A stretch of DNA of 64,000 nucleotides from Candidatus Latescibacterota bacterium (GTDB lineage Bacteria; Latescibacterota; UBA2968; UBA8231), in the NCBI GenBank assembly GCA_965221775.1, contig CBDCSU010000006.1:480001-544000 (forward strand), in the 5' to 3' direction. Shown piece by piece: positions 1 to 64,000 of this stretch; positions within the stretch are counted from its first letter, which is position 1, and every line of letters begins with the position of its first letter. Position numbers and translations under genes: made by a program. The notes under the pieces were generated by a model that had not been told where the DNA came from, did not search any database, and was given only the letters and a program-made list of their open reading frames with translations.

Positions 1-160
1 CGAAGTGCTGGCAGGCGCGGCCAATAGCCCTTTTTTGTGCTTACTCGTGTCGGCGGTCTTGTCGATCTTCCATCTGTGCTGTATTCCTCACCATCGTTCC
101 ATGAACGGCACTGTCGTTTGCCTTTCAGATTTTCTGTTTGGCATGCCGAACATTTGTATC

Positions 161-188
161 AAGGTATGTCCGGCTGAGCGATTGTCAA
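161..188 (-). promoter_or_regulatory. Putative sigma70 promoter firing leftwards, out of the window
   Basis: Minus-strand TTGACA (183-188), 16-nt spacer, TACCTT (161-166), within a stretch of about 52% GC (bases 1-180 counted by hand). Confidence 0.35.
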
Positions 189-217
189 TGACTTTTCTTC
201 GGCCCCCGGGGTGATCG

Positions 218-1411
218 ATGCCCCGACTCCGCAATCCCTTCGCCGAGTGGACCCGCGACTGGACCCTGCTGGCCGCCGCCGCCGTCGGGGTGGGCGTGTT
301 CTTCGGGGTCCAGCTCACCCTGTTCAACAACTTCATCGTCGATCGCCTGGACATCGAGCCCCAGGAGCTGGGCTGGGTGGAGTCCCTGCGCGAGATCCCG
401 GGGTTCATGAACGCCTTCTTCGTGGCCCTCATGATCCGCATGGCGCCGTCGCTGGTGGGCGCCGCGGCCCTGGCTGTCATGGGCCTCGGCCTGATGGCCT
501 ACGCCGACGTCGGCTCGGTGCCGGCCCTGATCCTCTACTCGGTGGTGTGGAGCATCGGCTTCCACTGCTGGCTGCCGATGGAGGCGACCCTGGCCCTGCG
601 GTTCTCCCCGGCCGGCGGCAAGGGGCGGTGGCTCGGTCAGCTGCGGGCCGTGCACAGCGTCGCCATGCTCCTCACCATCGGCGGCGGCATGCTGCTGCTG
701 AAGCTGGTGAACTACGAGGGCATGTACCTGCTCGCCGGGGGAGCCACCATCCTCGGGGGCGCGGCCCTGCTCTTCGCCTCCCGGGGCGACGCCGAGGTGG
801 AGGAGAAGGGCTTCGTCCTCAAGAAGCGCTACGGGCTCTACTACGTGCTGCAGTTCCTGGAGGGCTGCCGGCGGCAGATCTTCACCACCTTCGCCGTCTT
901 CGCCCTCGTCAAGGTCCACGGCATGCCGGTGGAGACGACGATGGCCCTGTTGCTGATCAACCAAGTGCTGGTCACCCTCACGGCGCCCGCCATCGGCCGC
1001 CTCGTGGACCGCCTGGGCGAGCGCTGGATGCTGACCATCGGCTACGGCCTGCTGAGCCTGGTCTTCGTCGGCTACGGCCTCATCGATCACCGGCCGACGC
1101 TCTACGTCCTCTACTGCCTCGACAACCTGTTCTTCATGTCGGGCATCGCCCTGACGACCTACATCAACCGGATCGCCCTGCCGGAGGACCTCAAGCCGAC
1201 CCTGTCCATGGGGGTGACGATGAACCACTTCGCGGCGGTGGCGGTGCCCCTCCTCTTCGGGATCGCCTGGCAGTTCTTCGGCCACCGCGTGATCTTCCTC
1301 ACCGCCGCCGTCCTCGCCCTGCTGTCCACGGCCGCGAGCCAGTGGGTGGACCCCGCCAGGTTCGCGAATCCGGCCTCCGGGGACCGGGAGACTTCGGACT
1401 CCGGCGGATAG
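218..1411 (+). CDS. MFS transporter
   Basis: 397 aa, roughly 12 hydrophobic segments, MFS loop motif 'IGRLVDRLGER'. Confidence 0.85.
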   Translation: MPRLRNPFAEWTRDWTLLAAAAVGVGVFFGVQLTLFNNFIVDRLDIEPQELGWVESLREIPGFMNAFFVALMIRMAPSLVGAAALAVMGLGLMAYADVGSVPALILYSVVWSIGFHCWLPMEATLALRFSPAGGKGRWLGQLRAVHSVAMLLTIGGGMLLLKLVNYEGMYLLAGGATILGGAALLFASRGDAEVEEKGFVLKKRYGLYYVLQFLEGCRRQIFTTFAVFALVKVHGMPVETTMALLLINQVLVTLTAPAIGRLVDRLGERWMLTIGYGLLSLVFVGYGLIDHRPTLYVLYCLDNLFFMSGIALTTYINRIALPEDLKPTLSMGVTMNHFAAVAVPLLFGIAWQFFGHRVIFLTAAVLALLSTAASQWVDPARFANPASGDRETSDSGG

Positions 1412-1461
1412 ACCACCCGCCGCCGCCTGCCCGCGCCGATGCAGAGCCGCCGGGCCTCGCC

Positions 1462-3789
1462 ATGCTTCTCCCGCTGATCCTCGCGGCCGCCGCTTCCGCG
1501 GCCCACGCCGCCGCATCCCCGCCCTTCATCCTCGAGCGGGCCTTCCCCGCCCTGCCGCTGGAGGCCCCCGTCTACCTGGAGCCTTCAGGGGACGGCAGCG
1601 GCCGCCTCTTCGCCGCCGGGAAGTCCGGCCTCGTCCGCGTCTTCCACCCGACGCGGCAGGACACGGGCGGGATCTTCCTCGACCTGCGCCCCCAGGCCCG
1701 CGACTTCCGGCCGGAGACCGGCCTCCTCGGGATCGCCTTTCACCCCGGGTTCGCCGCCAACGGGCGGCTCTTCGTCCACTACTCGGGGAGGAACTTCCGC
1801 ACCGTGCTCTCGGAGTTCCGCGTCTCCGCGGACGACCCGGACCGCGCCGGCCCGCGGGAGCGGACCCTCCTCCTGGTCCCGCAGCCGACGGACAGCCACA
1901 ACGGCGGCCACATCGAGTTCGGGCCCGACGGCTATCTCTACATGGGGCTCGGCGACGGCGGCGGCGTGGAGGGCGAGCCCCGCCACGACCACGGCCAGGA
2001 CCTGACCACCCTGCTGGGCGCGATCCTGCGGATCGACGTCGACGCCGGCGAGGGCTACGCCATTCCCGCGGACAACCCCTTCGCCGGCAACGGCCGCGGC
2101 TGGCGCGAGGAGATCTGGGCCTTCGGCCTGCGCAATCCCTGGCGCTTCAGCTTCGACCCCCTCTCCGGGCGGATCTGGGTCGGCGACGTGGGCGAGAAGG
2201 ACCGCGAGGAGATCGACCTCGTGGAGCGCGGCGGCAACTACGGCTGGGCGCGCATGGAGGGCCGCCTCTGCCGGGACCCCGATGGCTGCGACGATCCCGC
2301 CCTCGTCCCGCCGGTCTTCGAGTACGGGCGGGAAGAGGGACTCGCCGTGATCGGGGGCTTCGTGTACGAGGGCCGCCGCTGGCCGCAGCTCGCCGGCCGC
2401 TACCTGTTCGGCGACTTCGGCTCGCGCAAGGTGTGGGCCCTGCGCCGCGACGGGGACGGGTGGAGCAGCGAGCTGCTGGCGGTGGCCGACGACCATGTCC
2501 TCGCCTTCGGGAGGGACGCGCAGAAGGAGCTCTACGTGCTCGCCGGTGACGGGGTGTACCAGCTCGAGTCCGCCGCCGGCCGGGAGCTGCCGCCGCCGCG
2601 GCTGTCGCGGACCGGGGTCTTCTCCCGCATGAGTCCGCCGGAGCCGGCGCCGGGGGTCAGGCCGTACGAGGTCAACGCACCGCTGTGGTCGGACGGGGCC
2701 GGCAAGAGGCGTTACCTCGTGCTGCCGGAGGACGGCCGCATCCGCTTTCGGACCGACGGCGCCTGGGAGCTGCCGGACGGTACCGTGCTGGTGAAGAGCT
2801 TCTACCTCGGAGAGCGGATCGTCGAGACGCGGCTGCTGGTCAAGCGGACCGGCCACCCGGGGTGGGACGGGTTCTCCTACAAGTGGAACGACGAGCGGAC
2901 CGAGGCCTTCCTCCTCGGGGTGGCGGAGACCGCGGAGTACGCTGTGCCATCAGCCGACGGGGCAGTGACGCGCAGCCACTACTTCCCGTCCCGCGGTCAG
3001 TGCGGCGACTGCCACACCCCGGCCTCGGGGTACGTCCTCGGCCTGCGCACCGGGCAGATGAACCGCGGCGGCCTGATCGAGCGCTGGGAGCGGGAGGGCC
3101 TGTTCGCCGGCGAGCTGCCTCCCGCGGAGAGCCGGGCGAGGTGGCCGGAGCCGGCGGACGAGAGCGCCCCCCTGGGGCCGCGGGCCCGCGCCTACCTCGC
3201 CGCCAACTGCGCCAACTGCCATCTCCCGGGCCACGCCATCCGGGCGCGGTTCGACCTGCGCTTCGACACGCCGCTGGAGGAGACGGGGATCCTGGAGAAG
3301 GCCCGCCTGGTGAACCTCGGGGTGCGGGATGGGTCGATCGTCGAGCCGGGGGAGCCGCATCGCTCCCTGCTCCATCTGCGCATGCTCGAGACCGGCCGCT
3401 GGCGCATGCCGCCGTTGGCGACCTCCCTGGTCGACACGTCAGGGGCCCGGCTCGTCGGCCGCTGGATCGAGCGCCTCGGGGATCCGACGGCCGTCGCGGC
3501 GGCGCCGGGAGAGCGGGTTCTGCCCCGGGAGTTCGCCCTGCTGCCGCCGTATCCCAACCCGGCCAACGCGGGTCTGGCGATCCCCTTCGCTGTCGCGGCG
3601 GCGGCAGAGGTGCGGCTGGAGCTGTTCAACCTGGAGGGCCAGCGTCTCGAGGTGCTGCTGGCCGGGATGCTGCCGCGGGGCCGCCACTTGGTACACTGGG
3701 ACGGCGGTGGCCGCGCCAGCGGTCTCTACCTGGTGCGGCTGGCCGCCGGGGGGCGGGCGCAGTCGCGCAAGGTGGTGCTGCTGCGCTGA
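1462..3789 (+). CDS. Secreted PQQ-dependent sugar dehydrogenase (GSDH) propeller fused to a di-heme cytochrome c domain and a T9SS/FlgD-Ig-like CTD
   Basis: ATG 1462, signal peptide MLLPLILAAAASAAHA; GSDH motifs GLLGIAFHP, HNGGHIEFGPDGYLY, GLRNPWRFSFD; CGDCH and CANCH; C-terminus FALLPPYPNPAN...ASGLYLVRL...RKVVLLR. Confidence 0.85.
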   Translation: MLLPLILAAAASAAHAAASPPFILERAFPALPLEAPVYLEPSGDGSGRLFAAGKSGLVRVFHPTRQDTGGIFLDLRPQARDFRPETGLLGIAFHPGFAANGRLFVHYSGRNFRTVLSEFRVSADDPDRAGPRERTLLLVPQPTDSHNGGHIEFGPDGYLYMGLGDGGGVEGEPRHDHGQDLTTLLGAILRIDVDAGEGYAIPADNPFAGNGRGWREEIWAFGLRNPWRFSFDPLSGRIWVGDVGEKDREEIDLVERGGNYGWARMEGRLCRDPDGCDDPALVPPVFEYGREEGLAVIGGFVYEGRRWPQLAGRYLFGDFGSRKVWALRRDGDGWSSELLAVADDHVLAFGRDAQKELYVLAGDGVYQLESAAGRELPPPRLSRTGVFSRMSPPEPAPGVRPYEVNAPLWSDGAGKRRYLVLPEDGRIRFRTDGAWELPDGTVLVKSFYLGERIVETRLLVKRTGHPGWDGFSYKWNDERTEAFLLGVAETAEYAVPSADGAVTRSHYFPSRGQCGDCHTPASGYVLGLRTGQMNRGGLIERWEREGLFAGELPPAESRARWPEPADESAPLGPRARAYLAANCANCHLPGHAIRARFDLRFDTPLEETGILEKARLVNLGVRDGSIVEPGEPHRSLLHLRMLETGRWRMPPLATSLVDTSGARLVGRWIERLGDPTAVAAAPGERVLPREFALLPPYPNPANAGLAIPFAVAAAAEVRLELFNLEGQRLEVLLAGMLPRGRHLVHWDGGGRASGLYLVRLAAGGRAQSRKVVLLR

Positions 3790-4035
3790 CGCCCAGATGG
3801 CTTGGAGCAACCCGCTGGGCGCGAGAGGCCTGCCGGGAAGCTCGAACGGTTTTGCCGACCGGCCGAACCGCCAGCTTGGCCGGGACCGCAACGGCCGGGT
3901 TGCGGGCGGCCTGCCGGGAGGCCCGAACGAGTTGCCGCGGGCCGAAGCGCCAGGCCCCCAAGGTGGTGCTGCCGCGCTAGCGGCTGACCGCCACGGCAAC
4001 GGCCGGGTTGCGCAGACCTGACCGGAGGCCCAACG
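3768..4035. repeat. Degenerate short-repeat cluster in an intergenic gap
   Basis: GCAACGGCCGGGTTGCG exact at 3888-3904 and 3996-4012; GGCCTGCCGGGA-N-CGAACG-like units at 3827, 3908 and about 4015; gene end 3768-3789 near-duplicated at 3959-3980. Confidence 0.6.
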
Positions 4036-4116
4036 GGCGCCCGGATGCAGCCCCGCAACCTGGGGTGGCCGCGCTGGACCCGGGCGCCGTCGGTGACGTG
4101 TCGCTCCGGTCCGCCC

Positions 4117-5586
4117 TCAGCCGGGATCCCAGGAGATCTCCGGGTCCAGCGGATAGACGGGGCGCCGCAGGCGGCTGTAGTCGCCGGGGCGCGGGATCTG
4201 CCGGTCGAAGCCGGGGCTGTCGACCATCAGGATCGACGCCGCCACGTCCTTGTAGGTGACCAGCGGGTTGAGCCCCTCCTTGACGACGATGAACTCCATC
4301 GCCGCCGGATCGAGACCCACCTCCTCAAGGAAGGTGGGCCCGCCGAGCTTGCCGGCGCGCTCGATCAGCACGATCGACAGGCCGCGCCCCTCCACCACCG
4401 CGATCGCGCCCACGGGGGTCTCGTACCCCGAGTGGATGGAGGTGCGGCCGTGCACGTCCCGGTGCACCGAGCGCACGGTGCCCTCGAACTCCAGGGGCGG
4501 GTTGTCCTCGGTGCAGACCCGGCCGCCGATGGAGAGCCGCACCGGCTGCCCCGGGCCCGCGGCCACCGCCTCCGGTGCGGAGACGGCGTCGACGACGCCC
4601 ACCGCCGCCGACGGCCCGACGGCGTGCTCGTAGAGGTAGCGGGCGGTGGAGACCACGTCTCCCGAGGCCCCGCCCAGGGTGCAGTCGGCCAGCTCATTCA
4701 GGACCACGGGCCGCCCCTCGACCGCCCGGCCCAGGCGCACCGCTTCCTCCACCGGGTGGATGGGAAAGCGGAACCGGTCGCGCAGGGACCACATCCGCGC
4801 CGCCAAGCGGCGGGCGCCCGCTCTCGCAAGATCCGGGTCGCCGCGGGTGGTGACCGACACGCCGGCGCCCTGGATGCTGACATCAGCCCAGGGATAGCCC
4901 ACGTAGAAGGAGCTGCAGACCACCGCCGGATCGGCATCGATCGCCTCGGCCTCGGCGCGCAGCCGGTCGATCGGCTCGCCGCGGTTCTCGGCCGGGGTGA
5001 TCAGGGGCAGCTTGATGAAGGCGGTCGTGAATTCCACCCCGCCGCCGATCCGCTCCACGAGGTGCTCCGCCGCCCGGCGGCCGACCTCGAACTGGTCGAC
5101 GTGGGGGTGGGTCCGGTAGCCGACGAGGACGTCGCTGTTGGAGGCCATCGCCTCGCTGACGTTGGCGTGGTGGTCCAGGGTCGCGGCCAGCGGTGTCCGG
5201 GGCGATTGCGCGCGCACCCCCCGCAGCAGGTCCCCCTCCGGATCCTCGATCCCCTCCACGGTCATCGCTCCGTGCAGGCACAGGAGGATGCCGTCCAGGG
5301 GCGCGGCGGCGACCAGCCGCCGCAGCAGCCCGCCGCGGATCTCCAGGTAGGATGCCTTCTCCACCAGCGGCGAGGGCATGGCCCAGGCCGACAGGGTGGG
5401 AACGACCTCGGCCCCGTGCCGCTGCAGCGTCTCCAGGGCGCCGCCGACCTCGGAGCCGGTGCCGGCGTGGGCGTCGACGATGGCCGCGCCGGTGAGGAAC
5501 TGGGTCCGCCGGAAGTCGTCCAGGGTCGTGAGCCCCGGCGCGAAGGTGTTGGACTCGTGCATCAGGGCGCCGATGGCGATGCGCAT
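4117..5586 (-). CDS. M81 family metallopeptidase (MlrC-like)
   Basis: MRIAIGALMHESNTF, LHGAM, TLDHHAN, YRTHPHVD; C-terminal YSRLRRPVYPLD. Confidence 0.88.
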   Translation of the reverse strand: MRIAIGALMHESNTFAPGLTTLDDFRRTQFLTGAAIVDAHAGTGSEVGGALETLQRHGAEVVPTLSAWAMPSPLVEKASYLEIRGGLLRRLVAAAPLDGILLCLHGAMTVEGIEDPEGDLLRGVRAQSPRTPLAATLDHHANVSEAMASNSDVLVGYRTHPHVDQFEVGRRAAEHLVERIGGGVEFTTAFIKLPLITPAENRGEPIDRLRAEAEAIDADPAVVCSSFYVGYPWADVSIQGAGVSVTTRGDPDLARAGARRLAARMWSLRDRFRFPIHPVEEAVRLGRAVEGRPVVLNELADCTLGGASGDVVSTARYLYEHAVGPSAAVGVVDAVSAPEAVAAGPGQPVRLSIGGRVCTEDNPPLEFEGTVRSVHRDVHGRTSIHSGYETPVGAIAVVEGRGLSIVLIERAGKLGGPTFLEEVGLDPAAMEFIVVKEGLNPLVTYKDVAASILMVDSPGFDRQIPRPGDYSRLRRPVYPLDPEISWDPG

Positions 5587-6563
5587 CAGCCGCCCGTGCG
5601 CCGCTCCAGGGCCTCGTCGATCATCCGGTCGATGGTGTATCGCGGCGCGTACCCCAGCAGGCGCCCCGCCTTGTCGTTGCTGATGCGGTAGCGCCCCAGC
5701 CCCGCGAGCCGGATCCCCGCCCACGGCCGGCCCAGCCCCCGGGCCACCTTGTCGATGCAGTCCAGGAAGCGGAAGGGGGCGGCGCCGGCGATGTTGAAGA
5801 TCTCGCCCGCCGCCGCCCGGGGGTTCTCCACGGCGAGGACGAAGCCGTCGGCGATGTCGTCGGCGTGGGCGAGCTGCACCTCCACCGAGGTGCCGTCCTC
5901 GTAGAGGGGGGCGATGAGGCCGCGGCCCTCGGCGCACAGGGCGTCGAGGCGCTCCTGCTCCCCCGGCGCCAGCAGGGTCTCCCAGAACTCCGGCTCGAAG
6001 GCCTGCAGGACGTCGCTCTCGTCGAGGGTCCAGCCGACGCGGTGGATGGCGCAGGGCAGCCCGTACGACTTCTCGTAGTTGGCGCACAGGGCTTCCAGAG
6101 TCGCCTTGGCCAGGGAGTAGAACCGGCCCGGCCGCAGGGTGATCTCCACCTCCTCGGTGATCACCTCCTCGTGCTCCCGGTAGATGGCGCAGAACACGGC
6201 GTCGCTGCTGGCGAAGGTGAAGAGCCGCACCGATCCCGCCTGGCGCGCCGCCTCCAGGACGTTGTAGGTGCCGCGCACGAGGTGGTCGAAGAGATGGTCG
6301 TTCTCGAGGCGGTCCTCCACGGCCGTGCCCATCTCGAAGACGGCGGCGAGGTGACAGACGAAGTCGCAGCCGGCCACGGCCTCGGCGAAGGAGGAGCGGT
6401 CGCGGACATCGCCGCGGACCAGGCTCATGCCGCTGCTGGTGATGCCTTCAGGCTCGTTGTTGTGGACCAGGACGCGCACGTGGTAGCCGCGGTCGAGCAG
6501 CTTGACCAGCACCCGCCGGCCGATGCGGCCGGCGCCGCCGGTGAGGAAGACGGTCCCGCTCAT
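5586..6563 (-). CDS. NAD-dependent epimerase/dehydratase (extended SDR)
   Basis: TGGAGRIG Rossmann motif, YSLAK catalytic YxxxK; overlaps both neighbours. Confidence 0.85.
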   Translation of the reverse strand: MSGTVFLTGGAGRIGRRVLVKLLDRGYHVRVLVHNNEPEGITSSGMSLVRGDVRDRSSFAEAVAGCDFVCHLAAVFEMGTAVEDRLENDHLFDHLVRGTYNVLEAARQAGSVRLFTFASSDAVFCAIYREHEEVITEEVEITLRPGRFYSLAKATLEALCANYEKSYGLPCAIHRVGWTLDESDVLQAFEPEFWETLLAPGEQERLDALCAEGRGLIAPLYEDGTSVEVQLAHADDIADGFVLAVENPRAAAGEIFNIAGAAPFRFLDCIDKVARGLGRPWAGIRLAGLGRYRISNDKAGRLLGYAPRYTIDRMIDEALERRTGG

Positions 6564-7726
6564 CCGACCAGCTCGCCGCGGTGGTCGAGGACCTTGCTCA
6601 CGGCGTCGGCGATCCTGCAGACCTGGCCTGCTTCGGCGAGCAGGGCGTGGTGGAAGATCCAGACCGAGCGCTCGGAGAGCTCGCGGGAGGCGGGGAACTC
6701 CCCCGCCGTGAGGCCGCGGTGGCGCAGGCAGGCGACCTCGTGGAGGGCGGGGTACTGGTCCTCCACGGGCACCCCTTCGGCCCGCAGGGCTCGCTTGAAG
6801 GCGTCGCGGGGGACGTCGGCCTCCAGCACGAAGGGGAAGAGGTAGTGGCCGTGCCGACCGAGGCCGGGCTGGCGCGCTTGCGGGCGCACGCCGTCGATCG
6901 CGGCGAGCCGCTCGTTGAGCAGGGCCCCGTGGCGGTCCCGCCGGTCGCAGAGCTCCTCGAGGCGGCTCATCTGGGCCAGCAGCAGCGCCGCCTGCAGCTC
7001 GGAGAGGCGGTAGTTGCTGCCGAGGGTGAAGTGGTTGTAGTCGTCCTCGCTGCCGTGGCGCCCGGCGCTGTGGATCGCCCGCATCCTCGCCAGCAGACGC
7101 TCGGAACGGGTGACCACGGCGCCGCCCTCGCCGCAGCACAGGGTCTTGCTCGACTGGAAGCTGAAGGTGCCGATCTCGCCGAAGGCGCCGGCGTACGTCC
7201 CGTTGAGATGGGCGCCGTGGGCGTGGGCGCAGTCCTCGACGACGGCGAGCCCGTAGCGGTCGGCGAGATGGAGGATGCTCTCCATGTCGCACAGGTTGCC
7301 GCCGAAGTGGACGGGAATGACGGCGCGGGTGCGCTCGGTGACCGCCGCCTCCACCGCGGCGGGGTCGATGGTGAAGGTGTCCGGCCGCACGTCGACCAGG
7401 ACCGGCCGGATCCCCAGGCGCAGGGGCGCGGTGGCGGTGGCCACGAAGGTGTAGTCGGGGACGATGACCTCGTCGCCGGGGCCGAGGCCCAGGGCCTCCA
7501 GCGCCATCTCGATGGCCACGGTGCCGTTGGCCACCGGCAGGACCTGGCCGGCGCGCTGGAACTCTGCGAAGCGGCGGCTGAACTCGGCCAGGCACTCGCC
7601 CCCGACCCCCCAGGTGCCGCTCTCGAGGGCGGCCTGCACCTGCTCCAGCTCGGTGCCGTCCTGGATCGGCCAGCCGGGGAAGGGATCCGCGATCAGGGGG
7701 TCGCCGGAGTGGAGGGCCAGGGACAA
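6560..7726 (-). CDS. DegT/DnrJ/EryC1/StrS PLP aminotransferase
   Basis: NGTVA, VPDYTFVATA, EDCAHAHG, FSFQSSK (PLP Lys), GEGG, NYRLSELQAA. Confidence 0.92.
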   Translation of the reverse strand: MSLALHSGDPLIADPFPGWPIQDGTELEQVQAALESGTWGVGGECLAEFSRRFAEFQRAGQVLPVANGTVAIEMALEALGLGPGDEVIVPDYTFVATATAPLRLGIRPVLVDVRPDTFTIDPAAVEAAVTERTRAVIPVHFGGNLCDMESILHLADRYGLAVVEDCAHAHGAHLNGTYAGAFGEIGTFSFQSSKTLCCGEGGAVVTRSERLLARMRAIHSAGRHGSEDDYNHFTLGSNYRLSELQAALLLAQMSRLEELCDRRDRHGALLNERLAAIDGVRPQARQPGLGRHGHYLFPFVLEADVPRDAFKRALRAEGVPVEDQYPALHEVACLRHRGLTAGEFPASRELSERSVWIFHHALLAEAGQVCRIADAVSKVLDHRGELVG

Positions 7727-7846
7727 GGGGCCTCGCTGGGTGGGCGGGATGCCGGGGCGCCGAGAGCGGCGTTAGCATAGGGCCGGCTCCGGCCCGGCGA
7801 CAAGCGATGTCCCCGCCTTGGAATCAGCTCCGGCGAGGGCCTATGC

Positions 7847-10270
7847 TTGCGCTCCGTGAGAGAGAATCCAACCGGGGTCCGGGCGGTGTGCGAAGGGCGG
7901 GGGCGGCGGCGCCTCCACGGCCTCGCCCGCGGGTGCGCGGCCCTGATCTTCTGGCAGGTGCAGGGGGCCCCGTCCCTGCATGCCGACCCCCTCCCGCCGC
8001 AGGAGCACGCGGTCCGGCGTTTCGCCGCCCGGCAGATGGAGCGGCTGCAGTCCCCCGGCGCCGAGGTCGCCCGCTGGCCGAAGCTCTCCCGCTATTTCGC
8101 CGCCTATCCCCTGCCCACGGAGGAAGCCGAGGCCGGGCGCCTCCTGGGGACGGCGCGGCGCATCCTCCGGGCCTTCGCCGCGCGGCTCCACGGGGCCGCC
8201 CTGGAGCAGGCCCGGCGGGCGGGATCGTCCGCCGCCGGCGCCGACCACGTCACCATGGCCCTGGACGAGCTGCTGCCGAGCGCCGGGACGCCCTACAAGA
8301 CCCGCGTGTTCTTCCCCGAGGCCCCGCCCGACCGGCAGGTGCCGGTGGAGGTCATCGACCTCGAAGCGTTCCAGGACACCCCCATCACCTGGCGCGCCCT
8401 GGCCGATCTCACCCTGCCTCCGGACGAGGGTTCCCTGGCCGACGAGGAGGCCGTGCGCCGCTTCGCCGACGGCGTCGGCGCCTACGGGCTGCTCCTGTTC
8501 CGGCTGGGGGCGGCCAGCGCCCGCGGGGAGCACGCCCCCAACCTGGCCAGCCCGCACCTACGCAAGGCGCAGAGGGAGATCTCGCGGCGGCGGCTGGAGT
8601 CGGAGTCACCCCCTCCGGCCGCGGCTACCGGCGCCGGGGACCCGCTCACCGGGGAGACCCCCTTCACCGACGTGACCGCCGCCAGCGGCATCGACTTCCG
8701 CCACGTGAGCAGCGACTGGATCTCGCGCTTCCGGCGCTACGGGCCCCAGGCGCCCACCTTCAGCGGCGGCGGCGTCACCGCCGGCGACCTCGACGGCGAC
8801 GGCTGGCCCGACCTCGTCTACTGCGGCGGCGAGGGCTGCTCCGCCTTCGGCAACCGCGGGGACGGGAGCTTCGAGGACCTCGGCGAGGGGCAGCTGACCG
8901 TCCCCGGCGAGGCCCGCATGTCCCTGGCCGCCGACCTCGACAACGACGGCGACCCCGATCTCTTCGTCACCTACGCCCGCGACACGAACCGTCTCTTCCG
9001 CAACCGCGGCGGCGGCCGCTTCGACGACGTCACCGCCGCCTCCGGCCTCGAGCGGCCCGGCGACATCAGCGGCCCTGCCATCGCCTTCGACTACGACAAC
9101 GACGGCCGCCTCGACCTCTACGTGGGCAACTTCGGCGACTATCTCGCGGGCGCCTCGCCGTGGGTCGTCGCCGATCCCCGCAACGCCCTTCCCAACCGCC
9201 TCTACCGCAACCTCGGGGAGCTGCGCTTCGAGGACGTCACCGGCCGCGCCGGCGCCGGCGACACGGGCTGGACCCAGGCCGTCTCCCACCTCGACTACAA
9301 CCACGACGGCTACCAGGACATCTACGTGGCCAACGACTTCGGCTCCAACGAGCTGCTGGAGAACCAGGGCGACGGCACCTTCCTGGCGCGGGGGGAGGAG
9401 ACGGGCACCCGGGACCGCTTCCACGGCATGAACGTCGCCTTCGCCGATCTCAACGGCGACGACCACGCCGACATCCTGGTGAGCAACATCTGGGGCTGGT
9501 CCCCCACGACGCGGGCCCCCGGGGAGACCAACAGCCTCTTCCTCTCCGACCCGCGGGCCGACGGCGGCGTCCGCTACCGCCGCGACCTCGACTCGATCCC
9601 CGGGATGTTGCGGCGCGACACCGGCTGGGCCTGGGCGGCCCTGTTCTTCGACCTGGAGAACGACGGCGACGACGACCTCTTCCTCCTGAACGGGCTCACC
9701 GACTACAGCACGGCCCGCCAGTTCCGCCCCCATCCCTCGAAGCCCGGCGCCCTCTACCCGGTGTCGAACAGCCGCGAGGCGAACCTGCTCTTCGTCAGCG
9801 AGGGGGGGCGTCTTGAGGTCCCTCCCGGGCCCAGCGGCGCCGAGCTGGGGCGGCACAACTCCCGGGCCCTGGCCCTGCTCGACCACGACCGCGACGGCGA
9901 TCTCGACATGGCGGTGAGCACCTTCCACGGCGAGGGGCGGCTGTTCCGCAACGACGCCGCGACAGGGTCCAACCACTGGCTGCGGGTCGAGCTGGTGGGC
10001 GATCCCGCCCGGGGCGCCAGCCTCGACGCCGTCGGCGCCCGGGTCATCGCCCGTCCCGCGGGAGGCGCCCCGGTCTGGCGCGTCGTCACCGGCGGCGAGG
10101 GCTACCTGGGGATGAGCACCCTGCCCGTGGACATCGGTCTCGGCGAGGCGGAAGCCGCCGACCTGGAGATCCTGTGGCCGGGGAGGCAGCCGCAGCGCCT
10201 GGAGGGGGTCGCCGCGGACCAGGCGATCCGCGTGCGCCAGGGCGCCCCCGGGTTCGAGCGGCTCCACTGA
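7847..10270 (+). CDS. CRTAC1-like FG-GAP repeat / ASPIC-UnbV protein with an unassigned N-terminal region
   Basis: Multiple D(L/Y)DxDGxxDL repeats, NRLFRNRG motifs, C-terminal NHWLRVELVG...AVGARV...LEILWP; start uncertain (7847 or GTG 7856). Confidence 0.85.
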   Translation: MRSVRENPTGVRAVCEGRGRRRLHGLARGCAALIFWQVQGAPSLHADPLPPQEHAVRRFAARQMERLQSPGAEVARWPKLSRYFAAYPLPTEEAEAGRLLGTARRILRAFAARLHGAALEQARRAGSSAAGADHVTMALDELLPSAGTPYKTRVFFPEAPPDRQVPVEVIDLEAFQDTPITWRALADLTLPPDEGSLADEEAVRRFADGVGAYGLLLFRLGAASARGEHAPNLASPHLRKAQREISRRRLESESPPPAAATGAGDPLTGETPFTDVTAASGIDFRHVSSDWISRFRRYGPQAPTFSGGGVTAGDLDGDGWPDLVYCGGEGCSAFGNRGDGSFEDLGEGQLTVPGEARMSLAADLDNDGDPDLFVTYARDTNRLFRNRGGGRFDDVTAASGLERPGDISGPAIAFDYDNDGRLDLYVGNFGDYLAGASPWVVADPRNALPNRLYRNLGELRFEDVTGRAGAGDTGWTQAVSHLDYNHDGYQDIYVANDFGSNELLENQGDGTFLARGEETGTRDRFHGMNVAFADLNGDDHADILVSNIWGWSPTTRAPGETNSLFLSDPRADGGVRYRRDLDSIPGMLRRDTGWAWAALFFDLENDGDDDLFLLNGLTDYSTARQFRPHPSKPGALYPVSNSREANLLFVSEGGRLEVPPGPSGAELGRHNSRALALLDHDRDGDLDMAVSTFHGEGRLFRNDAATGSNHWLRVELVGDPARGASLDAVGARVIARPAGGAPVWRVVTGGEGYLGMSTLPVDIGLGEAEAADLEILWPGRQPQRLEGVAADQAIRVRQGAPGFERLH

Positions 10271-10285
10271 TCCGATGACTCTCCG

Positions 10286-13717
<3,432 letters not shown>

Positions 13718-13719
13718 AG

Positions 13720-15711
13720 GTGGATCTGCGGCAGCGGCTGGAGTCGGTCTCGCCGGCGAGCTGGGCTCGGCCGCTCCTGTTCTGGGCCCTGGCCCTGCTC
13801 TACCTCCGCTGGGTCATCGACCCGCGGGTGCTCTTCGACGCCTTCGGATTCATCATTCCCGTCCCCACTCCCGGCGCCGCTCTCCTCGAGTTCCCGGGCC
13901 ATCCGGGGGACTTCGCCAGGGGCCTGGGGGTCGTGGCGTCGGAGATGTACCAGTCGCCCTGGTGGGGCGCCCGCAACATCGCGGGGACCGCCTTCGCGCT
14001 CTGGCTCGGGACGCGGGTCCTCATGCGCCTGGCCGCCGGCAACGGCCCCGGCCTGGCGGCCTGCCTCCCCCCCGTCCTGCTGCTGGCCGCCTTCACCGCC
14101 TTCGAGCACCCTCTCGCCCGCTACGACGACTACCAGGGACCCCAGACCTCTTCCCTGGCCCTGGCCCTGGGCCTCTGGCACGCCGTCCTCTACGCCGCCG
14201 CGGGGGCGCGGTTCGGGCCGCGCATCCGGCTGGCCGCCTTCCCCCTGCTCTGCTTCTCCGCCCACTGGCTCGCCGGCGGCGCGGTCCTGGTGCTGGCGGC
14301 GCTGGCCGCGCTCGTCGAGGCTGCGGCCCGGCGCTGGCTGGCGGCGGCGGTCTGCTTGGCGGCCGGGGCCGCCCTGCCCTGGGCCCTGACCTTGCACCTG
14401 TACGACCTGATCCCCGGCGACGGCATGACCCGCCTGTTGCCGCTGAGCTACTGGACCCGCCCCGGGGCCTACGGATTCGCCACGGCCATGTGGCTGTCGG
14501 TGCCCGCGGCGGTGGCGGTGGCCGTCGTGTGGAGCCGGCTGGGGGCCGCAGACGGTGAGGGGACCGGTCTCGCCGCCGGGTGGACCGCCCGCGTGCGGAC
14601 GGTCCTGCGGCCGGCTGGAGGCGTTGCGGAGAGCCGATTCGGTGGCGAGGGAGCCAAGGCGGTACGGAAGGGCCGGGAGCAAGTGGAAGGCGGTTCCGGG
14701 AGCATCGCCCGGGGGTGGTTGCCCCCACCCATTCGGGCGGTCGTGCGCATGACCGCCCCCGTGCTCCTGGCCGGGGCGGGGATCGCCCTCTCCTGGGACG
14801 GCCCGCGGCGGGACTTCTTCGAGGCCGCCCACTTCTCGCGGCGGGAGATGTGGGCGGAGCTGCTGGACACGGTGCGGCTCCGGCCCGGGGCGTTCGAGCA
14901 CCCCCTCCTGCAGCGCGAGGCCCTGCGCGCCCTCTACCACACCGGCCGCCTGGGGGACGACCTGTTCTCGCTGCCGGTCTCGGCGGCGGCGGCGCCCGTG
15001 CCCTGGCTGTCGCTGCCGCGGGACCGGGACCCGCAGTTGTGGGACCACGCCCAGATCGGCCGCCTCGCCCTCGACCTGGGGGACGTCAACCGGGCCGAGC
15101 ACTTCCATCACGAGCTGCTCGAAGGCGCCGGGGAGCATCCCGCCGTGCTCCGACAGCTCGCCCTGGTCAACCTCGCGAAGGGCCGGCCCGAGACGGCCGG
15201 CGTCTTCCTGAACGCCCTGGGCCCCGCCCGGCGCGGGGATCCCGAAGCCGTGGAGGAGCGGGTCCGCTATCTGCAGTCGGTCATGTTCCTCGAAGACGAC
15301 GTCTCCTTCATCGAGGACGCGCCGCCGCGGGCGGAGTCGACGGCGACCCTGGAGGCCCTGCTGGAGCGCAACCCCGCGAACCGCATGGCCTTCGAGTACC
15401 TCATGACCCGCTACCTGATCAGCGGCCGGGCCGGGGAGGTGTCGCGCAACATGTGGCGATTGAGCGGACTCGGCTATCGGCGGATCCCCCGCCACTACGA
15501 GGAGGCGATCGTCGTTCACGAGTTCACCACGGGGGAGCGGGTCGAGGTCCCCGGCCTGCGGGTCAGCGACGAGACCCGGCAGCGCTTCGAGGCCTTCAAG
15601 ACGGCGGCCCGGAGCCTGCGCTCGGACCAGCGGCAGGCGCGGGAGCGGCTGGCGCCGGAGTTCGGAGACGGTTTCTTCTACTACCGGACCTTCGGCCAAT
15701 CCGGAGCGTAG
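13720..15711 (+). CDS. DUF6057-like polytopic membrane protein with C-terminal helical/TPR-like domain
   Basis: GTG 2 nt after the upstream stop; several TM segments; NPANRMAFEYLM, IPRHYEEA and terminal FFYYRTF recalled as typical of DUF6057. Confidence 0.7.
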   Translation: MDLRQRLESVSPASWARPLLFWALALLYLRWVIDPRVLFDAFGFIIPVPTPGAALLEFPGHPGDFARGLGVVASEMYQSPWWGARNIAGTAFALWLGTRVLMRLAAGNGPGLAACLPPVLLLAAFTAFEHPLARYDDYQGPQTSSLALALGLWHAVLYAAAGARFGPRIRLAAFPLLCFSAHWLAGGAVLVLAALAALVEAAARRWLAAAVCLAAGAALPWALTLHLYDLIPGDGMTRLLPLSYWTRPGAYGFATAMWLSVPAAVAVAVVWSRLGAADGEGTGLAAGWTARVRTVLRPAGGVAESRFGGEGAKAVRKGREQVEGGSGSIARGWLPPPIRAVVRMTAPVLLAGAGIALSWDGPRRDFFEAAHFSRREMWAELLDTVRLRPGAFEHPLLQREALRALYHTGRLGDDLFSLPVSAAAAPVPWLSLPRDRDPQLWDHAQIGRLALDLGDVNRAEHFHHELLEGAGEHPAVLRQLALVNLAKGRPETAGVFLNALGPARRGDPEAVEERVRYLQSVMFLEDDVSFIEDAPPRAESTATLEALLERNPANRMAFEYLMTRYLISGRAGEVSRNMWRLSGLGYRRIPRHYEEAIVVHEFTTGERVEVPGLRVSDETRQRFEAFKTAARSLRSDQRQARERLAPEFGDGFFYYRTFGQSGA

Positions 15712-15713
15712 CC

Positions 15714-17288
15714 ATGGGCTTGAAATGGATCGGTCTCCTGGTGGCGTTGACCCTGGCCGCCGCCCTCGCCGTGGGCTGGCCGGCGGCCTCCGGCGGCGGC
15801 ACGGAGTTTCCCTCGGATCACCGCGAGGTGGATCGGCCGCCGCGCATCCGGCCCGACTACGCGGGCACGGTCATCCCCGCCAACATCTGCCCCCTCAACT
15901 TCTCCGTGCAGGAGCCGGGAGAGCGTTACCTCGCGCGCATCTCCGGCGCCCGCGGCAAGGCGATCGAGGTCTCCTCGTCGAGCCCGGAGGTGGACATCCC
16001 GCGGGCGGCGTGGCGGGAGCTTCTGCACGCCAACCGCGGTGGAGAGCTGCTCGTCGATCTCTTCGTCGAGGACGCGGAGGGCGGATGGACCCGCTACGGG
16101 CGGATCACCAACCGCGTCGCCGAGGCGCCGATCGACGGCCACCTCGTGTACCGCAAGCTCAACCCGAACTACAACTTCTGGTCCGACATCGGCATCTATC
16201 AGCGCGACCTGTCCGGGTGGGAGGAGTCCGTCGTCCTCCACGGCCGCTCCATGGGGACGGGCTGCGTCAACTGCCACACCTTCAACCACGGCGACCCCCG
16301 CCGGATGTTCATCGGCATCCGCGGCGGCAGCTTCGACTCCGGGACCCTGCTGGCCGACGGCGGCCGGATCGACAAGATCGGCACCAGCTGGGGCTACATG
16401 ACCTGGCATCCCAGCGGCCTGCTGACGGTGCAGGCGATGATCAAGGTGAGGCAGTTCTTCCACCGGGGCGGCGACGAGGTGCGGGACGTGATCGACCTCG
16501 ACGCCGGCCTGGTCGCCTACGACCTGCGCACGCAGAGCCTCAAGACGGCGCCCGGCCTGTCCGACGACAATCGCCTGGAGACCTATCCCACCTGGTCCCC
16601 CGACGGACGCCACCTCTACTTCTGCAGCGCGCCCATCCTGTGGGAGGACCGGGACCGCATGGTCCCCGAGGCCTGGGACGAGGTGCGTTACGACCTGCGG
16701 CGGATCGCCTACGACATCGAGACCGACGAGTGGGGCGAGCCGGAGACGGTCCTCTCCGCCGAGGAGACGGGGCGGAGCCTGCTGCTGCCGCGGGTCTCGC
16801 CGGACGGGCGGTTCCTGCTGTTCTGCATGACCGACTACGGCTGCTTCCCCATCTTTCAGCCGAGCTCCGACCTGCACATGATGGACCTGCGCACCGGCGA
16901 GCACCGGCGGCTGGCCATCAACAGCGAGCGCGCCGAGTCGTGGCACGCCTGGTCGACCAACGGCGCCTGGATCGCCTTCAGCAGCAAGCGCCGCGACGGG
17001 CTGTTCACGCGCATCTACATCAGCCACGTGGACGAGCACGGCCGGGCGCACAAGCCCTTCCTCCTGCCCCAGAGGGACCCCTTGCTCTACGACGCCCATC
17101 TGAAGACCTACAGCGTACCCGAGTTCACCACCGGTCCCGTGGAGATCAGCCAGGCCGCCCTCGCCGCCGCCGCCCGGGGCCCGGCCACCATCGACCCGGT
17201 CAGCCCCGTCACCTTCGATTCCACGCCGACGAAGGGTGCCATGCTCACCGGCGGCCCCGTGGGACACGCCTCGGTGGGGCGGCGATGA
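15714..17288 (+). CDS. TolB-like PD40 beta-propeller protein with a single CxxCH motif
   Basis: Signal peptide; PDYAGTVIPANICPLNF; CVNCH; repeats PTWSPDG, PRVSPDG, HAWSTNG...FSSKRRDG. Confidence 0.8.
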   Translation: MGLKWIGLLVALTLAAALAVGWPAASGGGTEFPSDHREVDRPPRIRPDYAGTVIPANICPLNFSVQEPGERYLARISGARGKAIEVSSSSPEVDIPRAAWRELLHANRGGELLVDLFVEDAEGGWTRYGRITNRVAEAPIDGHLVYRKLNPNYNFWSDIGIYQRDLSGWEESVVLHGRSMGTGCVNCHTFNHGDPRRMFIGIRGGSFDSGTLLADGGRIDKIGTSWGYMTWHPSGLLTVQAMIKVRQFFHRGGDEVRDVIDLDAGLVAYDLRTQSLKTAPGLSDDNRLETYPTWSPDGRHLYFCSAPILWEDRDRMVPEAWDEVRYDLRRIAYDIETDEWGEPETVLSAEETGRSLLLPRVSPDGRFLLFCMTDYGCFPIFQPSSDLHMMDLRTGEHRRLAINSERAESWHAWSTNGAWIAFSSKRRDGLFTRIYISHVDEHGRAHKPFLLPQRDPLLYDAHLKTYSVPEFTTGPVEISQAALAAAARGPATIDPVSPVTFDSTPTKGAMLTGGPVGHASVGRR

Positions 17289-18673
17289 GCGGGCGGAACG
17301 GTTCCCGGGGCCTGAGCCGCCGCGCCGTCCTCAAGGGCGGCCTCTACGGCAGCCTCGCCGCGGGACTGGCGCCCTCCCTGCTGCTGGGCGGCTGCAGCCG
17401 CCGGAGCCGGCGGCCTCACGTCATCCTCATCACCCTCGACACGACCCGCGCCGACCACCTCTCCTGCTACGGCTATGCCCGGCACACGAGCCCCCATCTC
17501 GACCGGGTGGCGGCCGAGTCCGTCCTCTACGAGCGGGCGACCGCGCCGTCGAGCTGGACCCTGCCCTCCCACGCCGCCCTGTTCACCGGCAAGTTCACCG
17601 CCTCCCACGGCGCCCGCTACGACCCCGAGGGCCCCCTGCGCCTCGACCGCGCCATCGACGCGCCCGCCTCGTGGGAGGTCTTCCGGGCGCGCGGCCTGGC
17701 CCCGGATGAGACGACCTTGGCGCAGCTCCTGCGGCAGGCCGGGTACGCCACCGGCGCCGTCCTCGGCGGCCCCTGGATGAAGAAGATCTTCGGCCTCAAC
17801 AAGGGCTTCGACCACTACGACGACTCCTCCATCAGCTCGATCTCCGGCCGCCTGGCGCCGGAGATCACCCGCGGCGCCCTGCGCTGGCTCGATGGCCGGG
17901 AACAGGAGCCGCTCTTCCTCTTCCTCAACTACTACGACCCCCACAGCCCCTACATGCCGCCCGAGCGCTTCGCCTGGACCTTCGTGCCCTCGGGGCCCGA
18001 CCTGCGCGGCCGCAAGGTCACCCTCGAGGAACGGGTGGCCCTGTACGACGGCGAGATCCTCTACATGGACCGCTACATCGGCCGCCTCTTCAAGGAGTTG
18101 AAGGCCCGCGGCCTCTACGACAACGCCCTCATCCTGGTCACCGCCGACCACGGCGAGCTCCTCGGCGAGCACGGCCGCTTCGGCCACGGCAACTACCTCC
18201 ACCAGGAGGAGATCCACGTCCCCCTCTTCGTCAAGTACCCCGCCGGTGAGGTCGCGCCGGCGCGCACCGACGCCCCCATGCAGCTCGTCGACGTGATGGC
18301 CCTCCTCTTCGAGCGCCTGGAGCTGCCTCGGCCCGACGGCGTCCAGGCGGGGCTGCCCCCCGACATCGGGCACCCGGTGGCGGCGGAAGCCTACCCCCTG
18401 CCCGTGCTCAGCTCCGACGGCCACTGGCGGGCCCTGCTGGAGGGGCGCCGCAAGCTGCTCTGGAACAGCCTGGGGAACCACCAGCTCTTCGACCTGGAGA
18501 AGGACCCCGGGGAGAAGGAGAACCTCTTCGCTTCTCAGCCGCGGAGGGCGGAGGCGATGATGGGGCGGCTGAAGGGCTTTGTGGAGGGGCTGCCGGCGCC
18601 GGGTCCCGCGGGGCCGGGGGGGCGGGTCGACGAGGAGACGGGGAAGGCGCTGGAGAGTCTGGGGTATCTGTAG
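17285..18673 (+). CDS. Sulfatase-like hydrolase, probable Tat-exported lipoprotein
   Basis: SRRAVLK twin-arginine, LGGC lipobox; LITLDTTRADHL, WTLPSHAALFTG, YYDPHSPY, TADHGE, HG; terminal LESLGYL. Confidence 0.85.
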   Translation: MSGRNGSRGLSRRAVLKGGLYGSLAAGLAPSLLLGGCSRRSRRPHVILITLDTTRADHLSCYGYARHTSPHLDRVAAESVLYERATAPSSWTLPSHAALFTGKFTASHGARYDPEGPLRLDRAIDAPASWEVFRARGLAPDETTLAQLLRQAGYATGAVLGGPWMKKIFGLNKGFDHYDDSSISSISGRLAPEITRGALRWLDGREQEPLFLFLNYYDPHSPYMPPERFAWTFVPSGPDLRGRKVTLEERVALYDGEILYMDRYIGRLFKELKARGLYDNALILVTADHGELLGEHGRFGHGNYLHQEEIHVPLFVKYPAGEVAPARTDAPMQLVDVMALLFERLELPRPDGVQAGLPPDIGHPVAAEAYPLPVLSSDGHWRALLEGRRKLLWNSLGNHQLFDLEKDPGEKENLFASQPRRAEAMMGRLKGFVEGLPAPGPAGPGGRVDEETGKALESLGYL

Positions 18674-18699
18674 GTCCGGGCGGCAGCCGGCCCCTCCCG

Positions 18700-18728
18700 T
18701 TGACAACCGCCCCCGGCCGCCTTACCGT
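18700..18728 (+). promoter_or_regulatory. Putative sigma70 promoter
   Basis: TTGACA (18700-18705), 17 nt, TACCGT (18723-18728) upstream of the lipoprotein gene. Confidence 0.55.
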
Positions 18729-18760
18729 GGGCGCAGGTCCTTCCCCCGCAAAAGGATGGG

Positions 18761-19495
18761 GTGATCATGAGAACTCCCGTGCTCGGCTTTCTGCTGCTCT
18801 GCCTGGCCTCCGGCTGCGGCTACCACCACTACGCCGGCCCCCTGGAGCCCACCGGCGAGCAGGGCTCCTCCCTCGACGTGGCCGACGACGGCAGCGTCAC
18901 CTACGCCAAGGGCCGGCTGGAGGTGGTGATACGCCCCCTGAGCGCCGAGGAGCTCAACCGCCAGTTCGCCGCCCACTCGCGGGCGGGCGCCAAGTCGACC
19001 AACCCCTACACCTTCGGCGACACCGAGTTCTTCGTCGGCCGCAAGGACCGCCAGCGGTTCACCGTCTTCAACCTGTCGATCCGCAACTACGAGTACCCCA
19101 AGGTCCTCATCGAGCCGGAGCGGGTGCGGATGGTCGCCGGCAACGGGCGCCACTACTGGAGCCTGAACGTCGAGCAGCTGGAGAACTACTACCGGGTCTA
19201 CGCCGTCGGCTACCGGGGCAACGACTACAAGCGCTACCGGATGCGTATCGATGTGATGATGAACTCCATGGCGCAGCCGAAACCGGTCTTCAACGGCCAG
19301 GAGACGGAGGGCTTCGTCGTCTTCCCCGCCCTGCACGCCGACGTGAGCGAGGTGGAGGTCGTCATCGACGATGCCATGCTGCGCTTCGACTACCGCGACG
19401 AGCCGGTGGAGACGGTGGACATCTCCTACCGCTTCCGGCGCGACGTGGGCCGCCGCCATCACGACGGCAACATCGAGCTCACCGCCCTGAACTGA
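18761..19495 (+). CDS. Hypothetical lipoprotein
   Basis: Lipobox LASGC after a hydrophobic core; host-like codon usage; start may be ATG 18767. Confidence 0.75.
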   Translation: MIMRTPVLGFLLLCLASGCGYHHYAGPLEPTGEQGSSLDVADDGSVTYAKGRLEVVIRPLSAEELNRQFAAHSRAGAKSTNPYTFGDTEFFVGRKDRQRFTVFNLSIRNYEYPKVLIEPERVRMVAGNGRHYWSLNVEQLENYYRVYAVGYRGNDYKRYRMRIDVMMNSMAQPKPVFNGQETEGFVVFPALHADVSEVEVVIDDAMLRFDYRDEPVETVDISYRFRRDVGRRHHDGNIELTALN

Positions 19496-19511
19496 CCCCG
19501 GCGGGGCCCGC

Positions 19512-22418
19512 CTACAGCACGGGAACGACCTCGAGCCAGCTTCCGCCGCGCTCGGCGTTGGCCGACTCGATCGCCTCCTTCGACCCGAGGACGACCACCC
19601 GGCCGGTCTCGGCCAGCCCCTCCAGACGCTCTCCGAAATCGCGGAAGTCGGCCGCCGTCGTGGCCAGCACGGCGTCGCGAAGGCCCTGGCGGAAGTCGTC
19701 GTCCACCCCCGTCAGCTCGCGCACCATGGAGGTGTATCCCCGGGCGTCGGGGAGCTGGTACGCGTCCATCTCGCCGATGGCGCCGATGATCGCCTTGGCG
19801 CGCTCCTCCTCCGACAGGTCGAGGCCGCGCAGGAAGGCGGCGGCGCCGTCGTACACGCGGATCGTGTCGAGGAGGTTGGGGTCGCGGTAGGAGCCGAAGC
19901 CGAAGACGCCGGTGAAGGGGTCGAAGGAGCAGAACGCGCCGTAGGCCCCGCCCTGGACCCGCACCCGGTCCCACAGGTAGCTGTTGCGCAGGTACTTGGT
20001 GATCACCGCCACCGAGCCGCTCAGCTCGTAGCCCCGGGCGTAGAGGTCGCCGCCCTTGCCGACGTAGTTGACCTGCGCCGGCAGGGTCAGCCCTTCGTCG
20101 CCGGCGCCGTAGGCGGGCGACCACTCCTGCAGGTCCCCCCCGCGGGCCGGCAGGGACCCGGCGAGGCCGGCCAGGTGCGGCTCCACGGCGGCGCGGTCGG
20201 CGTCGGCCACGGTGGCGTTCATCAGCAGCGTGCCGCGGTCGACGAGGTGAGCCCGCACGGCCTCGAGCTGGTCCAGCACCGAGGGCCAGTCGCCGCGGAT
20301 GCGCTCCACCAGCCGGCGCAGGTAGAACAGGTAGCTCACGCCGTCCATCTGCTCGCTCACCCAGGAGGCCTCGTCGAACTGCGAGCACAGGCGCAGGGCG
20401 ACGACCGAGTGGCCCCCCGGGACCAGCCCCGCCTCCTCCCCCGCCTTCTCCTCCAGGGCCATCTGCAGCAGGCGGTCGCGGTTGTCGAGGCGCACCGTGG
20501 TGAGCACGTCGCGGACGATATCGACGAGGTCGCCGGCGCGCTCGACGGTGGACTTGCCGCGCACGAAGAACCGGGCCACGGCGCGGTCCCCGCGGCGCTG
20601 GCCGGTGACCAGGCTGTGGGCCGCGAGACCGCCCGTGCGCGCGCCGATGCGCTGCGACAGGCGCACGAAGTCCTCGGTCTCGGTGCCGACCTCGAGGAGG
20701 CAGCGCCCGAAGAGGGGCATCAGGGGGAGCAGCTCCTGGGGCACGGCGCGCAGGTCGAAGCCGACGTCGAGGTAGAGGATGCCGTTGGTGAACAGGTCGT
20801 GGTAGAGGACGGGGGCGCCCCCCGCCTCGGCGCGCTCCAGGGGGATGGCGGGCACCTGCCGGTCGAGGTCGGCCAGCTGCAGCCGCGGCAGCTTCGCCAG
20901 GTCGGCGGGATCGTCGGGCGCCTCCTGGCGGGCCTTCAGTTCCCGCGCCTCGGCGCGGACGCGCTCCAGGTCGGCCTCGTCCATCCGCTCCCGGACCGCC
21001 GCCAGGCGCGCCTTCTCCTCCCCCTCCTCGCGCTGCGCCTGGCCCGCGTCGGGCCGCAGGCGGACGGTGGTGCGGTGGGGGTTGTCCAGCAGACAGCCCT
21101 CGATCAGGCCTTCGAGCCAGCCCCCCTCCAGGGCCCGGTCCCGCACCGCCTTCAGGGGCGCGTCGAAGCTCAGGGGCTCGAAGGGATCGCCGTCGTAGAG
21201 CCAGGTCGTCAGCGACCGCAGCATGAGGATCAGCCCCCGCGGGTAGGAGCCGGTGTTGTTCTCGCGCAGGCGGAACTCGCAGGTGTTGAGCGACGCCCGC
21301 ACCGTCTCCCCGTCGAGGCCGTCGCGGGCCAGGCGGCCGAGGGTATCCGTCACCAGGGCCTCCACCTTCTCCTCGTCGGCGGCGGCGACCCCCTTCAGCC
21401 CGGCCGAGAAGATCGTCTCCTTCAGCTCCGTCTCCATGCCCGAGCCGGCCAGGTCCTCGCCGAGGCCGGAGTCGATGAGGGCCTTGCGCAGCGGCGAGGC
21501 GGGGGTGCCCAGGAGGACGTGGTCGAGGATCTCGAGGCCGAGGCGGCTCTCGAAGTCCGGCGCCGGCGGCAGCAGCCAGTTGACGGTGACGTAGTGCCGG
21601 CCGCCGTCGTCGCCGTCGCCGGCGGCGTAGGTGTGATCGCAGCGGCGGGGCGCGCTCCAGCGCGGCTGGCTGCCCACGGAGGAGTCCACCGCCCGGGGCT
21701 CGAACTCCGCCAGGTACTCCTCGAGGATCTCGAGGCGCCTCTCCGGCGGGTCGTCGCCGTAGAACCAGATGAAGGCGTTGCCGGGGTGGTAGAGGTCGCG
21801 GTGGAAGGCGGAGAAGCTCTCCCAAGTCAGGTCCGGGATGTGCCGCGGGTGGCCCCCCGACTCGACGCCGTACGTCGTGTCCGGGAACAGGCCCTGCTGG
21901 ATCGCCTCGCCCAGGACCCGCTCCGGCGAGGAGTAGGCGCCCTTCATCTCGTTGTAGACGACGCCGCTGAAGGCCAGCTCCCCCTCCTCGACCTCGTAGT
22001 GCCAGCCCTCCTGCTTGAGGACCTCCGGCGTCAGCCGCGGGTGGAAGACGGCGTCGAGGTAGACGTCGACGAGGTTGTGGAAGTCGCGCAGGTTCTGGCT
22101 GGCCACCGGGTAGCAGGTGCGGTCGGGATAGGTGAAGGCGTTGAGGAACGTCTTCAGCGACCCTTTGAGCAGCTCGACGAAGGGCTCCTTCACCGGGTAC
22201 TTGCGGGAGCCGCAGAGGACGCAGTGCTCGAGGATGTGGGCGATGCCGGTGGAGTCGGAGGGCGGCGTGCGGAAGGTGATGCCGAAGACCTTGTTGGCGT
22301 CGTCGCCGTTGACCACCGACATGAGCCGGGCCCCCGTGGGATGGCGGTACAGGGTCGCCTCCGAGCCCAGCTCGGGGATGCTCCGGCGGACCTCCGCTTC
22401 GAACCGATGCGCGCTCAT
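19512..22418 (-). CDS. M16C insulinase-family peptidase (presequence protease PreP/Cym1-like)
   Basis: Inverted zincin HILEH...CGSRKYP, FLNAFTYPDRT, GVVYNEMKG, VRVQGGAYG, SYRDPN; 968 aa. Confidence 0.92.
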   Translation of the reverse strand: MSAHRFEAEVRRSIPELGSEATLYRHPTGARLMSVVNGDDANKVFGITFRTPPSDSTGIAHILEHCVLCGSRKYPVKEPFVELLKGSLKTFLNAFTYPDRTCYPVASQNLRDFHNLVDVYLDAVFHPRLTPEVLKQEGWHYEVEEGELAFSGVVYNEMKGAYSSPERVLGEAIQQGLFPDTTYGVESGGHPRHIPDLTWESFSAFHRDLYHPGNAFIWFYGDDPPERRLEILEEYLAEFEPRAVDSSVGSQPRWSAPRRCDHTYAAGDGDDGGRHYVTVNWLLPPAPDFESRLGLEILDHVLLGTPASPLRKALIDSGLGEDLAGSGMETELKETIFSAGLKGVAAADEEKVEALVTDTLGRLARDGLDGETVRASLNTCEFRLRENNTGSYPRGLILMLRSLTTWLYDGDPFEPLSFDAPLKAVRDRALEGGWLEGLIEGCLLDNPHRTTVRLRPDAGQAQREEGEEKARLAAVRERMDEADLERVRAEARELKARQEAPDDPADLAKLPRLQLADLDRQVPAIPLERAEAGGAPVLYHDLFTNGILYLDVGFDLRAVPQELLPLMPLFGRCLLEVGTETEDFVRLSQRIGARTGGLAAHSLVTGQRRGDRAVARFFVRGKSTVERAGDLVDIVRDVLTTVRLDNRDRLLQMALEEKAGEEAGLVPGGHSVVALRLCSQFDEASWVSEQMDGVSYLFYLRRLVERIRGDWPSVLDQLEAVRAHLVDRGTLLMNATVADADRAAVEPHLAGLAGSLPARGGDLQEWSPAYGAGDEGLTLPAQVNYVGKGGDLYARGYELSGSVAVITKYLRNSYLWDRVRVQGGAYGAFCSFDPFTGVFGFGSYRDPNLLDTIRVYDGAAAFLRGLDLSEEERAKAIIGAIGEMDAYQLPDARGYTSMVRELTGVDDDFRQGLRDAVLATTAADFRDFGERLEGLAETGRVVVLGSKEAIESANAERGGSWLEVVPVL

Positions 22419-23263
22419 GACAGCCCCCAGACCTCGGCCGCGGTGCCCCCGAGGATGCGGTCCCGCTGGGCGGCGGTGAGGAAGTCGAAGCCCTCGCGCA
22501 CGAGGCGCAGCTCCTCGCCCAGGGAGAGCCAGCCGTGGCGGGTGCGGTGATGGCCGGGGTAGCCGGTGCCCCAGAGGCAGCGCTCGGCGCCGTAGGCGTC
22601 GACCAGGGCGCGCACGTAGGGGTGGGTGTCGGCGAAGGGGAACTCCTTGGAGATCGATCTCCCCTTCACGTCGGAGATCTTGACGAACAGGTTGGGCAGC
22701 TTCGCCAGGGCCGTGATCGGCTCCCAGGGCTCGGGCCCGTCCTCGAGGCGCGGGTAGCCCATGTGGTCGATGAGGAGCTTCATGGGCGGATGGCGGCGGG
22801 CGATCTCGGCGATCTGGCCGGCGAAGGGCGGGCTCGTGTGGAACTGGATCACCGCGCCGCGGGCGGCCAGGACCTCCCACATGGCGCGGTTGCCGGCAGT
22901 GGTGAGGACCTCCTCCTCCGGGTAGTACATGGGGTGGAAGCGGAACCCCGCCAGGCCGCGCTCCTCCATCCAGTAGCGGGCGGTCTCGGCGTTGGCGGCC
23001 TCGTCCCGGGGGTCGATCAGCCCGTGGCCGATGAAGCGCTCCGGGAAGCGCGCCGTCGAGTCGGCGATGTAGCCGTTGTCCCAGGTCGACCACGAGGTCT
23101 GCACCAGCACCGAGCGGTCGACGCCGTTGGCGTCCATCTCCTCGAGCAGCTCGTCGGCGGTGCCGGGCTCGTCCGGCTCCGAGGTCCAGTTCGGCGCCGT
23201 GGGCCCCACGGGATACCGCGGCGGATCGATCTCCCAGACGTGCACGTGCGTGTCGACGATCAA
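22415..23263 (-). CDS. Amidohydrolase_2 family protein
   Basis: DTHVH, IDHMG, LWGTGYP, ILGGTAAEVW. Confidence 0.88.
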   Translation of the reverse strand: MIVDTHVHVWEIDPPRYPVGPTAPNWTSEPDEPGTADELLEEMDANGVDRSVLVQTSWSTWDNGYIADSTARFPERFIGHGLIDPRDEAANAETARYWMEERGLAGFRFHPMYYPEEEVLTTAGNRAMWEVLAARGAVIQFHTSPPFAGQIAEIARRHPPMKLLIDHMGYPRLEDGPEPWEPITALAKLPNLFVKISDVKGRSISKEFPFADTHPYVRALVDAYGAERCLWGTGYPGHHRTRHGWLSLGEELRLVREGFDFLTAAQRDRILGGTAAEVWGLS

Positions 23264-23309
23264 GTCGGTCTCTCCCCGGCCGCTGGCGCGGCCCCAGGTC
23301 TTGTGGGAC

Positions 23310-24497
23310 TCACCATCCCTGTCCCGGCACCGGCGGCAGCGAGATCTTGCCGAGGACGGCGTCGGCCTTGGCCCCGGTGGCGGCGCGCACGTTGCCGGCG
23401 CGCCCCATGAGGGTCTCGTTGGCCAGGACCGCGAAGGCCAGGGCCTCCTTGGCGTCGGCGGGCACGCCGAGGCGGTCGATGGCCCCCAGCTCGCGCGGTG
23501 CCAGGGCTTCCTCGAGGAGGCCCATGAGGTGGGTGTTGCGCACCCCGCCGCCGCCGACCCAGACCTCCTCCAGGGCGCCCTCGGGATCGGCGAAGCGGTC
23601 GACGCCGGCGGCGATGGCGCGGGCCGTGAAGGCGGTCAGCGTCGCCACCAGGTCCGCCGGCCCGAGCTGCGCCTGGCGCATGACCTCGGCCAGGTACAGG
23701 GTGCCGAACTCCTCGCGGCCCGTCGACTTCGGGGGCGGCCGGCGGAAGAACTCGTGCTTCATCAGCCGCTCCACCCAGTCCTCGTCCACGGTCCCCGCCG
23801 CCGCCCGCCGGCCGCCGTCGTCGAAGCGCTCGGCGCCGCCGGTGAGGTGCATGACGGCGCCGTCCACGAGGGCGTTGCCCGGCCCCAGATCGAAGGCGAG
23901 GACCCCCTGCTCGCGGCGGGCCCCCGGAGGCAGGGCGGTGACGTTGGCGATGCCGCCGATGTTGAGCAGCAGCCGGCCGCGGTCCGGGTGGCTGAAGAGC
24001 AGCACGTCCACCAGCGGCACCAGGGGCGCCCCCTCGCCCTCGGCGGCCATGTCGGCGGGCCGGAAGTCGCTCACCACCGGGATCCCCGTGTGCCGGGCGA
24101 CGACGGCGGCCTCGCCGATCTGCAGGGTCGAGGGCGGGTCGGACTTGGGCAGGTGGCGCACCGTCTGGCCGTGGCTGCCCACGAGGTCGATCGCCGCCGG
24201 CTCGAGGTTGGCCGCCTCGGCCACCTGGAGGGTGGCATCGGCCAGGGCGGCGCCGAGGGCGAAGTTCACCCGGCACAGGTCCTCCACCAGGGCGTCGGGC
24301 TGGAACAGCAGGAACAGGTCCGCCTGCAGCGCCTCCGGCAGGGGGTGCGTCAGGTGGGCGAGGATCTCGAACTCCGTGCTCTCGCCCCAGCCCTCGATCT
24401 CGGCGAGGACGGCGTCGATGCCGTCGGCGGAGGTGCCCGTCATCAGTCCCACGACGCGGCGCGACTCCCTGGAGGCGCTCTCGATCAGACGCTGCAC
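23310..24497 (-). CDS. anmK: Anhydro-N-acetylmuramic acid kinase
   Basis: GLMTGTSADGID, GSHGQT, DFRPADMA-GEGAPLVP, NIGGIAN, PPKSTGRE, KEALAFA. Confidence 0.95.
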   Translation of the reverse strand: MQRLIESASRESRRVVGLMTGTSADGIDAVLAEIEGWGESTEFEILAHLTHPLPEALQADLFLLFQPDALVEDLCRVNFALGAALADATLQVAEAANLEPAAIDLVGSHGQTVRHLPKSDPPSTLQIGEAAVVARHTGIPVVSDFRPADMAAEGEGAPLVPLVDVLLFSHPDRGRLLLNIGGIANVTALPPGARREQGVLAFDLGPGNALVDGAVMHLTGGAERFDDGGRRAAAGTVDEDWVERLMKHEFFRRPPPKSTGREEFGTLYLAEVMRQAQLGPADLVATLTAFTARAIAAGVDRFADPEGALEEVWVGGGGVRNTHLMGLLEEALAPRELGAIDRLGVPADAKEALAFAVLANETLMGRAGNVRAATGAKADAVLGKISLPPVPGQGW

Positions 24498-25912
24498 GGC
24501 TTCTCCTTGTCGGCCACCATCACCAGGCCGAAGAGGGTCCCGAAGAGGAGGGCGAAACGGCCGTTCATCATCGAGCCGTCGCTGAGGCCGAGGAGCCCCA
24601 TGGCCGTCAGCGTGGCGACGCAGCCGGCGGCGAAGGCGCGGGTGGGGGGATCGGCGCCGCGGCACAGGCGCAGGGCCCGCCGGCCCACGTGCAGGCACAG
24701 CCACGGGAACAGCAGCAACCCGGCGATCCCCATCTTCAGCCACAAGGTCAGGTAGAGGCTGTCCACGGTCCACGCCTTCCAGGTCTCGAAACGGCCCGCA
24801 TCCGGGTTGAAGGACCAGGCCGTGAAGGTCGCCCCCTGGCCGCCGCCGAGGAAGGGGTGCTCGAGGATCTCCTCCCAGGCGCTGGCGTAGCCGAGGAAGC
24901 GGCCCACCACCTGCACGTCGCGGGTCACGTCGAGGAAGGTGCGGGAGCGCTCGACGGCGTGGGCCGACAGGGCGGCGCCGGTGAGGCGCTGGAAGGCGAG
25001 GGCGGTCAGGACCAGGGCGGCGACCACGCCCGCCGCCAGCAGGGCCGCCTTCCAGGCGCGGCGCCGGGCCGCCGGCTGGGACCGGTGCCAGAGCCAGACC
25101 GTGACCAGCAGGCCGAGGCCGAAGGCGGCCCACATGCCGCGGCCGAGGGTGATGGCGAAGCCGAGGCCGATGAACAGGAACAGGGCGAGCAGCAGCGGCC
25201 GGCCCCAGCGGCGCGGGTCGTGGACGAACCCGTTGGCCAGCAGCAGCATGGCCACGGGCAGCACGATCCCCTGGCGGCGGCTGACGCGCACGAAGCTCTC
25301 CCCGGCGGCGGGGTCGACGGCGCCCAGGAACTCCAGCAGGTACTCGGCGCTCACCACGACGCCGGCGAGCACCACCAGGGGCGAGAAGAGCCGGGCGCCA
25401 TCGCCGGGGCGAGCCGCGCACAGCACCAGGAAGAACACGCCGTAGTACAGGGGGTAGCGCAGGTTGCGCAGGACCGCCTCGTTGCCGTGCCAGAAGCCGA
25501 CCGCCCCGGAGAGCAGGGCCAGCAGCAGGAAGGCGGCCACCAGGCCGTCGGCGCTGGTGCGCCGCAGCCGCCAGCGGTCGAAGGCGGCCAGGTCGACGAG
25601 GGCGAAGAGCACCCCCGCCAGCAGGATGATCTCCCAGGGCCGCAGCCCCAGGGGCAGCCGCGTGGCGTCCAGGAGGTGGACCGGGAGCGCCGCGGTGGCC
25701 ACCAGCAGCACCGCCAGCGTCCGCCGCGGCGAGAACAGGACCAGGGCCGCCGCGGCCAGTGCTCCGGCGGCGAGGACCACGTGCAGCGCCGTGCCCAGCA
25801 GCAGCAGGGGCCCCGCCGTGGCCAGCACCGCCACGGCCGCCGCCGCGGCCACCAGACGGCCGTTGTCCGGGGTCACCCGCCAGGGGCTGGAGATCGCATT
25901 CATCTCAGGCAC
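24485..25912 (-). CDS. O-antigen ligase / Wzy_C-like membrane protein
   Basis: Polytopic; TLGRGMW, HPFLGGGQG, DSLYLTLWLKMGIAG (where family members usually have HNxYL). Confidence 0.75.
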   Translation of the reverse strand: MPEMNAISSPWRVTPDNGRLVAAAAAVAVLATAGPLLLLGTALHVVLAAGALAAAALVLFSPRRTLAVLLVATAALPVHLLDATRLPLGLRPWEIILLAGVLFALVDLAAFDRWRLRRTSADGLVAAFLLLALLSGAVGFWHGNEAVLRNLRYPLYYGVFFLVLCAARPGDGARLFSPLVVLAGVVVSAEYLLEFLGAVDPAAGESFVRVSRRQGIVLPVAMLLLANGFVHDPRRWGRPLLLALFLFIGLGFAITLGRGMWAAFGLGLLVTVWLWHRSQPAARRRAWKAALLAAGVVAALVLTALAFQRLTGAALSAHAVERSRTFLDVTRDVQVVGRFLGYASAWEEILEHPFLGGGQGATFTAWSFNPDAGRFETWKAWTVDSLYLTLWLKMGIAGLLLFPWLCLHVGRRALRLCRGADPPTRAFAAGCVATLTAMGLLGLSDGSMMNGRFALLFGTLFGLVMVADKEKPCSV

Positions 25913-25992
25913 CGCTCGCCTGGGGCTTCTGCGCCACCAGGCGGCCGTTGTCGGGGGCCACCCGCCACGGGCCCGAGACCGCCGCCGTCATC

Positions 25993-26691
25993 TCAGGCCC
26001 CGCCGCACGGCGCCGGCTTGCGCGCCACCAGCAGGTGGTTCCAGGCGTCGCTCTCGACGCGGTGGATCCCGTCGAGGACCAGGCACGCCACCTGCACCAG
26101 CGCCATCAGCGGCCGCGTGAGCGGGTAGAGGCGGATCCTCTCCAGGCGCCGCAGGTAGTGGACGAAGCGCGCTCCCGCCGTGACCCAGTACCCGGCCAGG
26201 GCGTTCACCTCCACGACACGAAGGCCCGCGGCCTCGCCGAGGTGGCGCAGCCCGAAGGGGGTGAACCGGTAGTAGTCGCGGGGCTCCTCGTGGAGGCCCC
26301 AGATGTGGGGCGCCGTCAGCACCAGGGCACCGCCGGGGCGCAGGACGCGGGCGATCTCGTCCAGCAGGCGCCGCGGCCGCGGCACGTGCTCCAGCACCTG
26401 AAGGCAGAGGACGGTGTCGAAGGTAGAGTCGCGGAAGGGCAGGTCGAGGCCGCTGGCCCAGGCCTCCGGCAGCCGCCGGGGACCGCCCCCGGCGGACGGT
26501 CCGTAGCGCTGCCGGTCCGGGTCGACGCCGAAGGAGCGCTCGCTGTGCCGGTCCAGCAGCCCGGCGAAGGGCCGGGCGCCGCAGCCGACGTCGAGGAGCC
26601 GCCCGCCGGCGTGGGCCGCGACGGCGGCGGTCACGTGGCGGGCGTGGATGCGGTGGACCAGCCAGTTGACGTGGAAGGGCGTGAGGGGCAC
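25993..26691 (-). CDS. Class I SAM-dependent methyltransferase (Methyltransf_11)
   Basis: LLDVGCG, LPFRDSTFD, VLEHV, RVLRPGG, HEEPRDYYRFT. Confidence 0.9.
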   Translation of the reverse strand: MPLTPFHVNWLVHRIHARHVTAAVAAHAGGRLLDVGCGARPFAGLLDRHSERSFGVDPDRQRYGPSAGGGPRRLPEAWASGLDLPFRDSTFDTVLCLQVLEHVPRPRRLLDEIARVLRPGGALVLTAPHIWGLHEEPRDYYRFTPFGLRHLGEAAGLRVVEVNALAGYWVTAGARFVHYLRRLERIRLYPLTRPLMALVQVACLVLDGIHRVESDAWNHLLVARKPAPCGGA

Positions 26692-26707
26692 GACCGGCGC
26701 GCGGGCG

Positions 26708-27820
26708 CTACAGCCGGTCGCGCGCGGTGTGGGGATAGTAGTCGACCACGGCGCCCTCGCCGTCGATGACGTAGCAGCCGGGGAAGCGGATCGCCGTGGG
26801 GCAGACGTGGCCGGGCACGGCCAGCAGGTAGTCGCCGATCTCGGGCAGGCGGCCCTCGGGCAGCTCGAAGACGGCGTGTTCCTCGTTCTGGAGGAGGAGG
26901 CGGGCGTCCTTGCGGCCCAGCAGCCAGGCGCGGCGCTCCAGGGCGGGATCGGCGGCGACCGCCTTGTTCCCCGCGTCGGTGGTGATCGTCAACTGGTCGG
27001 GATAGCGGTCGACGACCTGGCACAGCACCAGCGCCGCCCAGCGGAAGGGCTGGCCGGGCTTGCCCAGGGCGCCGTTGATGTCCCAGTAGGTCACCGTCCC
27101 CGGCGAGCCGTGGAAGCCCTCGGTGCGCGCGTAGTACTCGTAGGAGTAGGAGCCGCCGCCCACGACCCGCTCCACCGGCATGCCGGCGCCCTCCAGCTGT
27201 TCCTTGAGGGCCTGCAGGTCGCGGATGTGGGCCATGGCCGCCGCCTCCCGCCCCGAGGGGTCCTGGAAGTGCTCGTGGCCGTCGTAGATGTGCAGGCCCG
27301 CCGCCTCCAGCCACTCCTCGCCGTGGATCGCGGCGTAGAGGTCGGGCACCCCCTTCGGCGCCACGCCGGTGCGCCGCATGCCCGCGTCGACGTCGACCAT
27401 GACCCGCAGCTTGCGCTCGCGAGCTTCGCCGGCCTCGGCCAGGCGGCTCACGTGGATGGGGGCGCTCACCGTGGCGTAGACGCGCTGCTCCGGGTGACCG
27501 GCGGTGATCCCGGCGAAGCGCCGGGTCTTGATCGACTGCACGAGGGGATACGCCAGGACCGCCTCAGGGGCCCCGGCGTCGAGGACCATCTCCAGCTCCT
27601 TGAGGGTGGCGCACTTGAAGCCGGCGACGCCGGCGGCCAGCTGCTTGCGGACGATCGCCTCCGACTTGTGGGTCTTGACGTGCATCATCAGGTTGGCGGC
27701 GCCGCCGACCTGCTCGCAGAGGGCGGCCAGATTCTGGTCGACGAGGTCCTCGAAGACGACCATGGCCGGCGTCTCCAGGCCGTCCGGGTCGGCGATGCGG
27801 TAGGGCTCGTGCTCGATCAT
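26708..27820 (-). CDS. D-TA/DSD1-family fold-type III PLP enzyme (D-threonine aldolase / D-serine dehydratase-like)
   Basis: HVKTHK, KCATLKE, GMRRTG, HIYDGH, NEEH, PGHVCPT. Confidence 0.88.
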   Translation of the reverse strand: MIEHEPYRIADPDGLETPAMVVFEDLVDQNLAALCEQVGGAANLMMHVKTHKSEAIVRKQLAAGVAGFKCATLKELEMVLDAGAPEAVLAYPLVQSIKTRRFAGITAGHPEQRVYATVSAPIHVSRLAEAGEARERKLRVMVDVDAGMRRTGVAPKGVPDLYAAIHGEEWLEAAGLHIYDGHEHFQDPSGREAAAMAHIRDLQALKEQLEGAGMPVERVVGGGSYSYEYYARTEGFHGSPGTVTYWDINGALGKPGQPFRWAALVLCQVVDRYPDQLTITTDAGNKAVAADPALERRAWLLGRKDARLLLQNEEHAVFELPEGRLPEIGDYLLAVPGHVCPTAIRFPGCYVIDGEGAVVDYYPHTARDRL

Positions 27821-27871
27821 CCTCGGGGGCGGCTTCCTTCGGGGGCTGGGCGTAACTGGCGGAAGCGTTTG

Positions 27872-27900
27872 AAGATAGGAGCCCTCGCCGAGGGCTTCAA
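27872..27900 (-). promoter_or_regulatory. Putative promoter with a palindromic spacer
   Basis: Minus strand TTGAAG-N17-TATCTT; the spacer carries the inverted repeat AGCCCTC-GCC-GAGGGCT. Confidence 0.45.
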
Positions 27901-27918
27901 CGAAGGCGAAAGCAACCC

Positions 27919-29004
27919 TCAGGCCGGGTGGCGCTCGCGCAGCAGGGCCGCCGCCTCGGCCTCGTTCTTCAGCTTGAGGTAGGGCTCCTCCAGGGGCATG
28001 TCGATGGCCAGGCCGGGGGCGAAGCCGCAGTCCGGGTTGAGGCTCAGGCGCCCGGCGTCGACGTGCTTCAGGGCCTCCTCCACGCGGCCGACGATCTCGG
28101 CGGTGGTGTCGATCTTCTCGAAGCGGCACTCCACGGCGCCGAGACCGATCAGGCGGTCCTCGGGCAGCCGCCTGAGGATGGAGACGTCCCCGGCCACGGG
28201 GATGCTGAACTCCATCACGTACTGGTCGACGTCGATCCTGCACACCGTCTCGACGATCGGGTCGTAGCCGCCCTCGGCGCCCCAGCCGCGGCGGCCGTAG
28301 TTGCGCCGGCACAGGTGCAGGGCGGTCTGCACCTTGTCGAGGCCCGCGATCATGCCGTTGATCGCGTCGGCCGCCAGGTCCATCTCGTAGCGGGCGTCCT
28401 CGAAGCTGTCGCGGTACGAGGGATCGACGAGCACGCACAGGTGGGGCTCGTCGATCTGCACGACGGTGACCCCCGTCTCCTGCAGGGCCAGCAGCTCCTG
28501 GCGCAGGATGACGGCGACCTCCTCGATGAAACGGTCGCGCGTCGGATAGGCGCGGGAGGAGACCTCCCGCTCCCACAGGCGGACCCCGAGCAGGTAGGGC
28601 GACGGCACGCAGACCTTGGTCATGCGGTCGGTGGCTTCCACCAGGAAGCGGGCCTCCGACGCGATCAGCCCGGGGTTGACGACCTCCATCGGCTCGGTGA
28701 CCGAGATCCCCCAGCGGTGCGGCTCGGGGCGCGCGTCCTCGCTGAAGCCGGTGGCGATGTCGGCGATGATGTGGGTGTAGGCGTGGCGGCGCCACTCGCC
28801 GTCGCTGACCAGGTCGAGGCCGGCCTGCTCCTGCACGGCGATGGCGTAGCCCACGGCGGCGTTCATCTGCCGCGACCGGGCCGCCGCCGCCGAGGCCGGA
28901 CCCGGCAGCTCGGGCAGCATCTCGCGCACCATCATCGGCCGCGGCAGGCTGCCGACGACGCCGGCGGCGAAGGGGGTGCTGGTGAATCTCTCGGAAAGGG
29001 CCAT
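27919..29004 (-). CDS. Cobalamin-independent methionine synthase II (single-barrel core MetE-like) family protein
   Basis: VGSLPRP, SDGEWRR, QIDEP, Zn ligands HLC...E...NPDCGF. Confidence 0.85.
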   Translation of the reverse strand: MALSERFTSTPFAAGVVGSLPRPMMVREMLPELPGPASAAAARSRQMNAAVGYAIAVQEQAGLDLVSDGEWRRHAYTHIIADIATGFSEDARPEPHRWGISVTEPMEVVNPGLIASEARFLVEATDRMTKVCVPSPYLLGVRLWEREVSSRAYPTRDRFIEEVAVILRQELLALQETGVTVVQIDEPHLCVLVDPSYRDSFEDARYEMDLAADAINGMIAGLDKVQTALHLCRRNYGRRGWGAEGGYDPIVETVCRIDVDQYVMEFSIPVAGDVSILRRLPEDRLIGLGAVECRFEKIDTTAEIVGRVEEALKHVDAGRLSLNPDCGFAPGLAIDMPLEEPYLKLKNEAEAAALLRERHPA

Positions 29005-29075
29005 GCAGAGAGAGTAGCGGGGATCGGGGCCTCTGTCTACCATTGCCCGAACCACCCGACACAGGAGACCGCACG

Positions 29076-29912
29076 ATGCTCACGAAGGACCAGATCGACC
29101 ACTATCACCGCCACGGCTTCGTCAAGGTGGACGGCCTGTTCTCGCCGCGCGAGACCGACGAGCTGGCTGCCGACATGGTGCGCATCATCGAGGAGTGGGG
29201 GGAGGAGACGATCGGCTGGAGGGGCCCCTGGCGCGACCGCTACCTCGACGAGGAAGAGCGCCTCAACACCAAGGCCGTCTTCCTGCACCGGCCGGACTTC
29301 TACTCCGCCGTGTGGTCCCGCGTCATCCACCACGAGGGCCTCTTGGGCGGCGTCCGCGACCTGGTGGGCGACAGCGTGCAGTGGCACCACACGGTGCTCC
29401 ACGCCAAGCCGCCCGAGCGGGGCACGCCCTTCCCCATGCACCAGGACTACCCCTTCTACCCCCACGACGGCCCCCACTTCGTCGACTGCCTGCTGCACCT
29501 CGACGACGCGCCCCTGGAGAGCGGCGCCCTGCACATCGTCCCCGGCAGCCACAAGGGCGGGCCCCTGGAGCACATCCTCGGCCCGGAGACGGCGCCCCAC
29601 CTGCCCCCCGACGAGTACCACCCCGACCTCATCGACACGGTGACGATCCCGGCGTCGCGGGGCGACGTCATCTTCTTCAGCTATCTCGCCATCCACTGGT
29701 CGGACTGCAACCGCACCGACGAGTGGCGCAAGGCGGTCCGCTTCGGCTACCACAGCACCGCCATGCGCCCCGTGGGCCGCGCCGACGACGACCCGCACCG
29801 GATCGACCCCGACAACATCCTGCCGCGCAACGACAACATCGTCGTCGCCGGGTTCCGCCCGGGGGAGAAGGAGCGCGCGCCGGTGCCGGCCTCGGTGCAG
29901 GTGGGGGCGTGA
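29076..29912 (+). CDS. Phytanoyl-CoA dioxygenase (PhyH) family protein
   Basis: AGGAG RBS; HQD, VPGSH, distal H in AIHWS. Confidence 0.9.
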   Translation: MLTKDQIDHYHRHGFVKVDGLFSPRETDELAADMVRIIEEWGEETIGWRGPWRDRYLDEEERLNTKAVFLHRPDFYSAVWSRVIHHEGLLGGVRDLVGDSVQWHHTVLHAKPPERGTPFPMHQDYPFYPHDGPHFVDCLLHLDDAPLESGALHIVPGSHKGGPLEHILGPETAPHLPPDEYHPDLIDTVTIPASRGDVIFFSYLAIHWSDCNRTDEWRKAVRFGYHSTAMRPVGRADDDPHRIDPDNILPRNDNIVVAGFRPGEKERAPVPASVQVGA

Positions 29913-32038
29913 GGGCCGTCCTGGCGCTGGCGTCCCTCGCCGTCCTGGCCACCGCGGCACTTGCCAAGGAAGAGGAGAAGGTGAAGCCCATGCCCGCCCC
30001 GGCGGCCGAGAAGCGCCCCCACGAGCTGACCGCCCACGGCGACGTGCGCGTCGACGACTACTACTGGCTGCGCGAGCGCGACAACCCCGAGGTCACCGCC
30101 TACCTGGAGGCCGAGAACGACTACACCCGGTCGGTGATGGCCCACACCGAGCCGCTGCAGGAGCGCCTCTTCGAGGAGATCAAAGGGCGCATCAAGCAGA
30201 CCGACTCGACGGCCCCCTCCCGCCGGGGCGAGTATTTCTACTACACCCGCTACGAGGACGGGAAGGAGTACCCCATCCACTGCCGGCGCCGCGGCTCGAT
30301 GGAGGCGGAGGAGGAGGTCCTCCTTGACGTCAACGCTCTCGCCGAGGGCCACGAGTACTACGACGTCAGCTCCTGGGCGGTGAACCCGAGCCAGGACGTG
30401 CTCGCCTTCGCCGCCGACACCACGGGGCGCGGCATCTGCACCATCCACTTCAAGGACCTGTCCACGGGCCGGGTGCGGGAGGAGAGCATTTCCTCGGCCA
30501 CCTCCAACCTCGCCTGGGCCGAGGACGACCGCACCCTGTTCTACATGCGCCAGCACCCCGAGACCCTGCGCTGGTACCGCCTCTACCGCCACGAGCTGGC
30601 CACCGACGCGTCGGAGGACGTCCTCGTCTACGAGGAGGAGGACGAGACCTTCGACGCCTACGTCTTCAAGACCCGCTCGCGGGCCTGGATCGTGCTGGGC
30701 CTGTGGCAGACGGTGAGCAACGAGTACCGCTTCGTCCCCGCCGACGAGCCCCGGGCCGAGTTCCGCCTGCTGGCGCCGCGGCAGCGCGACCACGAGTACA
30801 CCATCGACCACGGCAACGGCTGGTTCTACGTGGTCACCAACGACGGGGCGCGCAACTTCCGTCTCATGCGCACCCCGGAGGACGCCACCGGGCGCGAGCA
30901 CTGGGAGGAGGTGATCCCCCACCGCGAGGACGTGCTTCTGGAGGACGTGGACGTCTTCGACGGCCACCTGGTCACCGCGGAGCGCAAGGACGGCCTGCGG
31001 CGGCTGCGAATCCGCCGTCTGGATACCGCCGCCGACCACGAGATCGACTTCGGCGAGCCCGCCTATCTCGCCTACACCTACGGCAACTGGGAGTTCGACA
31101 CCTCGACCCTGCGCTACCGCTACCAGTCTCTCACCACGCCCGACTCCGACTACGACTACGACATGGACACCAAGGAGCGGGTCCTGGTGAAGCGCGAGGA
31201 GGTCCTCGGCGGCGACTTCGACCCCGCCAACTACCGCACCGAGCGCCTCTGGGCCCCGGCCCGCGACGGCGCCCGCGTTCCCATCTCCATCGTCTACCGC
31301 AAGGGCCTGGAGCGCGACGGCAGCCGTCCCCTCCTGCTCTACGGGTACGGCTCCTACGGCTACACCATCGACGCCTCCTTCGCCTCCAACCGCCTGAGCC
31401 TCCTCGACCGCGGCTTCGTCTACGCCATCGCCCACGTGCGCGGCGGCCAGGCCCTCGGCCGCGCCTGGTACGACGACGGCAAGCTGCTGCGCAAGAAGAA
31501 CACCTTCACCGACTTCATCGACTGCGCCGGGCACCTCGTCGAGCAGGGGTACACGAGCCCCGAGCGGCTCTACGCCCAGGGGGGCAGCGCCGGGGGCCTG
31601 CTCGTGGGCGCGGTGATGAACATGCGCCCCGACCTGTTCCACGGCATCGTCGCCCAGGTGCCGTGGGTCGACGTGGTGACCACCATGCTCGACGACAGCA
31701 TCCCCCTGACCACGGGCGAGTACGACGAGTGGGGGAACCCGAACGAGAAGGAGTACTACGACTACATGCTGTCGTACTCCCCCTACGACAACCTCGCCGC
31801 CGCCGACTACCCGCACCTGCTCGTCCTCACCAGCGTCGAGGACGCCGCCGTCCAGTACTGGGAGCCGGCCAAGTGGGTCGCCCGCCAGCGCGCCCTGCGC
31901 ACCGGCGACTCGCGGCTGCTGCTGAAGACGGAGATGGTCGCCGGCCACGGCGGGCCGTCGGGCCGCTACCGACGGTACCGGGAGACGGCGCTGGTCTATG
32001 CCTTTCTGCTGGACCTGGCGGGGGTGGTTGCGAAGTGA
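29909..32038 (+). CDS. ptrB: Oligopeptidase B (S9A) with signal peptide
   Basis: DDYYWLR, LLYGYGSYG, HVRGG, KKNTFTDF, GGSAGG, EYDEWGNP, YWEPAKWVA, AGHGG. Confidence 0.93.
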   Translation: MRAVLALASLAVLATAALAKEEEKVKPMPAPAAEKRPHELTAHGDVRVDDYYWLRERDNPEVTAYLEAENDYTRSVMAHTEPLQERLFEEIKGRIKQTDSTAPSRRGEYFYYTRYEDGKEYPIHCRRRGSMEAEEEVLLDVNALAEGHEYYDVSSWAVNPSQDVLAFAADTTGRGICTIHFKDLSTGRVREESISSATSNLAWAEDDRTLFYMRQHPETLRWYRLYRHELATDASEDVLVYEEEDETFDAYVFKTRSRAWIVLGLWQTVSNEYRFVPADEPRAEFRLLAPRQRDHEYTIDHGNGWFYVVTNDGARNFRLMRTPEDATGREHWEEVIPHREDVLLEDVDVFDGHLVTAERKDGLRRLRIRRLDTAADHEIDFGEPAYLAYTYGNWEFDTSTLRYRYQSLTTPDSDYDYDMDTKERVLVKREEVLGGDFDPANYRTERLWAPARDGARVPISIVYRKGLERDGSRPLLLYGYGSYGYTIDASFASNRLSLLDRGFVYAIAHVRGGQALGRAWYDDGKLLRKKNTFTDFIDCAGHLVEQGYTSPERLYAQGGSAGGLLVGAVMNMRPDLFHGIVAQVPWVDVVTTMLDDSIPLTTGEYDEWGNPNEKEYYDYMLSYSPYDNLAAADYPHLLVLTSVEDAAVQYWEPAKWVARQRALRTGDSRLLLKTEMVAGHGGPSGRYRRYRETALVYAFLLDLAGVVAK

Positions 32039-32225
32039 CACCCGGAGATCCGCGTCCGGGAGCAAGCACCTCGACATCCGGCTCGACCCGGAGGCAAGAC
32101 AGACGATGTTGCTTGAGCGCCAGGATGCCGAAGCGGTCTACGCTGCGCTCCTGCAGCCGCCAAGCATCAACGCCAGGCTGGCCGCGGCTCTGAAGGAGCA
32201 TGATCGCCGGGTCTCGCCGGAGTGA
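32035..32225 (+). pseudogene. Decayed DUF1778 (TacA-like) antitoxin copy
   Basis: Aligns with 33896-34190 but lacks the ATG (GTGACA---CCCGGA vs GTGACATGACCCGGA) and 33 internal codons; keeps IRLD.EAR and ALLQPP...LAAALKEHDRRVS. Confidence 0.8.
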
Positions 32226-32255
32226 GGCCCATCCTCTGTCGATCGCGTTGCTGCG

Positions 32256-33059
32256 GTGACTTCTGCTCTCGTTCTGGCTGCACTGATTCTCTCGGCTTGG
32301 CCTGCCCTGGCACGTGCAAGCTCTGACAGTGGCCCGGACGTGACGCAGGACCCTTCTCCAGTCGACACCAGCAAGGTCAGGGTGGGCGCCACCGTGATCA
32401 TCGTCTATGGGCTGGGGTTCCGTGATCCGCTCTCCGGCGAATGGCCCGGACTGGCCAGAGCGAAGGGGACGATTCAAGCCGTGAACGGGGAACGGTTGCT
32501 GCTGGCCCTGGAGGGGCGGGACTCGGTGCAGCGGATCGACCTCGAGCGCATACAGGGGCTCGATCTTGCGGAGGCGCCTTCGGCCGGAGGCGCCATGGAG
32601 GTCGTGGACACGGCTGCAGTCAGGTTCGCTCGTCCCCAGGTGGAGGGAGCGGAGCCCAGGAGGAGGGCGGGTGGTAAGCTGATCGCGGGCATGATCGGAG
32701 GTCTTGCTGGCGGCTTCCTGGGCGCACACGCGGGCGAGGGGCTCGACGAGGATGGACTCGAAGGCGGCCTCCTGGGCCTGGCCACCGGCTATACCGTCGG
32801 AACCGCATGTGGCGTGAGCATCCTCGATCCCCATGACCGGTTCATCTCTGCGGTGGCAGGCAGTGTGGCCGGACTCCTCCTCGGCGGTTGGATCGCGTAC
32901 GCCTCGGACAATCGTTGGGGCCTGATCGTCGGCCCTCCTGTACTTGCGACAATGGCGTCGGAAATGTGGCGACCGGAGAGGGCGGAAGGAATCCGCCTCT
33001 CCGCGGGTCCGAGCTGCGGCCTTCGCGGCGTATCCGCAGGCGCCCGGGTCCGTTTCTGA
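32256..33059 (+). CDS. Hypothetical exported/membrane protein with glycine-zipper-like helices
   Basis: Signal peptide, Gly-rich hydrophobic segments, C-terminal VRF; atypical codon usage. Confidence 0.6.
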   Translation: MTSALVLAALILSAWPALARASSDSGPDVTQDPSPVDTSKVRVGATVIIVYGLGFRDPLSGEWPGLARAKGTIQAVNGERLLLALEGRDSVQRIDLERIQGLDLAEAPSAGGAMEVVDTAAVRFARPQVEGAEPRRRAGGKLIAGMIGGLAGGFLGAHAGEGLDEDGLEGGLLGLATGYTVGTACGVSILDPHDRFISAVAGSVAGLLLGGWIAYASDNRWGLIVGPPVLATMASEMWRPERAEGIRLSAGPSCGLRGVSAGARVRF

Positions 33060-33083
33060 AGGCGGAGTCCCGCCGGTGATGCT

Positions 33084-33112
33084 TTGACAGCAAATTGACG
33101 TGATGTCATTAT
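33084..33112 (+). promoter_or_regulatory. vapBC promoter with palindromic operator, likely leaderless
   Basis: TTGACA (33084-33089)-N17-CATTAT (33107-33112); ATG follows after 7 nt with no SD; inverted repeat TGAC-GTGAT-GTCA at 33096-33108. Confidence 0.55.
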
Positions 33113-33119
33113 TGCAGGC

Positions 33120-33398
33120 ATGAGAACGACGGTCACACTGGATGCGGATGTCGAGCAGCGTCTCAAGGAGGCCATGCGCAGGCAGGGCAAGGGGTTCAAG
33201 GAGACCCTGAACGATGCCCTGCGCAGGGGTCTGGGTCCGTCGGGCTCGGAATCGGAGGAGCGGCCCTTCGCGGTGGAGTCGCGTCCGCTCCGCCTTCGCA
33301 CCGGGCTCGACCCTGCCCGTCTGCGCGAGCTGGACGACGATCTGGAAATCGCCGAGTTCCTGCGGAAGACCGCGCGGCTGCAGGAACGCCGGGAGTGA
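33120..33398 (+). CDS. vapB: VapB-type ribbon-helix-helix antitoxin
   Basis: MRTTVTLDADV...LNDALRRGL; 4-nt overlap with the PIN gene. Confidence 0.85.
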   Translation: MRTTVTLDADVEQRLKEAMRRQGKGFKETLNDALRRGLGPSGSESEERPFAVESRPLRLRTGLDPARLRELDDDLEIAEFLRKTARLQERRE

Positions 33399-33823
33399 TC
33401 ATCCCGGACGCCAACCTGCTGCTCTACGCCTACGACGAGGCGAGCGCGTTTCACCTGCGCGCCAAATCGTGGTGGAGCACCTGCCTTTCCGGGCCGGAGC
33501 CGGTCGGCCTGGTCGCCGTGGTTCTTTTCGCCTTCATACGAATCGGCACGAGCCCCAAGGTGTTCGAAACTCCCTTCTCCATCTCCGAAGCGGCCGAACA
33601 CGTCAAGAGATGGCTGGAGGCTCCGTCAACGGAGCTCCTGGCGGTGACTCGGGCCGATGTCGAGCAGGCCCTGGCGTGGCTGAACGAAGCCGGCTCGGGC
33701 GGCAACCTGACGACCGATGCCCAGATCGCCGCGGTCGCCAGGAGATGCCAGGCCCACGTCCACACCGCGGACACGGACTTCGCCCGCTTCCCGGGCGTTC
33801 GCTGGAAGAACCCCGTTCTCTGA
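33395..33823 (+). CDS. vapC: VapC PIN-domain ribonuclease toxin
   Basis: IIPDANLLLYA, GNLTTDAQIAA, TADTDFARFPG...NP. Confidence 0.92.
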   Translation: MIIPDANLLLYAYDEASAFHLRAKSWWSTCLSGPEPVGLVAVVLFAFIRIGTSPKVFETPFSISEAAEHVKRWLEAPSTELLAVTRADVEQALAWLNEAGSGGNLTTDAQIAAVARRCQAHVHTADTDFARFPGVRWKNPVL

Positions 33824-33900
33824 CTCGGAGACGTCATCGTGGCGGCCGTCCGAGCAGTCCGTCCGTGACAGGCACGGCGTTAACCCGGCGAGAGAGTGAC

Positions 33901-34221
33901 ATGACCCGGACGTCCACAGCCAGGAGCGAGCGCTTCAACATCCGCCTCGATTCGGAGGCCAGGAAGCGGATCGAGCAGGCCGCCAGCTTGGAGGGCAAGA
34001 CCGCGAGCAGCTTCATTCTGTCCAGTGCGCTGTCCCAGGCGGAGCGGACGATCCGGAGACACGAGACGATGGTGTTGAAGCGCCGGGATTCAGAGATCTT
34101 CTTCGACGCACTCCTCCAGCCGCCCCGGATGAACCCCGGACTTGCCGCGGCCTTGAAGGAACATGATCGCCGCGTCTCCCTGGACGAGGAGAAGGAGGAA
34201 CGGTGGCGCGCAACTCGCTGA
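33901..34221 (+). CDS. DUF1778 (TacA-like RHH) antitoxin, orphan
   Basis: SERFNIRL...IEQAASLEGKT.SSFILSSA...L...D...FFDALLQPP.MNP.L; no GNAT toxin downstream. Confidence 0.85.
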   Translation: MTRTSTARSERFNIRLDSEARKRIEQAASLEGKTASSFILSSALSQAERTIRRHETMVLKRRDSEIFFDALLQPPRMNPGLAAALKEHDRRVSLDEEKEERWRATR

Positions 34222-35861
34222 CGGACAGGCCCGGGCAAAGGACGTGGTCCGAGGTTCATGAAGGACCCAGGCGTTTCTTCAACACGGCCGGTCCCATGAT
34301 CCCGGCGGATCACTACCACGTTCCCCCATTGGAGCGGCTCGACCTCGACGAGCTCCGGCGGCTGATCGAGCAGAAGCGCTACTTCGTGATGCACGCCCCC
34401 CGGCAGACGGGCAAGACCTCGGCCCTGCTTGCGCTTGTGGAAGAGCTCAACGGCAGCGGCCGGTATCGTTGCGTCTACGTGAACGTGGAGATCGGCCAGT
34501 CCGCCCGCGAGGACGTGGGGTCCGCCATGCGGGCGATCCTGAGCCAACTGGCTTCGCAGGCCGAACATGTCCTGGGCGATCGGAGCGTGAGAGAGGTCTT
34601 GCGCGAGGTGCGCGAAGACGCCGGCCCCCACGGCGTGCTGCAGGAGGTGCTGGGCCGCTGGGCCGCGGCCGACGCCAGGCCGCTGGTGCTGCTCATCGAC
34701 GAGATCGACGCGCTGATCGGCGACACCCTGCTGGCCGTCCTGCGGCAACTGCGCGCCGGCTACCCGGAGCGCCCGCGCCGGTTCCCGCAGAGCGTCGTCC
34801 TGTGTGGGGTGCGGGACGTGCGCGACTACCGCATCCACTCCAGCGCCGAGAACGCCGTCATCGCCGGCGGCAGCGCCTTCAACATCCGCGCCGAGTCCCT
34901 GCGCCTGGGCGACTTCACCGAGGGCGAGGCGCGCTCGCTGCTGGCGCAGCACACCGGGGAGACCGGCCAGGTCTTCACCGAGGAGGCCCGGGCCGCGATC
35001 TGGGAGCTGACCCGGGGCCAGCCTTGGCTAGTGAACGCGCTGGCGTACGAAGCCTGCTTCAGGAACAAGGAGGGCCGCGACCGCCGTCGGGCCATCACCG
35101 GCGAGGCGATCTTCGACGCCCGCGAGCAGCTCATCCTGCGCCGCGAGACCCACCTCGATCAACTCACGGACAAGCTGCAGGAGGAGCGCGTCCGGCGCGT
35201 CGTCGAACCCCTGCTGAGCGGTACCGAATCCGCCGAGCAAATCCCCATCGACGACCTGGACTACGTCCGCGACCTGGGCCTCGTGCGCCGGCAGGGACCG
35301 CCCGCAATCGCCAACCCCATCTACCAGGAGGTCATCCCCCGCGACCTCACCTACACCACGCAGGAGTACCTCCACCAGGATCCGGCCTGGTACGTGGATG
35401 GGGACGGCGCCTTGCGCGTCGCCGACCTGCTGGCCGCCTTTCAGGTCTTCTTCCGCGAGCACTCGGAGCACTGGGTCGAGCGGTTCGAGTACAAGGAAGC
35501 CGGTCCGCAGCTGCTCCTACAGGCGTTCCTGCAGCGCATCGTCAATGGCGGCGGCCGCATCGAGCGCGAGTACGGCCTGGGCCGGCGGCGCACGGACCTG
35601 CTGATTCTCTGGCCGCTGCCCGGGGAGGACCGGCCGGGTCAGGCGGTGCAGAAGGCCGTGGTCGAGTGCAAGTTGCTCTACAAGAGCCTGGAGCAGACCG
35701 TGAGCGAGGGTCTCGAACAGACCCGCGCGTACATGGATCGGTGCGCCGCCGAGGAGGGGCACCTCGTGGTCTTCGACCGCACGGCCGGCGTGTCGTGGGA
35801 GGACAGGATCTTCCGCCGCGACGACGCGGGGGAACCCAGGATCACGGTGTGGGGGATGTAG
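34203..35861 (+). CDS. AAA-like ATPase with C-terminal PD-(D/E)xK nuclease domain
   Basis: RFFNTAGP, Walker A APRQTGKTS, Walker B LLIDEID, LTRGQPWLVN, C-terminal REYGLGRRRTDLLI...VVECK; RBS AAGGAGG. Confidence 0.88.
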   Translation: MARNSLTDRPGQRTWSEVHEGPRRFFNTAGPMIPADHYHVPPLERLDLDELRRLIEQKRYFVMHAPRQTGKTSALLALVEELNGSGRYRCVYVNVEIGQSAREDVGSAMRAILSQLASQAEHVLGDRSVREVLREVREDAGPHGVLQEVLGRWAAADARPLVLLIDEIDALIGDTLLAVLRQLRAGYPERPRRFPQSVVLCGVRDVRDYRIHSSAENAVIAGGSAFNIRAESLRLGDFTEGEARSLLAQHTGETGQVFTEEARAAIWELTRGQPWLVNALAYEACFRNKEGRDRRRAITGEAIFDAREQLILRRETHLDQLTDKLQEERVRRVVEPLLSGTESAEQIPIDDLDYVRDLGLVRRQGPPAIANPIYQEVIPRDLTYTTQEYLHQDPAWYVDGDGALRVADLLAAFQVFFREHSEHWVERFEYKEAGPQLLLQAFLQRIVNGGGRIEREYGLGRRRTDLLILWPLPGEDRPGQAVQKAVVECKLLYKSLEQTVSEGLEQTRAYMDRCAAEEGHLVVFDRTAGVSWEDRIFRRDDAGEPRITVWGM

Positions 35862-35865
35862 CTCC

Positions 35866-35953
35866 GACGGCCTGCAGCGGCCTCCGGTCTCTGCTCTACC
35901 GCCTGAGCGTCGGCCGGAAGAGCCTCGTCGGAGAGGTGGTGCTCATCCGATGA
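35866..35953 (+). pseudogene. Frameshifted remnant of a T9SS/FlgD-Ig-like C-terminal domain
   Basis: With single-base indels reads DG..AASGL.LYRLSVGRKSLVGEVVLIR*, matching the CTD end of 1462-3789 (ASGLYLVRL...RKVVLLR*). Confidence 0.55.
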
Positions 35954-35991
35954 GAAGTGGGAATGACGCCGACAGGATTGGGCACCCTTCG

Positions 35992-37149
35992 CTACCCAAA
36001 GGCCACCTCTTCCTCCAAGCTCGGCCAAGCCACCGTCAAGCCGTTCCAGCTTGCCAAGCGTTCACTGGCAGTCCCTGGCTCCCTCTCCTGTGAGTGACCC
36101 GCTCCGCTCGTTTCCAAAAGGTAGGCGAAGGAGAGTGAGGCAATCGCCCAATCGAGGTTGAACTCCTCCCGCACTCGCAGCAAGCGACGGCCATCTTCCG
36201 GATCACGTAACGGTAGTACGCCGAAAGGCCCCACAATTGCGGCGCAGCCAGGATCGAGCTCGACATCGTCTACAGACACCTTGACTGGCCTGAGACGCTC
36301 TACCCATTCCCCGAGGTACGCTGGTAGCACGGGTGCGGCAAGATCAACTTCATCCATGGCGTCATCAAGGTCGGCGTCGGGCCCCGGATATCCCATGCCT
36401 CTCAGGACGCCACTGACGTCGGCCTGATGAAGCAAGTCGCCGAGGTTCCGATAGTGCTCCTCGTCCAGCCGCTCTTCTTCTGAAGCCCGGGCCAGAAGGG
36501 TTGGCTCGCAGCCGTTGTCCTCGGTGCCCCATCGCGAAGCAACTGCCCAACGTCTGGCTGGCAGTCTCCGAGAATGATGGAAGACGGTTGTTCGATCAGT
36601 CTGCTGAAGGGCGGTCCTGAAGGTCTGAGGCGTCGACTGTGGGCCTCGCCAGGTCTTGCGCCCGCAATCAAAGGAGCCCTTGGCTTCGACGATCACCAGC
36701 CCGGAGTCATCCAGCCCGATCCAGTCCGCCTCCAGACCCCGGCTCGGGGGATCTTTCCGGATGCAATAGGGCGTGTGGCGGAACTCGCGTTTGGCCACAT
36801 CCAGCGGCACCAGGAAGCGAACGCCTTCACTCTTGCTCAAGTACGCCCGGGCCATGTAACGCCCGAGGAGGCTCGAGTAGGCGATTCGGGCATCCCGCCC
36901 TATGCCCGGTCCACGATCCCGCCAACGCAGACTCCCCGAGTTCGGGACCAGGAGTTGATGGAACAGATCAGTCCAGATCGATGCCAGATGAGGGGTCGCC
37001 GTGACCAGGGTTTCTCGAGCTGCGGCATTGCCGATCGTGGACAACATCAGGCTGTGCCATACCCCGGACATTCCAGGGTTGGACGGACTGCCACGGCGGA
37101 GCCAGATCGTGCGGCTTCCGGTCGTGGTCGTCTGCGGGCCGATGTCCAT
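35992..37149 (-). CDS. Hypothetical protein with PD-(D/E)xK nuclease-like motif
   Basis: ADWIGLDDSGLVIVEAKG followed by ALQQ; markedly lower GC and non-host codon usage. Confidence 0.65.
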   Translation of the reverse strand: MDIGPQTTTTGSRTIWLRRGSPSNPGMSGVWHSLMLSTIGNAAARETLVTATPHLASIWTDLFHQLLVPNSGSLRWRDRGPGIGRDARIAYSSLLGRYMARAYLSKSEGVRFLVPLDVAKREFRHTPYCIRKDPPSRGLEADWIGLDDSGLVIVEAKGSFDCGRKTWRGPQSTPQTFRTALQQTDRTTVFHHSRRLPARRWAVASRWGTEDNGCEPTLLARASEEERLDEEHYRNLGDLLHQADVSGVLRGMGYPGPDADLDDAMDEVDLAAPVLPAYLGEWVERLRPVKVSVDDVELDPGCAAIVGPFGVLPLRDPEDGRRLLRVREEFNLDWAIASLSFAYLLETSGAGHSQEREPGTASERLASWNGLTVAWPSLEEEVAFG

Positions 37150-37160
37150 TCTGCACCCCC

Positions 37161-37634
37161 TTACTCCTTCGAGAACTCGAACACCTCCGCCCCCGCCACC
37201 TCGAGGTAGTCCCGCGAGGACAGGATCAGCGAGTCCGTGAGCGAGCCGGCGTTGAAGGCGATCCGGTCGTTGCGGGCGACGGAGGAATCCACGTAGAGCT
37301 CGAAGGGGGTGATCGGCTCGCCGAAGGGAGGCACCGCGCCGGGGACGAGGCCGGTGAGTTCGTGCAGCTCCTCCGGCGTGGCGAAGCGCAGCTTGCGGGC
37401 GCCGAAGTGCTTGCGGATCCGGCCGGCGTCCACCCTCAGGGCGGCGCTCAGCACGAAGAGCCTGAAGGTGTCGTCCACCTTGAGGAGCAGGGCCTTGCCG
37501 CCCACCGAGATGTCCTCGCCCCGGGCCCTGGCCGACTCCTCGGAGGTGGCGGTCGGCGGGTGGTGCACCTCCCGGTACGAGATCGAGCGGCTGTCGAGCC
37601 ACTCCTTGATGGCTGGAAAGTGATCGCTCTTCAT
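37161..37634 (-). CDS. YbaK/aminoacyl-tRNA deacylase (tRNA_edit) family protein
   Basis: GKALLLK, LRFATPEEL, GAVPPFG, FNAG. Confidence 0.88.
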   Translation of the reverse strand: MKSDHFPAIKEWLDSRSISYREVHHPPTATSEESARARGEDISVGGKALLLKVDDTFRLFVLSAALRVDAGRIRKHFGARKLRFATPEELHELTGLVPGAVPPFGEPITPFELYVDSSVARNDRIAFNAGSLTDSLILSSRDYLEVAGAEVFEFSKE

Positions 37635-38236
37635 GCCTCATCCCCTGGTGAGTCCCCCCGCCGGTTGCGGTGCAGTGACTCGTCCACGGCGGCTGCCATG
37701 GCCCCCCGGTCGAGCCCGCCGCCGAGGAACCCGTCGATGGCGCGGGCGGACTCGGCGGGATCGGCCAGGATCCGCCCGTGGTCGAGGTGCAGCGTGTCGA
37801 AGTTGCCGGCCTCTTCGAGAAAGGCCTCGACCTCGCGCAGGTGATCGGCGAAGGCGCGGGTCATCTCCGCCTCGGGGACAGCGTCGGGATCCTCCCCGCG
37901 GCGCAGGAGCATCCGGCGCTGCGAGGCGAGCACCTCCTGCAAGTCGCGGTGGATGAGCAGCACCCGGTAGCGCAGGTCCCCCGGCAGGTGGCGCAACAGG
38001 AAGCTGATCACCTTGATCGCCTCCCCCTGGTGGGCCCGCATCCAGCCCTTGTCCCCCTCCTTGTCCAGCCGCCTGACGCGCTCCACCTCGAAGTAGCCCC
38101 GGGGGTTGTCCTCGTCGGCGGCGCGGATGCCGTCGGTGGCGCAGGTCAGGCCGCCGGCGCGCAGCATCTGCATGACCATGGAGGTCCCCGACCGGGGCAG
38201 ACCCGAGACGACGACCACCGGCTCTCCCTCGCGCAC
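37631..38236 (-). CDS. Sulfotransferase family protein
   Basis: 5'-PSB loop VVSGLPRSGTSMVM, NPRGYFE, R...EVLASQ. Confidence 0.85.
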   Translation of the reverse strand: MREGEPVVVVSGLPRSGTSMVMQMLRAGGLTCATDGIRAADEDNPRGYFEVERVRRLDKEGDKGWMRAHQGEAIKVISFLLRHLPGDLRYRVLLIHRDLQEVLASQRRMLLRRGEDPDAVPEAEMTRAFADHLREVEAFLEEAGNFDTLHLDHGRILADPAESARAIDGFLGGGLDRGAMAAAVDESLHRNRRGDSPGDEA

Positions 38237-38246
38237 GGGTCCGCCG

Positions 38247-40127
38247 CTATCGATGGAAGTAGCGGCGCACCTGCTCCGCCGGCGGCGGCGCCGTCAGCCG
38301 CGCGGCGATCCAGGTGGCGGCGAAGGAGACCAGGAGGCCGGCCAGGATCGGGTCCAGCTCCAGGGGGCGGACGGGGCGGAAGAAGCTGCCGTTGACGAAG
38401 GCGCCCGCCGCGTACAGGGCCAGGTGCGCGGCGAAGCCGGCGATCATGCCGGTCATGGCGCCGAAGGTGTTGACCCGCGGCCAGTAGAGGGCGAAGACCG
38501 TGGGCCCGAGGAAGCAGGCCGCCAGGCCGCTGCCGGTGTAGACGATGATGTCCTGCAAAAAGCGCGGCGGATCGACGGCGCCGGCCACGGCGCCGGCCCC
38601 CACGAGGCAGGTCACGGCATAGCTGAGCACGCGGATGCGCCCCTCGGCGGCGCCGGGGCGCAGGTTGCGCTGGTACACGTCGCGCACGAGGGCCGAGGAG
38701 ATCATCAGCAGGAAGCTGTCCACCGTGGACATGACGGCGGCGAAGGGGGCCGCCACCAGCAGGCCCCCGAGCCAGGCGAGGCCGGCGTTCTCGGTGACGA
38801 AGATCACCATGGCGGGCATGATGCGGTCGGACTCGGCCTCCATCCCCGGCAGCAGCACGCGGGCGCAGCAGAAGATGATCACCAGCGGGAAGTAGATGAG
38901 GGAGTAGTAGACGGTGACGGTGGCGATCGAGTGGCGGAGGGTTCGGGCGTCGCGGAAGGCCATGAGGCGCACGTAGTTGCCCGGCTGCCCGGTGCCCGCG
39001 ATGGCCCACATGATGAAGAAGGAGACGGCCAGACTCAGGGGCAGGAAGCCCTCGGGGTCGCCGGGGCTGGGTCCGGGGCCGCTCACGTAGGTGCCGGGCT
39101 GGCCGTCGCCGTAGGCGTAGGGATGAGTCTGCGGCTGGCGCAGGCGCAGCGACTCGGGGACCCACGCCGTGGCCGGATCCCCGGCAACCCGGCGGACCTG
39201 GGACTCCGAGGTCAGCTCCACCACCTCCACCCGCAGGCGCCGTTCCCCCGCCGGCAGGGTGGCGGCCCTGGAGATGCGGAAGAGGCGGCCGCTGTGCGGA
39301 TCCCCGTCGAGCCAGGCCCAGCTCCCCGCCGGCACCTGGGCCTCCCCTTCGGCCTCGGAGACCCGCTCCAGCTCCGCGGGTCCCAGCCGCGGCGGGGTCA
39401 TGCTCGCCAGCTCTCCCGTGGCGCGCTCGAGGCCGCCCACCTGGTGCAGGGTCAGCGGCAGCAGGATGACGACGCCGGCCACCATGACCACCCCCTGCAT
39501 GACGTCGGTCCAGACGACGGCGTGGAAGCCGCCGTAGGTGGTGTAGAGGACCACCACCGCTCCGAAGGCGAGGAGGCAGAGGAGGTACTCGGGATCGACC
39601 CCTCCCGGTCCGAGGTAGCCGCCGAGATCCGCCGCCAGGCCGTGAAAGGCGCCGACCCCGTCGAGGAGGGTCTTGAGGATCAGGCTGCCCGCCTTGAACT
39701 GGGCCACGAGGTTGAAGGCCATGAAGAACACGATGAGGCCCGTCGCCAGCAGGCCGAAGGCGGCGGAGTCGAAGCGGTCGCGGAAGATGTCGGGCACGGT
39801 GATGGCGCCGGACTTGCGCGCCACCTGGTTCAGGCGCTTGCCGAGGAGGCCCATCATGCAGATGGGCACCACCATGTAGCTGCCGATCCACAGGGCCAGC
39901 ACCCAGCCGTGGGTGTAGATCTTGGAGGGGAAGCCGGTGAAGGAGCCGCCCGAGGCCGAGGTGGCGGCGAAGGTGAGGGCGAAGGCCCACATGCCCAGGC
40001 TGCGGCTGCCGAGGAAGTACTCGCCGAGGAAGCTGCGCCGGCGCAGCAGGCGGTTGGCGACCACCGCCAGGACCAGGACCCCTGCCACGTAGAGGAGGAA
40101 GGCGGTGAGGGCGCCGCCGGCGCTCAT
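38247..40127 (-). CDS. Sodium:solute symporter, PanF-like, with a large loop insertion
   Basis: EYFLGSRSLG, ATSASGGSFTG, YTTYGGFHAVVWTDVMQG, AAVMSTVDSFLL; follows a YhdT-like gene. Confidence 0.88.
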   Translation of the reverse strand: MSAGGALTAFLLYVAGVLVLAVVANRLLRRRSFLGEYFLGSRSLGMWAFALTFAATSASGGSFTGFPSKIYTHGWVLALWIGSYMVVPICMMGLLGKRLNQVARKSGAITVPDIFRDRFDSAAFGLLATGLIVFFMAFNLVAQFKAGSLILKTLLDGVGAFHGLAADLGGYLGPGGVDPEYLLCLLAFGAVVVLYTTYGGFHAVVWTDVMQGVVMVAGVVILLPLTLHQVGGLERATGELASMTPPRLGPAELERVSEAEGEAQVPAGSWAWLDGDPHSGRLFRISRAATLPAGERRLRVEVVELTSESQVRRVAGDPATAWVPESLRLRQPQTHPYAYGDGQPGTYVSGPGPSPGDPEGFLPLSLAVSFFIMWAIAGTGQPGNYVRLMAFRDARTLRHSIATVTVYYSLIYFPLVIIFCCARVLLPGMEAESDRIMPAMVIFVTENAGLAWLGGLLVAAPFAAVMSTVDSFLLMISSALVRDVYQRNLRPGAAEGRIRVLSYAVTCLVGAGAVAGAVDPPRFLQDIIVYTGSGLAACFLGPTVFALYWPRVNTFGAMTGMIAGFAAHLALYAAGAFVNGSFFRPVRPLELDPILAGLLVSFAATWIAARLTAPPPAEQVRRYFHR

Positions 40128-40429
40128 GGCGTTCCCTCCTCCGGGGAGTCCCTTTCCTCCTGGTCCTCGCCGAGGTCGTCGTCGCCCATCACCCGCAGGC
40201 TGAACCACAGGGCGAAGGCGGAGGCCGCCCCCCAGGGGGCGGCAACGCCCCAGAGCACCCAGCGGGGGATGCCGGCCACCGTGGCCGTCCAGGCCGAGTC
40301 GCCGTACCCCGCCAGATAGCAGAAAGGCACCGTCCACAGCAGCGCTGCCACCCAGACGGCGAAGATGACGGCCGCCTCCCGCCGCGTGGAGCGGAAGGTC
40401 GGATCGAGGTCGGGGTCCCGGTGACGCAT
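40124..40429 (-). CDS. YhdT/DUF997 family small membrane protein
   Basis: RREA, two TMs, GIPRW, terminal DDDLG; 4-nt overlap with the symporter as in yhdT-panF. Confidence 0.8.
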   Translation of the reverse strand: MRHRDPDLDPTFRSTRREAAVIFAVWVAALLWTVPFCYLAGYGDSAWTATVAGIPRWVLWGVAAPWGAASAFALWFSLRVMGDDDLGEDQEERDSPEEGTP

Positions 40430-40675
40430 GCGGTGCCGCCGGTGGTTAGCTTTTTTGGTTCGTCGCGGAGGTGGCCGAGGACCGGCACAAGCTGTTGGCC
40501 GCCTCCGCGGGTGTCAAACCCGCCACCGTGAGCGCTGGACATGGCGCCGACCACCCGCCGGGGCGCGATGAAATGGGCAGCCTCCTGACCGCACCGGCAG
40601 GTGTCTCGGCGGCGCCCGGCCCGCCGCCGGGTCCCGTGAGATCCGCTCCAACTGGAGTGACCGAGGAGGTGGGAC

Positions 40676-41956
40676 ATGCGACGCAGAGGTTTCCTCGTCA
40701 AGACGGCAGGGGTGCTCGGCGCCGCCTCCGTGCGCACCGCCATGGGTGAACCCTCCCCCGGTCCTGGCGCACCCGCCGAGGCGGATCCGGCCTCGGACGG
40801 GGAGGCCTTCTGGTCCAGCGTGCGCCAGCGGTTCCCCCTCACCCGGGAGCGCGTCTACCTGAACACGGCCGGGCTGGGCCCTTCGCCCCAGGCGGTGATC
40901 GACGCCGTCCACCGCAAGACGGTGGAGCTGGAGGAGATCTCGGAGACCGGCCACACACAGGAGGTATGGCAGGCGCTCAAGGAGCGCGGGGCCCGCCTCT
41001 TCGGCTGCGAGGCGGAGGAGCTCGCCTTCACCCGCAACACCACCGAGGGCGTCAACATCGTCTGCAACGGCCTTCCCCTCGGCGCCGGCGACGAGGTGAT
41101 CACCTCCACCCACGAGCACGTGGGCAATACCATCTCCTGGATCGCCCGCGCCCGCCGCGACGGGATCCGCATGCGCGTCTTCGAGCCCGCGGTTCAATCG
41201 GCGGCCGAGACCGTGGACCGCATCGCCCGGCTGATCACCCCCCGCACGCGGGCGATCTCCATCTCCCACGTGACCACCACCACGGGACAGGTCCTGCCGG
41301 TGGAGGAGATCGGCCGCCTCGCGGCGCGGCACGGCCTGTGGTACTTCATCGACGGCGCCCAGTCGGCAGGCCAGCTCGTCCTCGACGTGCGCGGCATCGG
41401 CTGCCACGCCTACGCCACCAGCGGCCACAAGTGGCTCCTCGGCCCCAAGGGCACGGGGTTGCTCTACGTTGCCCGCGACGCTCTCGACGCGATCCAGGCC
41501 CGCTGGGTGGGCGCCTGGTCCAACGAGGGCGCCTTCGACATGGCCACGGGCGAATTCGCCTTCCACCCCTCCGCGCAGCGCTACGAGTACGGCACCATGA
41601 GCACCCCCCTCTTCCACGGCCTGGGGGCGGCCATGGAGTTTCTCCTCGACCTGGGCATGGAGCGCGTCTGGCAGCGTGACCAGGCTCTCGGGCGGCGGCT
41701 GATCGCGGGTCTGCAGGAGGCCGGCGCCGAGGTCCTCTCCCCCCTCCAGCCGGGGGAGCACAGCGCCATCGTCTCCTTCCGGCTCGAGGGGATGCCCCGG
41801 CCGGAGCTGCAGCAGCGGCTGGCCCGGGAGCACCGGATCCGCTCCCGGGGGATCTACGAAGGCGGGCTGGAGGCCGTGCGCGTCTCCCCCCACGTCTTCA
41901 GCCTGGCCGACGACGTGGACCGCGTCATCGAGGCGGTGCGCCAGCTTCGCGGCTGA
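40676..41956 (+). CDS. Tat-exported class V PLP aminotransferase (cysteine desulfurase / isopenicillin N epimerase-like)
   Basis: MRRRGFL Tat motif; YLNTAG, RNTTEG, DGAQSAG, SGHKWLLGPKGTG; RBS GGAGG. Confidence 0.88.
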   Translation: MRRRGFLVKTAGVLGAASVRTAMGEPSPGPGAPAEADPASDGEAFWSSVRQRFPLTRERVYLNTAGLGPSPQAVIDAVHRKTVELEEISETGHTQEVWQALKERGARLFGCEAEELAFTRNTTEGVNIVCNGLPLGAGDEVITSTHEHVGNTISWIARARRDGIRMRVFEPAVQSAAETVDRIARLITPRTRAISISHVTTTTGQVLPVEEIGRLAARHGLWYFIDGAQSAGQLVLDVRGIGCHAYATSGHKWLLGPKGTGLLYVARDALDAIQARWVGAWSNEGAFDMATGEFAFHPSAQRYEYGTMSTPLFHGLGAAMEFLLDLGMERVWQRDQALGRRLIAGLQEAGAEVLSPLQPGEHSAIVSFRLEGMPRPELQQRLAREHRIRSRGIYEGGLEAVRVSPHVFSLADDVDRVIEAVRQLRG

Positions 41957-41965
41957 AACGCACGA

Positions 41966-41994
41966 AGGCCCCGGGGACATCTCCCCCGGGGCCT
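41966..41994. terminator. GC-rich hairpin between convergent genes
   Basis: Perfect 11-bp stem AGGCCCCGGGG/CCCCGGGGCCT, 7-nt loop; no U-tract. Confidence 0.55.
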
Positions 41995-42031
41995 CCGAGA
42001 CTGACTGGTATTGCGCCGCGCTCCGGCGGAA

Positions 42032-43078
42032 TCAGAACCCCAGCAGCAGCGACACCCGGTGCACGTTGTCGAGGATGCCGAACTGCGTGTACGCGTAGTC
42101 CACGGTGACGTCGTAGCTCGACCATGGGACGTGGACGCCCAGGCCGAAGCTGGCTCCCTCCTCGGTGCGCGGCGCGTCGAAGCCGGCGCCGGTGACCTCG
42201 TCCACCTTGCTGTCCTCCACGCCGGAGTAATTCAGCTTGTAACCCCCGCGGAGGCTCAGGTACTCCATCACCTCCACCTCGGCGGCGCTGTAGAGCAACT
42301 GCTCGCCGTCCTGGGGCTTGGTGGCGTCGGAGAGCAGGGTCACCTTCACCTGGTCCGCCTGCTCGTAGACCTCGATGGCCGCCCCCACGCTGAAGGCCAG
42401 CGGCAGAGGGGCGCCGATGTTGTAGAAGGTCAGGTCGTTGCCCAGGTTGTTGATGCGCGCCCCGAGCCGGGCGTTGCGGAAGCCCACGTGGTAGATCGCG
42501 CCGAAGTCGAGAGCCATGGCGCTCGCGCCGACGCCGTCGATCGACTGCTGCACCATCTTGCCCGTCGCTCCCAGGGCCAGCCGGTCGGTCACGTTGCGGG
42601 CCCAGGTCACCTGCAGAGCCAGGTCCGAGTAGTCGTAGGAGCCCGATCCCGTGTCGCGGAACCCGGTGTAGGTGGCGTCCAGGAAGCCCGGGACCTGGTC
42701 CCGGTCGAGGCCGCCGCCGTTGTCGATCCCGGCCAGGGAGAGGTTGATCACTCCGATCCCGAAGGTGCCCGCGTCGCCGAAGTTCCGGGTGACGCCGACG
42801 GCGTGGTGGCCGAGGTCGGCGATCCACTGGTTGTAGGAGTAGGTCACCTGGCTGCGGCCCCGCGGCAGGGCGATGCCCGCCGGGTTCCAGAACATCTGCG
42901 TGGCGTCGCCGGCCACCGACGTATAGGCCGAGCCGAGGGCCACCGCCCGGGCGCCGACGCCGATCTTGAGGAAGGCGCCGCCGGTGATGCCCGACTTGCG
43001 AACGGCCGCCTCCGACGAGTCGGCCCAGACGAGGGCGCCGAGGGCCAGCCACAACACCGCGCTCTTGTGAAGCTTCAT
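42032..43078 (-). CDS. PorV/PorQ-like (UPF0164) outer-membrane beta-barrel
   Basis: Signal peptide; FLKIGVGARAVALGSAY, FWNPAG, LSLRGGY, VDYAY, HRVSLLLGF terminal Phe. Confidence 0.88.
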   Translation of the reverse strand: MKLHKSAVLWLALGALVWADSSEAAVRKSGITGGAFLKIGVGARAVALGSAYTSVAGDATQMFWNPAGIALPRGRSQVTYSYNQWIADLGHHAVGVTRNFGDAGTFGIGVINLSLAGIDNGGGLDRDQVPGFLDATYTGFRDTGSGSYDYSDLALQVTWARNVTDRLALGATGKMVQQSIDGVGASAMALDFGAIYHVGFRNARLGARINNLGNDLTFYNIGAPLPLAFSVGAAIEVYEQADQVKVTLLSDATKPQDGEQLLYSAAEVEVMEYLSLRGGYKLNYSGVEDSKVDEVTGAGFDAPRTEEGASFGLGVHVPWSSYDVTVDYAYTQFGILDNVHRVSLLLGF

Positions 43079-43113
43079 CTTTCCGATCCTCCGTTCCGCA
43101 TTGCCCAGTGGAG

Positions 43114-45591
43114 TCACTGCAGGATGGCGAAGTGGCCGGTCTGCTTGCCGCCGGGGTACTCCGCCACGTAGATGTAGAGACCGCTGGTGACCTCGATGCC
43201 GTCCTTGGAGAACATGTCCCAGAACAGGGTGCCGTCGAACTCGTTGGTGCCGTCGAAGCGAAGGACGTCGATCACCTGCCCGGAGACGTCGAGGATGGTG
43301 ATCTCCGTCCCCGTGGGCAGGTTGATGAACAGGATCTTGTGCTGCTCACCGGTGTCGTGCAGGGCCTGGCGCTTGTAGGGGTTGGGCAGCACCCGGATCG
43401 CCAGGTTGCCCGCCACCAGGTCCCCGGCATCGGCCAGGGGCGCCTTCAGGATGAAGGGCGCGCCGATGTCCTTGAGAGAGTTCAGATCGTTGGGGTCGGG
43501 GTAGAAGGCGTTGGCGGTGGTCCACCAGTAGGTCCCCTCCCACGACCCGGAGGCCCCGTTGACGTTGTTGCGGTGGGTCTCCAGCGAGGTGTAGGGCCAG
43601 CCGTTGATCTCGCCCTGCTCGTCGTCGTAGGCGGCCACGTAGTAGTAGTAGGTGAACCCGAAGCTCACCAGGTCGCTGTCGTCGGTGAACTTGTAGTTGT
43701 AGGTGCCGCTGTCGTCGCCGTCGTTCATGTAGGAACCCAGGTCGCCGGCGGGGATGTTGGCGATCAGCCGGTAGGGGCCCCAGGCGTTGGGCTCCTGGTC
43801 GCGATAGGCGTCGGAGCTGATGTTCGGGTTGTTGGCCCGGCCGAAGGCCGCCAGCTGGGCGTCGCTGGGATTCGCCTCCGTCTGCTCGTGATAGCGGTCG
43901 AGCATGCGGATGCCGAGCTGGCGCGTGTCCACCCGCGGGAAGGGCGTGGACCGGTAGATCTTGTACCCTGCGAAGTCCGCCGCCGACTCGGCCCGGTCGT
44001 CCCACTTGACCTCGATGTTGAGGTCGGGGTCGGGACGGCTCGGAGCCACCTTGATGTCGGGCGTCGGGGGCGGCGCCGGCACCTGCCAGTTGTTCTCGTA
44101 GGCCCACTGGGCGGCCGAGCGCGCCCGTCGGACACCCTGCAGCCGGAACCCGCCGTACTCCGCCATGGTGATGTTGATCGTCTCCCCCACCTCCAGCGAG
44201 AAGGGGCCGACGCCGACGTAGTGGTCGCCGTCGAAGCCGTGGCCGATGGTGTACCCCGCGTCCCAGTCGGAGTCGCTGCCGTCGGGCAGGGCGCCGGCGT
44301 TGCCCTTCTCCCAGTTCTGGGCGAAGGTGCCGTTGTACTTCATGTCCCCGCGCGGCTGGCCCCGCTCCCCCTCGGGCTTGACGGCGGCCACGAAGCTCAG
44401 CGGGTTGCCCTCGACGATGTCGGGATGGGTGGCGTCGAAGTAGTTGGGATCGGGCCTGAGGACGAAGGCGGTGCGGTCGGAGATCCGGCCGCCGTTCTCG
44501 TAGAAGGTGCCCATGGAGAGAACGTGGTTCTCCCAGGGGTTGTGATCGTTGTTGCCGTAACCCTTGCTCACCGAGGTGTACCAGCCGCGCTCCGCCCCGG
44601 TGCCGACGGGATGGCTGTCGAAGATCGTCTTCTTGTCCGGCTGGTCGAAGCTGGAGCCATCGCCCGGAAGGGCGCCCTCCTTGACCGCCATCCACTGGGA
44701 GCCGGTGTAGATGTCGTAGTAGTAGTGGCGCCGGCGCATGGTGTTGCCCAGCTCGCGGCTGCCGTCCGGGGCCCAGGGAATGCCGTCAGGACCGGTCTCG
44801 CTCAACTGGGAAGGGGCCGGACCGGTGAAGGTGACCGGCACGTCCCACGGGTTGCCGTCGGCGTCGGGGGTGGCGTCGTAGCCGCTCACCGGACCGGTGA
44901 ACCAGCCGGCCGCGCCGCGCCTCCCCGCCTGGCTGTTGGACATGGAGTTGATCAGCTCGTTGCGCAGGTTGAGGACCAGGGCCTCGATCCTGCGCCCCGT
45001 CTGCTCGGGGTTGCCGTCGCCGTCGGGATCGAAGACGCCCGTGTTGGTCAGCTCGAGCTCGAGGACGAGGAAGTCGTTCATGTTGGCGTGGTTGAGGGAC
45101 CACTGGCGGATGCGGTACTTCACGTCCACGCCGATGTTCGTCGGCGTCGAGCCCTCGTAGATCATCTGGTGCCGGTGGCCGGGGTCCACCCAGCGGGCGC
45201 CGTCGTCCGCCGTCCCGGATCCGAGGGCCGGCGTCTGGAAGGCGTACACGTAGTCCTTGGCGCGGGGATCGGAGGAGGTGGTGAAGTTGTTGATCCCCGG
45301 ACTGTATTCGATCATCTCCAAGGCCTGCTTCCAGGGGATGTGGATGTTCTCTCCCCCGGGGTACATCTGGGTGGGCGTCGTCCACTGGCGGTCGAGGTTG
45401 CCCACGCGGAACAGGTAGTAGAGCTGGTTGGGGTCGGTCTCCACCTCGTAGTAGGTCTTGCCCACGTTGGTCGGCAGGTAGGTCTCCCACAGGTCGCCCG
45501 CCATGATGACGCCCGGGCCCTGCGCGCCTGCCGTCCCGGCGAGGAGCAACACCAGGATGCCGGCGCTCGCCGGCTTCAGGTACTTGATCAT
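43114..45591 (-). CDS. Exported protein with Ca-binding DxDGDG motif, FN3-like domain and T9SS-like CTD
   Basis: Signal peptide; DPDGDGNPE; PPPTP...W...DFAGYKIYRS...YYYYVAAYD; IRVLPNPY...FINLP...SGLYIY...GHFAILQ. Confidence 0.82.
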   Translation of the reverse strand: MIKYLKPASAGILVLLLAGTAGAQGPGVIMAGDLWETYLPTNVGKTYYEVETDPNQLYYLFRVGNLDRQWTTPTQMYPGGENIHIPWKQALEMIEYSPGINNFTTSSDPRAKDYVYAFQTPALGSGTADDGARWVDPGHRHQMIYEGSTPTNIGVDVKYRIRQWSLNHANMNDFLVLELELTNTGVFDPDGDGNPEQTGRRIEALVLNLRNELINSMSNSQAGRRGAAGWFTGPVSGYDATPDADGNPWDVPVTFTGPAPSQLSETGPDGIPWAPDGSRELGNTMRRRHYYYDIYTGSQWMAVKEGALPGDGSSFDQPDKKTIFDSHPVGTGAERGWYTSVSKGYGNNDHNPWENHVLSMGTFYENGGRISDRTAFVLRPDPNYFDATHPDIVEGNPLSFVAAVKPEGERGQPRGDMKYNGTFAQNWEKGNAGALPDGSDSDWDAGYTIGHGFDGDHYVGVGPFSLEVGETINITMAEYGGFRLQGVRRARSAAQWAYENNWQVPAPPPTPDIKVAPSRPDPDLNIEVKWDDRAESAADFAGYKIYRSTPFPRVDTRQLGIRMLDRYHEQTEANPSDAQLAAFGRANNPNISSDAYRDQEPNAWGPYRLIANIPAGDLGSYMNDGDDSGTYNYKFTDDSDLVSFGFTYYYYVAAYDDEQGEINGWPYTSLETHRNNVNGASGSWEGTYWWTTANAFYPDPNDLNSLKDIGAPFILKAPLADAGDLVAGNLAIRVLPNPYKRQALHDTGEQHKILFINLPTGTEITILDVSGQVIDVLRFDGTNEFDGTLFWDMFSKDGIEVTSGLYIYVAEYPGGKQTGHFAILQ

Positions 45592-45622
45592 CGTATTTCC
45601 TCCCATGGAGTCCCTGATCGGC

Positions 45623-48565
45623 TCAGAAGTCCAGGCTCACGCCGAGCCCGATCTGGCGCGGCGGACCGTACAGCGGGATCGACTGGCCGCTGAAGGCGCG
45701 GTTCAACTCCCCTGTCGGATCCTGCTCCTCTTCCCACAGGACCTGGCTGGGGATGGTGGAATTGTCGAAAGCCAGCACGTTCTCCCGGTCCAGCAGGTTG
45801 GTGATCTCCAGGAAGAGGCCCGCCCGGGTGCCGAGCAGCTCCAGCCCCCGGGTGAGGCGCACGTCCGTGCTCGCGTTCATCGGGCCCCGCTCCGTGGCGC
45901 GCTCGCGGGGATCCTCCGAAGTCTGGGTCAGCGCGTAGAGGAAGCCGCTCTCCAGGCTCTGGATCAGCGACAGGTCGATACCGCCGGGCAGCTGCGCGAG
46001 CAGGGACAGGCTCAACTGGTGGGCGCGGTCGAAGCCGGTGGTGAGGGAGTTGTTCCCTCCCCGCACGTTGCGCTCCACCGTGTTGAAGGTCTCCCGGTCC
46101 TCCAGGGGGATCTCCGTGTCGCCGGCGGCAAAGGCGTAGCTCGTCTTGTCGGGGTACGGCGTCAGCCGGCCGGCTCCGCCCGAGGCCTTGATGTAGCTGA
46201 AGGCGTAGTTCAGGCGCCCCGAGATCATCTTGCCCGGACGCCGGAAGAGGGAGAGCTCGATGCCGCGGGCGTCGGCGTAGCCGAAGCTCGTGGTGAAGGT
46301 ATAGGAGCCGAAGCCGGCGCCGGCGGAGGGGTCGGGGTTAATGGCGTAGCCGATGCGCCCGTAGTTCTCGATGTCGCGGTAGTAGGCGGTGATGTCGGCG
46401 AGGTAGTCGGGATGGAAGCCCCACTGCAGGCCCATCTCGTAGGCCGTGGCCTCCGGCGGATCGGCGTTCACGTCGCGCACGTTCGGCAGCGACGGATTGG
46501 CGAAGGTGCCGTACTCGTCGTAGAGCTGCGAGAACGGGGGCGGCGTGTAGAACTTGCCCCACGAGTAGTGCATCGCCGCCGTCTCGGAGATCGGGTGCGA
46601 AATGCCGAGGCGCGGCTGCCAGAACATCTTGGTATCGGCGTCGTCGCCGAGGCGCGCCTTGCGCGTGATCTGGCCGTTGGACAGCGTGTCCTGCATGGAG
46701 GGATTGAAGAAGTCGGCCAGGACCTGCGCCCCCGGGTTGAACATGTCGAGGCGCACGCCGGCGTTCACGATGACGCCCTCGTACTCCATCTTGTCCTGCA
46801 CGTAGAGGGCGGTCTCCACCGGATTGAGGGTGTACGCCGTCGTCTCGAAGGGGAAGTTCGGGTCGTAGATGACCTTGACCTGCGTGCGCTGCTGGTACTG
46901 ATCCAGGGTGTGGCGCCGGTAGAGCAGGCCGGTCTTCAACTGGTGGTGAAAGTTGTACTGGTGGGTGAGGTCGGCCTTGAGCTGAGTGACGTTGCGCTTG
47001 AGTTCCTCATAGTAGAACCCGGGCTGGCCGAAGCGGTACTGGTTGTTGGAGAAGCCCAGGGTGAAGAACCGCTCGTTCCCCGGGTCGGAAGTGAAGAAGG
47101 TGAAGTTGCCGTCGGCGTCGACGGCGCTTCCTCCCACGCCCAGGTAACGCTCGGACTCCTCGGCCGAGTCGATGCGGATGAAGTCCCCGCCCTCGTCCAG
47201 GGTGGAGACGCCGTCGCCGTTGTCGTCGGAGAACCCGAACTCGCTCGTCCGGTTGAGCTGGGAGAGCTTGACGTCGACGATGGTCCGGTCCGAAACGGTG
47301 TGGGTCAGGCCCAGGTAGCCCAGGACTCCGAGCTTCTTGTTGCCGATCGCCCCTTGCGGGTAGAACTTGAAGCGGCCGTTGAAATCGCGGTTCACCCAGC
47401 CGCCGAGTCGGCCGCCGTCGTCGACCGACACGTTGGCGGTGACCTTGAGGGCGTTGGTGGGCCGGTGGGTGGCCTTGAGGGAGAAGCGGGCACCGCGGTT
47501 CAGGGTGTTGGAGAAGTTGCCCTTGTCGTCGAGGAAGCGGCCGCTGAAGAAGAAGTTGCCCCGGCGTGTGAGGGGGCCGCCCACGGAGAGCTCGAGCTCG
47601 TGGCGCAGGGCGTCGCCGTAGCCGATCTCGTCGATGGTGCTCTCGTCGAAGCCGTAGTACTCCGCCTTCGCCTTCTCGGCATCGTCGTCGGCATTGGCGA
47701 GGGCGGCGCGCTCCTCGAGGTATTTGGAGAGATCGTTGTAGACGTCGGGACCGGCGTTCTTCGTCCCCGGGCCGGTGCGGTAGAACACGCGGGTCTCGAG
47801 TTCCTCGCCGCCCTCCCGCGAGACGACGTTGACGATGCCGGCGGTGGCCGCGTCGTACTCGGCGTTGAAGGTCCCGGAGATCACGTCCAGGCTCTGCACG
47901 GAGGAGGCGTTGACCCCGACCGAGGTGAACTCGCTGCCCACCGAGCGGTGGGTCGCCGTGTAGGGCGAGTAGACGCCGTTGCCCTCGCCGGCACGGAAGT
48001 AGCTGTCGGAGACGTCGATGCCGTCGAGCAGGACCTTGGTGTCGGCCTTGCGACCGCCGCGGATGAAGCCGCGGAAGGAACTCGGCGTGGTGTTGATCAG
48101 GTCCTGCAGGCCGGAGACCGGCATGCTGTTGTTGATCTCGCTGGGATCGATGGTCTGGCGGGTCGAGGTCAGGCTCTTCTCCACCGGGGGCCGCTCGGCG
48201 AGGACCACGACCACGGGCCCCTTGATCGCCTCGGTGGCGAGGGCGAAGTCGACCGTGGTCGTCAGGTCCAGCCGCACGGCCACCTCGGTCTTCTGAACGG
48301 TCTGATGGCCCACGTGGCCGGCCTCGACGACGTAGCGGCCGGGCGGCACGTTGAGGATGAAGTAGCGCCCCTCGTCGTCGGTGACGGTCCCCACACGGAA
48401 GCCGCCGACCTCGGTGCTCACCCGGGCCCCAATCAGGGCCTGCCCCGAATCGTCGGTGATCGTGCCCGAGATCTTGCCGTAGCTGGCCGACGCGGGCTGG
48501 GCGCCCAGCGCCAGGGCCAGCACCACGAGGGCGAGTGCGGGTCGAACCCTTTGCAGCACCTCCAT
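45623..48565 (-). CDS. TonB-dependent receptor with N-terminal carboxypeptidase-regulatory-like domain
   Basis: GKISGTITD...TDDEGRYFILNVPPG; plug IRGGR...LDGI...SGTFNAEY; QPRLGISHPI; ITNLLD; terminal SLDF; RBS GGAGG. Confidence 0.92.
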   Translation of the reverse strand: MEVLQRVRPALALVVLALALGAQPASASYGKISGTITDDSGQALIGARVSTEVGGFRVGTVTDDEGRYFILNVPPGRYVVEAGHVGHQTVQKTEVAVRLDLTTTVDFALATEAIKGPVVVVLAERPPVEKSLTSTRQTIDPSEINNSMPVSGLQDLINTTPSSFRGFIRGGRKADTKVLLDGIDVSDSYFRAGEGNGVYSPYTATHRSVGSEFTSVGVNASSVQSLDVISGTFNAEYDAATAGIVNVVSREGGEELETRVFYRTGPGTKNAGPDVYNDLSKYLEERAALANADDDAEKAKAEYYGFDESTIDEIGYGDALRHELELSVGGPLTRRGNFFFSGRFLDDKGNFSNTLNRGARFSLKATHRPTNALKVTANVSVDDGGRLGGWVNRDFNGRFKFYPQGAIGNKKLGVLGYLGLTHTVSDRTIVDVKLSQLNRTSEFGFSDDNGDGVSTLDEGGDFIRIDSAEESERYLGVGGSAVDADGNFTFFTSDPGNERFFTLGFSNNQYRFGQPGFYYEELKRNVTQLKADLTHQYNFHHQLKTGLLYRRHTLDQYQQRTQVKVIYDPNFPFETTAYTLNPVETALYVQDKMEYEGVIVNAGVRLDMFNPGAQVLADFFNPSMQDTLSNGQITRKARLGDDADTKMFWQPRLGISHPISETAAMHYSWGKFYTPPPFSQLYDEYGTFANPSLPNVRDVNADPPEATAYEMGLQWGFHPDYLADITAYYRDIENYGRIGYAINPDPSAGAGFGSYTFTTSFGYADARGIELSLFRRPGKMISGRLNYAFSYIKASGGAGRLTPYPDKTSYAFAAGDTEIPLEDRETFNTVERNVRGGNNSLTTGFDRAHQLSLSLLAQLPGGIDLSLIQSLESGFLYALTQTSEDPRERATERGPMNASTDVRLTRGLELLGTRAGLFLEITNLLDRENVLAFDNSTIPSQVLWEEEQDPTGELNRAFSGQSIPLYGPPRQIGLGVSLDF

Positions 48566-48679
48566 GGCCTCTCCTCCGGAGTGGTTCCTCAGGGCTCCGG
48601 CGCACGGTGTCCGTCGACGGTGCGACGGGTTGCCGCAGCCGTGCGGAGCCGGAACAGCGGAACTGACTGTGAATTCTGC

Positions 48680-48749
48680 GAAAGTGCGAAACTTTCAGTT
48701 TAGGGCCGCAGGGCCCGATTGCGCAACGTTTTTTTTGGCAACGTTTTCA
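48680..48749 (-). promoter_or_regulatory. TBDR operon promoter with several candidate operators
   Basis: Minus strand TTGCGC (48721-48726)-N18-TAAACT (48697-48702); palindrome GAAAGT-N5-ACTTTC (48680-48696); LacI/cre-like TGGCAACGTTTTCA (48736-48749); second GCAACGTT at 48723-48730. Confidence 0.6.
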
Positions 48750-48780
48750 CGGAGTGCCCCGGCCCGCGCCACCGGTCGGA

Positions 48781-50700
48781 CTACCAGAAGAACAGGTGGT
48801 TGCCGGTCATGCCGGTGATCCCGTCGATGAGACACCACAGGCCCCCGGTGGCGTAGTGTCCGAGGATGAGCCCCAGGAAGAAAGGCCGGGCCCGGCGGTA
48901 GAGGGTGACGCCGCCGTAGCGCAGGACCGACGCCTTCACCAGCCAGCCGATGAAGATGCTGGGCATGAGGTGGTGGGTGGTCCACATGGCGCTGATGGGA
49001 AAGGCGATGGGATGCACCGGGAACCAGAGGAACCGCTTGGAGGCCAGGGTCAGGGCCAGCTGCACCGCCCCGCCCGCGCCGGTGACGCCGAGGAACTCCC
49101 AGGTGAGGTTCGCCGGGTTGGCGAGGTGGTAGGCGGTGAAGGTGTAGGGCAGGGTGGCGGCCCTCTCTCCGAAGAACCAGAAGCTGAGGTTGAGGGCGCC
49201 GTGGCGGTAGCCGAGGGTCAGGACCGTGGCCGCGGAGGCGCCGGCGGCGCACAGCACGGCCAGCAGGACGGCGGCGGCCAGGCGGCGCCGGTGCCGGGTG
49301 ATGTACTCCTCGGCCAGCCGCAGGCCGTGGATGACGGCGGCCATCAGAGTGACGCGCATCCCACCCGCCCAGGGGAAGGTCATGCCGAGGGCGCCGAGGT
49401 TGGCGTGTCCGAGGGCGCTGGCGCCGAAGGTGCCGATGAGGGCGTCCACCGGCACCAGGGGAGCCTTGGTCACCGCCAGCCCGCCTTCGGCGACGATCCG
49501 GGTGAGTCCGAACATCACCCCCAGGGCGGTGGCGATCAGTAGCGGCGCCAGCCACCAGGCCATGCCGGCGGCGTGGAGCCAGATCCACATGACCAGCATC
49601 GATGCCCCCAGCAGGCCGACGGCCTGGCGGTACGACAGGATCTCGCCGCCGTCCTCGCCGGCGCCGGCGGCGACCTGGCGCCAGATCCGCTTCAGGTGGT
49701 GGCGGGCGACCCACAAGGAGCTGGCGGCGAGCACCGCCAGGGCCCCGAAGCCCTGGTAGGCCAGGTAGGCCGAGCCGAGGGCGATCCCCTCGACGCGCTG
49801 GGTCCCGGGGACTCCGAAGTGCAGGAGCACGGCCCGCTCGAGGGTGGTCAGCAGCCCGAGGAACCACATGCTGAAGCCGAGCTTGGTACTCAGCAGGAAA
49901 CCGAAGCCGACGACAGCGTGGCTGATCGACCAGCGCAGCTGGAACTTGCCGTCCCAGAAGTAGTAGTACTTCCAGATCGGCACCCCCTCGGGCACGATGG
50001 GGTAGTAGTTGTGCAGGGCCCGCAGGGAGTACTGCAGGAAGGGGATCAGGATGCCGATCCAGACGGCGGGATTGCGGAAGAAGGCGCTGATGACCCTGCC
50101 CCCCTCCCCCTCCTCGCCGATCATCGAGATCGGCACCTGCACGAGGGGGAAGGTGAGCCGCTCGTGCTGGATCCACTGCTTGCGCACCAGCACCATGAGC
50201 GCCGTCATCGCCGCGTACGCCGCCAGCAGCATCGGCAGCCATCCCAGCAGCGGCGCCAGCCACGCCATCCAGGGCAGGGGCGTGCCCGACGGCAGCCCCT
50301 CGTAGAACCACTTGACCGCCTGCGAGTCGGAGACCCGCATCCACTCCGGCAGGAAGGGCACGATCTCCTCGGCCCAGCCGTTCTCCGGCGTGGAGAAGTA
50401 GGTCCCCGAGGAGATGTGGGGCAGGAGCTGGCAGACGAGGCCGAGGGTCGGGATCGTGCAGGCCACGGCGGCCATGATGTAGACCGTGGCCTGCTCGGCG
50501 GCGGTGAACCGCCAGCTCCGCCGCAGCAGGCCGAGGAGGGGGTTGGCCGCCAGCAGGAACAGCAGGAAGAAGAACACCGCCCCCGGCGTACTGTAGTCGA
50601 AGTGCAGCGGCGAGCCGGAGACGATCAGGTTCTCGTAGGGAGCGGCCACCCCCAGCAGGACGGAGACCACGGCGCCGGCGAAGAGGGCGCGGAAGGTCAC
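48781..50700 (-). CDS. DUF6785/DUF6784-like polytopic membrane protein (putative transporter)
   Basis: About 640 aa, many TMs; RKQWIQHERLTFPL, LTRIVAEGG, WFPVHPIAF, LRYGG..LYRRARPFFLGLILG; start uncertain (GTG 50700 chosen). Confidence 0.75.
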   Translation of the reverse strand: MTFRALFAGAVVSVLLGVAAPYENLIVSGSPLHFDYSTPGAVFFFLLFLLAANPLLGLLRRSWRFTAAEQATVYIMAAVACTIPTLGLVCQLLPHISSGTYFSTPENGWAEEIVPFLPEWMRVSDSQAVKWFYEGLPSGTPLPWMAWLAPLLGWLPMLLAAYAAMTALMVLVRKQWIQHERLTFPLVQVPISMIGEEGEGGRVISAFFRNPAVWIGILIPFLQYSLRALHNYYPIVPEGVPIWKYYYFWDGKFQLRWSISHAVVGFGFLLSTKLGFSMWFLGLLTTLERAVLLHFGVPGTQRVEGIALGSAYLAYQGFGALAVLAASSLWVARHHLKRIWRQVAAGAGEDGGEILSYRQAVGLLGASMLVMWIWLHAAGMAWWLAPLLIATALGVMFGLTRIVAEGGLAVTKAPLVPVDALIGTFGASALGHANLGALGMTFPWAGGMRVTLMAAVIHGLRLAEEYITRHRRRLAAAVLLAVLCAAGASAATVLTLGYRHGALNLSFWFFGERAATLPYTFTAYHLANPANLTWEFLGVTGAGGAVQLALTLASKRFLWFPVHPIAFPISAMWTTHHLMPSIFIGWLVKASVLRYGGVTLYRRARPFFLGLILGHYATGGLWCLIDGITGMTGNHLFFW

Positions 50701-50977
50701 CGCGCCCTGGCGCGAGGTGGATCGGGCCGGGATGGGATTGGGTCCGGGGATCGGTTGCCAGGTCCGCGAGAAGGAGGAGGGGGTCGCGACTAAGGTGGGG
50801 GGCGGCCAGCGGCCTCGACAAGCCCGGCCCCGGCCCGCCATGGGGTGCTCGAACCCACGGACGGCTCGCCTTCCGCATCCCTTGCGCCTCGACGAGGGGC
50901 CGGACCATCTTCGCGGTTCAGCGAGCCCCTCGCACCGGGCCACGCGCCCCCTTCCCCTTCGCCGATACGAGACGAGC

Positions 50978-53227
50978 ATGACGCCGACTTCGCGCCAGGC
51001 CTACGTCGAGCGCCTGCGCCTCTGGGTGCCCGGCGCCCGGAGAGAGGCCGAGGGCCTCCTGGACAGCTGGCTGGCCGACCTCGCCCCGGAGCCGCTCTCA
51101 GGCCTCCAGCAACCGCCTGCGCTGCCCATCCACCTGGCCCTGGCCGAGGGTTTCCTGGCCCGCGAGGACGGCGACCAGGCCCTGGCGGATGCGGCGGCCC
51201 GGCGGCTGGCCGGGTACGGCCGCTTCGCCGAGGCCTATCCGCGCCACCTGATACCCGATCGGCCCGAGTTCGCCGGCGGCCTGCCGGCGCAGCCCAACTT
51301 CTTCCACCTGTCGACGATGGCCGAGGCCTACCTGGGCATCCGCGAGAGCGCCGCGGTCACCGACGATCAGCACCGGGCCATCCGCGGGATCCTCGCCGAG
51401 AGCTGCGACCTCATCTTCTCCTTCCCCGAGTGGGGGGCCCACAACCGCGCCGCCATCCGCGCCTGGGGGCTGCTCGCCGCCGCCCGGGCCTGTGACGGCG
51501 ACCGCCGCGCCCCGCGCTGGGAACGGATGGCGCGCGAGCTGATGGCCGACAGCCTCGAGGGCTGGACGATCGAGGACGCCATGCACTACCACTCCATGTG
51601 GACCCAGGCGATCCTCGGCTACGTCGATCTCGCCGGCGGGGAAGCGGCCTTCTTCCGCCAGCCCACCAGCCGCTTCTACTTCGAGTACTACCTCAACCTG
51701 CTGTGCCCCATCGGCGGCGTCGCCGACTTCGGGGATTCCTGGTGGGGATCCAACCTGCCGAAGTACCTGCCCATCTTCGAGCGCGGCGCCCGCGAGTACG
51801 GCGACGGCTGCCTGCGCTGGGCCGCCGGCGAGGTCTTCGGGCGCCTGATGGAACGCCACGGCCCCGGTCCCTTCGGCGACCCCGTGATCTGGGTGCAGGC
51901 GGCCAACTGGGTCGACGAGTCCGCCGAGCCCCGGACGCCCACCTGGGGGGGCCGCGAGGTGCTGGACGAGCTGGCGGGCAAGAAGGTCGTCTTCCGCAGC
52001 GGCTGGTCGCGGCAGGACACCTTCCTGCTGCTCAACTACAAGCCGGATACCGACTACGGCCGCACCCAGCGGGACTACCTCGAGCACACGATCCCGGTGG
52101 AGGCGGAGAAGGCCCATCACGGGCACGCCGACGAGAACAGCATCTCCACCCTCACCAGCCGCGGCGCCCTGCTGCTCCACGACGGCGGCTACCGCGAGCA
52201 GCTGCCGAACGGCCAATACCGCGCCGACCTCTACCACAACCGCGTCGTCGCGCGCAACGAGCTGATGCGCGAGGGCGAGTCGCTCTACGACTTCCTCCAC
52301 AACGACGGGCGCTACCGCCCGGTGGAGACGAGCCGCATCGACTACCGGCGGTTCTCGCGGGTGGAGTTCTCGCGCACCCGCCTCGTCGACCGCGGCGCCG
52401 GGTACCTGCACGACCGCGTCGTCGCCTGGCTCCTCGACGAGGAGATGTTCCTCGTCATCGACGGAGTCCAGGCCCTGCGGGACGACGTCTTCACCTTCTC
52501 CAACCTCTACCACACCCAGAGGGTGCTCGACGAGGGGGAAGGCTGGTTCGACACCGCCGTCGACTCGGTGCGCACCGAGCCGGGAGGGGAGGTCTACGCG
52601 GCGCCGGAGAACGCCGCCGCCCTGGCCGTGATCTGTCCGCCGCGGCCGTGGTTCTGGCAGGGGCAGGAGCCGGTCCGCCGCCACTGGCAGGAGGAGATCC
52701 TCCTCCACCAGACGACCTCGGGACGGCTGGCGGCCGGCAAGTGGGTCGTGTTCTACTCGGCCCTTGCGCCCCACGACCGCGGCGAGGACCCGGCCGCCAT
52801 CGCCGCCCGCATCCGCGTGGCCGACGTCGACCGCTCATCCGCCGCCGGCCTCGTGGTCGACTCCGACCGCGGCGAGACGCTCGTGGGCGTGAAATTCGAC
52901 CGCGAGGAGGAGCTGCTCATGGAGGACGTCCGCCCGCGCTACACCTGGGACTCCGGCCGCACCCGCTACGGCTGGGTCGAGACCGACGCCCGCTTCGTGT
53001 GGTCCCGGCGCCGGGAGCGGTCGGTCTCCTACGCCTGCACCGAGGCGATGCGCCTCGACTGCGGCGGCACCACCTTGCTGGAGGCCCCCTCGTACCAGTT
53101 CACCCTGCAGTACGCCGGCCCCAAGGTCAGGGACAGCCCCTCCAAGTGGCGGGCCTGGGAGGAGGAGGATGTGGCGCTTCCCGCAAGCCGTTACCAGTCG
53201 ACCACCGACCCGTCGTCGGCGTCGTAA
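50978..53227 (+). CDS. Heparinase II/III-like protein (helical N-domain plus beta-sandwich), no signal peptide
   Basis: HN, ED..HY, ADFGDS, VFRSGW, HGHADENS, LLHDGGY, YHN; 37-nt convergent overlap with dgoD. Confidence 0.65.
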   Translation: MTPTSRQAYVERLRLWVPGARREAEGLLDSWLADLAPEPLSGLQQPPALPIHLALAEGFLAREDGDQALADAAARRLAGYGRFAEAYPRHLIPDRPEFAGGLPAQPNFFHLSTMAEAYLGIRESAAVTDDQHRAIRGILAESCDLIFSFPEWGAHNRAAIRAWGLLAAARACDGDRRAPRWERMARELMADSLEGWTIEDAMHYHSMWTQAILGYVDLAGGEAAFFRQPTSRFYFEYYLNLLCPIGGVADFGDSWWGSNLPKYLPIFERGAREYGDGCLRWAAGEVFGRLMERHGPGPFGDPVIWVQAANWVDESAEPRTPTWGGREVLDELAGKKVVFRSGWSRQDTFLLLNYKPDTDYGRTQRDYLEHTIPVEAEKAHHGHADENSISTLTSRGALLLHDGGYREQLPNGQYRADLYHNRVVARNELMREGESLYDFLHNDGRYRPVETSRIDYRRFSRVEFSRTRLVDRGAGYLHDRVVAWLLDEEMFLVIDGVQALRDDVFTFSNLYHTQRVLDEGEGWFDTAVDSVRTEPGGEVYAAPENAAALAVICPPRPWFWQGQEPVRRHWQEEILLHQTTSGRLAAGKWVVFYSALAPHDRGEDPAAIAARIRVADVDRSSAAGLVVDSDRGETLVGVKFDREEELLMEDVRPRYTWDSGRTRYGWVETDARFVWSRRRERSVSYACTEAMRLDCGGTTLLEAPSYQFTLQYAGPKVRDSPSKWRAWEEEDVALPASRYQSTTDPSSAS

Positions 53228-54348
53228 TCGACGCGGTAGGGGTGGGGCTCCCCCACCTGGCCCCTGAGCTTGTCCTCGTCGATGGTGATGCCGAGGCCGG
53301 GGCCGGTGGGCAGCGGCCGGTACCCCCCGACGACCGGCGGCAGGGGCTCGGCGAGCAGGTCGAGGTACTCGTGGTCGCCGCCCTCCTGGGCGAGGAAGTT
53401 GGGGATGCAGGCGGCGATCTGCAGGCTCGCCGCCAGGGAGCACGGGCCCTGGGGGTTGTGGGGCGCCAGGGGGGTGTAGTACGACTCCGCCATGCCGGCG
53501 ATGAGGCGCAGCTCGGTGATGCCGCCGGCGTAGCAGACGTCGGGCTGCACGATCGTAGCCGCGCGCTTCTCCAATACCTCGCGGAAACCCCACTTGGTGA
53601 AGATCCGCTCGCCCGTGGCGACGGGCACGTGGGTCTGGCGCGCCAGCTCGGCCATGACGTCGACGTTGAGGGCCTGCACGATCTCCTCGAAGAACCACGG
53701 GTTGTAAGGCTCCAGGGCCTTCATCAGCAGCAGCGCCGTGGGCGGCTGCACGGCGCCGTGGAAGTCGACGCCGATGTCGACGCCGTCGCCGTGCTCGTCG
53801 CGCAGGGCCCGGAAGTGCTCGACGGCGGACTCGATGGCGCGCGGGCCCTCCACGTACTTGTGGGGCGCGCGGGACTCCACCGGGACTCCCGTCTTCATGG
53901 CGGTGACGCCGGTTTCGGCGCTGATCGTGCCGTACACGCGCACGCGGTGGCGGGTGGGTCCGCCCAGCAGCCGGTGCACGGGCACGCCGAAGCACTTGCC
54001 GGTGATGTCCCACAGGGCCTGGTCGATGCCGGAGAGGATCGCCGTCTTGATGGGGCCGCCGCGGTAGAAGGCGCCGCGGTGGATCGCCTGCCAGTGATGG
54101 GCCACGGGGCGCGGGTCCTTGCCCACGAGGTAGTCGGCGACTTCGAGGGCGCCGGCGGCGCAGGCCCGGGCGTCGTCCTTGAGCATCTCCCCCCAGCCGC
54201 TGATGCCGGCGTCGGTGGAGATCTTCACGAAGACCCACGAGTTGCGCAGGACGAAGGTCTCGATCGCCGTGACCTGGATCGACTCGTCCGGGCCGACCGG
54301 CCCCTGGCGCAGATCCTGCCGACCCGTGTCGGCCTCCCTGTTCTCCAT
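53191..54348 (-). CDS. dgoD: Galactonate dehydratase-like enolase-superfamily enzyme
   Basis: FVKISTDAGISGWGE, FYRGG, SGIDQALWDITGK, DFHG, FFEE, ATGER, QPD, APHNPQGP; terminal DGSVVDW. Confidence 0.85.
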   Translation of the reverse strand: MENREADTGRQDLRQGPVGPDESIQVTAIETFVLRNSWVFVKISTDAGISGWGEMLKDDARACAAGALEVADYLVGKDPRPVAHHWQAIHRGAFYRGGPIKTAILSGIDQALWDITGKCFGVPVHRLLGGPTRHRVRVYGTISAETGVTAMKTGVPVESRAPHKYVEGPRAIESAVEHFRALRDEHGDGVDIGVDFHGAVQPPTALLLMKALEPYNPWFFEEIVQALNVDVMAELARQTHVPVATGERIFTKWGFREVLEKRAATIVQPDVCYAGGITELRLIAGMAESYYTPLAPHNPQGPCSLAASLQIAACIPNFLAQEGGDHEYLDLLAEPLPPVVGGYRPLPTGPGLGITIDEDKLRGQVGEPHPYRVDYDADDGSVVDW

Positions 54349-54362
54349 GTCGCCCTCCCCTG

Positions 54363-55418
54363 TCAGCGGCGGCGGTAGCGCACCTCGCGGCCCGTCTCCG
54401 CGCTCCGGTAGATCCCCTCGAGGATCTTCGTCACCTTCAGCCCCTGCTCGCCCGTGGCCAGCGGCTTCCGCCGCTCGATGATGCTGTCGACGAACTCGTG
54501 GTACGCGGAGGGCGTCGGCTCGGTGCGGTAGTCGAGGCGCTTGGTGAACATGTCGCCGCCTTCGTCGGTGTAGATCTCGGCCTCGTGCCGGCCCGAGTCG
54601 CCGAAGCGGTGGACCAGCCCGCCCCGGTCGCCGTAGAGGCAGGTCTCCAGATGCTCCTGCTTCCGCTGGTTCAGCGCCCAGCTCGCCTCCAGGATCAGGG
54701 TGGCGCCGTTGGCGCACTTCACCAGGCCGCAGGCGAGGTCCTCCACGGTGTAGCTCTCGCCCGCCTTGCGCGCGACCTCCGGGGCGATGACGCTGTACGT
54801 CGATCCGGTGACGGCCACCGGCTCGGGGTAGCCCATCAGCCACAGGGCGAGATCGAGGCGGTGCACGCCCAGGTCGATGAGGGGCCCCCCGCCGGAGCGG
54901 TCGCGGTCGGTGAACCAGCCGCCGAGCCCGGGGATGCCGCGGCGGCGGTGCCACACGCTGCGGCCGAAGTAGATCTCGCCCACGGCGCCGGCGTCGACCT
55001 GCCCCTTGAGAGCGAAGCTGGCCTCGGTGAAGCGGTAGGAGAAGTTGATCATGAGGTTGCGGCGCGCCCGGCGGGCGGCGGCGTTCATGCGCTCCGCCTC
55101 CTTCACCGTCATCGCCATCGGCTTCTCGCACAACACGTGCAGACCGCGCTTGAGGGCGGCGATGGTCACCGGCGCGTGCAGGTGGTTGGGCAGGGCGACG
55201 CTGACCCCGTCGAGGTCCTCGGCATCGAGCATCTCTTCCGTGTCGTTGTAGGTGCGTTCCACGCCGAGGTCCGCCGCCACCTGCGACAGGCGCCCGGGAT
55301 CCTGGTCGCAAAGGGCGACGAGATCCGCCTGGCCATGGGAGTGGTACCCGTGGGCGTGCTCCTGCCCATTGCCCAGGCCGATGACGGCCATTCTCACGTT
55401 GCGCTTGCGTCGCGCCAT
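54363..55418 (-). CDS. Gfo/Idh/MocA oxidoreductase
   Basis: IGLG, PNHLH, HVLCEKPMA, GGGPLIDLGVHRLD. Confidence 0.92.
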   Translation of the reverse strand: MARRKRNVRMAVIGLGNGQEHAHGYHSHGQADLVALCDQDPGRLSQVAADLGVERTYNDTEEMLDAEDLDGVSVALPNHLHAPVTIAALKRGLHVLCEKPMAMTVKEAERMNAAARRARRNLMINFSYRFTEASFALKGQVDAGAVGEIYFGRSVWHRRRGIPGLGGWFTDRDRSGGGPLIDLGVHRLDLALWLMGYPEPVAVTGSTYSVIAPEVARKAGESYTVEDLACGLVKCANGATLILEASWALNQRKQEHLETCLYGDRGGLVHRFGDSGRHEAEIYTDEGGDMFTKRLDYRTEPTPSAYHEFVDSIIERRKPLATGEQGLKVTKILEGIYRSAETGREVRYRRR

Positions 55419-56185
55419 CAGGGATCCTCCACGTCGACCACGGCCCGGGCCTCCGGCGACAGGCGCCGCACCGTCTCCGGGCTCAGCCACTTCCGCTGAT
55501 CCGTTTGTTGTTTCTCATCCCGCCTGCAGTAGTAGCAGTGCATCGCCGCCCTTTCGGAATCGCTGCGGTTGAGGGTGCCGCCGTGCCACAGGTGCGAGTT
55601 GAAGACCACCACCGTACCCGCCGGCCCCCGCAGCTCCACCTGGCCGGGATGGTCGGCCGTGGGGTCCTCCATCGCCTCGCGGGGCAGCTGCCGGCTGCGA
55701 TGGGAGCCCGGCACCACCCGCGTGGCGCCGTTCTGCTCGGTGAAGTCGGTGATCAGCCAGATCGAGTTGCAGACCCGGTAGTCGCCGGGGGCGACCCCTT
55801 CGCCCCAGTCGGCGTGCAGGCCCTGCCGCCCCTCTCCCGGCAGGGCGGCGCGGGCGTTGAGGGAGGAGAGCCGGAACCGCGGCCCGAGGACGTGGCGGAT
55901 CGCCGCCAGCAGCCGCGGCTCGGTGACGCACTTCTCGAAGACGGGGTCCTTGTCGATGAGGTTGGAGAGCCGCACCGTGCCCTCCTCCTGGTGCACCTCC
56001 AGGCCGGCGCGTTCCCCTTCCTCCGCGGCCAGCTCCTGCAGCCGCCGGCGCCAGGCCGCCGCCTCCGCCTTCGTCAGGACTCCGGGCAGCGGCAGGTAGC
56101 CCTGCTCGTCGAGGAACTCCTTCTCCTCTGCCGTCAGCACGCCGTCGTGGACGCCCAGGCTCTCCAGGGCCTCGACGATGGTCAT
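55418..56185 (-). CDS. Phytanoyl-CoA dioxygenase (PhyH) family protein
   Basis: LHAD, NGATRVVPGSH, LWHGG. Confidence 0.9.
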   Translation of the reverse strand: MTIVEALESLGVHDGVLTAEEKEFLDEQGYLPLPGVLTKAEAAAWRRRLQELAAEEGERAGLEVHQEEGTVRLSNLIDKDPVFEKCVTEPRLLAAIRHVLGPRFRLSSLNARAALPGEGRQGLHADWGEGVAPGDYRVCNSIWLITDFTEQNGATRVVPGSHRSRQLPREAMEDPTADHPGQVELRGPAGTVVVFNSHLWHGGTLNRSDSERAAMHCYYCRRDEKQQTDQRKWLSPETVRRLSPEARAVVDVEDP

Positions 56186-58548
56186 CGTTCGCCTCGCTTC
56201 AGCTTGTCCCCAACGCGGAGGAGCTTCCATCCGAGCGTGGGAAGTGTCAGTTCCATGGCGCCGTCCCGCAACGGAATGGCCTCGCCGTCGAGGGCGGCGG
56301 CGGCACGGGCGGCCGGCGTCAGCCCCAGTCGATCCAGGTTCAGCTCGACGGTCACCGTCCGCTGCTCCCCGTCCATGTTGGAGACCACGGCGAGGAGCCC
56401 GTTCTCCGGATGGCGGTAGAGGCTTGCGTGAGCGTTGGCGGGGGAGACTCTCACCACATTTCCGTTGCTCCAGTAGGGCAGCCACTCCGCCTTCTTGCGG
56501 CCGAATGTGTCCATGACGCGCCAGATGGAGGCGGCCAAGTCGAGCTGCTCGTCGGGGTAGTGGGGGCGGACGGGGACGTCGTGGAGGAGGGTGAAGGCCC
56601 AGGCCTGCTCGTAGTCGTAGGCGGCGCCGGCGTGGAGGAACTCGGCCGGCACGCCCCACTGGCGTCCCATGAACTCGGCGCGGAAGGCGTCGAGGGGCAG
56701 CAGTTCGGCCACGTCGACGCCGCTGCCGACGCCCTGGAACTGCTCGCCGTCCCAGTAGCTGGTGGCCCAGCCGAGGGTGGGCATGGTCATGCACGTGGAG
56801 TTGTGGACGTTCACGTGTCCCCTGCGCCGGCGGGACTTCACCACCTCGTGGATGCGGCGCATGGCGGAGCGCACGGCGAAGATCGGATACGTGGGGGCGA
56901 TGCTGCCGTCGGGGCGCACGTGGCCGCAGCCGTGCTCGGTGTTGCAGCAGCCGAAGGGATATTCGGTGCCGTCGAGGTAGACGCCGTCGATGCCGAACTC
57001 GTCCATGATCCGGGCCATGCCGTCCACGAGCAGGTCCTGCCAGGCGCTGTTGAGGCAGACGCGCCAGGCCGACTGCTCGGGCTGCGGCTGGTAGTGGAAG
57101 ACGGGATAGCCGCCCTTGGGCAGGATGAGGGCGTCCTTGCCCACGGCCTGCCACTCGGAGATGATGTCGGAGATGAGGAAGCCGAAGTAGAGCAGGACCT
57201 GCAGGCCCCGTTCCTTGCAGTCGGCGACGAACTTGCGGACCTCGGCGGCGTGGGGCGTGCTCGTGTAGCCCTCGGCGTCGGACCAGTGCTCGAAGAGGAC
57301 CACCGCACGCACGCCGGAGGCCGCGCACTTGTCCAGCAGCGCCCCGTCGACCTGGAGGCGGCCCGTGGTGCTCGACTGGTTGATGCACAGGATGCGGTGG
57401 TCCCAGGCGTCCTCGCGGATCTCCTTCACCGGCGTCGCCTGGAAGCCGAAGGTGTAGCTCAGCCGCTCGGTGACCACGCCGCCCGGGGTGAGCGGCTCCA
57501 GGTCCTCGGTGCCGAAGCCGGTGAACCCGCCGCCGGAGGCGACCCCCGGAACCAGCTTGACCGGCGTGGTGACGTGGTTCACGCGCAGCACCACCCGGTC
57601 CTCGCGGTGGAGGATCTCGGTGACGCCCCCGGGGTCGGCCACGTGGAACCCGGCGTCGGACTCTGCGAACCACGAGAGCCCGCGCTCCTCGTCGCCCAGC
57701 CAGATATAGGGGCGGAACCCGAGGCGGAGATCCCCTTCCGGCAGGGCCCCCACGTTGCGGGCCTCGCCCCAGCTCCCGGGGAAGTGGTAGAGGTAGCGGG
57801 CCTGGGCTTCGGGCAGGGCCATCTCCAGCGAGAGCGCGTCCAGACGAACCACAGCCTTGGAGGCGACCGACCAGTCGATGCGCACCATGCCGTCGAAGTC
57901 GATCTCGGTGCGGGCCGTGACAGTGAGACCCGCGGGCGACTCGAAGCGACGGTCGAAGACGACCTGCCCCGGCCCGGCGGAGACCGGCGCGATCCGGCCG
58001 CGGGTCCAGCGCACCTCCTCGCCGTTCACCGTGGCCGCCGGCCTCAGCGGCGCGGCGAGCAGCCGGCGCCCGGCGGAGGTGACCTGCGAGGCGAAGGCGG
58101 TCTTCGCGAAGGTGTGGGTCCGCCCCCAGCAGCTGACGTCCAGGCCCTTCGGGGAGGCCGACACCTCCAGCGGCGTCCACGGCGCCCGCACCCTTCGCGT
58201 GATCCCCTCCCGCGAGCCCAGCCACGGGAAGTCCCCCGGCCACTTGTCCAGCAGCGTCCGCGTGGCGAAGCGGACCCCCTCGCGGCTGATGAAGGTGGCC
58301 CGGAAGTCGCAGCAGCCCGAGGGGATCCCGCTGGTGTCGAAGCAGACCTCCTCGCGGCCGATCCCCCGGATGACCCGCCGCTCCCGGCCCTCCTTGGAAC
58401 GCTGGCTGAAGAGGACCAGCTCCACCCGCCCGCCGGCGGCGAGGTGGGTCTCGCCGAGGAGGTGGACGCGGGCGTGGACCTGGCGGTACTCGTACCGGGT
58501 GTAGACCATGACGGTGACGGCGCGGTCGGATGTCTGGGTTTCGGACAT
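56182..58548 (-). CDS. DUF6067-like putative glycoside hydrolase, no signal peptide
   Basis: PWTPL, WLGDEERGLSWFAESD, FQATPVK, DGVYLDG, WDGEQ, LDAFRAEFMG, LLHDV, LPYW. Confidence 0.7.
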   Translation of the reverse strand: MSETQTSDRAVTVMVYTRYEYRQVHARVHLLGETHLAAGGRVELVLFSQRSKEGRERRVIRGIGREEVCFDTSGIPSGCCDFRATFISREGVRFATRTLLDKWPGDFPWLGSREGITRRVRAPWTPLEVSASPKGLDVSCWGRTHTFAKTAFASQVTSAGRRLLAAPLRPAATVNGEEVRWTRGRIAPVSAGPGQVVFDRRFESPAGLTVTARTEIDFDGMVRIDWSVASKAVVRLDALSLEMALPEAQARYLYHFPGSWGEARNVGALPEGDLRLGFRPYIWLGDEERGLSWFAESDAGFHVADPGGVTEILHREDRVVLRVNHVTTPVKLVPGVASGGGFTGFGTEDLEPLTPGGVVTERLSYTFGFQATPVKEIREDAWDHRILCINQSSTTGRLQVDGALLDKCAASGVRAVVLFEHWSDAEGYTSTPHAAEVRKFVADCKERGLQVLLYFGFLISDIISEWQAVGKDALILPKGGYPVFHYQPQPEQSAWRVCLNSAWQDLLVDGMARIMDEFGIDGVYLDGTEYPFGCCNTEHGCGHVRPDGSIAPTYPIFAVRSAMRRIHEVVKSRRRRGHVNVHNSTCMTMPTLGWATSYWDGEQFQGVGSGVDVAELLPLDAFRAEFMGRQWGVPAEFLHAGAAYDYEQAWAFTLLHDVPVRPHYPDEQLDLAASIWRVMDTFGRKKAEWLPYWSNGNVVRVSPANAHASLYRHPENGLLAVVSNMDGEQRTVTVELNLDRLGLTPAARAAAALDGEAIPLRDGAMELTLPTLGWKLLRVGDKLKRGER

Positions 58549-58558
58549 GGACCCTCCT

Positions 58559-59326
58559 TCAGGAGGCGGACGGGGCGTCTCCCCCCGCCTTCCCCAGCAC
58601 GTACACGATGAAGTTCGGCGCCCGGAACTCGTCCTCCCAGGTCGGGTGCCGCTCCAGCTGATCCGCCGTCGGCACCGGCTCGTGCAGCGCCTCCAGAACG
58701 AACCCCGCCTCCAGGAAGGCGGAGACGTAGCTGGACAGGGTGCGGTGCATGTTCAGGAAGCCGGGGCGCCACCAGTGGAACTCCCGCGGGCCCTCGCGCA
58801 TGTAGTCGTCCACGGGGTAGAACAGCTTGCGCGGGCCCTGGCGGATCCAGCCGCCGGGCTGCGACATGCGCATGGGGTGGATGTTGCAGACCACCAGGCG
58901 GCCGGCGGGGCGCAGGACGCGGAAAGCCGCGTCGATGGCGGCACGGTGGTCGTGGACGTCGACCAGGACGATGTAGGAGACGGCGAGGTCGAACTCTCCG
59001 TCGCCGAGGCCCTCCAGCTCCTCGGCGTCGCCCACGAGGTAGGTCTCGCCGTCCGAGCCTTCCGAGCGGGCCCGGTCGATGAGGCCCGGCGTCAGATCGA
59101 GGCCGGTGACCTCCGCCCCGAGGCCGGCGAGGACCCGGCAGAACCTCCCCTCGCCGCAGCCGATGTCGAGGACGCGGCGGCCGGTCACCTCGCCCAGCGC
59201 GCCGAGCACCCAGTCGTCGAGGAAGTCGGTGCGCACCGACTGGTCCTGGCCGATCCAGTCCTCCACCGCCTCCTGCCACTGGGCCTGCAGCCGCCGCCGG
59301 AGGTTCATGTCGTCGGACGTTGTCAT
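58559..59326 (-). CDS. Class I SAM-dependent methyltransferase
   Basis: VLDIGCGEG, FD, RVLRPAG, HP, HRTLSSY. Confidence 0.9.
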   Translation of the reverse strand: MTTSDDMNLRRRLQAQWQEAVEDWIGQDQSVRTDFLDDWVLGALGEVTGRRVLDIGCGEGRFCRVLAGLGAEVTGLDLTPGLIDRARSEGSDGETYLVGDAEELEGLGDGEFDLAVSYIVLVDVHDHRAAIDAAFRVLRPAGRLVVCNIHPMRMSQPGGWIRQGPRKLFYPVDDYMREGPREFHWWRPGFLNMHRTLSSYVSAFLEAGFVLEALHEPVPTADQLERHPTWEDEFRAPNFIVYVLGKAGGDAPSAS

Positions 59327-59362
59327 GGGAAGAGCGCGTGACCGACGGCGTCCGCGCCGAGC

Positions 59363-60217
59363 CTACGTTTCCTGCTCGGCCACCCGGGACCGTTCCTGCA
59401 GGTCGTACAGGGAGGCGACGTCGCCCTGGTATCGAGGGATCGGGAAGCTGTCCTGATCGAAGCGCGCCTCCCGCGCCGCCTCCCCTCGAACCAGGCGCAC
59501 GTGGGCCTCCGCCTTGTGGGTCATGGGACCACAGTAGATGGGGAAGGCGTCGGCCGCCCGGTAGCTGAGGATCAGGGTCCGCCGCGGGCGCCGCGACTGG
59601 TTCGGCGCGGAGGCGTGCGGCGTCAGGCCGTGCATGAAGATGGCCGTGCCGGCGCGGCCTTCGACCGAGACCGCCTCCGCCTCGTCCACCGCCTCGGTGA
59701 CGCGGCCCTGGAAGTACCCGTCCCTGGTGTGCTCCAGCAGCACCGAGTCGTGGCGGCCGGGCAGCAGCTGCAGGGCGCCGTTGCCGCGGTCGGTCTCGTC
59801 CAGGTAGAACAGCACCGCCAGGCTGTCGCGGTTCGTCAACGGGTAGTATGACAGGTCCTGGTGCCACTCGACCACGGAGCCGACCTCGGCCGGTTTCACG
59901 TTCAGCTTGCTGTAGTGGAATACCAAGTTCGGCCCGCACAGCTGCCCGACCGCGTCCAGCAGGCGGTCCAGCTCCGACAGGGCGCGGGCCACCGGATAGT
60001 AGGAGCACGGCTCGTACAGGCGGCGCACCGCCGTGCCCTCCGGCGGCTGGTCGGGCTCCATCTCCAGGCGCGTGGCGTCGTGGCACCGCCGGGTGCTGCC
60101 GGCGCAGACCGCGTCGGCCTCGCCCAGCAGGTCGTCCACCTCGGCCGGCGTCAGGAATCCCTCGCACACCGTGAACCCGTCGCGGCGGAAGGCGGCGATC
60201 CGTGCTTCCGTCAACAT
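59363..60217 (-). CDS. Phytanoyl-CoA dioxygenase (PhyH) family protein
   Basis: KLNVK, WHQD, NGAL..LPGRH, PHASAPN...RR. Confidence 0.9.
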   Translation of the reverse strand: MLTEARIAAFRRDGFTVCEGFLTPAEVDDLLGEADAVCAGSTRRCHDATRLEMEPDQPPEGTAVRRLYEPCSYYPVARALSELDRLLDAVGQLCGPNLVFHYSKLNVKPAEVGSVVEWHQDLSYYPLTNRDSLAVLFYLDETDRGNGALQLLPGRHDSVLLEHTRDGYFQGRVTEAVDEAEAVSVEGRAGTAIFMHGLTPHASAPNQSRRPRRTLILSYRAADAFPIYCGPMTHKAEAHVRLVRGEAAREARFDQDSFPIPRYQGDVASLYDLQERSRVAEQET

Positions 60218-60984
60218 CGGTCCGGCTCCGTTCGGCCGGCCTGGTAGGGGAAGCTCTCGGCCCCGATGATGGTGCCCTCCGGCCGGAAGGAGCGGGGCTC
60301 CACGGTCGGGCTCTCGCCGGCGATCATGCGGCGCAGGAGGCGCTCCACGTGGGGCACGACGATCTCGATGGCCCGCTCCCCCTGCTCGCGCGTGGCGAGG
60401 CCGGCGCCCTCGTCTTCGATGGCTTCTTCGCGCACCCGCTCGGGGAAGGCAGCCAGGGCGAAGGCGGTCTCGAACTCGTTGGCGTGACCCGGCACCCGCT
60501 TGCTGCGCACCAGGGAGTAGACCTCGTCGTCGGAGTAGAGATCCCAGTACGTGGCGTAGACGATGCCGGGGCCGAGCAACTGGCGGTAGCGGGTCAGCTC
60601 CTTGCGCAACGGGTGCATGTGCCCCCCGTGGCCGTTGAGAATCAGCACGCGCTCGATGCCGGCGCGGGTGATGCTCTCACAGATGTCGAAGACGTAGTCC
60701 AGGAAGGTGCCCACCCGCGTCGTCAGTGTGCCCGGATGCATCATGTGGTGCTCGGACACGCCCACCTGTACCGTGGGCGCCACGACCACGGCCGGGTGCA
60801 ACGCGGCGGCCGCCCGGTGCGCCACCAGGGTGACGCTGGCGCTGTCGTGACACATCTCCAGGTGCTCGAGGTGCTGCTCCGTGGTCCCCGTGGGCACGAT
60901 GGCCGCCTTCAGGGTGCCCGCCTGGAGCATCTCCCGGAACTCCCTTCGTGTGAAGTCGCCGATCAGGATCCGCCGGTCGCGCAT
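60211..60984 (-). CDS. Creatininase/MftE family amidohydrolase
   Basis: PTGTTEQH..HL...D, GVSEHH, LNGHGG, GHANEFET. Confidence 0.85.
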   Translation of the reverse strand: MRDRRILIGDFTRREFREMLQAGTLKAAIVPTGTTEQHLEHLEMCHDSASVTLVAHRAAAALHPAVVVAPTVQVGVSEHHMMHPGTLTTRVGTFLDYVFDICESITRAGIERVLILNGHGGHMHPLRKELTRYRQLLGPGIVYATYWDLYSDDEVYSLVRSKRVPGHANEFETAFALAAFPERVREEAIEDEGAGLATREQGERAIEIVVPHVERLLRRMIAGESPTVEPRSFRPEGTIIGAESFPYQAGRTEPDRC

Positions 60985-61045
60985 CTGTCTCCCTCTCCAT
61001 GGCCGCAGGGTGGATACCGTAAGAAAGCGCCGGGTCTCCCAGCCG

Positions 61046-62086
61046 TCATGCGAAGAGCCGGGTGATCTCTTCGACCTCGAACCTGGGCAGGTCGGCCAGG
61101 GCGCCGTCCGGGAGACGCAGGCGCAGGCCGAAGCCCGACTCCCGCGCCGTGCCGATGCGGGCGCAGGCGATGCCCTTCCCTTCCAGGGCGGCGGTCACCG
61201 TCCCCGCGGCCTCCGGATCGCAGCCGATGAGCAGGGCGCCCGAGGAGATCACGCCGAAGGGGTCCAGCCCGAACTCGGCGCACAGGCGCCGCGACTCGGC
61301 GCTCACCGGCAGGGCGCCGCCGTCGATCTCCAGCCCCACCTGCGAGGCCCCGGCCATCTCGGCCAGACCCGTGGCCACGCCGCCCTCGGTGGGGTCGTGC
61401 AGGGCGTGGACGCCCCCCGCCGCCAGGGCCGTCCGGGCGTCGGCGACGACGCTGATGCCGGGGTCGTCCAGGTAGCCGGCGCAGCGGTCGAGGCCGGCCT
61501 CCGTCCAGCCGCGGGACCGCAACTCGTCCCGCTTCTCGGCGGCGATGATCGCCGTGGCCTCGATGGCCATGCCCTTGGTCAGCAGCAGCGCGTCCCCCGG
61601 CCCCAGTCCGGAGGAGCGGACCACGCCGCCCCGGCGGACCTCGCCGAGCATCTGGCCCACCACGAGGGGCCGGTCCATCCCGAAGGAGACCTCGGTGTGG
61701 CCGCCGGCCACGGTCACGCCCAGCTCCCCGCAGGCCTGGTGGATCTGCCCCAGGATCTGCTCGAAGAGGGCGCGGGTGGCCAGCTCTTCGGGGACGATGA
61801 CCGAGGCCAGGAACCACTTCGGCACCGCCCCCATGGCGGCGATGTCGTTGGCGTTGACGTGGACGGCGTACCAGCCGATGCGGTCGGTGGCGAAGGTGAT
61901 GGGGTCGGTCTTGGCCACCAGGCAGCGGTCGCCGAAGTCGATGACGGCGGCGTCCTCGCCGACGCCGGGGGGCACCAGGAGGCGCGGGTCGTCGCCGCCG
62001 GCGTAGCGGCCGAGCAGTTCCTCCAGGACCGGCGCGGGCAGCTTGCCGGCGCCGAAGCGGCGCTCCCCCTCAGCGCCGGCCGCCAT
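61046..62086 (-). CDS. AIR synthase-related (HypE/ThiL-like) protein
   Basis: GKL, GEDAAV, KTDPIT, NANDIA, GGHTEV, HDPTEGG. Confidence 0.85.
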   Translation of the reverse strand: MAAGAEGERRFGAGKLPAPVLEELLGRYAGGDDPRLLVPPGVGEDAAVIDFGDRCLVAKTDPITFATDRIGWYAVHVNANDIAAMGAVPKWFLASVIVPEELATRALFEQILGQIHQACGELGVTVAGGHTEVSFGMDRPLVVGQMLGEVRRGGVVRSSGLGPGDALLLTKGMAIEATAIIAAEKRDELRSRGWTEAGLDRCAGYLDDPGISVVADARTALAAGGVHALHDPTEGGVATGLAEMAGASQVGLEIDGGALPVSAESRRLCAEFGLDPFGVISSGALLIGCDPEAAGTVTAALEGKGIACARIGTARESGFGLRLRLPDGALADLPRFEVEEITRLFA

Positions 62087-63614
62087 AGTGCTCGCACAGG
62101 GCCCGCGCGAGGGCGGGCACGCTGCTCTCGCCCGGCTGCACGGCCACCGTCAGGCCGAGGTCGGCCACCGCCCGCGCCGTGGTCGGGCCGATGGCGGCGA
62201 TGTCGAGGCGGCGCAGGTGCTCCAGGCCGGCCTCGCGGCCGCTGACGGCGAGGAAGTTGCGCACGCTGGAGGGGCTGGCGAAGACGGCGCAGTCGAGGCG
62301 GCCCCCGGTCAGGGCCTCGGGCAGCTGCACGGAGGCCGGGTCGGGGGGGCGGTTCTCGTAGGCCGTCACCCTCAGGACGAGGGCGCCGCGGCCGGCGAGG
62401 CTCTCGTCCAGCTCGGTGCGCCCGATGGAGGAGGCGGGCAGGAGGACCTCGGCGCCGGTGAGGTCGACGGCCTCGAAGGCGGCGGCCAGTCCGGCGGCGG
62501 AGTGGACCTCGGGCACGAGGTCCGGCTCGACGCCGCGCTCGCGCAGCAGCTGGCCGGTGGACAGGCCCACGGCGGCCACCCGGGCGCCGCCGTAGGCGCG
62601 CGAGTCCCGCCCCAGCCGGCGCAGGCGGTCGTGGAAGAACTCGACGGAGTTGGGACTGGTGAACACGATCCAGGCGAAGCCGGAGAGCCGCGACAGGGCG
62701 CCGTCGAGGGCGGTCCAGTCGTCGGGCGGGCCGATCTCCAGCAGCGGCAGCAGGTGCACCTCGGCGCCCTCCGACTCCAGCATCAGCCGCAGGGGGCCGG
62801 CCTGCTCGCGGCTGCGCGTGATCAGGATGCGGCGGCCGAAGAGGGGCCGCGACTCGAACCAGGAGAGGCGCCCCTGCAGGCCGACGACCTCGCCCACGAC
62901 GATCAGCGTCGGCGAGGACAGACCCGCGGCCTCGACCTGACCCGCAAGGCTCTCCAGGGTCCCCGTAACCGTCCGCTGCCGCGGCCAGGTGCCCCACTGG
63001 ATCGCCGCCGCCGGCGTCTCCGGCGCCCGCCCGCCGGCGGTCAGGGCCTCGCAGATGGCGCCGACCTTGCGGCTGCCCATGAAGACCACCAGGGTCCCCG
63101 GCACCTGGGCCAGCCGCGGCCAGTCGACGCCGGACTCCGGCTTGGACGGGTCCTCGTGGCCGGTTACCAGGACCGCCGCGGCGGCCAGGCCCCGGTGGGT
63201 CAGCGGGATGCCGGCGTAGGTCGGCGCGCCCGAGGCGGCGGAGACGCCGCAGACGACCTCGAAGGGCACCCCCGCCTCGGCCAGGGCCAGGGCCTCCTCG
63301 CCGCCGCGGCCGAAGATGTAGGGGTCGCCGCCCTTCAGGCGCACCACCCGGCGCCCGGCGCGGGCCTCGGCCACGAGCCGCTGGCTCAGCTCGTCCTGGC
63401 GGCGGGCGCTGCCGCCGCCGCGGTGCCCGGCGGCCACCCGCTCGCACCCCGGCCGGGTGTGCTCCAGCAGCCGCCGGTCGATCAGGTCGTCGTAGAACAC
63501 CACGTCCGCCTCCGCCAGGAGACGGGCGCCCTTGAGGGTCAGCAGGCCGGGGTCGCCGGGACCGCCGCCGACGATGTAGACGCGGCCCTCGACAGCCTCG
63601 GGGGGATGGTCCAC
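62070..63614 (-). CDS. cobA/hemD: Fused uroporphyrinogen-III C-methyltransferase / uroporphyrinogen-III synthase
   Basis: VGGGPGDPGLLT, RLKGGDP.IFGRGGEE, then PLFGRRILITR, FTSPNSV, FASPSSV, IGPTTA. Confidence 0.95.
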   Translation of the reverse strand: MDHPPEAVEGRVYIVGGGPGDPGLLTLKGARLLAEADVVFYDDLIDRRLLEHTRPGCERVAAGHRGGGSARRQDELSQRLVAEARAGRRVVRLKGGDPYIFGRGGEEALALAEAGVPFEVVCGVSAASGAPTYAGIPLTHRGLAAAAVLVTGHEDPSKPESGVDWPRLAQVPGTLVVFMGSRKVGAICEALTAGGRAPETPAAAIQWGTWPRQRTVTGTLESLAGQVEAAGLSSPTLIVVGEVVGLQGRLSWFESRPLFGRRILITRSREQAGPLRLMLESEGAEVHLLPLLEIGPPDDWTALDGALSRLSGFAWIVFTSPNSVEFFHDRLRRLGRDSRAYGGARVAAVGLSTGQLLRERGVEPDLVPEVHSAAGLAAAFEAVDLTGAEVLLPASSIGRTELDESLAGRGALVLRVTAYENRPPDPASVQLPEALTGGRLDCAVFASPSSVRNFLAVSGREAGLEHLRRLDIAAIGPTTARAVADLGLTVAVQPGESSVPALARALCEHYGGRR

Positions 63615-63624
63615 GGGGGCGGGC

Positions 63625-64000
63625 TCAGGCGGCGCAGGCCGACAGGATCGCCCGGCCGCCGGCGGCCTTGACGCGTTCGGCCAGGTCGGCGCCCAGCCGC
63701 TCGGCGGCCTCCAGGGGGCCGCGTACCGAGGCCCGGGTCGAGTCGCGGCCGTCGGGGCTCAGCACGGCGCCGTCGACGCGCAGCCCGCCCTCCCCGGGGC
63801 GGCCCCAGGCGGCGATGGGGGTGCCGCAGCCGCCGCCGAGACCGGCGAGGAAGGCGCGCTCGGCGGTGACCGCCGCCAGGGTCGGGGGGTGGCTGAGGGC
63901 GGCCACGAGGGCGGCGCGGCCGTCATCGGCGCGCATCTGCAGGCCGAGGGCGCCCTGGCCGGGGGCGGGCAACACGGTGAGGGGGTCGAGAAACCAGCTG
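63625..64000 (-). CDS. hemC: Hydroxymethylbilane synthase, C-terminal part (runs off the window)
   Basis: LPAPGQGALG, AERAFL..LGGGC.TPIAA (cofactor Cys); directly upstream of cobA/hemD. Confidence 0.92.
   Translation of the reverse strand, partial: SWFLDPLTVLPAPGQGALGLQMRADDGRAALVAALSHPPTLAAVTAERAFLAGLGGGCGTPIAAWGRPGEGGLRVDGAVLSPDGRDSTRASVRGPLEAAERLGADLAERVKAAGGRAILSACAA

Follow-up and report, generated by a model that had tools for sequence, protein, structure and literature searches.

TonB-dependent import of glycans is understood mainly through the SusC/SusD (SusCD) systems of Bacteroidota, in which the surface partners of the transporter are lipoproteins. Gene clusters of the TbpB-TbpA type in Proteobacteria co-encode a TonB-dependent receptor, a capture protein that is a surface lipoprotein, and a dedicated small surface-delivery barrel, Slam. 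Barrels resembling PorP/SprF are encoded by genes adjacent to those for proteins with type B C-terminal domains (CTDs). For PG1035 and SprB, such a cargo-specific barrel has been proposed as the surface anchor (PMC9143113). In the attachment complex of Porphyromonas gingivalis, PorQ holds PorZ and PorV holds PorU, each through a tail that stays on the mature protein (available text of PMC5562754 and PMC10202324). In the BAM complex of Bacteroidota, the accessible part of the report describes BamG as a 14-stranded FadL-like barrel that holds the surface protein BamH via extracellular loops (PMC12578637).

Here we analyzed a window, i.e., a whole stretch of 64,000 nucleotides, from a Latescibacterota MAG (96.8% complete), in which genes for a TonB-dependent receptor, a secreted middle protein and a PorV-like barrel form a triad. 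Like SusC/SusD (RagA/RagB) and the utilisomes of Bacteroidota, the triad has a TonB-dependent barrel with a carboxypeptidase-regulatory-like extension, an adjacent gene for a surface partner of carbohydrate-binding type and sugar-metabolism genes nearby, and SusC chains were among the fold matches of its transporter. Unlike in these systems, the partner is not a lipoprotein, would be delivered to the surface through T9SS and comes with a putative anchoring barrel of its own. An initial sequence-only reading had noted that no SusD-like lipoprotein was present; none was found in the locus, and PF07980, the sole SusD model searched, had no match genome-wide. Membership of the receptor in the SusC/RagA subfamily was rejected, as it scored 49.7 bits against the TIGR04056 cut-off of 368.25, with the match confined to the N-terminal third.

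In structure, the triad tail comes closest to that of PorZ, and among the equivalog models PorQ gives the barrel its highest score. However, PorQ-PorZ and PorV-PorU belong to the secretion machine itself, and their genes do not accompany one for a TonB-dependent transporter, whereas the triad pair is a cargo-specific module with two copies in its own genome and at least ten in a relative, and its barrel misses both equivalog cut-offs. PorP/SprF-like barrels are also cargo-specific in the outer membrane but belong to another barrel family, go with type B tails and have no transporter. The Slam clusters seem to follow the same logic, but with an unrelated barrel family, lipoprotein cargo and no T9SS. 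BamG-BamH likewise combines a barrel and a held surface protein within a larger outer-membrane complex, but, as far as the accessible text describes it, belongs to the barrel-assembly machine and has neither a T9SS tail nor a transporter. Our literature search found no description of a module like the triad, in agreement with the initial reading, which was aware of no characterization of such a three-part importer. We lean towards the view that the three genes form one outer-membrane unit for nutrient capture and import, which probably takes the place of the SusC/SusD nutrient importers.

Organization and conservation of the locus

The triad consists of three co-directional open reading frames on the minus strand (Table 1). 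With the starts MIKYLK and MKLHK chosen, the intergenic gaps were 31 and 35 nt, reproducing the tight spacing seen initially; the near-identical loci L026-L028 also had gaps of 31 and 35 nt. All three genes had a GC3 of 0.94-0.95 and a strong codon-position GC bias. Signal peptides were present on all three products, none with a lipobox cysteine, and F was the last residue of both the transporter and the PorV-like barrel. The triad had been described as lying behind one promoter and ending at a hairpin, and the two ends fared differently. The hairpin, located between the barrel gene and a convergent aminotransferase gene, had a minimum free energy of -45.3 kcal/mol (z -3.0, equalled by 1 of 200 shuffles), and was not called by a consensus terminator scan. 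The shared promoter was not recovered: zero sigma-70-like sites were located upstream of the triad by the promoter scan, and two RNA-library contigs from one study, terminating at 48673 and 48676, give a weak hint. RNA-library contigs from three studies spanned all three genes and both junctions; DNA can occur in such libraries, and coverage of the junctions cannot prove a single transcript.

Table 1 Features of the triad and its flanking genes (positions within the window; middle-protein and barrel lengths from the chosen starts).
Feature	Position	Strand	Details
836-aa protein, heparinase II/III / DUF4962-like lead	50717..53227 (start approximate)	+	
DUF6785/DUF6784 polytopic membrane protein	48781..50979 (start codon approximate)	-	Pfam 390.1 + 98.9 bits
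Upstream intergenic region	48566..48780	-	
TonB-dependent transporter	45623..48565	-	980 aa; signal peptide ~residues 1-27; plug + barrel up to C-terminal F
Transporter N-terminal extension, carboxypeptidase-regulatory-like	48239-48472	-	residues 32-109
Transporter TonB-box-like GPVVVVLAERP	48188-48220	-	residues 116-126
Middle protein	43114..45591	-	825 aa from MIKYLK (longest ORF 830); secreted non-lipoprotein; signal peptide residues 1-24
Middle protein, modelled supersandwich N-domain	44077-45519	-	~residues 25-505; DPDGDG at 188-193
Middle protein, FN3-like + beta segment	43411-44076	-	~residues 506-727
Middle protein, T9SS C-terminal domain, special subtype	43117-43410	-	residues 728-825
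Private PorV/PorQ-family barrel, 14-strand type	42032..43078	-	348 aa from MKLHK (longest ORF 361); signal peptide; C-terminal F
GC-rich hairpin after last gene	41963..41997	-	15-bp perfect stem; probable terminator without T-run

The arrangement of receptor, middle protein and barrel was conserved far beyond chance. We compared 58 related loci, whose record titles named Latescibacterota, KSB1/Zhuqueibacter, Gemmatimonadota and others. The PorV-like gene was next downstream in all 57 loci with more than 1 kb of downstream sequence, and the receptor gene was upstream in 53 of the 58, among them all 51 loci whose upstream sequence exceeded 2.5 kb (median gaps, 13 and 22 nt). The count of triads in related genomes that had been suggested as a check thus gave the same gene order in every one of the 58 loci with room for it. 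In the source genome, a second, unrelated triad of receptor, CTD protein and PorV-like barrel was located on another contig, while 17 of 19 TonB-dependent-receptor-like ORFs and 22 of 24 above-threshold CarboxypepD_reg matches had no such partners. The triad therefore represents a special class rather than the general mode of the organism.

The middle protein and its private barrel

The middle protein had no Pfam family match, and its 156 homologues were all either nameless or labelled 'T9SS sorting domain'. Consistent with its initial description as an 825-aa non-lipoprotein with a Ca-binding motif, its signal peptide was not followed by a lipobox cysteine and the motif DPDGDG was present; a plausible lipobox was absent in ~110 of 112 full-length homologues. 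Foldseek searches with the AF2 model (pLDDT 85.9, pTM 0.87) gave weak matches (TM about 0.2). With VIA-align, the N-domain matched those of GH65, GH15, GH94 and GH116 enzymes as well as dextran dextrinase 9ju0 (Z 15.9, rmsd 3.6, 261 aligned). The modelled fold is a galactose-mutarotase-like supersandwich, a type shared with the sugar-binding N-domains of these enzymes, and the model contained no catalytic (alpha/alpha)6 domain. This fold is shared by enzymes, including polysaccharide lyases and epimerases, by non-catalytic modules and even by YidC. As modelled, the middle protein is thus a secreted protein with a carbohydrate-module-type fold. The FN3-like domain proposed for it was recovered as a weak similarity, to neogenin FN3 by sequence profile (E 0.38) and to NCAM FN3 by Foldseek (E 2e-4).

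The claim of a T9SS-like CTD stood on fold and fell short on sequence score. The top structural match of the tail was the PorZ CTD 5m11 (Z 10.6, rmsd 2.8, 88 aligned, 24% identity; VIA-align), and the middle-protein profile also matched the PorU CTD (E 0.0089), while the tail scored 18.2 and 21.2 bits in two runs against the cut-off of 23 for TIGR04183 (T9SS type A sorting domain). The score of 21.2 bits was close to that of the retained tail of PorU itself (21.9 bits), at the low end of the 75 or so CTD matches of the genome. The tail was also the best-conserved region of the protein, with a mean pairwise identity of 0.61 compared to 0.44 and 0.43 elsewhere (435 pairs). At E <= 1e-10, the whole-protein profile recruited 1650 cluster representatives; the best 150 of these included 66 long proteins from other families that had the tail in common. 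Among 44 C-terminal tail hits in the source genome, only the two top-scoring ones had receptor and barrel genes as neighbours. In 40 loci from five other genomes, a non-random set chosen by hand on the tail match alone, all three genes were found in 33 (31 in the order receptor-tail protein-barrel and two in a different order), receptor and tail protein only in five, and an ambiguous arrangement in two. The tail is therefore a special subtype of T9SS CTD that is linked to receptor and barrel genes.

The third gene product belonged to the PorV/PorQ family NF033709 (165.6 bits, cut-off 90, model positions 2-325 of 326), bearing out its annotation as a PorV-like barrel. It was rejected both as PorV proper (NF033710, 42.4 bits against an equivalog cut-off of 250) and as PorQ proper (NF033711, 77.8 bits against 220), the latter being its best equivalog score. 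The canonical PorV was encoded separately on another contig, beside PorU (244 bits with the family model, 152.8 with the PorV model). The genome held 14 family matches, five of which exceeded the cut-off, in agreement with a private paralogue. Orthologues of the barrel from other phyla formed a single clade (support 100/99), separate from the other paralogues of the genome. Modelling the CTD on the barrel, another proposed check, gave a score of 0.88 for the private barrel with the tail and 0.02 for the best of three controls (contact agreement between runs of at least 76%, partner pLDDT of at least 77); of the solved complexes, 116 of 157 attain the score mark, compared with 2 of 215 mismatches, and, because PorV-cargo complexes have already been solved, the score may mirror likeness to them rather than specificity of the pair. 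The private barrel is thus predicted to bind the tail of the middle protein.

The genome encodes the T9SS parts whose presence the sequence-only reading had asked about (SprA_N, 117 bits; PorU, 579 bits). For the T9SS motor, GldK-like matches were all below the cut-off, and neither the GldM model nor its control gave a match. It is conceivable, if rather unlikely, that the private barrel is a secretion helper only, which shuttles one cargo from the T9SS translocon; PorU would then cut the tail, the middle protein would be released or linked to LPS as a free enzyme or binding protein, and the receptor would take up the products with no stable three-part complex. PorU is present, catalysis is possible given that polysaccharide lyases and epimerases have the supersandwich too, and PorV has been described as a shuttle whose cargo tails are cleaved (available text of PMC5562754). 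However, conservation would not be expected to peak in a disposable signal, nor would such a signal be expected to form a subtype paired one-to-one with its own barrel gene, and about 70 other tail-bearing proteins of the genome do without a private barrel.

The transporter and neighbouring genes

The AF2 model (pLDDT 75.6, pTM 0.73) indicates that the first gene product is a true TonB-dependent transporter with a plug inside a 22-strand barrel. Its best Foldseek match was FusA (E 2.6e-27), upholding the original receptor assignment, with further matches to YddB, PqqU, FoxA, BtuB and the SusC chain 8aa4 (E 1.4e-23), all over ~900 columns. The N-domain matched Pfam CarboxypepD_reg (61.7 bits), while the transporter in the window had no match to Pfam Plug or TonB_dep_Rec_b-barrel; these three models matched 18, 6 and 4 of 18 orthologues, respectively, and the receptor paralogue of the second triad matched both Plug and TonB_dep_Rec_b-barrel. 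The TonB-box-like strand was kept as IxGExVTVVAERP across the 18 orthologues, and we take it to resemble the TonB boxes of SusC-type receptors.

Upstream of the triad, the DUF6785 protein has at least seven hydrophobic segments, and its gene was found in 31 of the 58 related loci, usually immediately upstream and on the same strand, making it a candidate inner-membrane partner. The 836-aa protein had no Pfam match and no PDB sequence match; the Atlas clusters were named Hepar_II_III_C/DUF4962 (score 0.96). A homologue adjoined the triad in 11 of the 58 loci, or seven once near-identical loci were excluded. Genes for a GFO/IDH/MocA oxidoreductase, an MR_MLE enolase-superfamily dehydratase and a GH123_N-like protein were located within 10 kb. 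These neighbours suggest a uronate-containing polymer as the substrate, although an opposite-strand gene lies between the sugar-metabolism genes and the triad and they are kept in only part of the loci. No regulator was identified among the neighbouring genes.

It is improbable that the triad is no importer at all, i.e., that it builds a surface structure or adhesin or that the TonB-type barrel exports. In Myxococcus, a TonB-type barrel, Oar, reportedly takes part in the export of PopC, and the CarboxypepD_reg N-domain of the triad receptor is the same as in Oar-type barrels; the protein-importing FusA and YddB are among its best fold matches. However, the middle protein has an apparently complete T9SS route of its own, the plug and TonB-box-like strand of the receptor are typical of importers, and genes for a permease-like protein and for sugar metabolism are repeatedly found next to the unit. 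We regard it as highly improbable that the small barrel works independently of the tail of the middle protein, as a FadL-type channel through which some hydrophobic or amphipathic compound passes: PorV has been termed a FadL homologue (accessible text of PMC12578637), but the barrel lies over the cut-off of the PorV/PorQ family, its gene travels with the tail subtype, and the tail was modelled onto it with high confidence while three controls failed.

A possible importer class in FCB phyla

Under the favoured reading of a capture and import unit, the specialized CTD of the middle protein would be retained and docked permanently on the neighbouring private barrel, in the way that PorQ carries PorZ and PorV carries PorU in Porphyromonas. 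Docking would keep the N-domain, with its carbohydrate-module-type fold, on the cell surface for the capture of a glycan or oligosaccharide, and the adjoining TonB-dependent transporter would import the captured ligand; the DUF6785 membrane protein may serve the inner-membrane step. Such a unit would replace, in lipoprotein-free form, the role that SusD and surface glycan-binding lipoproteins play for SusC. We infer the retention of the tail, the contact with the receptor, the import and the glycan substrate; for retention, the high conservation of the tail is an indirect sign.

In our judgement the evidence is evenly balanced on whether FCB phyla possess a large undescribed class of importers, in which a TonB-dependent transporter is combined with a T9SS-delivered partner fixed by a retained specialized CTD to a private PorQ/PorV-like barrel. 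The tail subtype would mark this class, the N-domains would vary with the substrate, and evolution would have arrived here at an alternative to SusCD that needs no lipoprotein. If true, several phyla, including Latescibacterota, KSB1, lineages labelled Gemmatimonadota and some MAGs labelled Bacteroidota, would solve the SusCD-type problem via T9SS and a private anchoring barrel, and the roles of T9SS and PorV/PorQ-type barrels would extend from secretion machinery to lasting components of importers. The tail subtype would also provide a simple sequence marker by which hundreds of giant surface proteins now labelled 'hypothetical' could be annotated in metagenomes, along with their receptors, and would be a pointer to polymer uptake by abundant uncultured marine and sponge-associated bacteria.

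Gene layout, conservation and transcripts

The three genes of the triad lie on the minus strand of a stretch from a metagenome-assembled genome, with a G+C content of ~70%, in the order TonB-dependent receptor, middle protein with a T9SS tail, and private barrel. The gaps of 31 and 35 nt described in a sequence-only reading of the window were reproduced and are identical in near-identical loci. All three proteins carry signal peptides, none with a lipobox cysteine, and both barrels (receptor and private barrel) end in a C-terminal phenylalanine.

Coordinates of the triad and of other features in the window and in related contigs (G000, the window's genome, of which C4, C5 and C6 are contigs and C6 carries the window; G169, another genome; L-numbers, fetched loci)
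Feature	Location	Strand	Description
Ordinary type A T9SS tail	window ~3550-3777 (G000:C6:483550-483777)	+	33.6 bits; ends a long plus-strand frame
FG-GAP/ASPIC-UnbV repeat proteins	window 7847-13717	+	two, large, in tandem; TPR repeats in the second
Likely toxin-antitoxin pair	window 33120-33823	+	small ORF, then overlapping PIN-domain gene
Hairpin	window 41963-41997		15-bp GC stem; MFE -45.3 kcal/mol, z -3.0
Private barrel gene	window 42032-43078	-	348 aa
Middle protein gene	window 43114-45591	-	825 aa
Receptor gene	window 45623-48565	-	980 aa
Ends of two RNA-library contigs	window 48673 and 48676		one study only
DUF6785/DUF6784 protein	window 48781-50979	-	polytopic membrane protein
836-aa protein	window 50717-53227	+	
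Second triad	G000:C4:201894-209291 (L015:5894-13291)		gaps of 19 and 11 nt
Second-triad receptor	C4		1029 aa; Plug and TonB barrel over cut-offs
Second-triad middle protein	C4, 19 nt downstream of receptor		1082-aa non-lipoprotein with CTD
Second-triad barrel	C4, 11 nt downstream of the 1082-aa protein gene		PorV family, 153.9 bits
Twin PorV-family genes	G000:C5:288847-289833; G000:C4:251373-252305		nearly identical; 79.2 bits each
Glycosylhydrolase-like protein and barrels (L018)	G000:C6:2005469-2009225		629-aa F510_1955-type protein with FlgD/CTD-like end, then two tandem PorV-family barrels
Possible cargo-barrel pair (L024)	G000:C4:712399-717680		533-aa protein with weak PorV-like N-terminus, directly upstream of 1227-aa protein with PorZ-like tail
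Tandem tail proteins (L098 and around)	G169:C3:87435-103682		at least four ~1200-aa proteins with the special tail; Bacteroidota-labelled MAG

Scanning one genome per species by pattern plus tblastn yielded 58 distinct loci with a homologue of the middle protein, the closest of which were 98% identical and belonged to records titled Candidatus Latescibacterota or Gemmatimonadaceae. The gene order was kept in all related loci with enough flanking DNA: the middle gene was followed by a PorV-like gene wherever downstream DNA exceeded 1 kb (57 of 57 loci) and was preceded by a receptor in 53 of 58 loci (51 of 51 where more than 2.5 kb lay upstream). Median gaps across these loci were 13 and 22 nt, with some large values that are an artefact of crude start picking. 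In a sister clade the barrel is followed by a fourth gene. It encodes a separate polytopic membrane protein, has a homologue elsewhere in the window's genome and does not belong to the unit in the window.

The same genome contains a second triad, whose receptor is the best paralogue of the window's receptor (phmmer 8.4e-45). The middle proteins of the two triads have the tail alone in common (hhalign probability 96%, 30% identity). Downstream of the second triad lie genes for another CarboxypepD_reg barrel (OMP_b-brl_4, 261 bits) and for a NupC nucleoside transporter.

The unit was said to end at a hairpin, and a 15-bp GC stem was indeed found there, with a convergent class-V aminotransferase gene on its far side from the barrel gene. 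A terminator scan returned 2 sites versus 3.3 expected, and this hairpin was not among them. Because the promoter scan found no sigma-70-type site, the single promoter of the earlier reading is an assumption. The stretch was partly present in 10 RNA-labelled public runs, four of which (3 studies; marine and sponge metagenomes) had assembled contigs that cover all three genes. The receptor/middle junction was bridged by assembled contigs in runs X2 (record 13), X5 (record 21) and X6 (record 30), and the middle/barrel junction by records 10, 18 and 27 of the same runs, respectively. These RNA-library contigs are compatible with co-transcription of the triad, short of proof. Runs X1 and X2 had little or no contig cover outside about 41899-48676, a lack of cover that is no evidence on transcript limits. 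Two RNA-library contigs end ~110 nt upstream of the receptor start codon, just downstream of the run GAAAGTTTCGCACTTTCG, and this position may be a transcript 5' end.

Predicted folds and families of the three proteins, and the T9SS background

By sequence, the receptor matched a CarboxypepD_reg-type N-domain (61.7 bits), with SusC/TonB matches sub-threshold. A PDB sequence search gave no match, and a search with a profile of the receptor matched nothing beyond the N-terminal extension and a short part of the plug. Aligned receptor orthologues carried CarboxypepD_reg in 18 of 18 cases, Plug in 6 and the TonB-receptor barrel in 4. The AF2 model (pLDDT 75.6, pTM 0.73) aligned over ~900 columns with solved TonB-dependent transporters, including FusA (E 2.6e-27), YddB, PqqU, FoxA, BtuB and SusC 8aa4 (E 1.4e-23). 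The receptor is a genuine TonB-dependent transporter. The motif GPVVVVLAERP (residues 116-126) forms a conserved strand after the N-terminal extension, which we take to resemble a TonB box. Membership in the SusC/RagA family was rejected (49.7 of 368 bits, below the NCBIfam threshold). As in the locus, no SusD was found in the genome with the SusD_RagB model (PF07980).

The middle protein belongs to no Pfam family. Its 156 homologues at E ≤ 1e-3, mostly 820–850 aa, were all unnamed or 'T9SS type A sorting domain-containing' and came from Latescibacterota, KSB1 and Gemmatimonadetes records; the protein was present in 58 of 168 genomes of the phylum and in 9/9 of the genus. With its AF2 model (pLDDT 85.9, pTM 0.87), Foldseek returned weak matches, and the fold was assigned by an exhaustive VIA-align search. 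Residues ~20-690 align with a galactose-mutarotase-like supersandwich (9ju0 dextran dextrinase, Z 15.9, rmsd 3.6, 261 aligned), the fold from which GH65, GH15, GH94 and GH116 enzymes and dextran dextrinase build their sugar-binding N-domains. The catalytic (alpha/alpha)6 domain of those enzymes had no counterpart in the middle protein by VIA-align, and an Atlas search with the N-part matched unnamed clusters alone. The T9SS-like CTD was supported by the modelled fold, with residues 723-825 aligning with the retained PorZ tail (5m11: Z 10.6, rmsd 2.8, 88 aligned, 24% identity). The FN3-like domain fared less well: the likeness is present but weak. The motif DPDGDG occupies residues 188-193, and 49 of 112 full-length homologues have its strict form. 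In agreement with the protein's description as a non-lipoprotein, a plausible lipobox was seen in only ~2 of these 112.

The private barrel is a full-length PorV/PorQ-family match (165.6 bits, cut-off 90) under both equivalog cut-offs (PorQ 77.8 of 220, PorV 42.4 of 250). The genome has 14 family matches, five over cut-off; a canonical PorV (244 bits) on another contig has PorU (579 bits) and an M6-like T9SS protein as neighbours, and the genome also has a solitary PorQ-like gene. PorV is therefore not single-copy, in line with the proposed private paralogue. SprA is present as well as PorU, and the type A tail model has 75 matches in the genome, the ordinary tail at window ~3550-3777 among them. 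GldK-like matches were all under cut-off, and the GldM model had no match in the genome, nor did its control, hence this result is uninformative.

Tree building placed the window's barrel with orthologues from five other loci in a single clade (100/99), and every other paralogue fell outside it. This clade alone was resolved; relations among the genome's other paralogues formed a star. By phmmer, the window's barrel has its nearest paralogue in the genome in the PorQ-like gene rather than in the barrel of the second triad. The twin PorV-family genes, with tree branches of 0.015 and 0.022, lie in differing surroundings (a TolQ/TPR cluster versus a sugar oxidoreductase set) and may stem from a recent duplication or from contamination of the bin (7.75%). 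No TonB receptor was found beside the tandem barrels of L018, and L024 is a possible further cargo-barrel pair without a receptor.

A tail subtype paired with receptor and barrel

The tail is the most conserved part of the middle protein, with a mean pairwise identity of 0.61, compared to 0.44 for the N-domain and 0.43 for the middle segment (30-sequence alignment, 435 pairs). Under the type A model, the triad tails scored 21.2 and 21.9 bits, at the bottom of the genome's matches and beside PorU's retained tail (21.9 bits). A whole-protein profile searched against 1.84 billion representatives had 5020 matches at E ≤ 0.001, 1650 at 1e-10 and 79 at 1e-30. The best 150 of the 5020, re-scored locally, included 25 full-length relatives, 46 short fragments and 66 long members of other families (524-1533 aa) with the same C-terminal tail (median 68 bits); 62 of these 66 also shared the FN3-like segment.

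A tail-only profile gave 170 matches at E ≤ 1e-6 in five other genomes (reached via loci L035, L078, L071, L031 and L037). We fetched 9.5 kb around each of 40 tail matches, picked among the matches listed (150 of 170), and scored them with a local profile each for receptor, barrel and tail. The sample was not random, comprising the 20 best-scoring among the matches listed, middle-protein orthologue excluded, and 20 hand-chosen at 34-61 bits. Receptor, tail protein and barrel followed in order on one strand in 31 of the 40 loci. Two had all three genes with the barrel in the middle position, five had receptor and tail protein alone (one at a contig end), and two were unclear. In one complete Latescibacterota chromosome, 9/9 sampled loci were triads. 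As an internal control, the window's genome had 44 ORFs with a C-terminal tail-profile match, and receptor and barrel lay within 5 kb for only the two top-scoring, which are the two triads; the remaining 42 (one at 39 bits, 41 lower) did not have both neighbours. The 9.5 kb fetched for L098 contains two of its tandem tail proteins, no receptor and no barrel.

The complex of barrel residues 24-348 and tail residues 700-825 was modelled with both supplied as alignments. The predicted interface of CTD on PorV-like barrel scored 0.88 in three runs versus 0.02 for the best of 3 controls, with at least 76% of contacts in agreement and partner pLDDT at least 77; among reference cases, 116 of 157 solved complexes attained the score mark, as did 2 of 215 mismatched pairs. 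Since PorV complexes with cargo tails have already been solved, the score of this model is evidence of likeness to the known binding mode, not of specificity for the private copy.

Gene neighbourhood and proposed mechanism

Immediately upstream of the triad, on the same strand, is the DUF6785/DUF6784 gene, which accompanies the triad in 31 of the 58 related loci; one large clade has the order DUF6785, GFO/IDH/MocA oxidoreductase, receptor, middle protein, barrel. Its product is a candidate for the pathway's inner-membrane permease, and a full-text literature search found no mention of DUF6785 or DUF6784. The 836-aa protein had no Pfam or PDB sequence match. In the Atlas, its ten best named matches were all heparinase II/III / DUF4962 clusters (0.96), and its language-model look-alikes include ulvan- or alginate-lyase-type clusters. 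Of the 58 loci, 11 have a homologue next to the triad (7 when near-identical loci are left out), KSB1-type loci included. The genes farther upstream include those for an enolase-superfamily dehydratase, a GFO/IDH/MocA oxidoreductase and a GH123_N-like protein. As leads, these neighbours are consistent with polysaccharide use, perhaps of a uronate-containing polymer.

Established family knowledge implies that the middle protein would pass through Sec and then be exported by the T9SS. Its specialised tail would dock permanently on the private barrel, a step supported by how well the tail is conserved, by the genomic pairing and by the complex model. Two papers describe docking of PorZ on PorQ and of PorU on PorV (PMC5562754, PMC10202324), and the latter also suggests that cognate PorV-like barrels shield the tail from cleavage; the same permanent docking is what we propose here. 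Release of the middle protein, with the private barrel acting as a pure secretion helper, is the alternative to such docking and appears unlikely. Once docked, the supersandwich domain may capture a glycan, and the adjacent receptor would import it, driven by TonB. A non-import surface or export apparatus seems improbable, and a FadL-type channel highly improbable. The whole chain, from Sec and T9SS through tail docking and glycan capture to TonB import, we rate at slightly better than even. Full-text literature searches, in a collection with few subscription journals, turned up no description of a TonB receptor whose gene lies together with those for a T9SS protein and a private PorV/PorQ-like barrel. 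All parts of the triad are of known kinds, and their combination is new.
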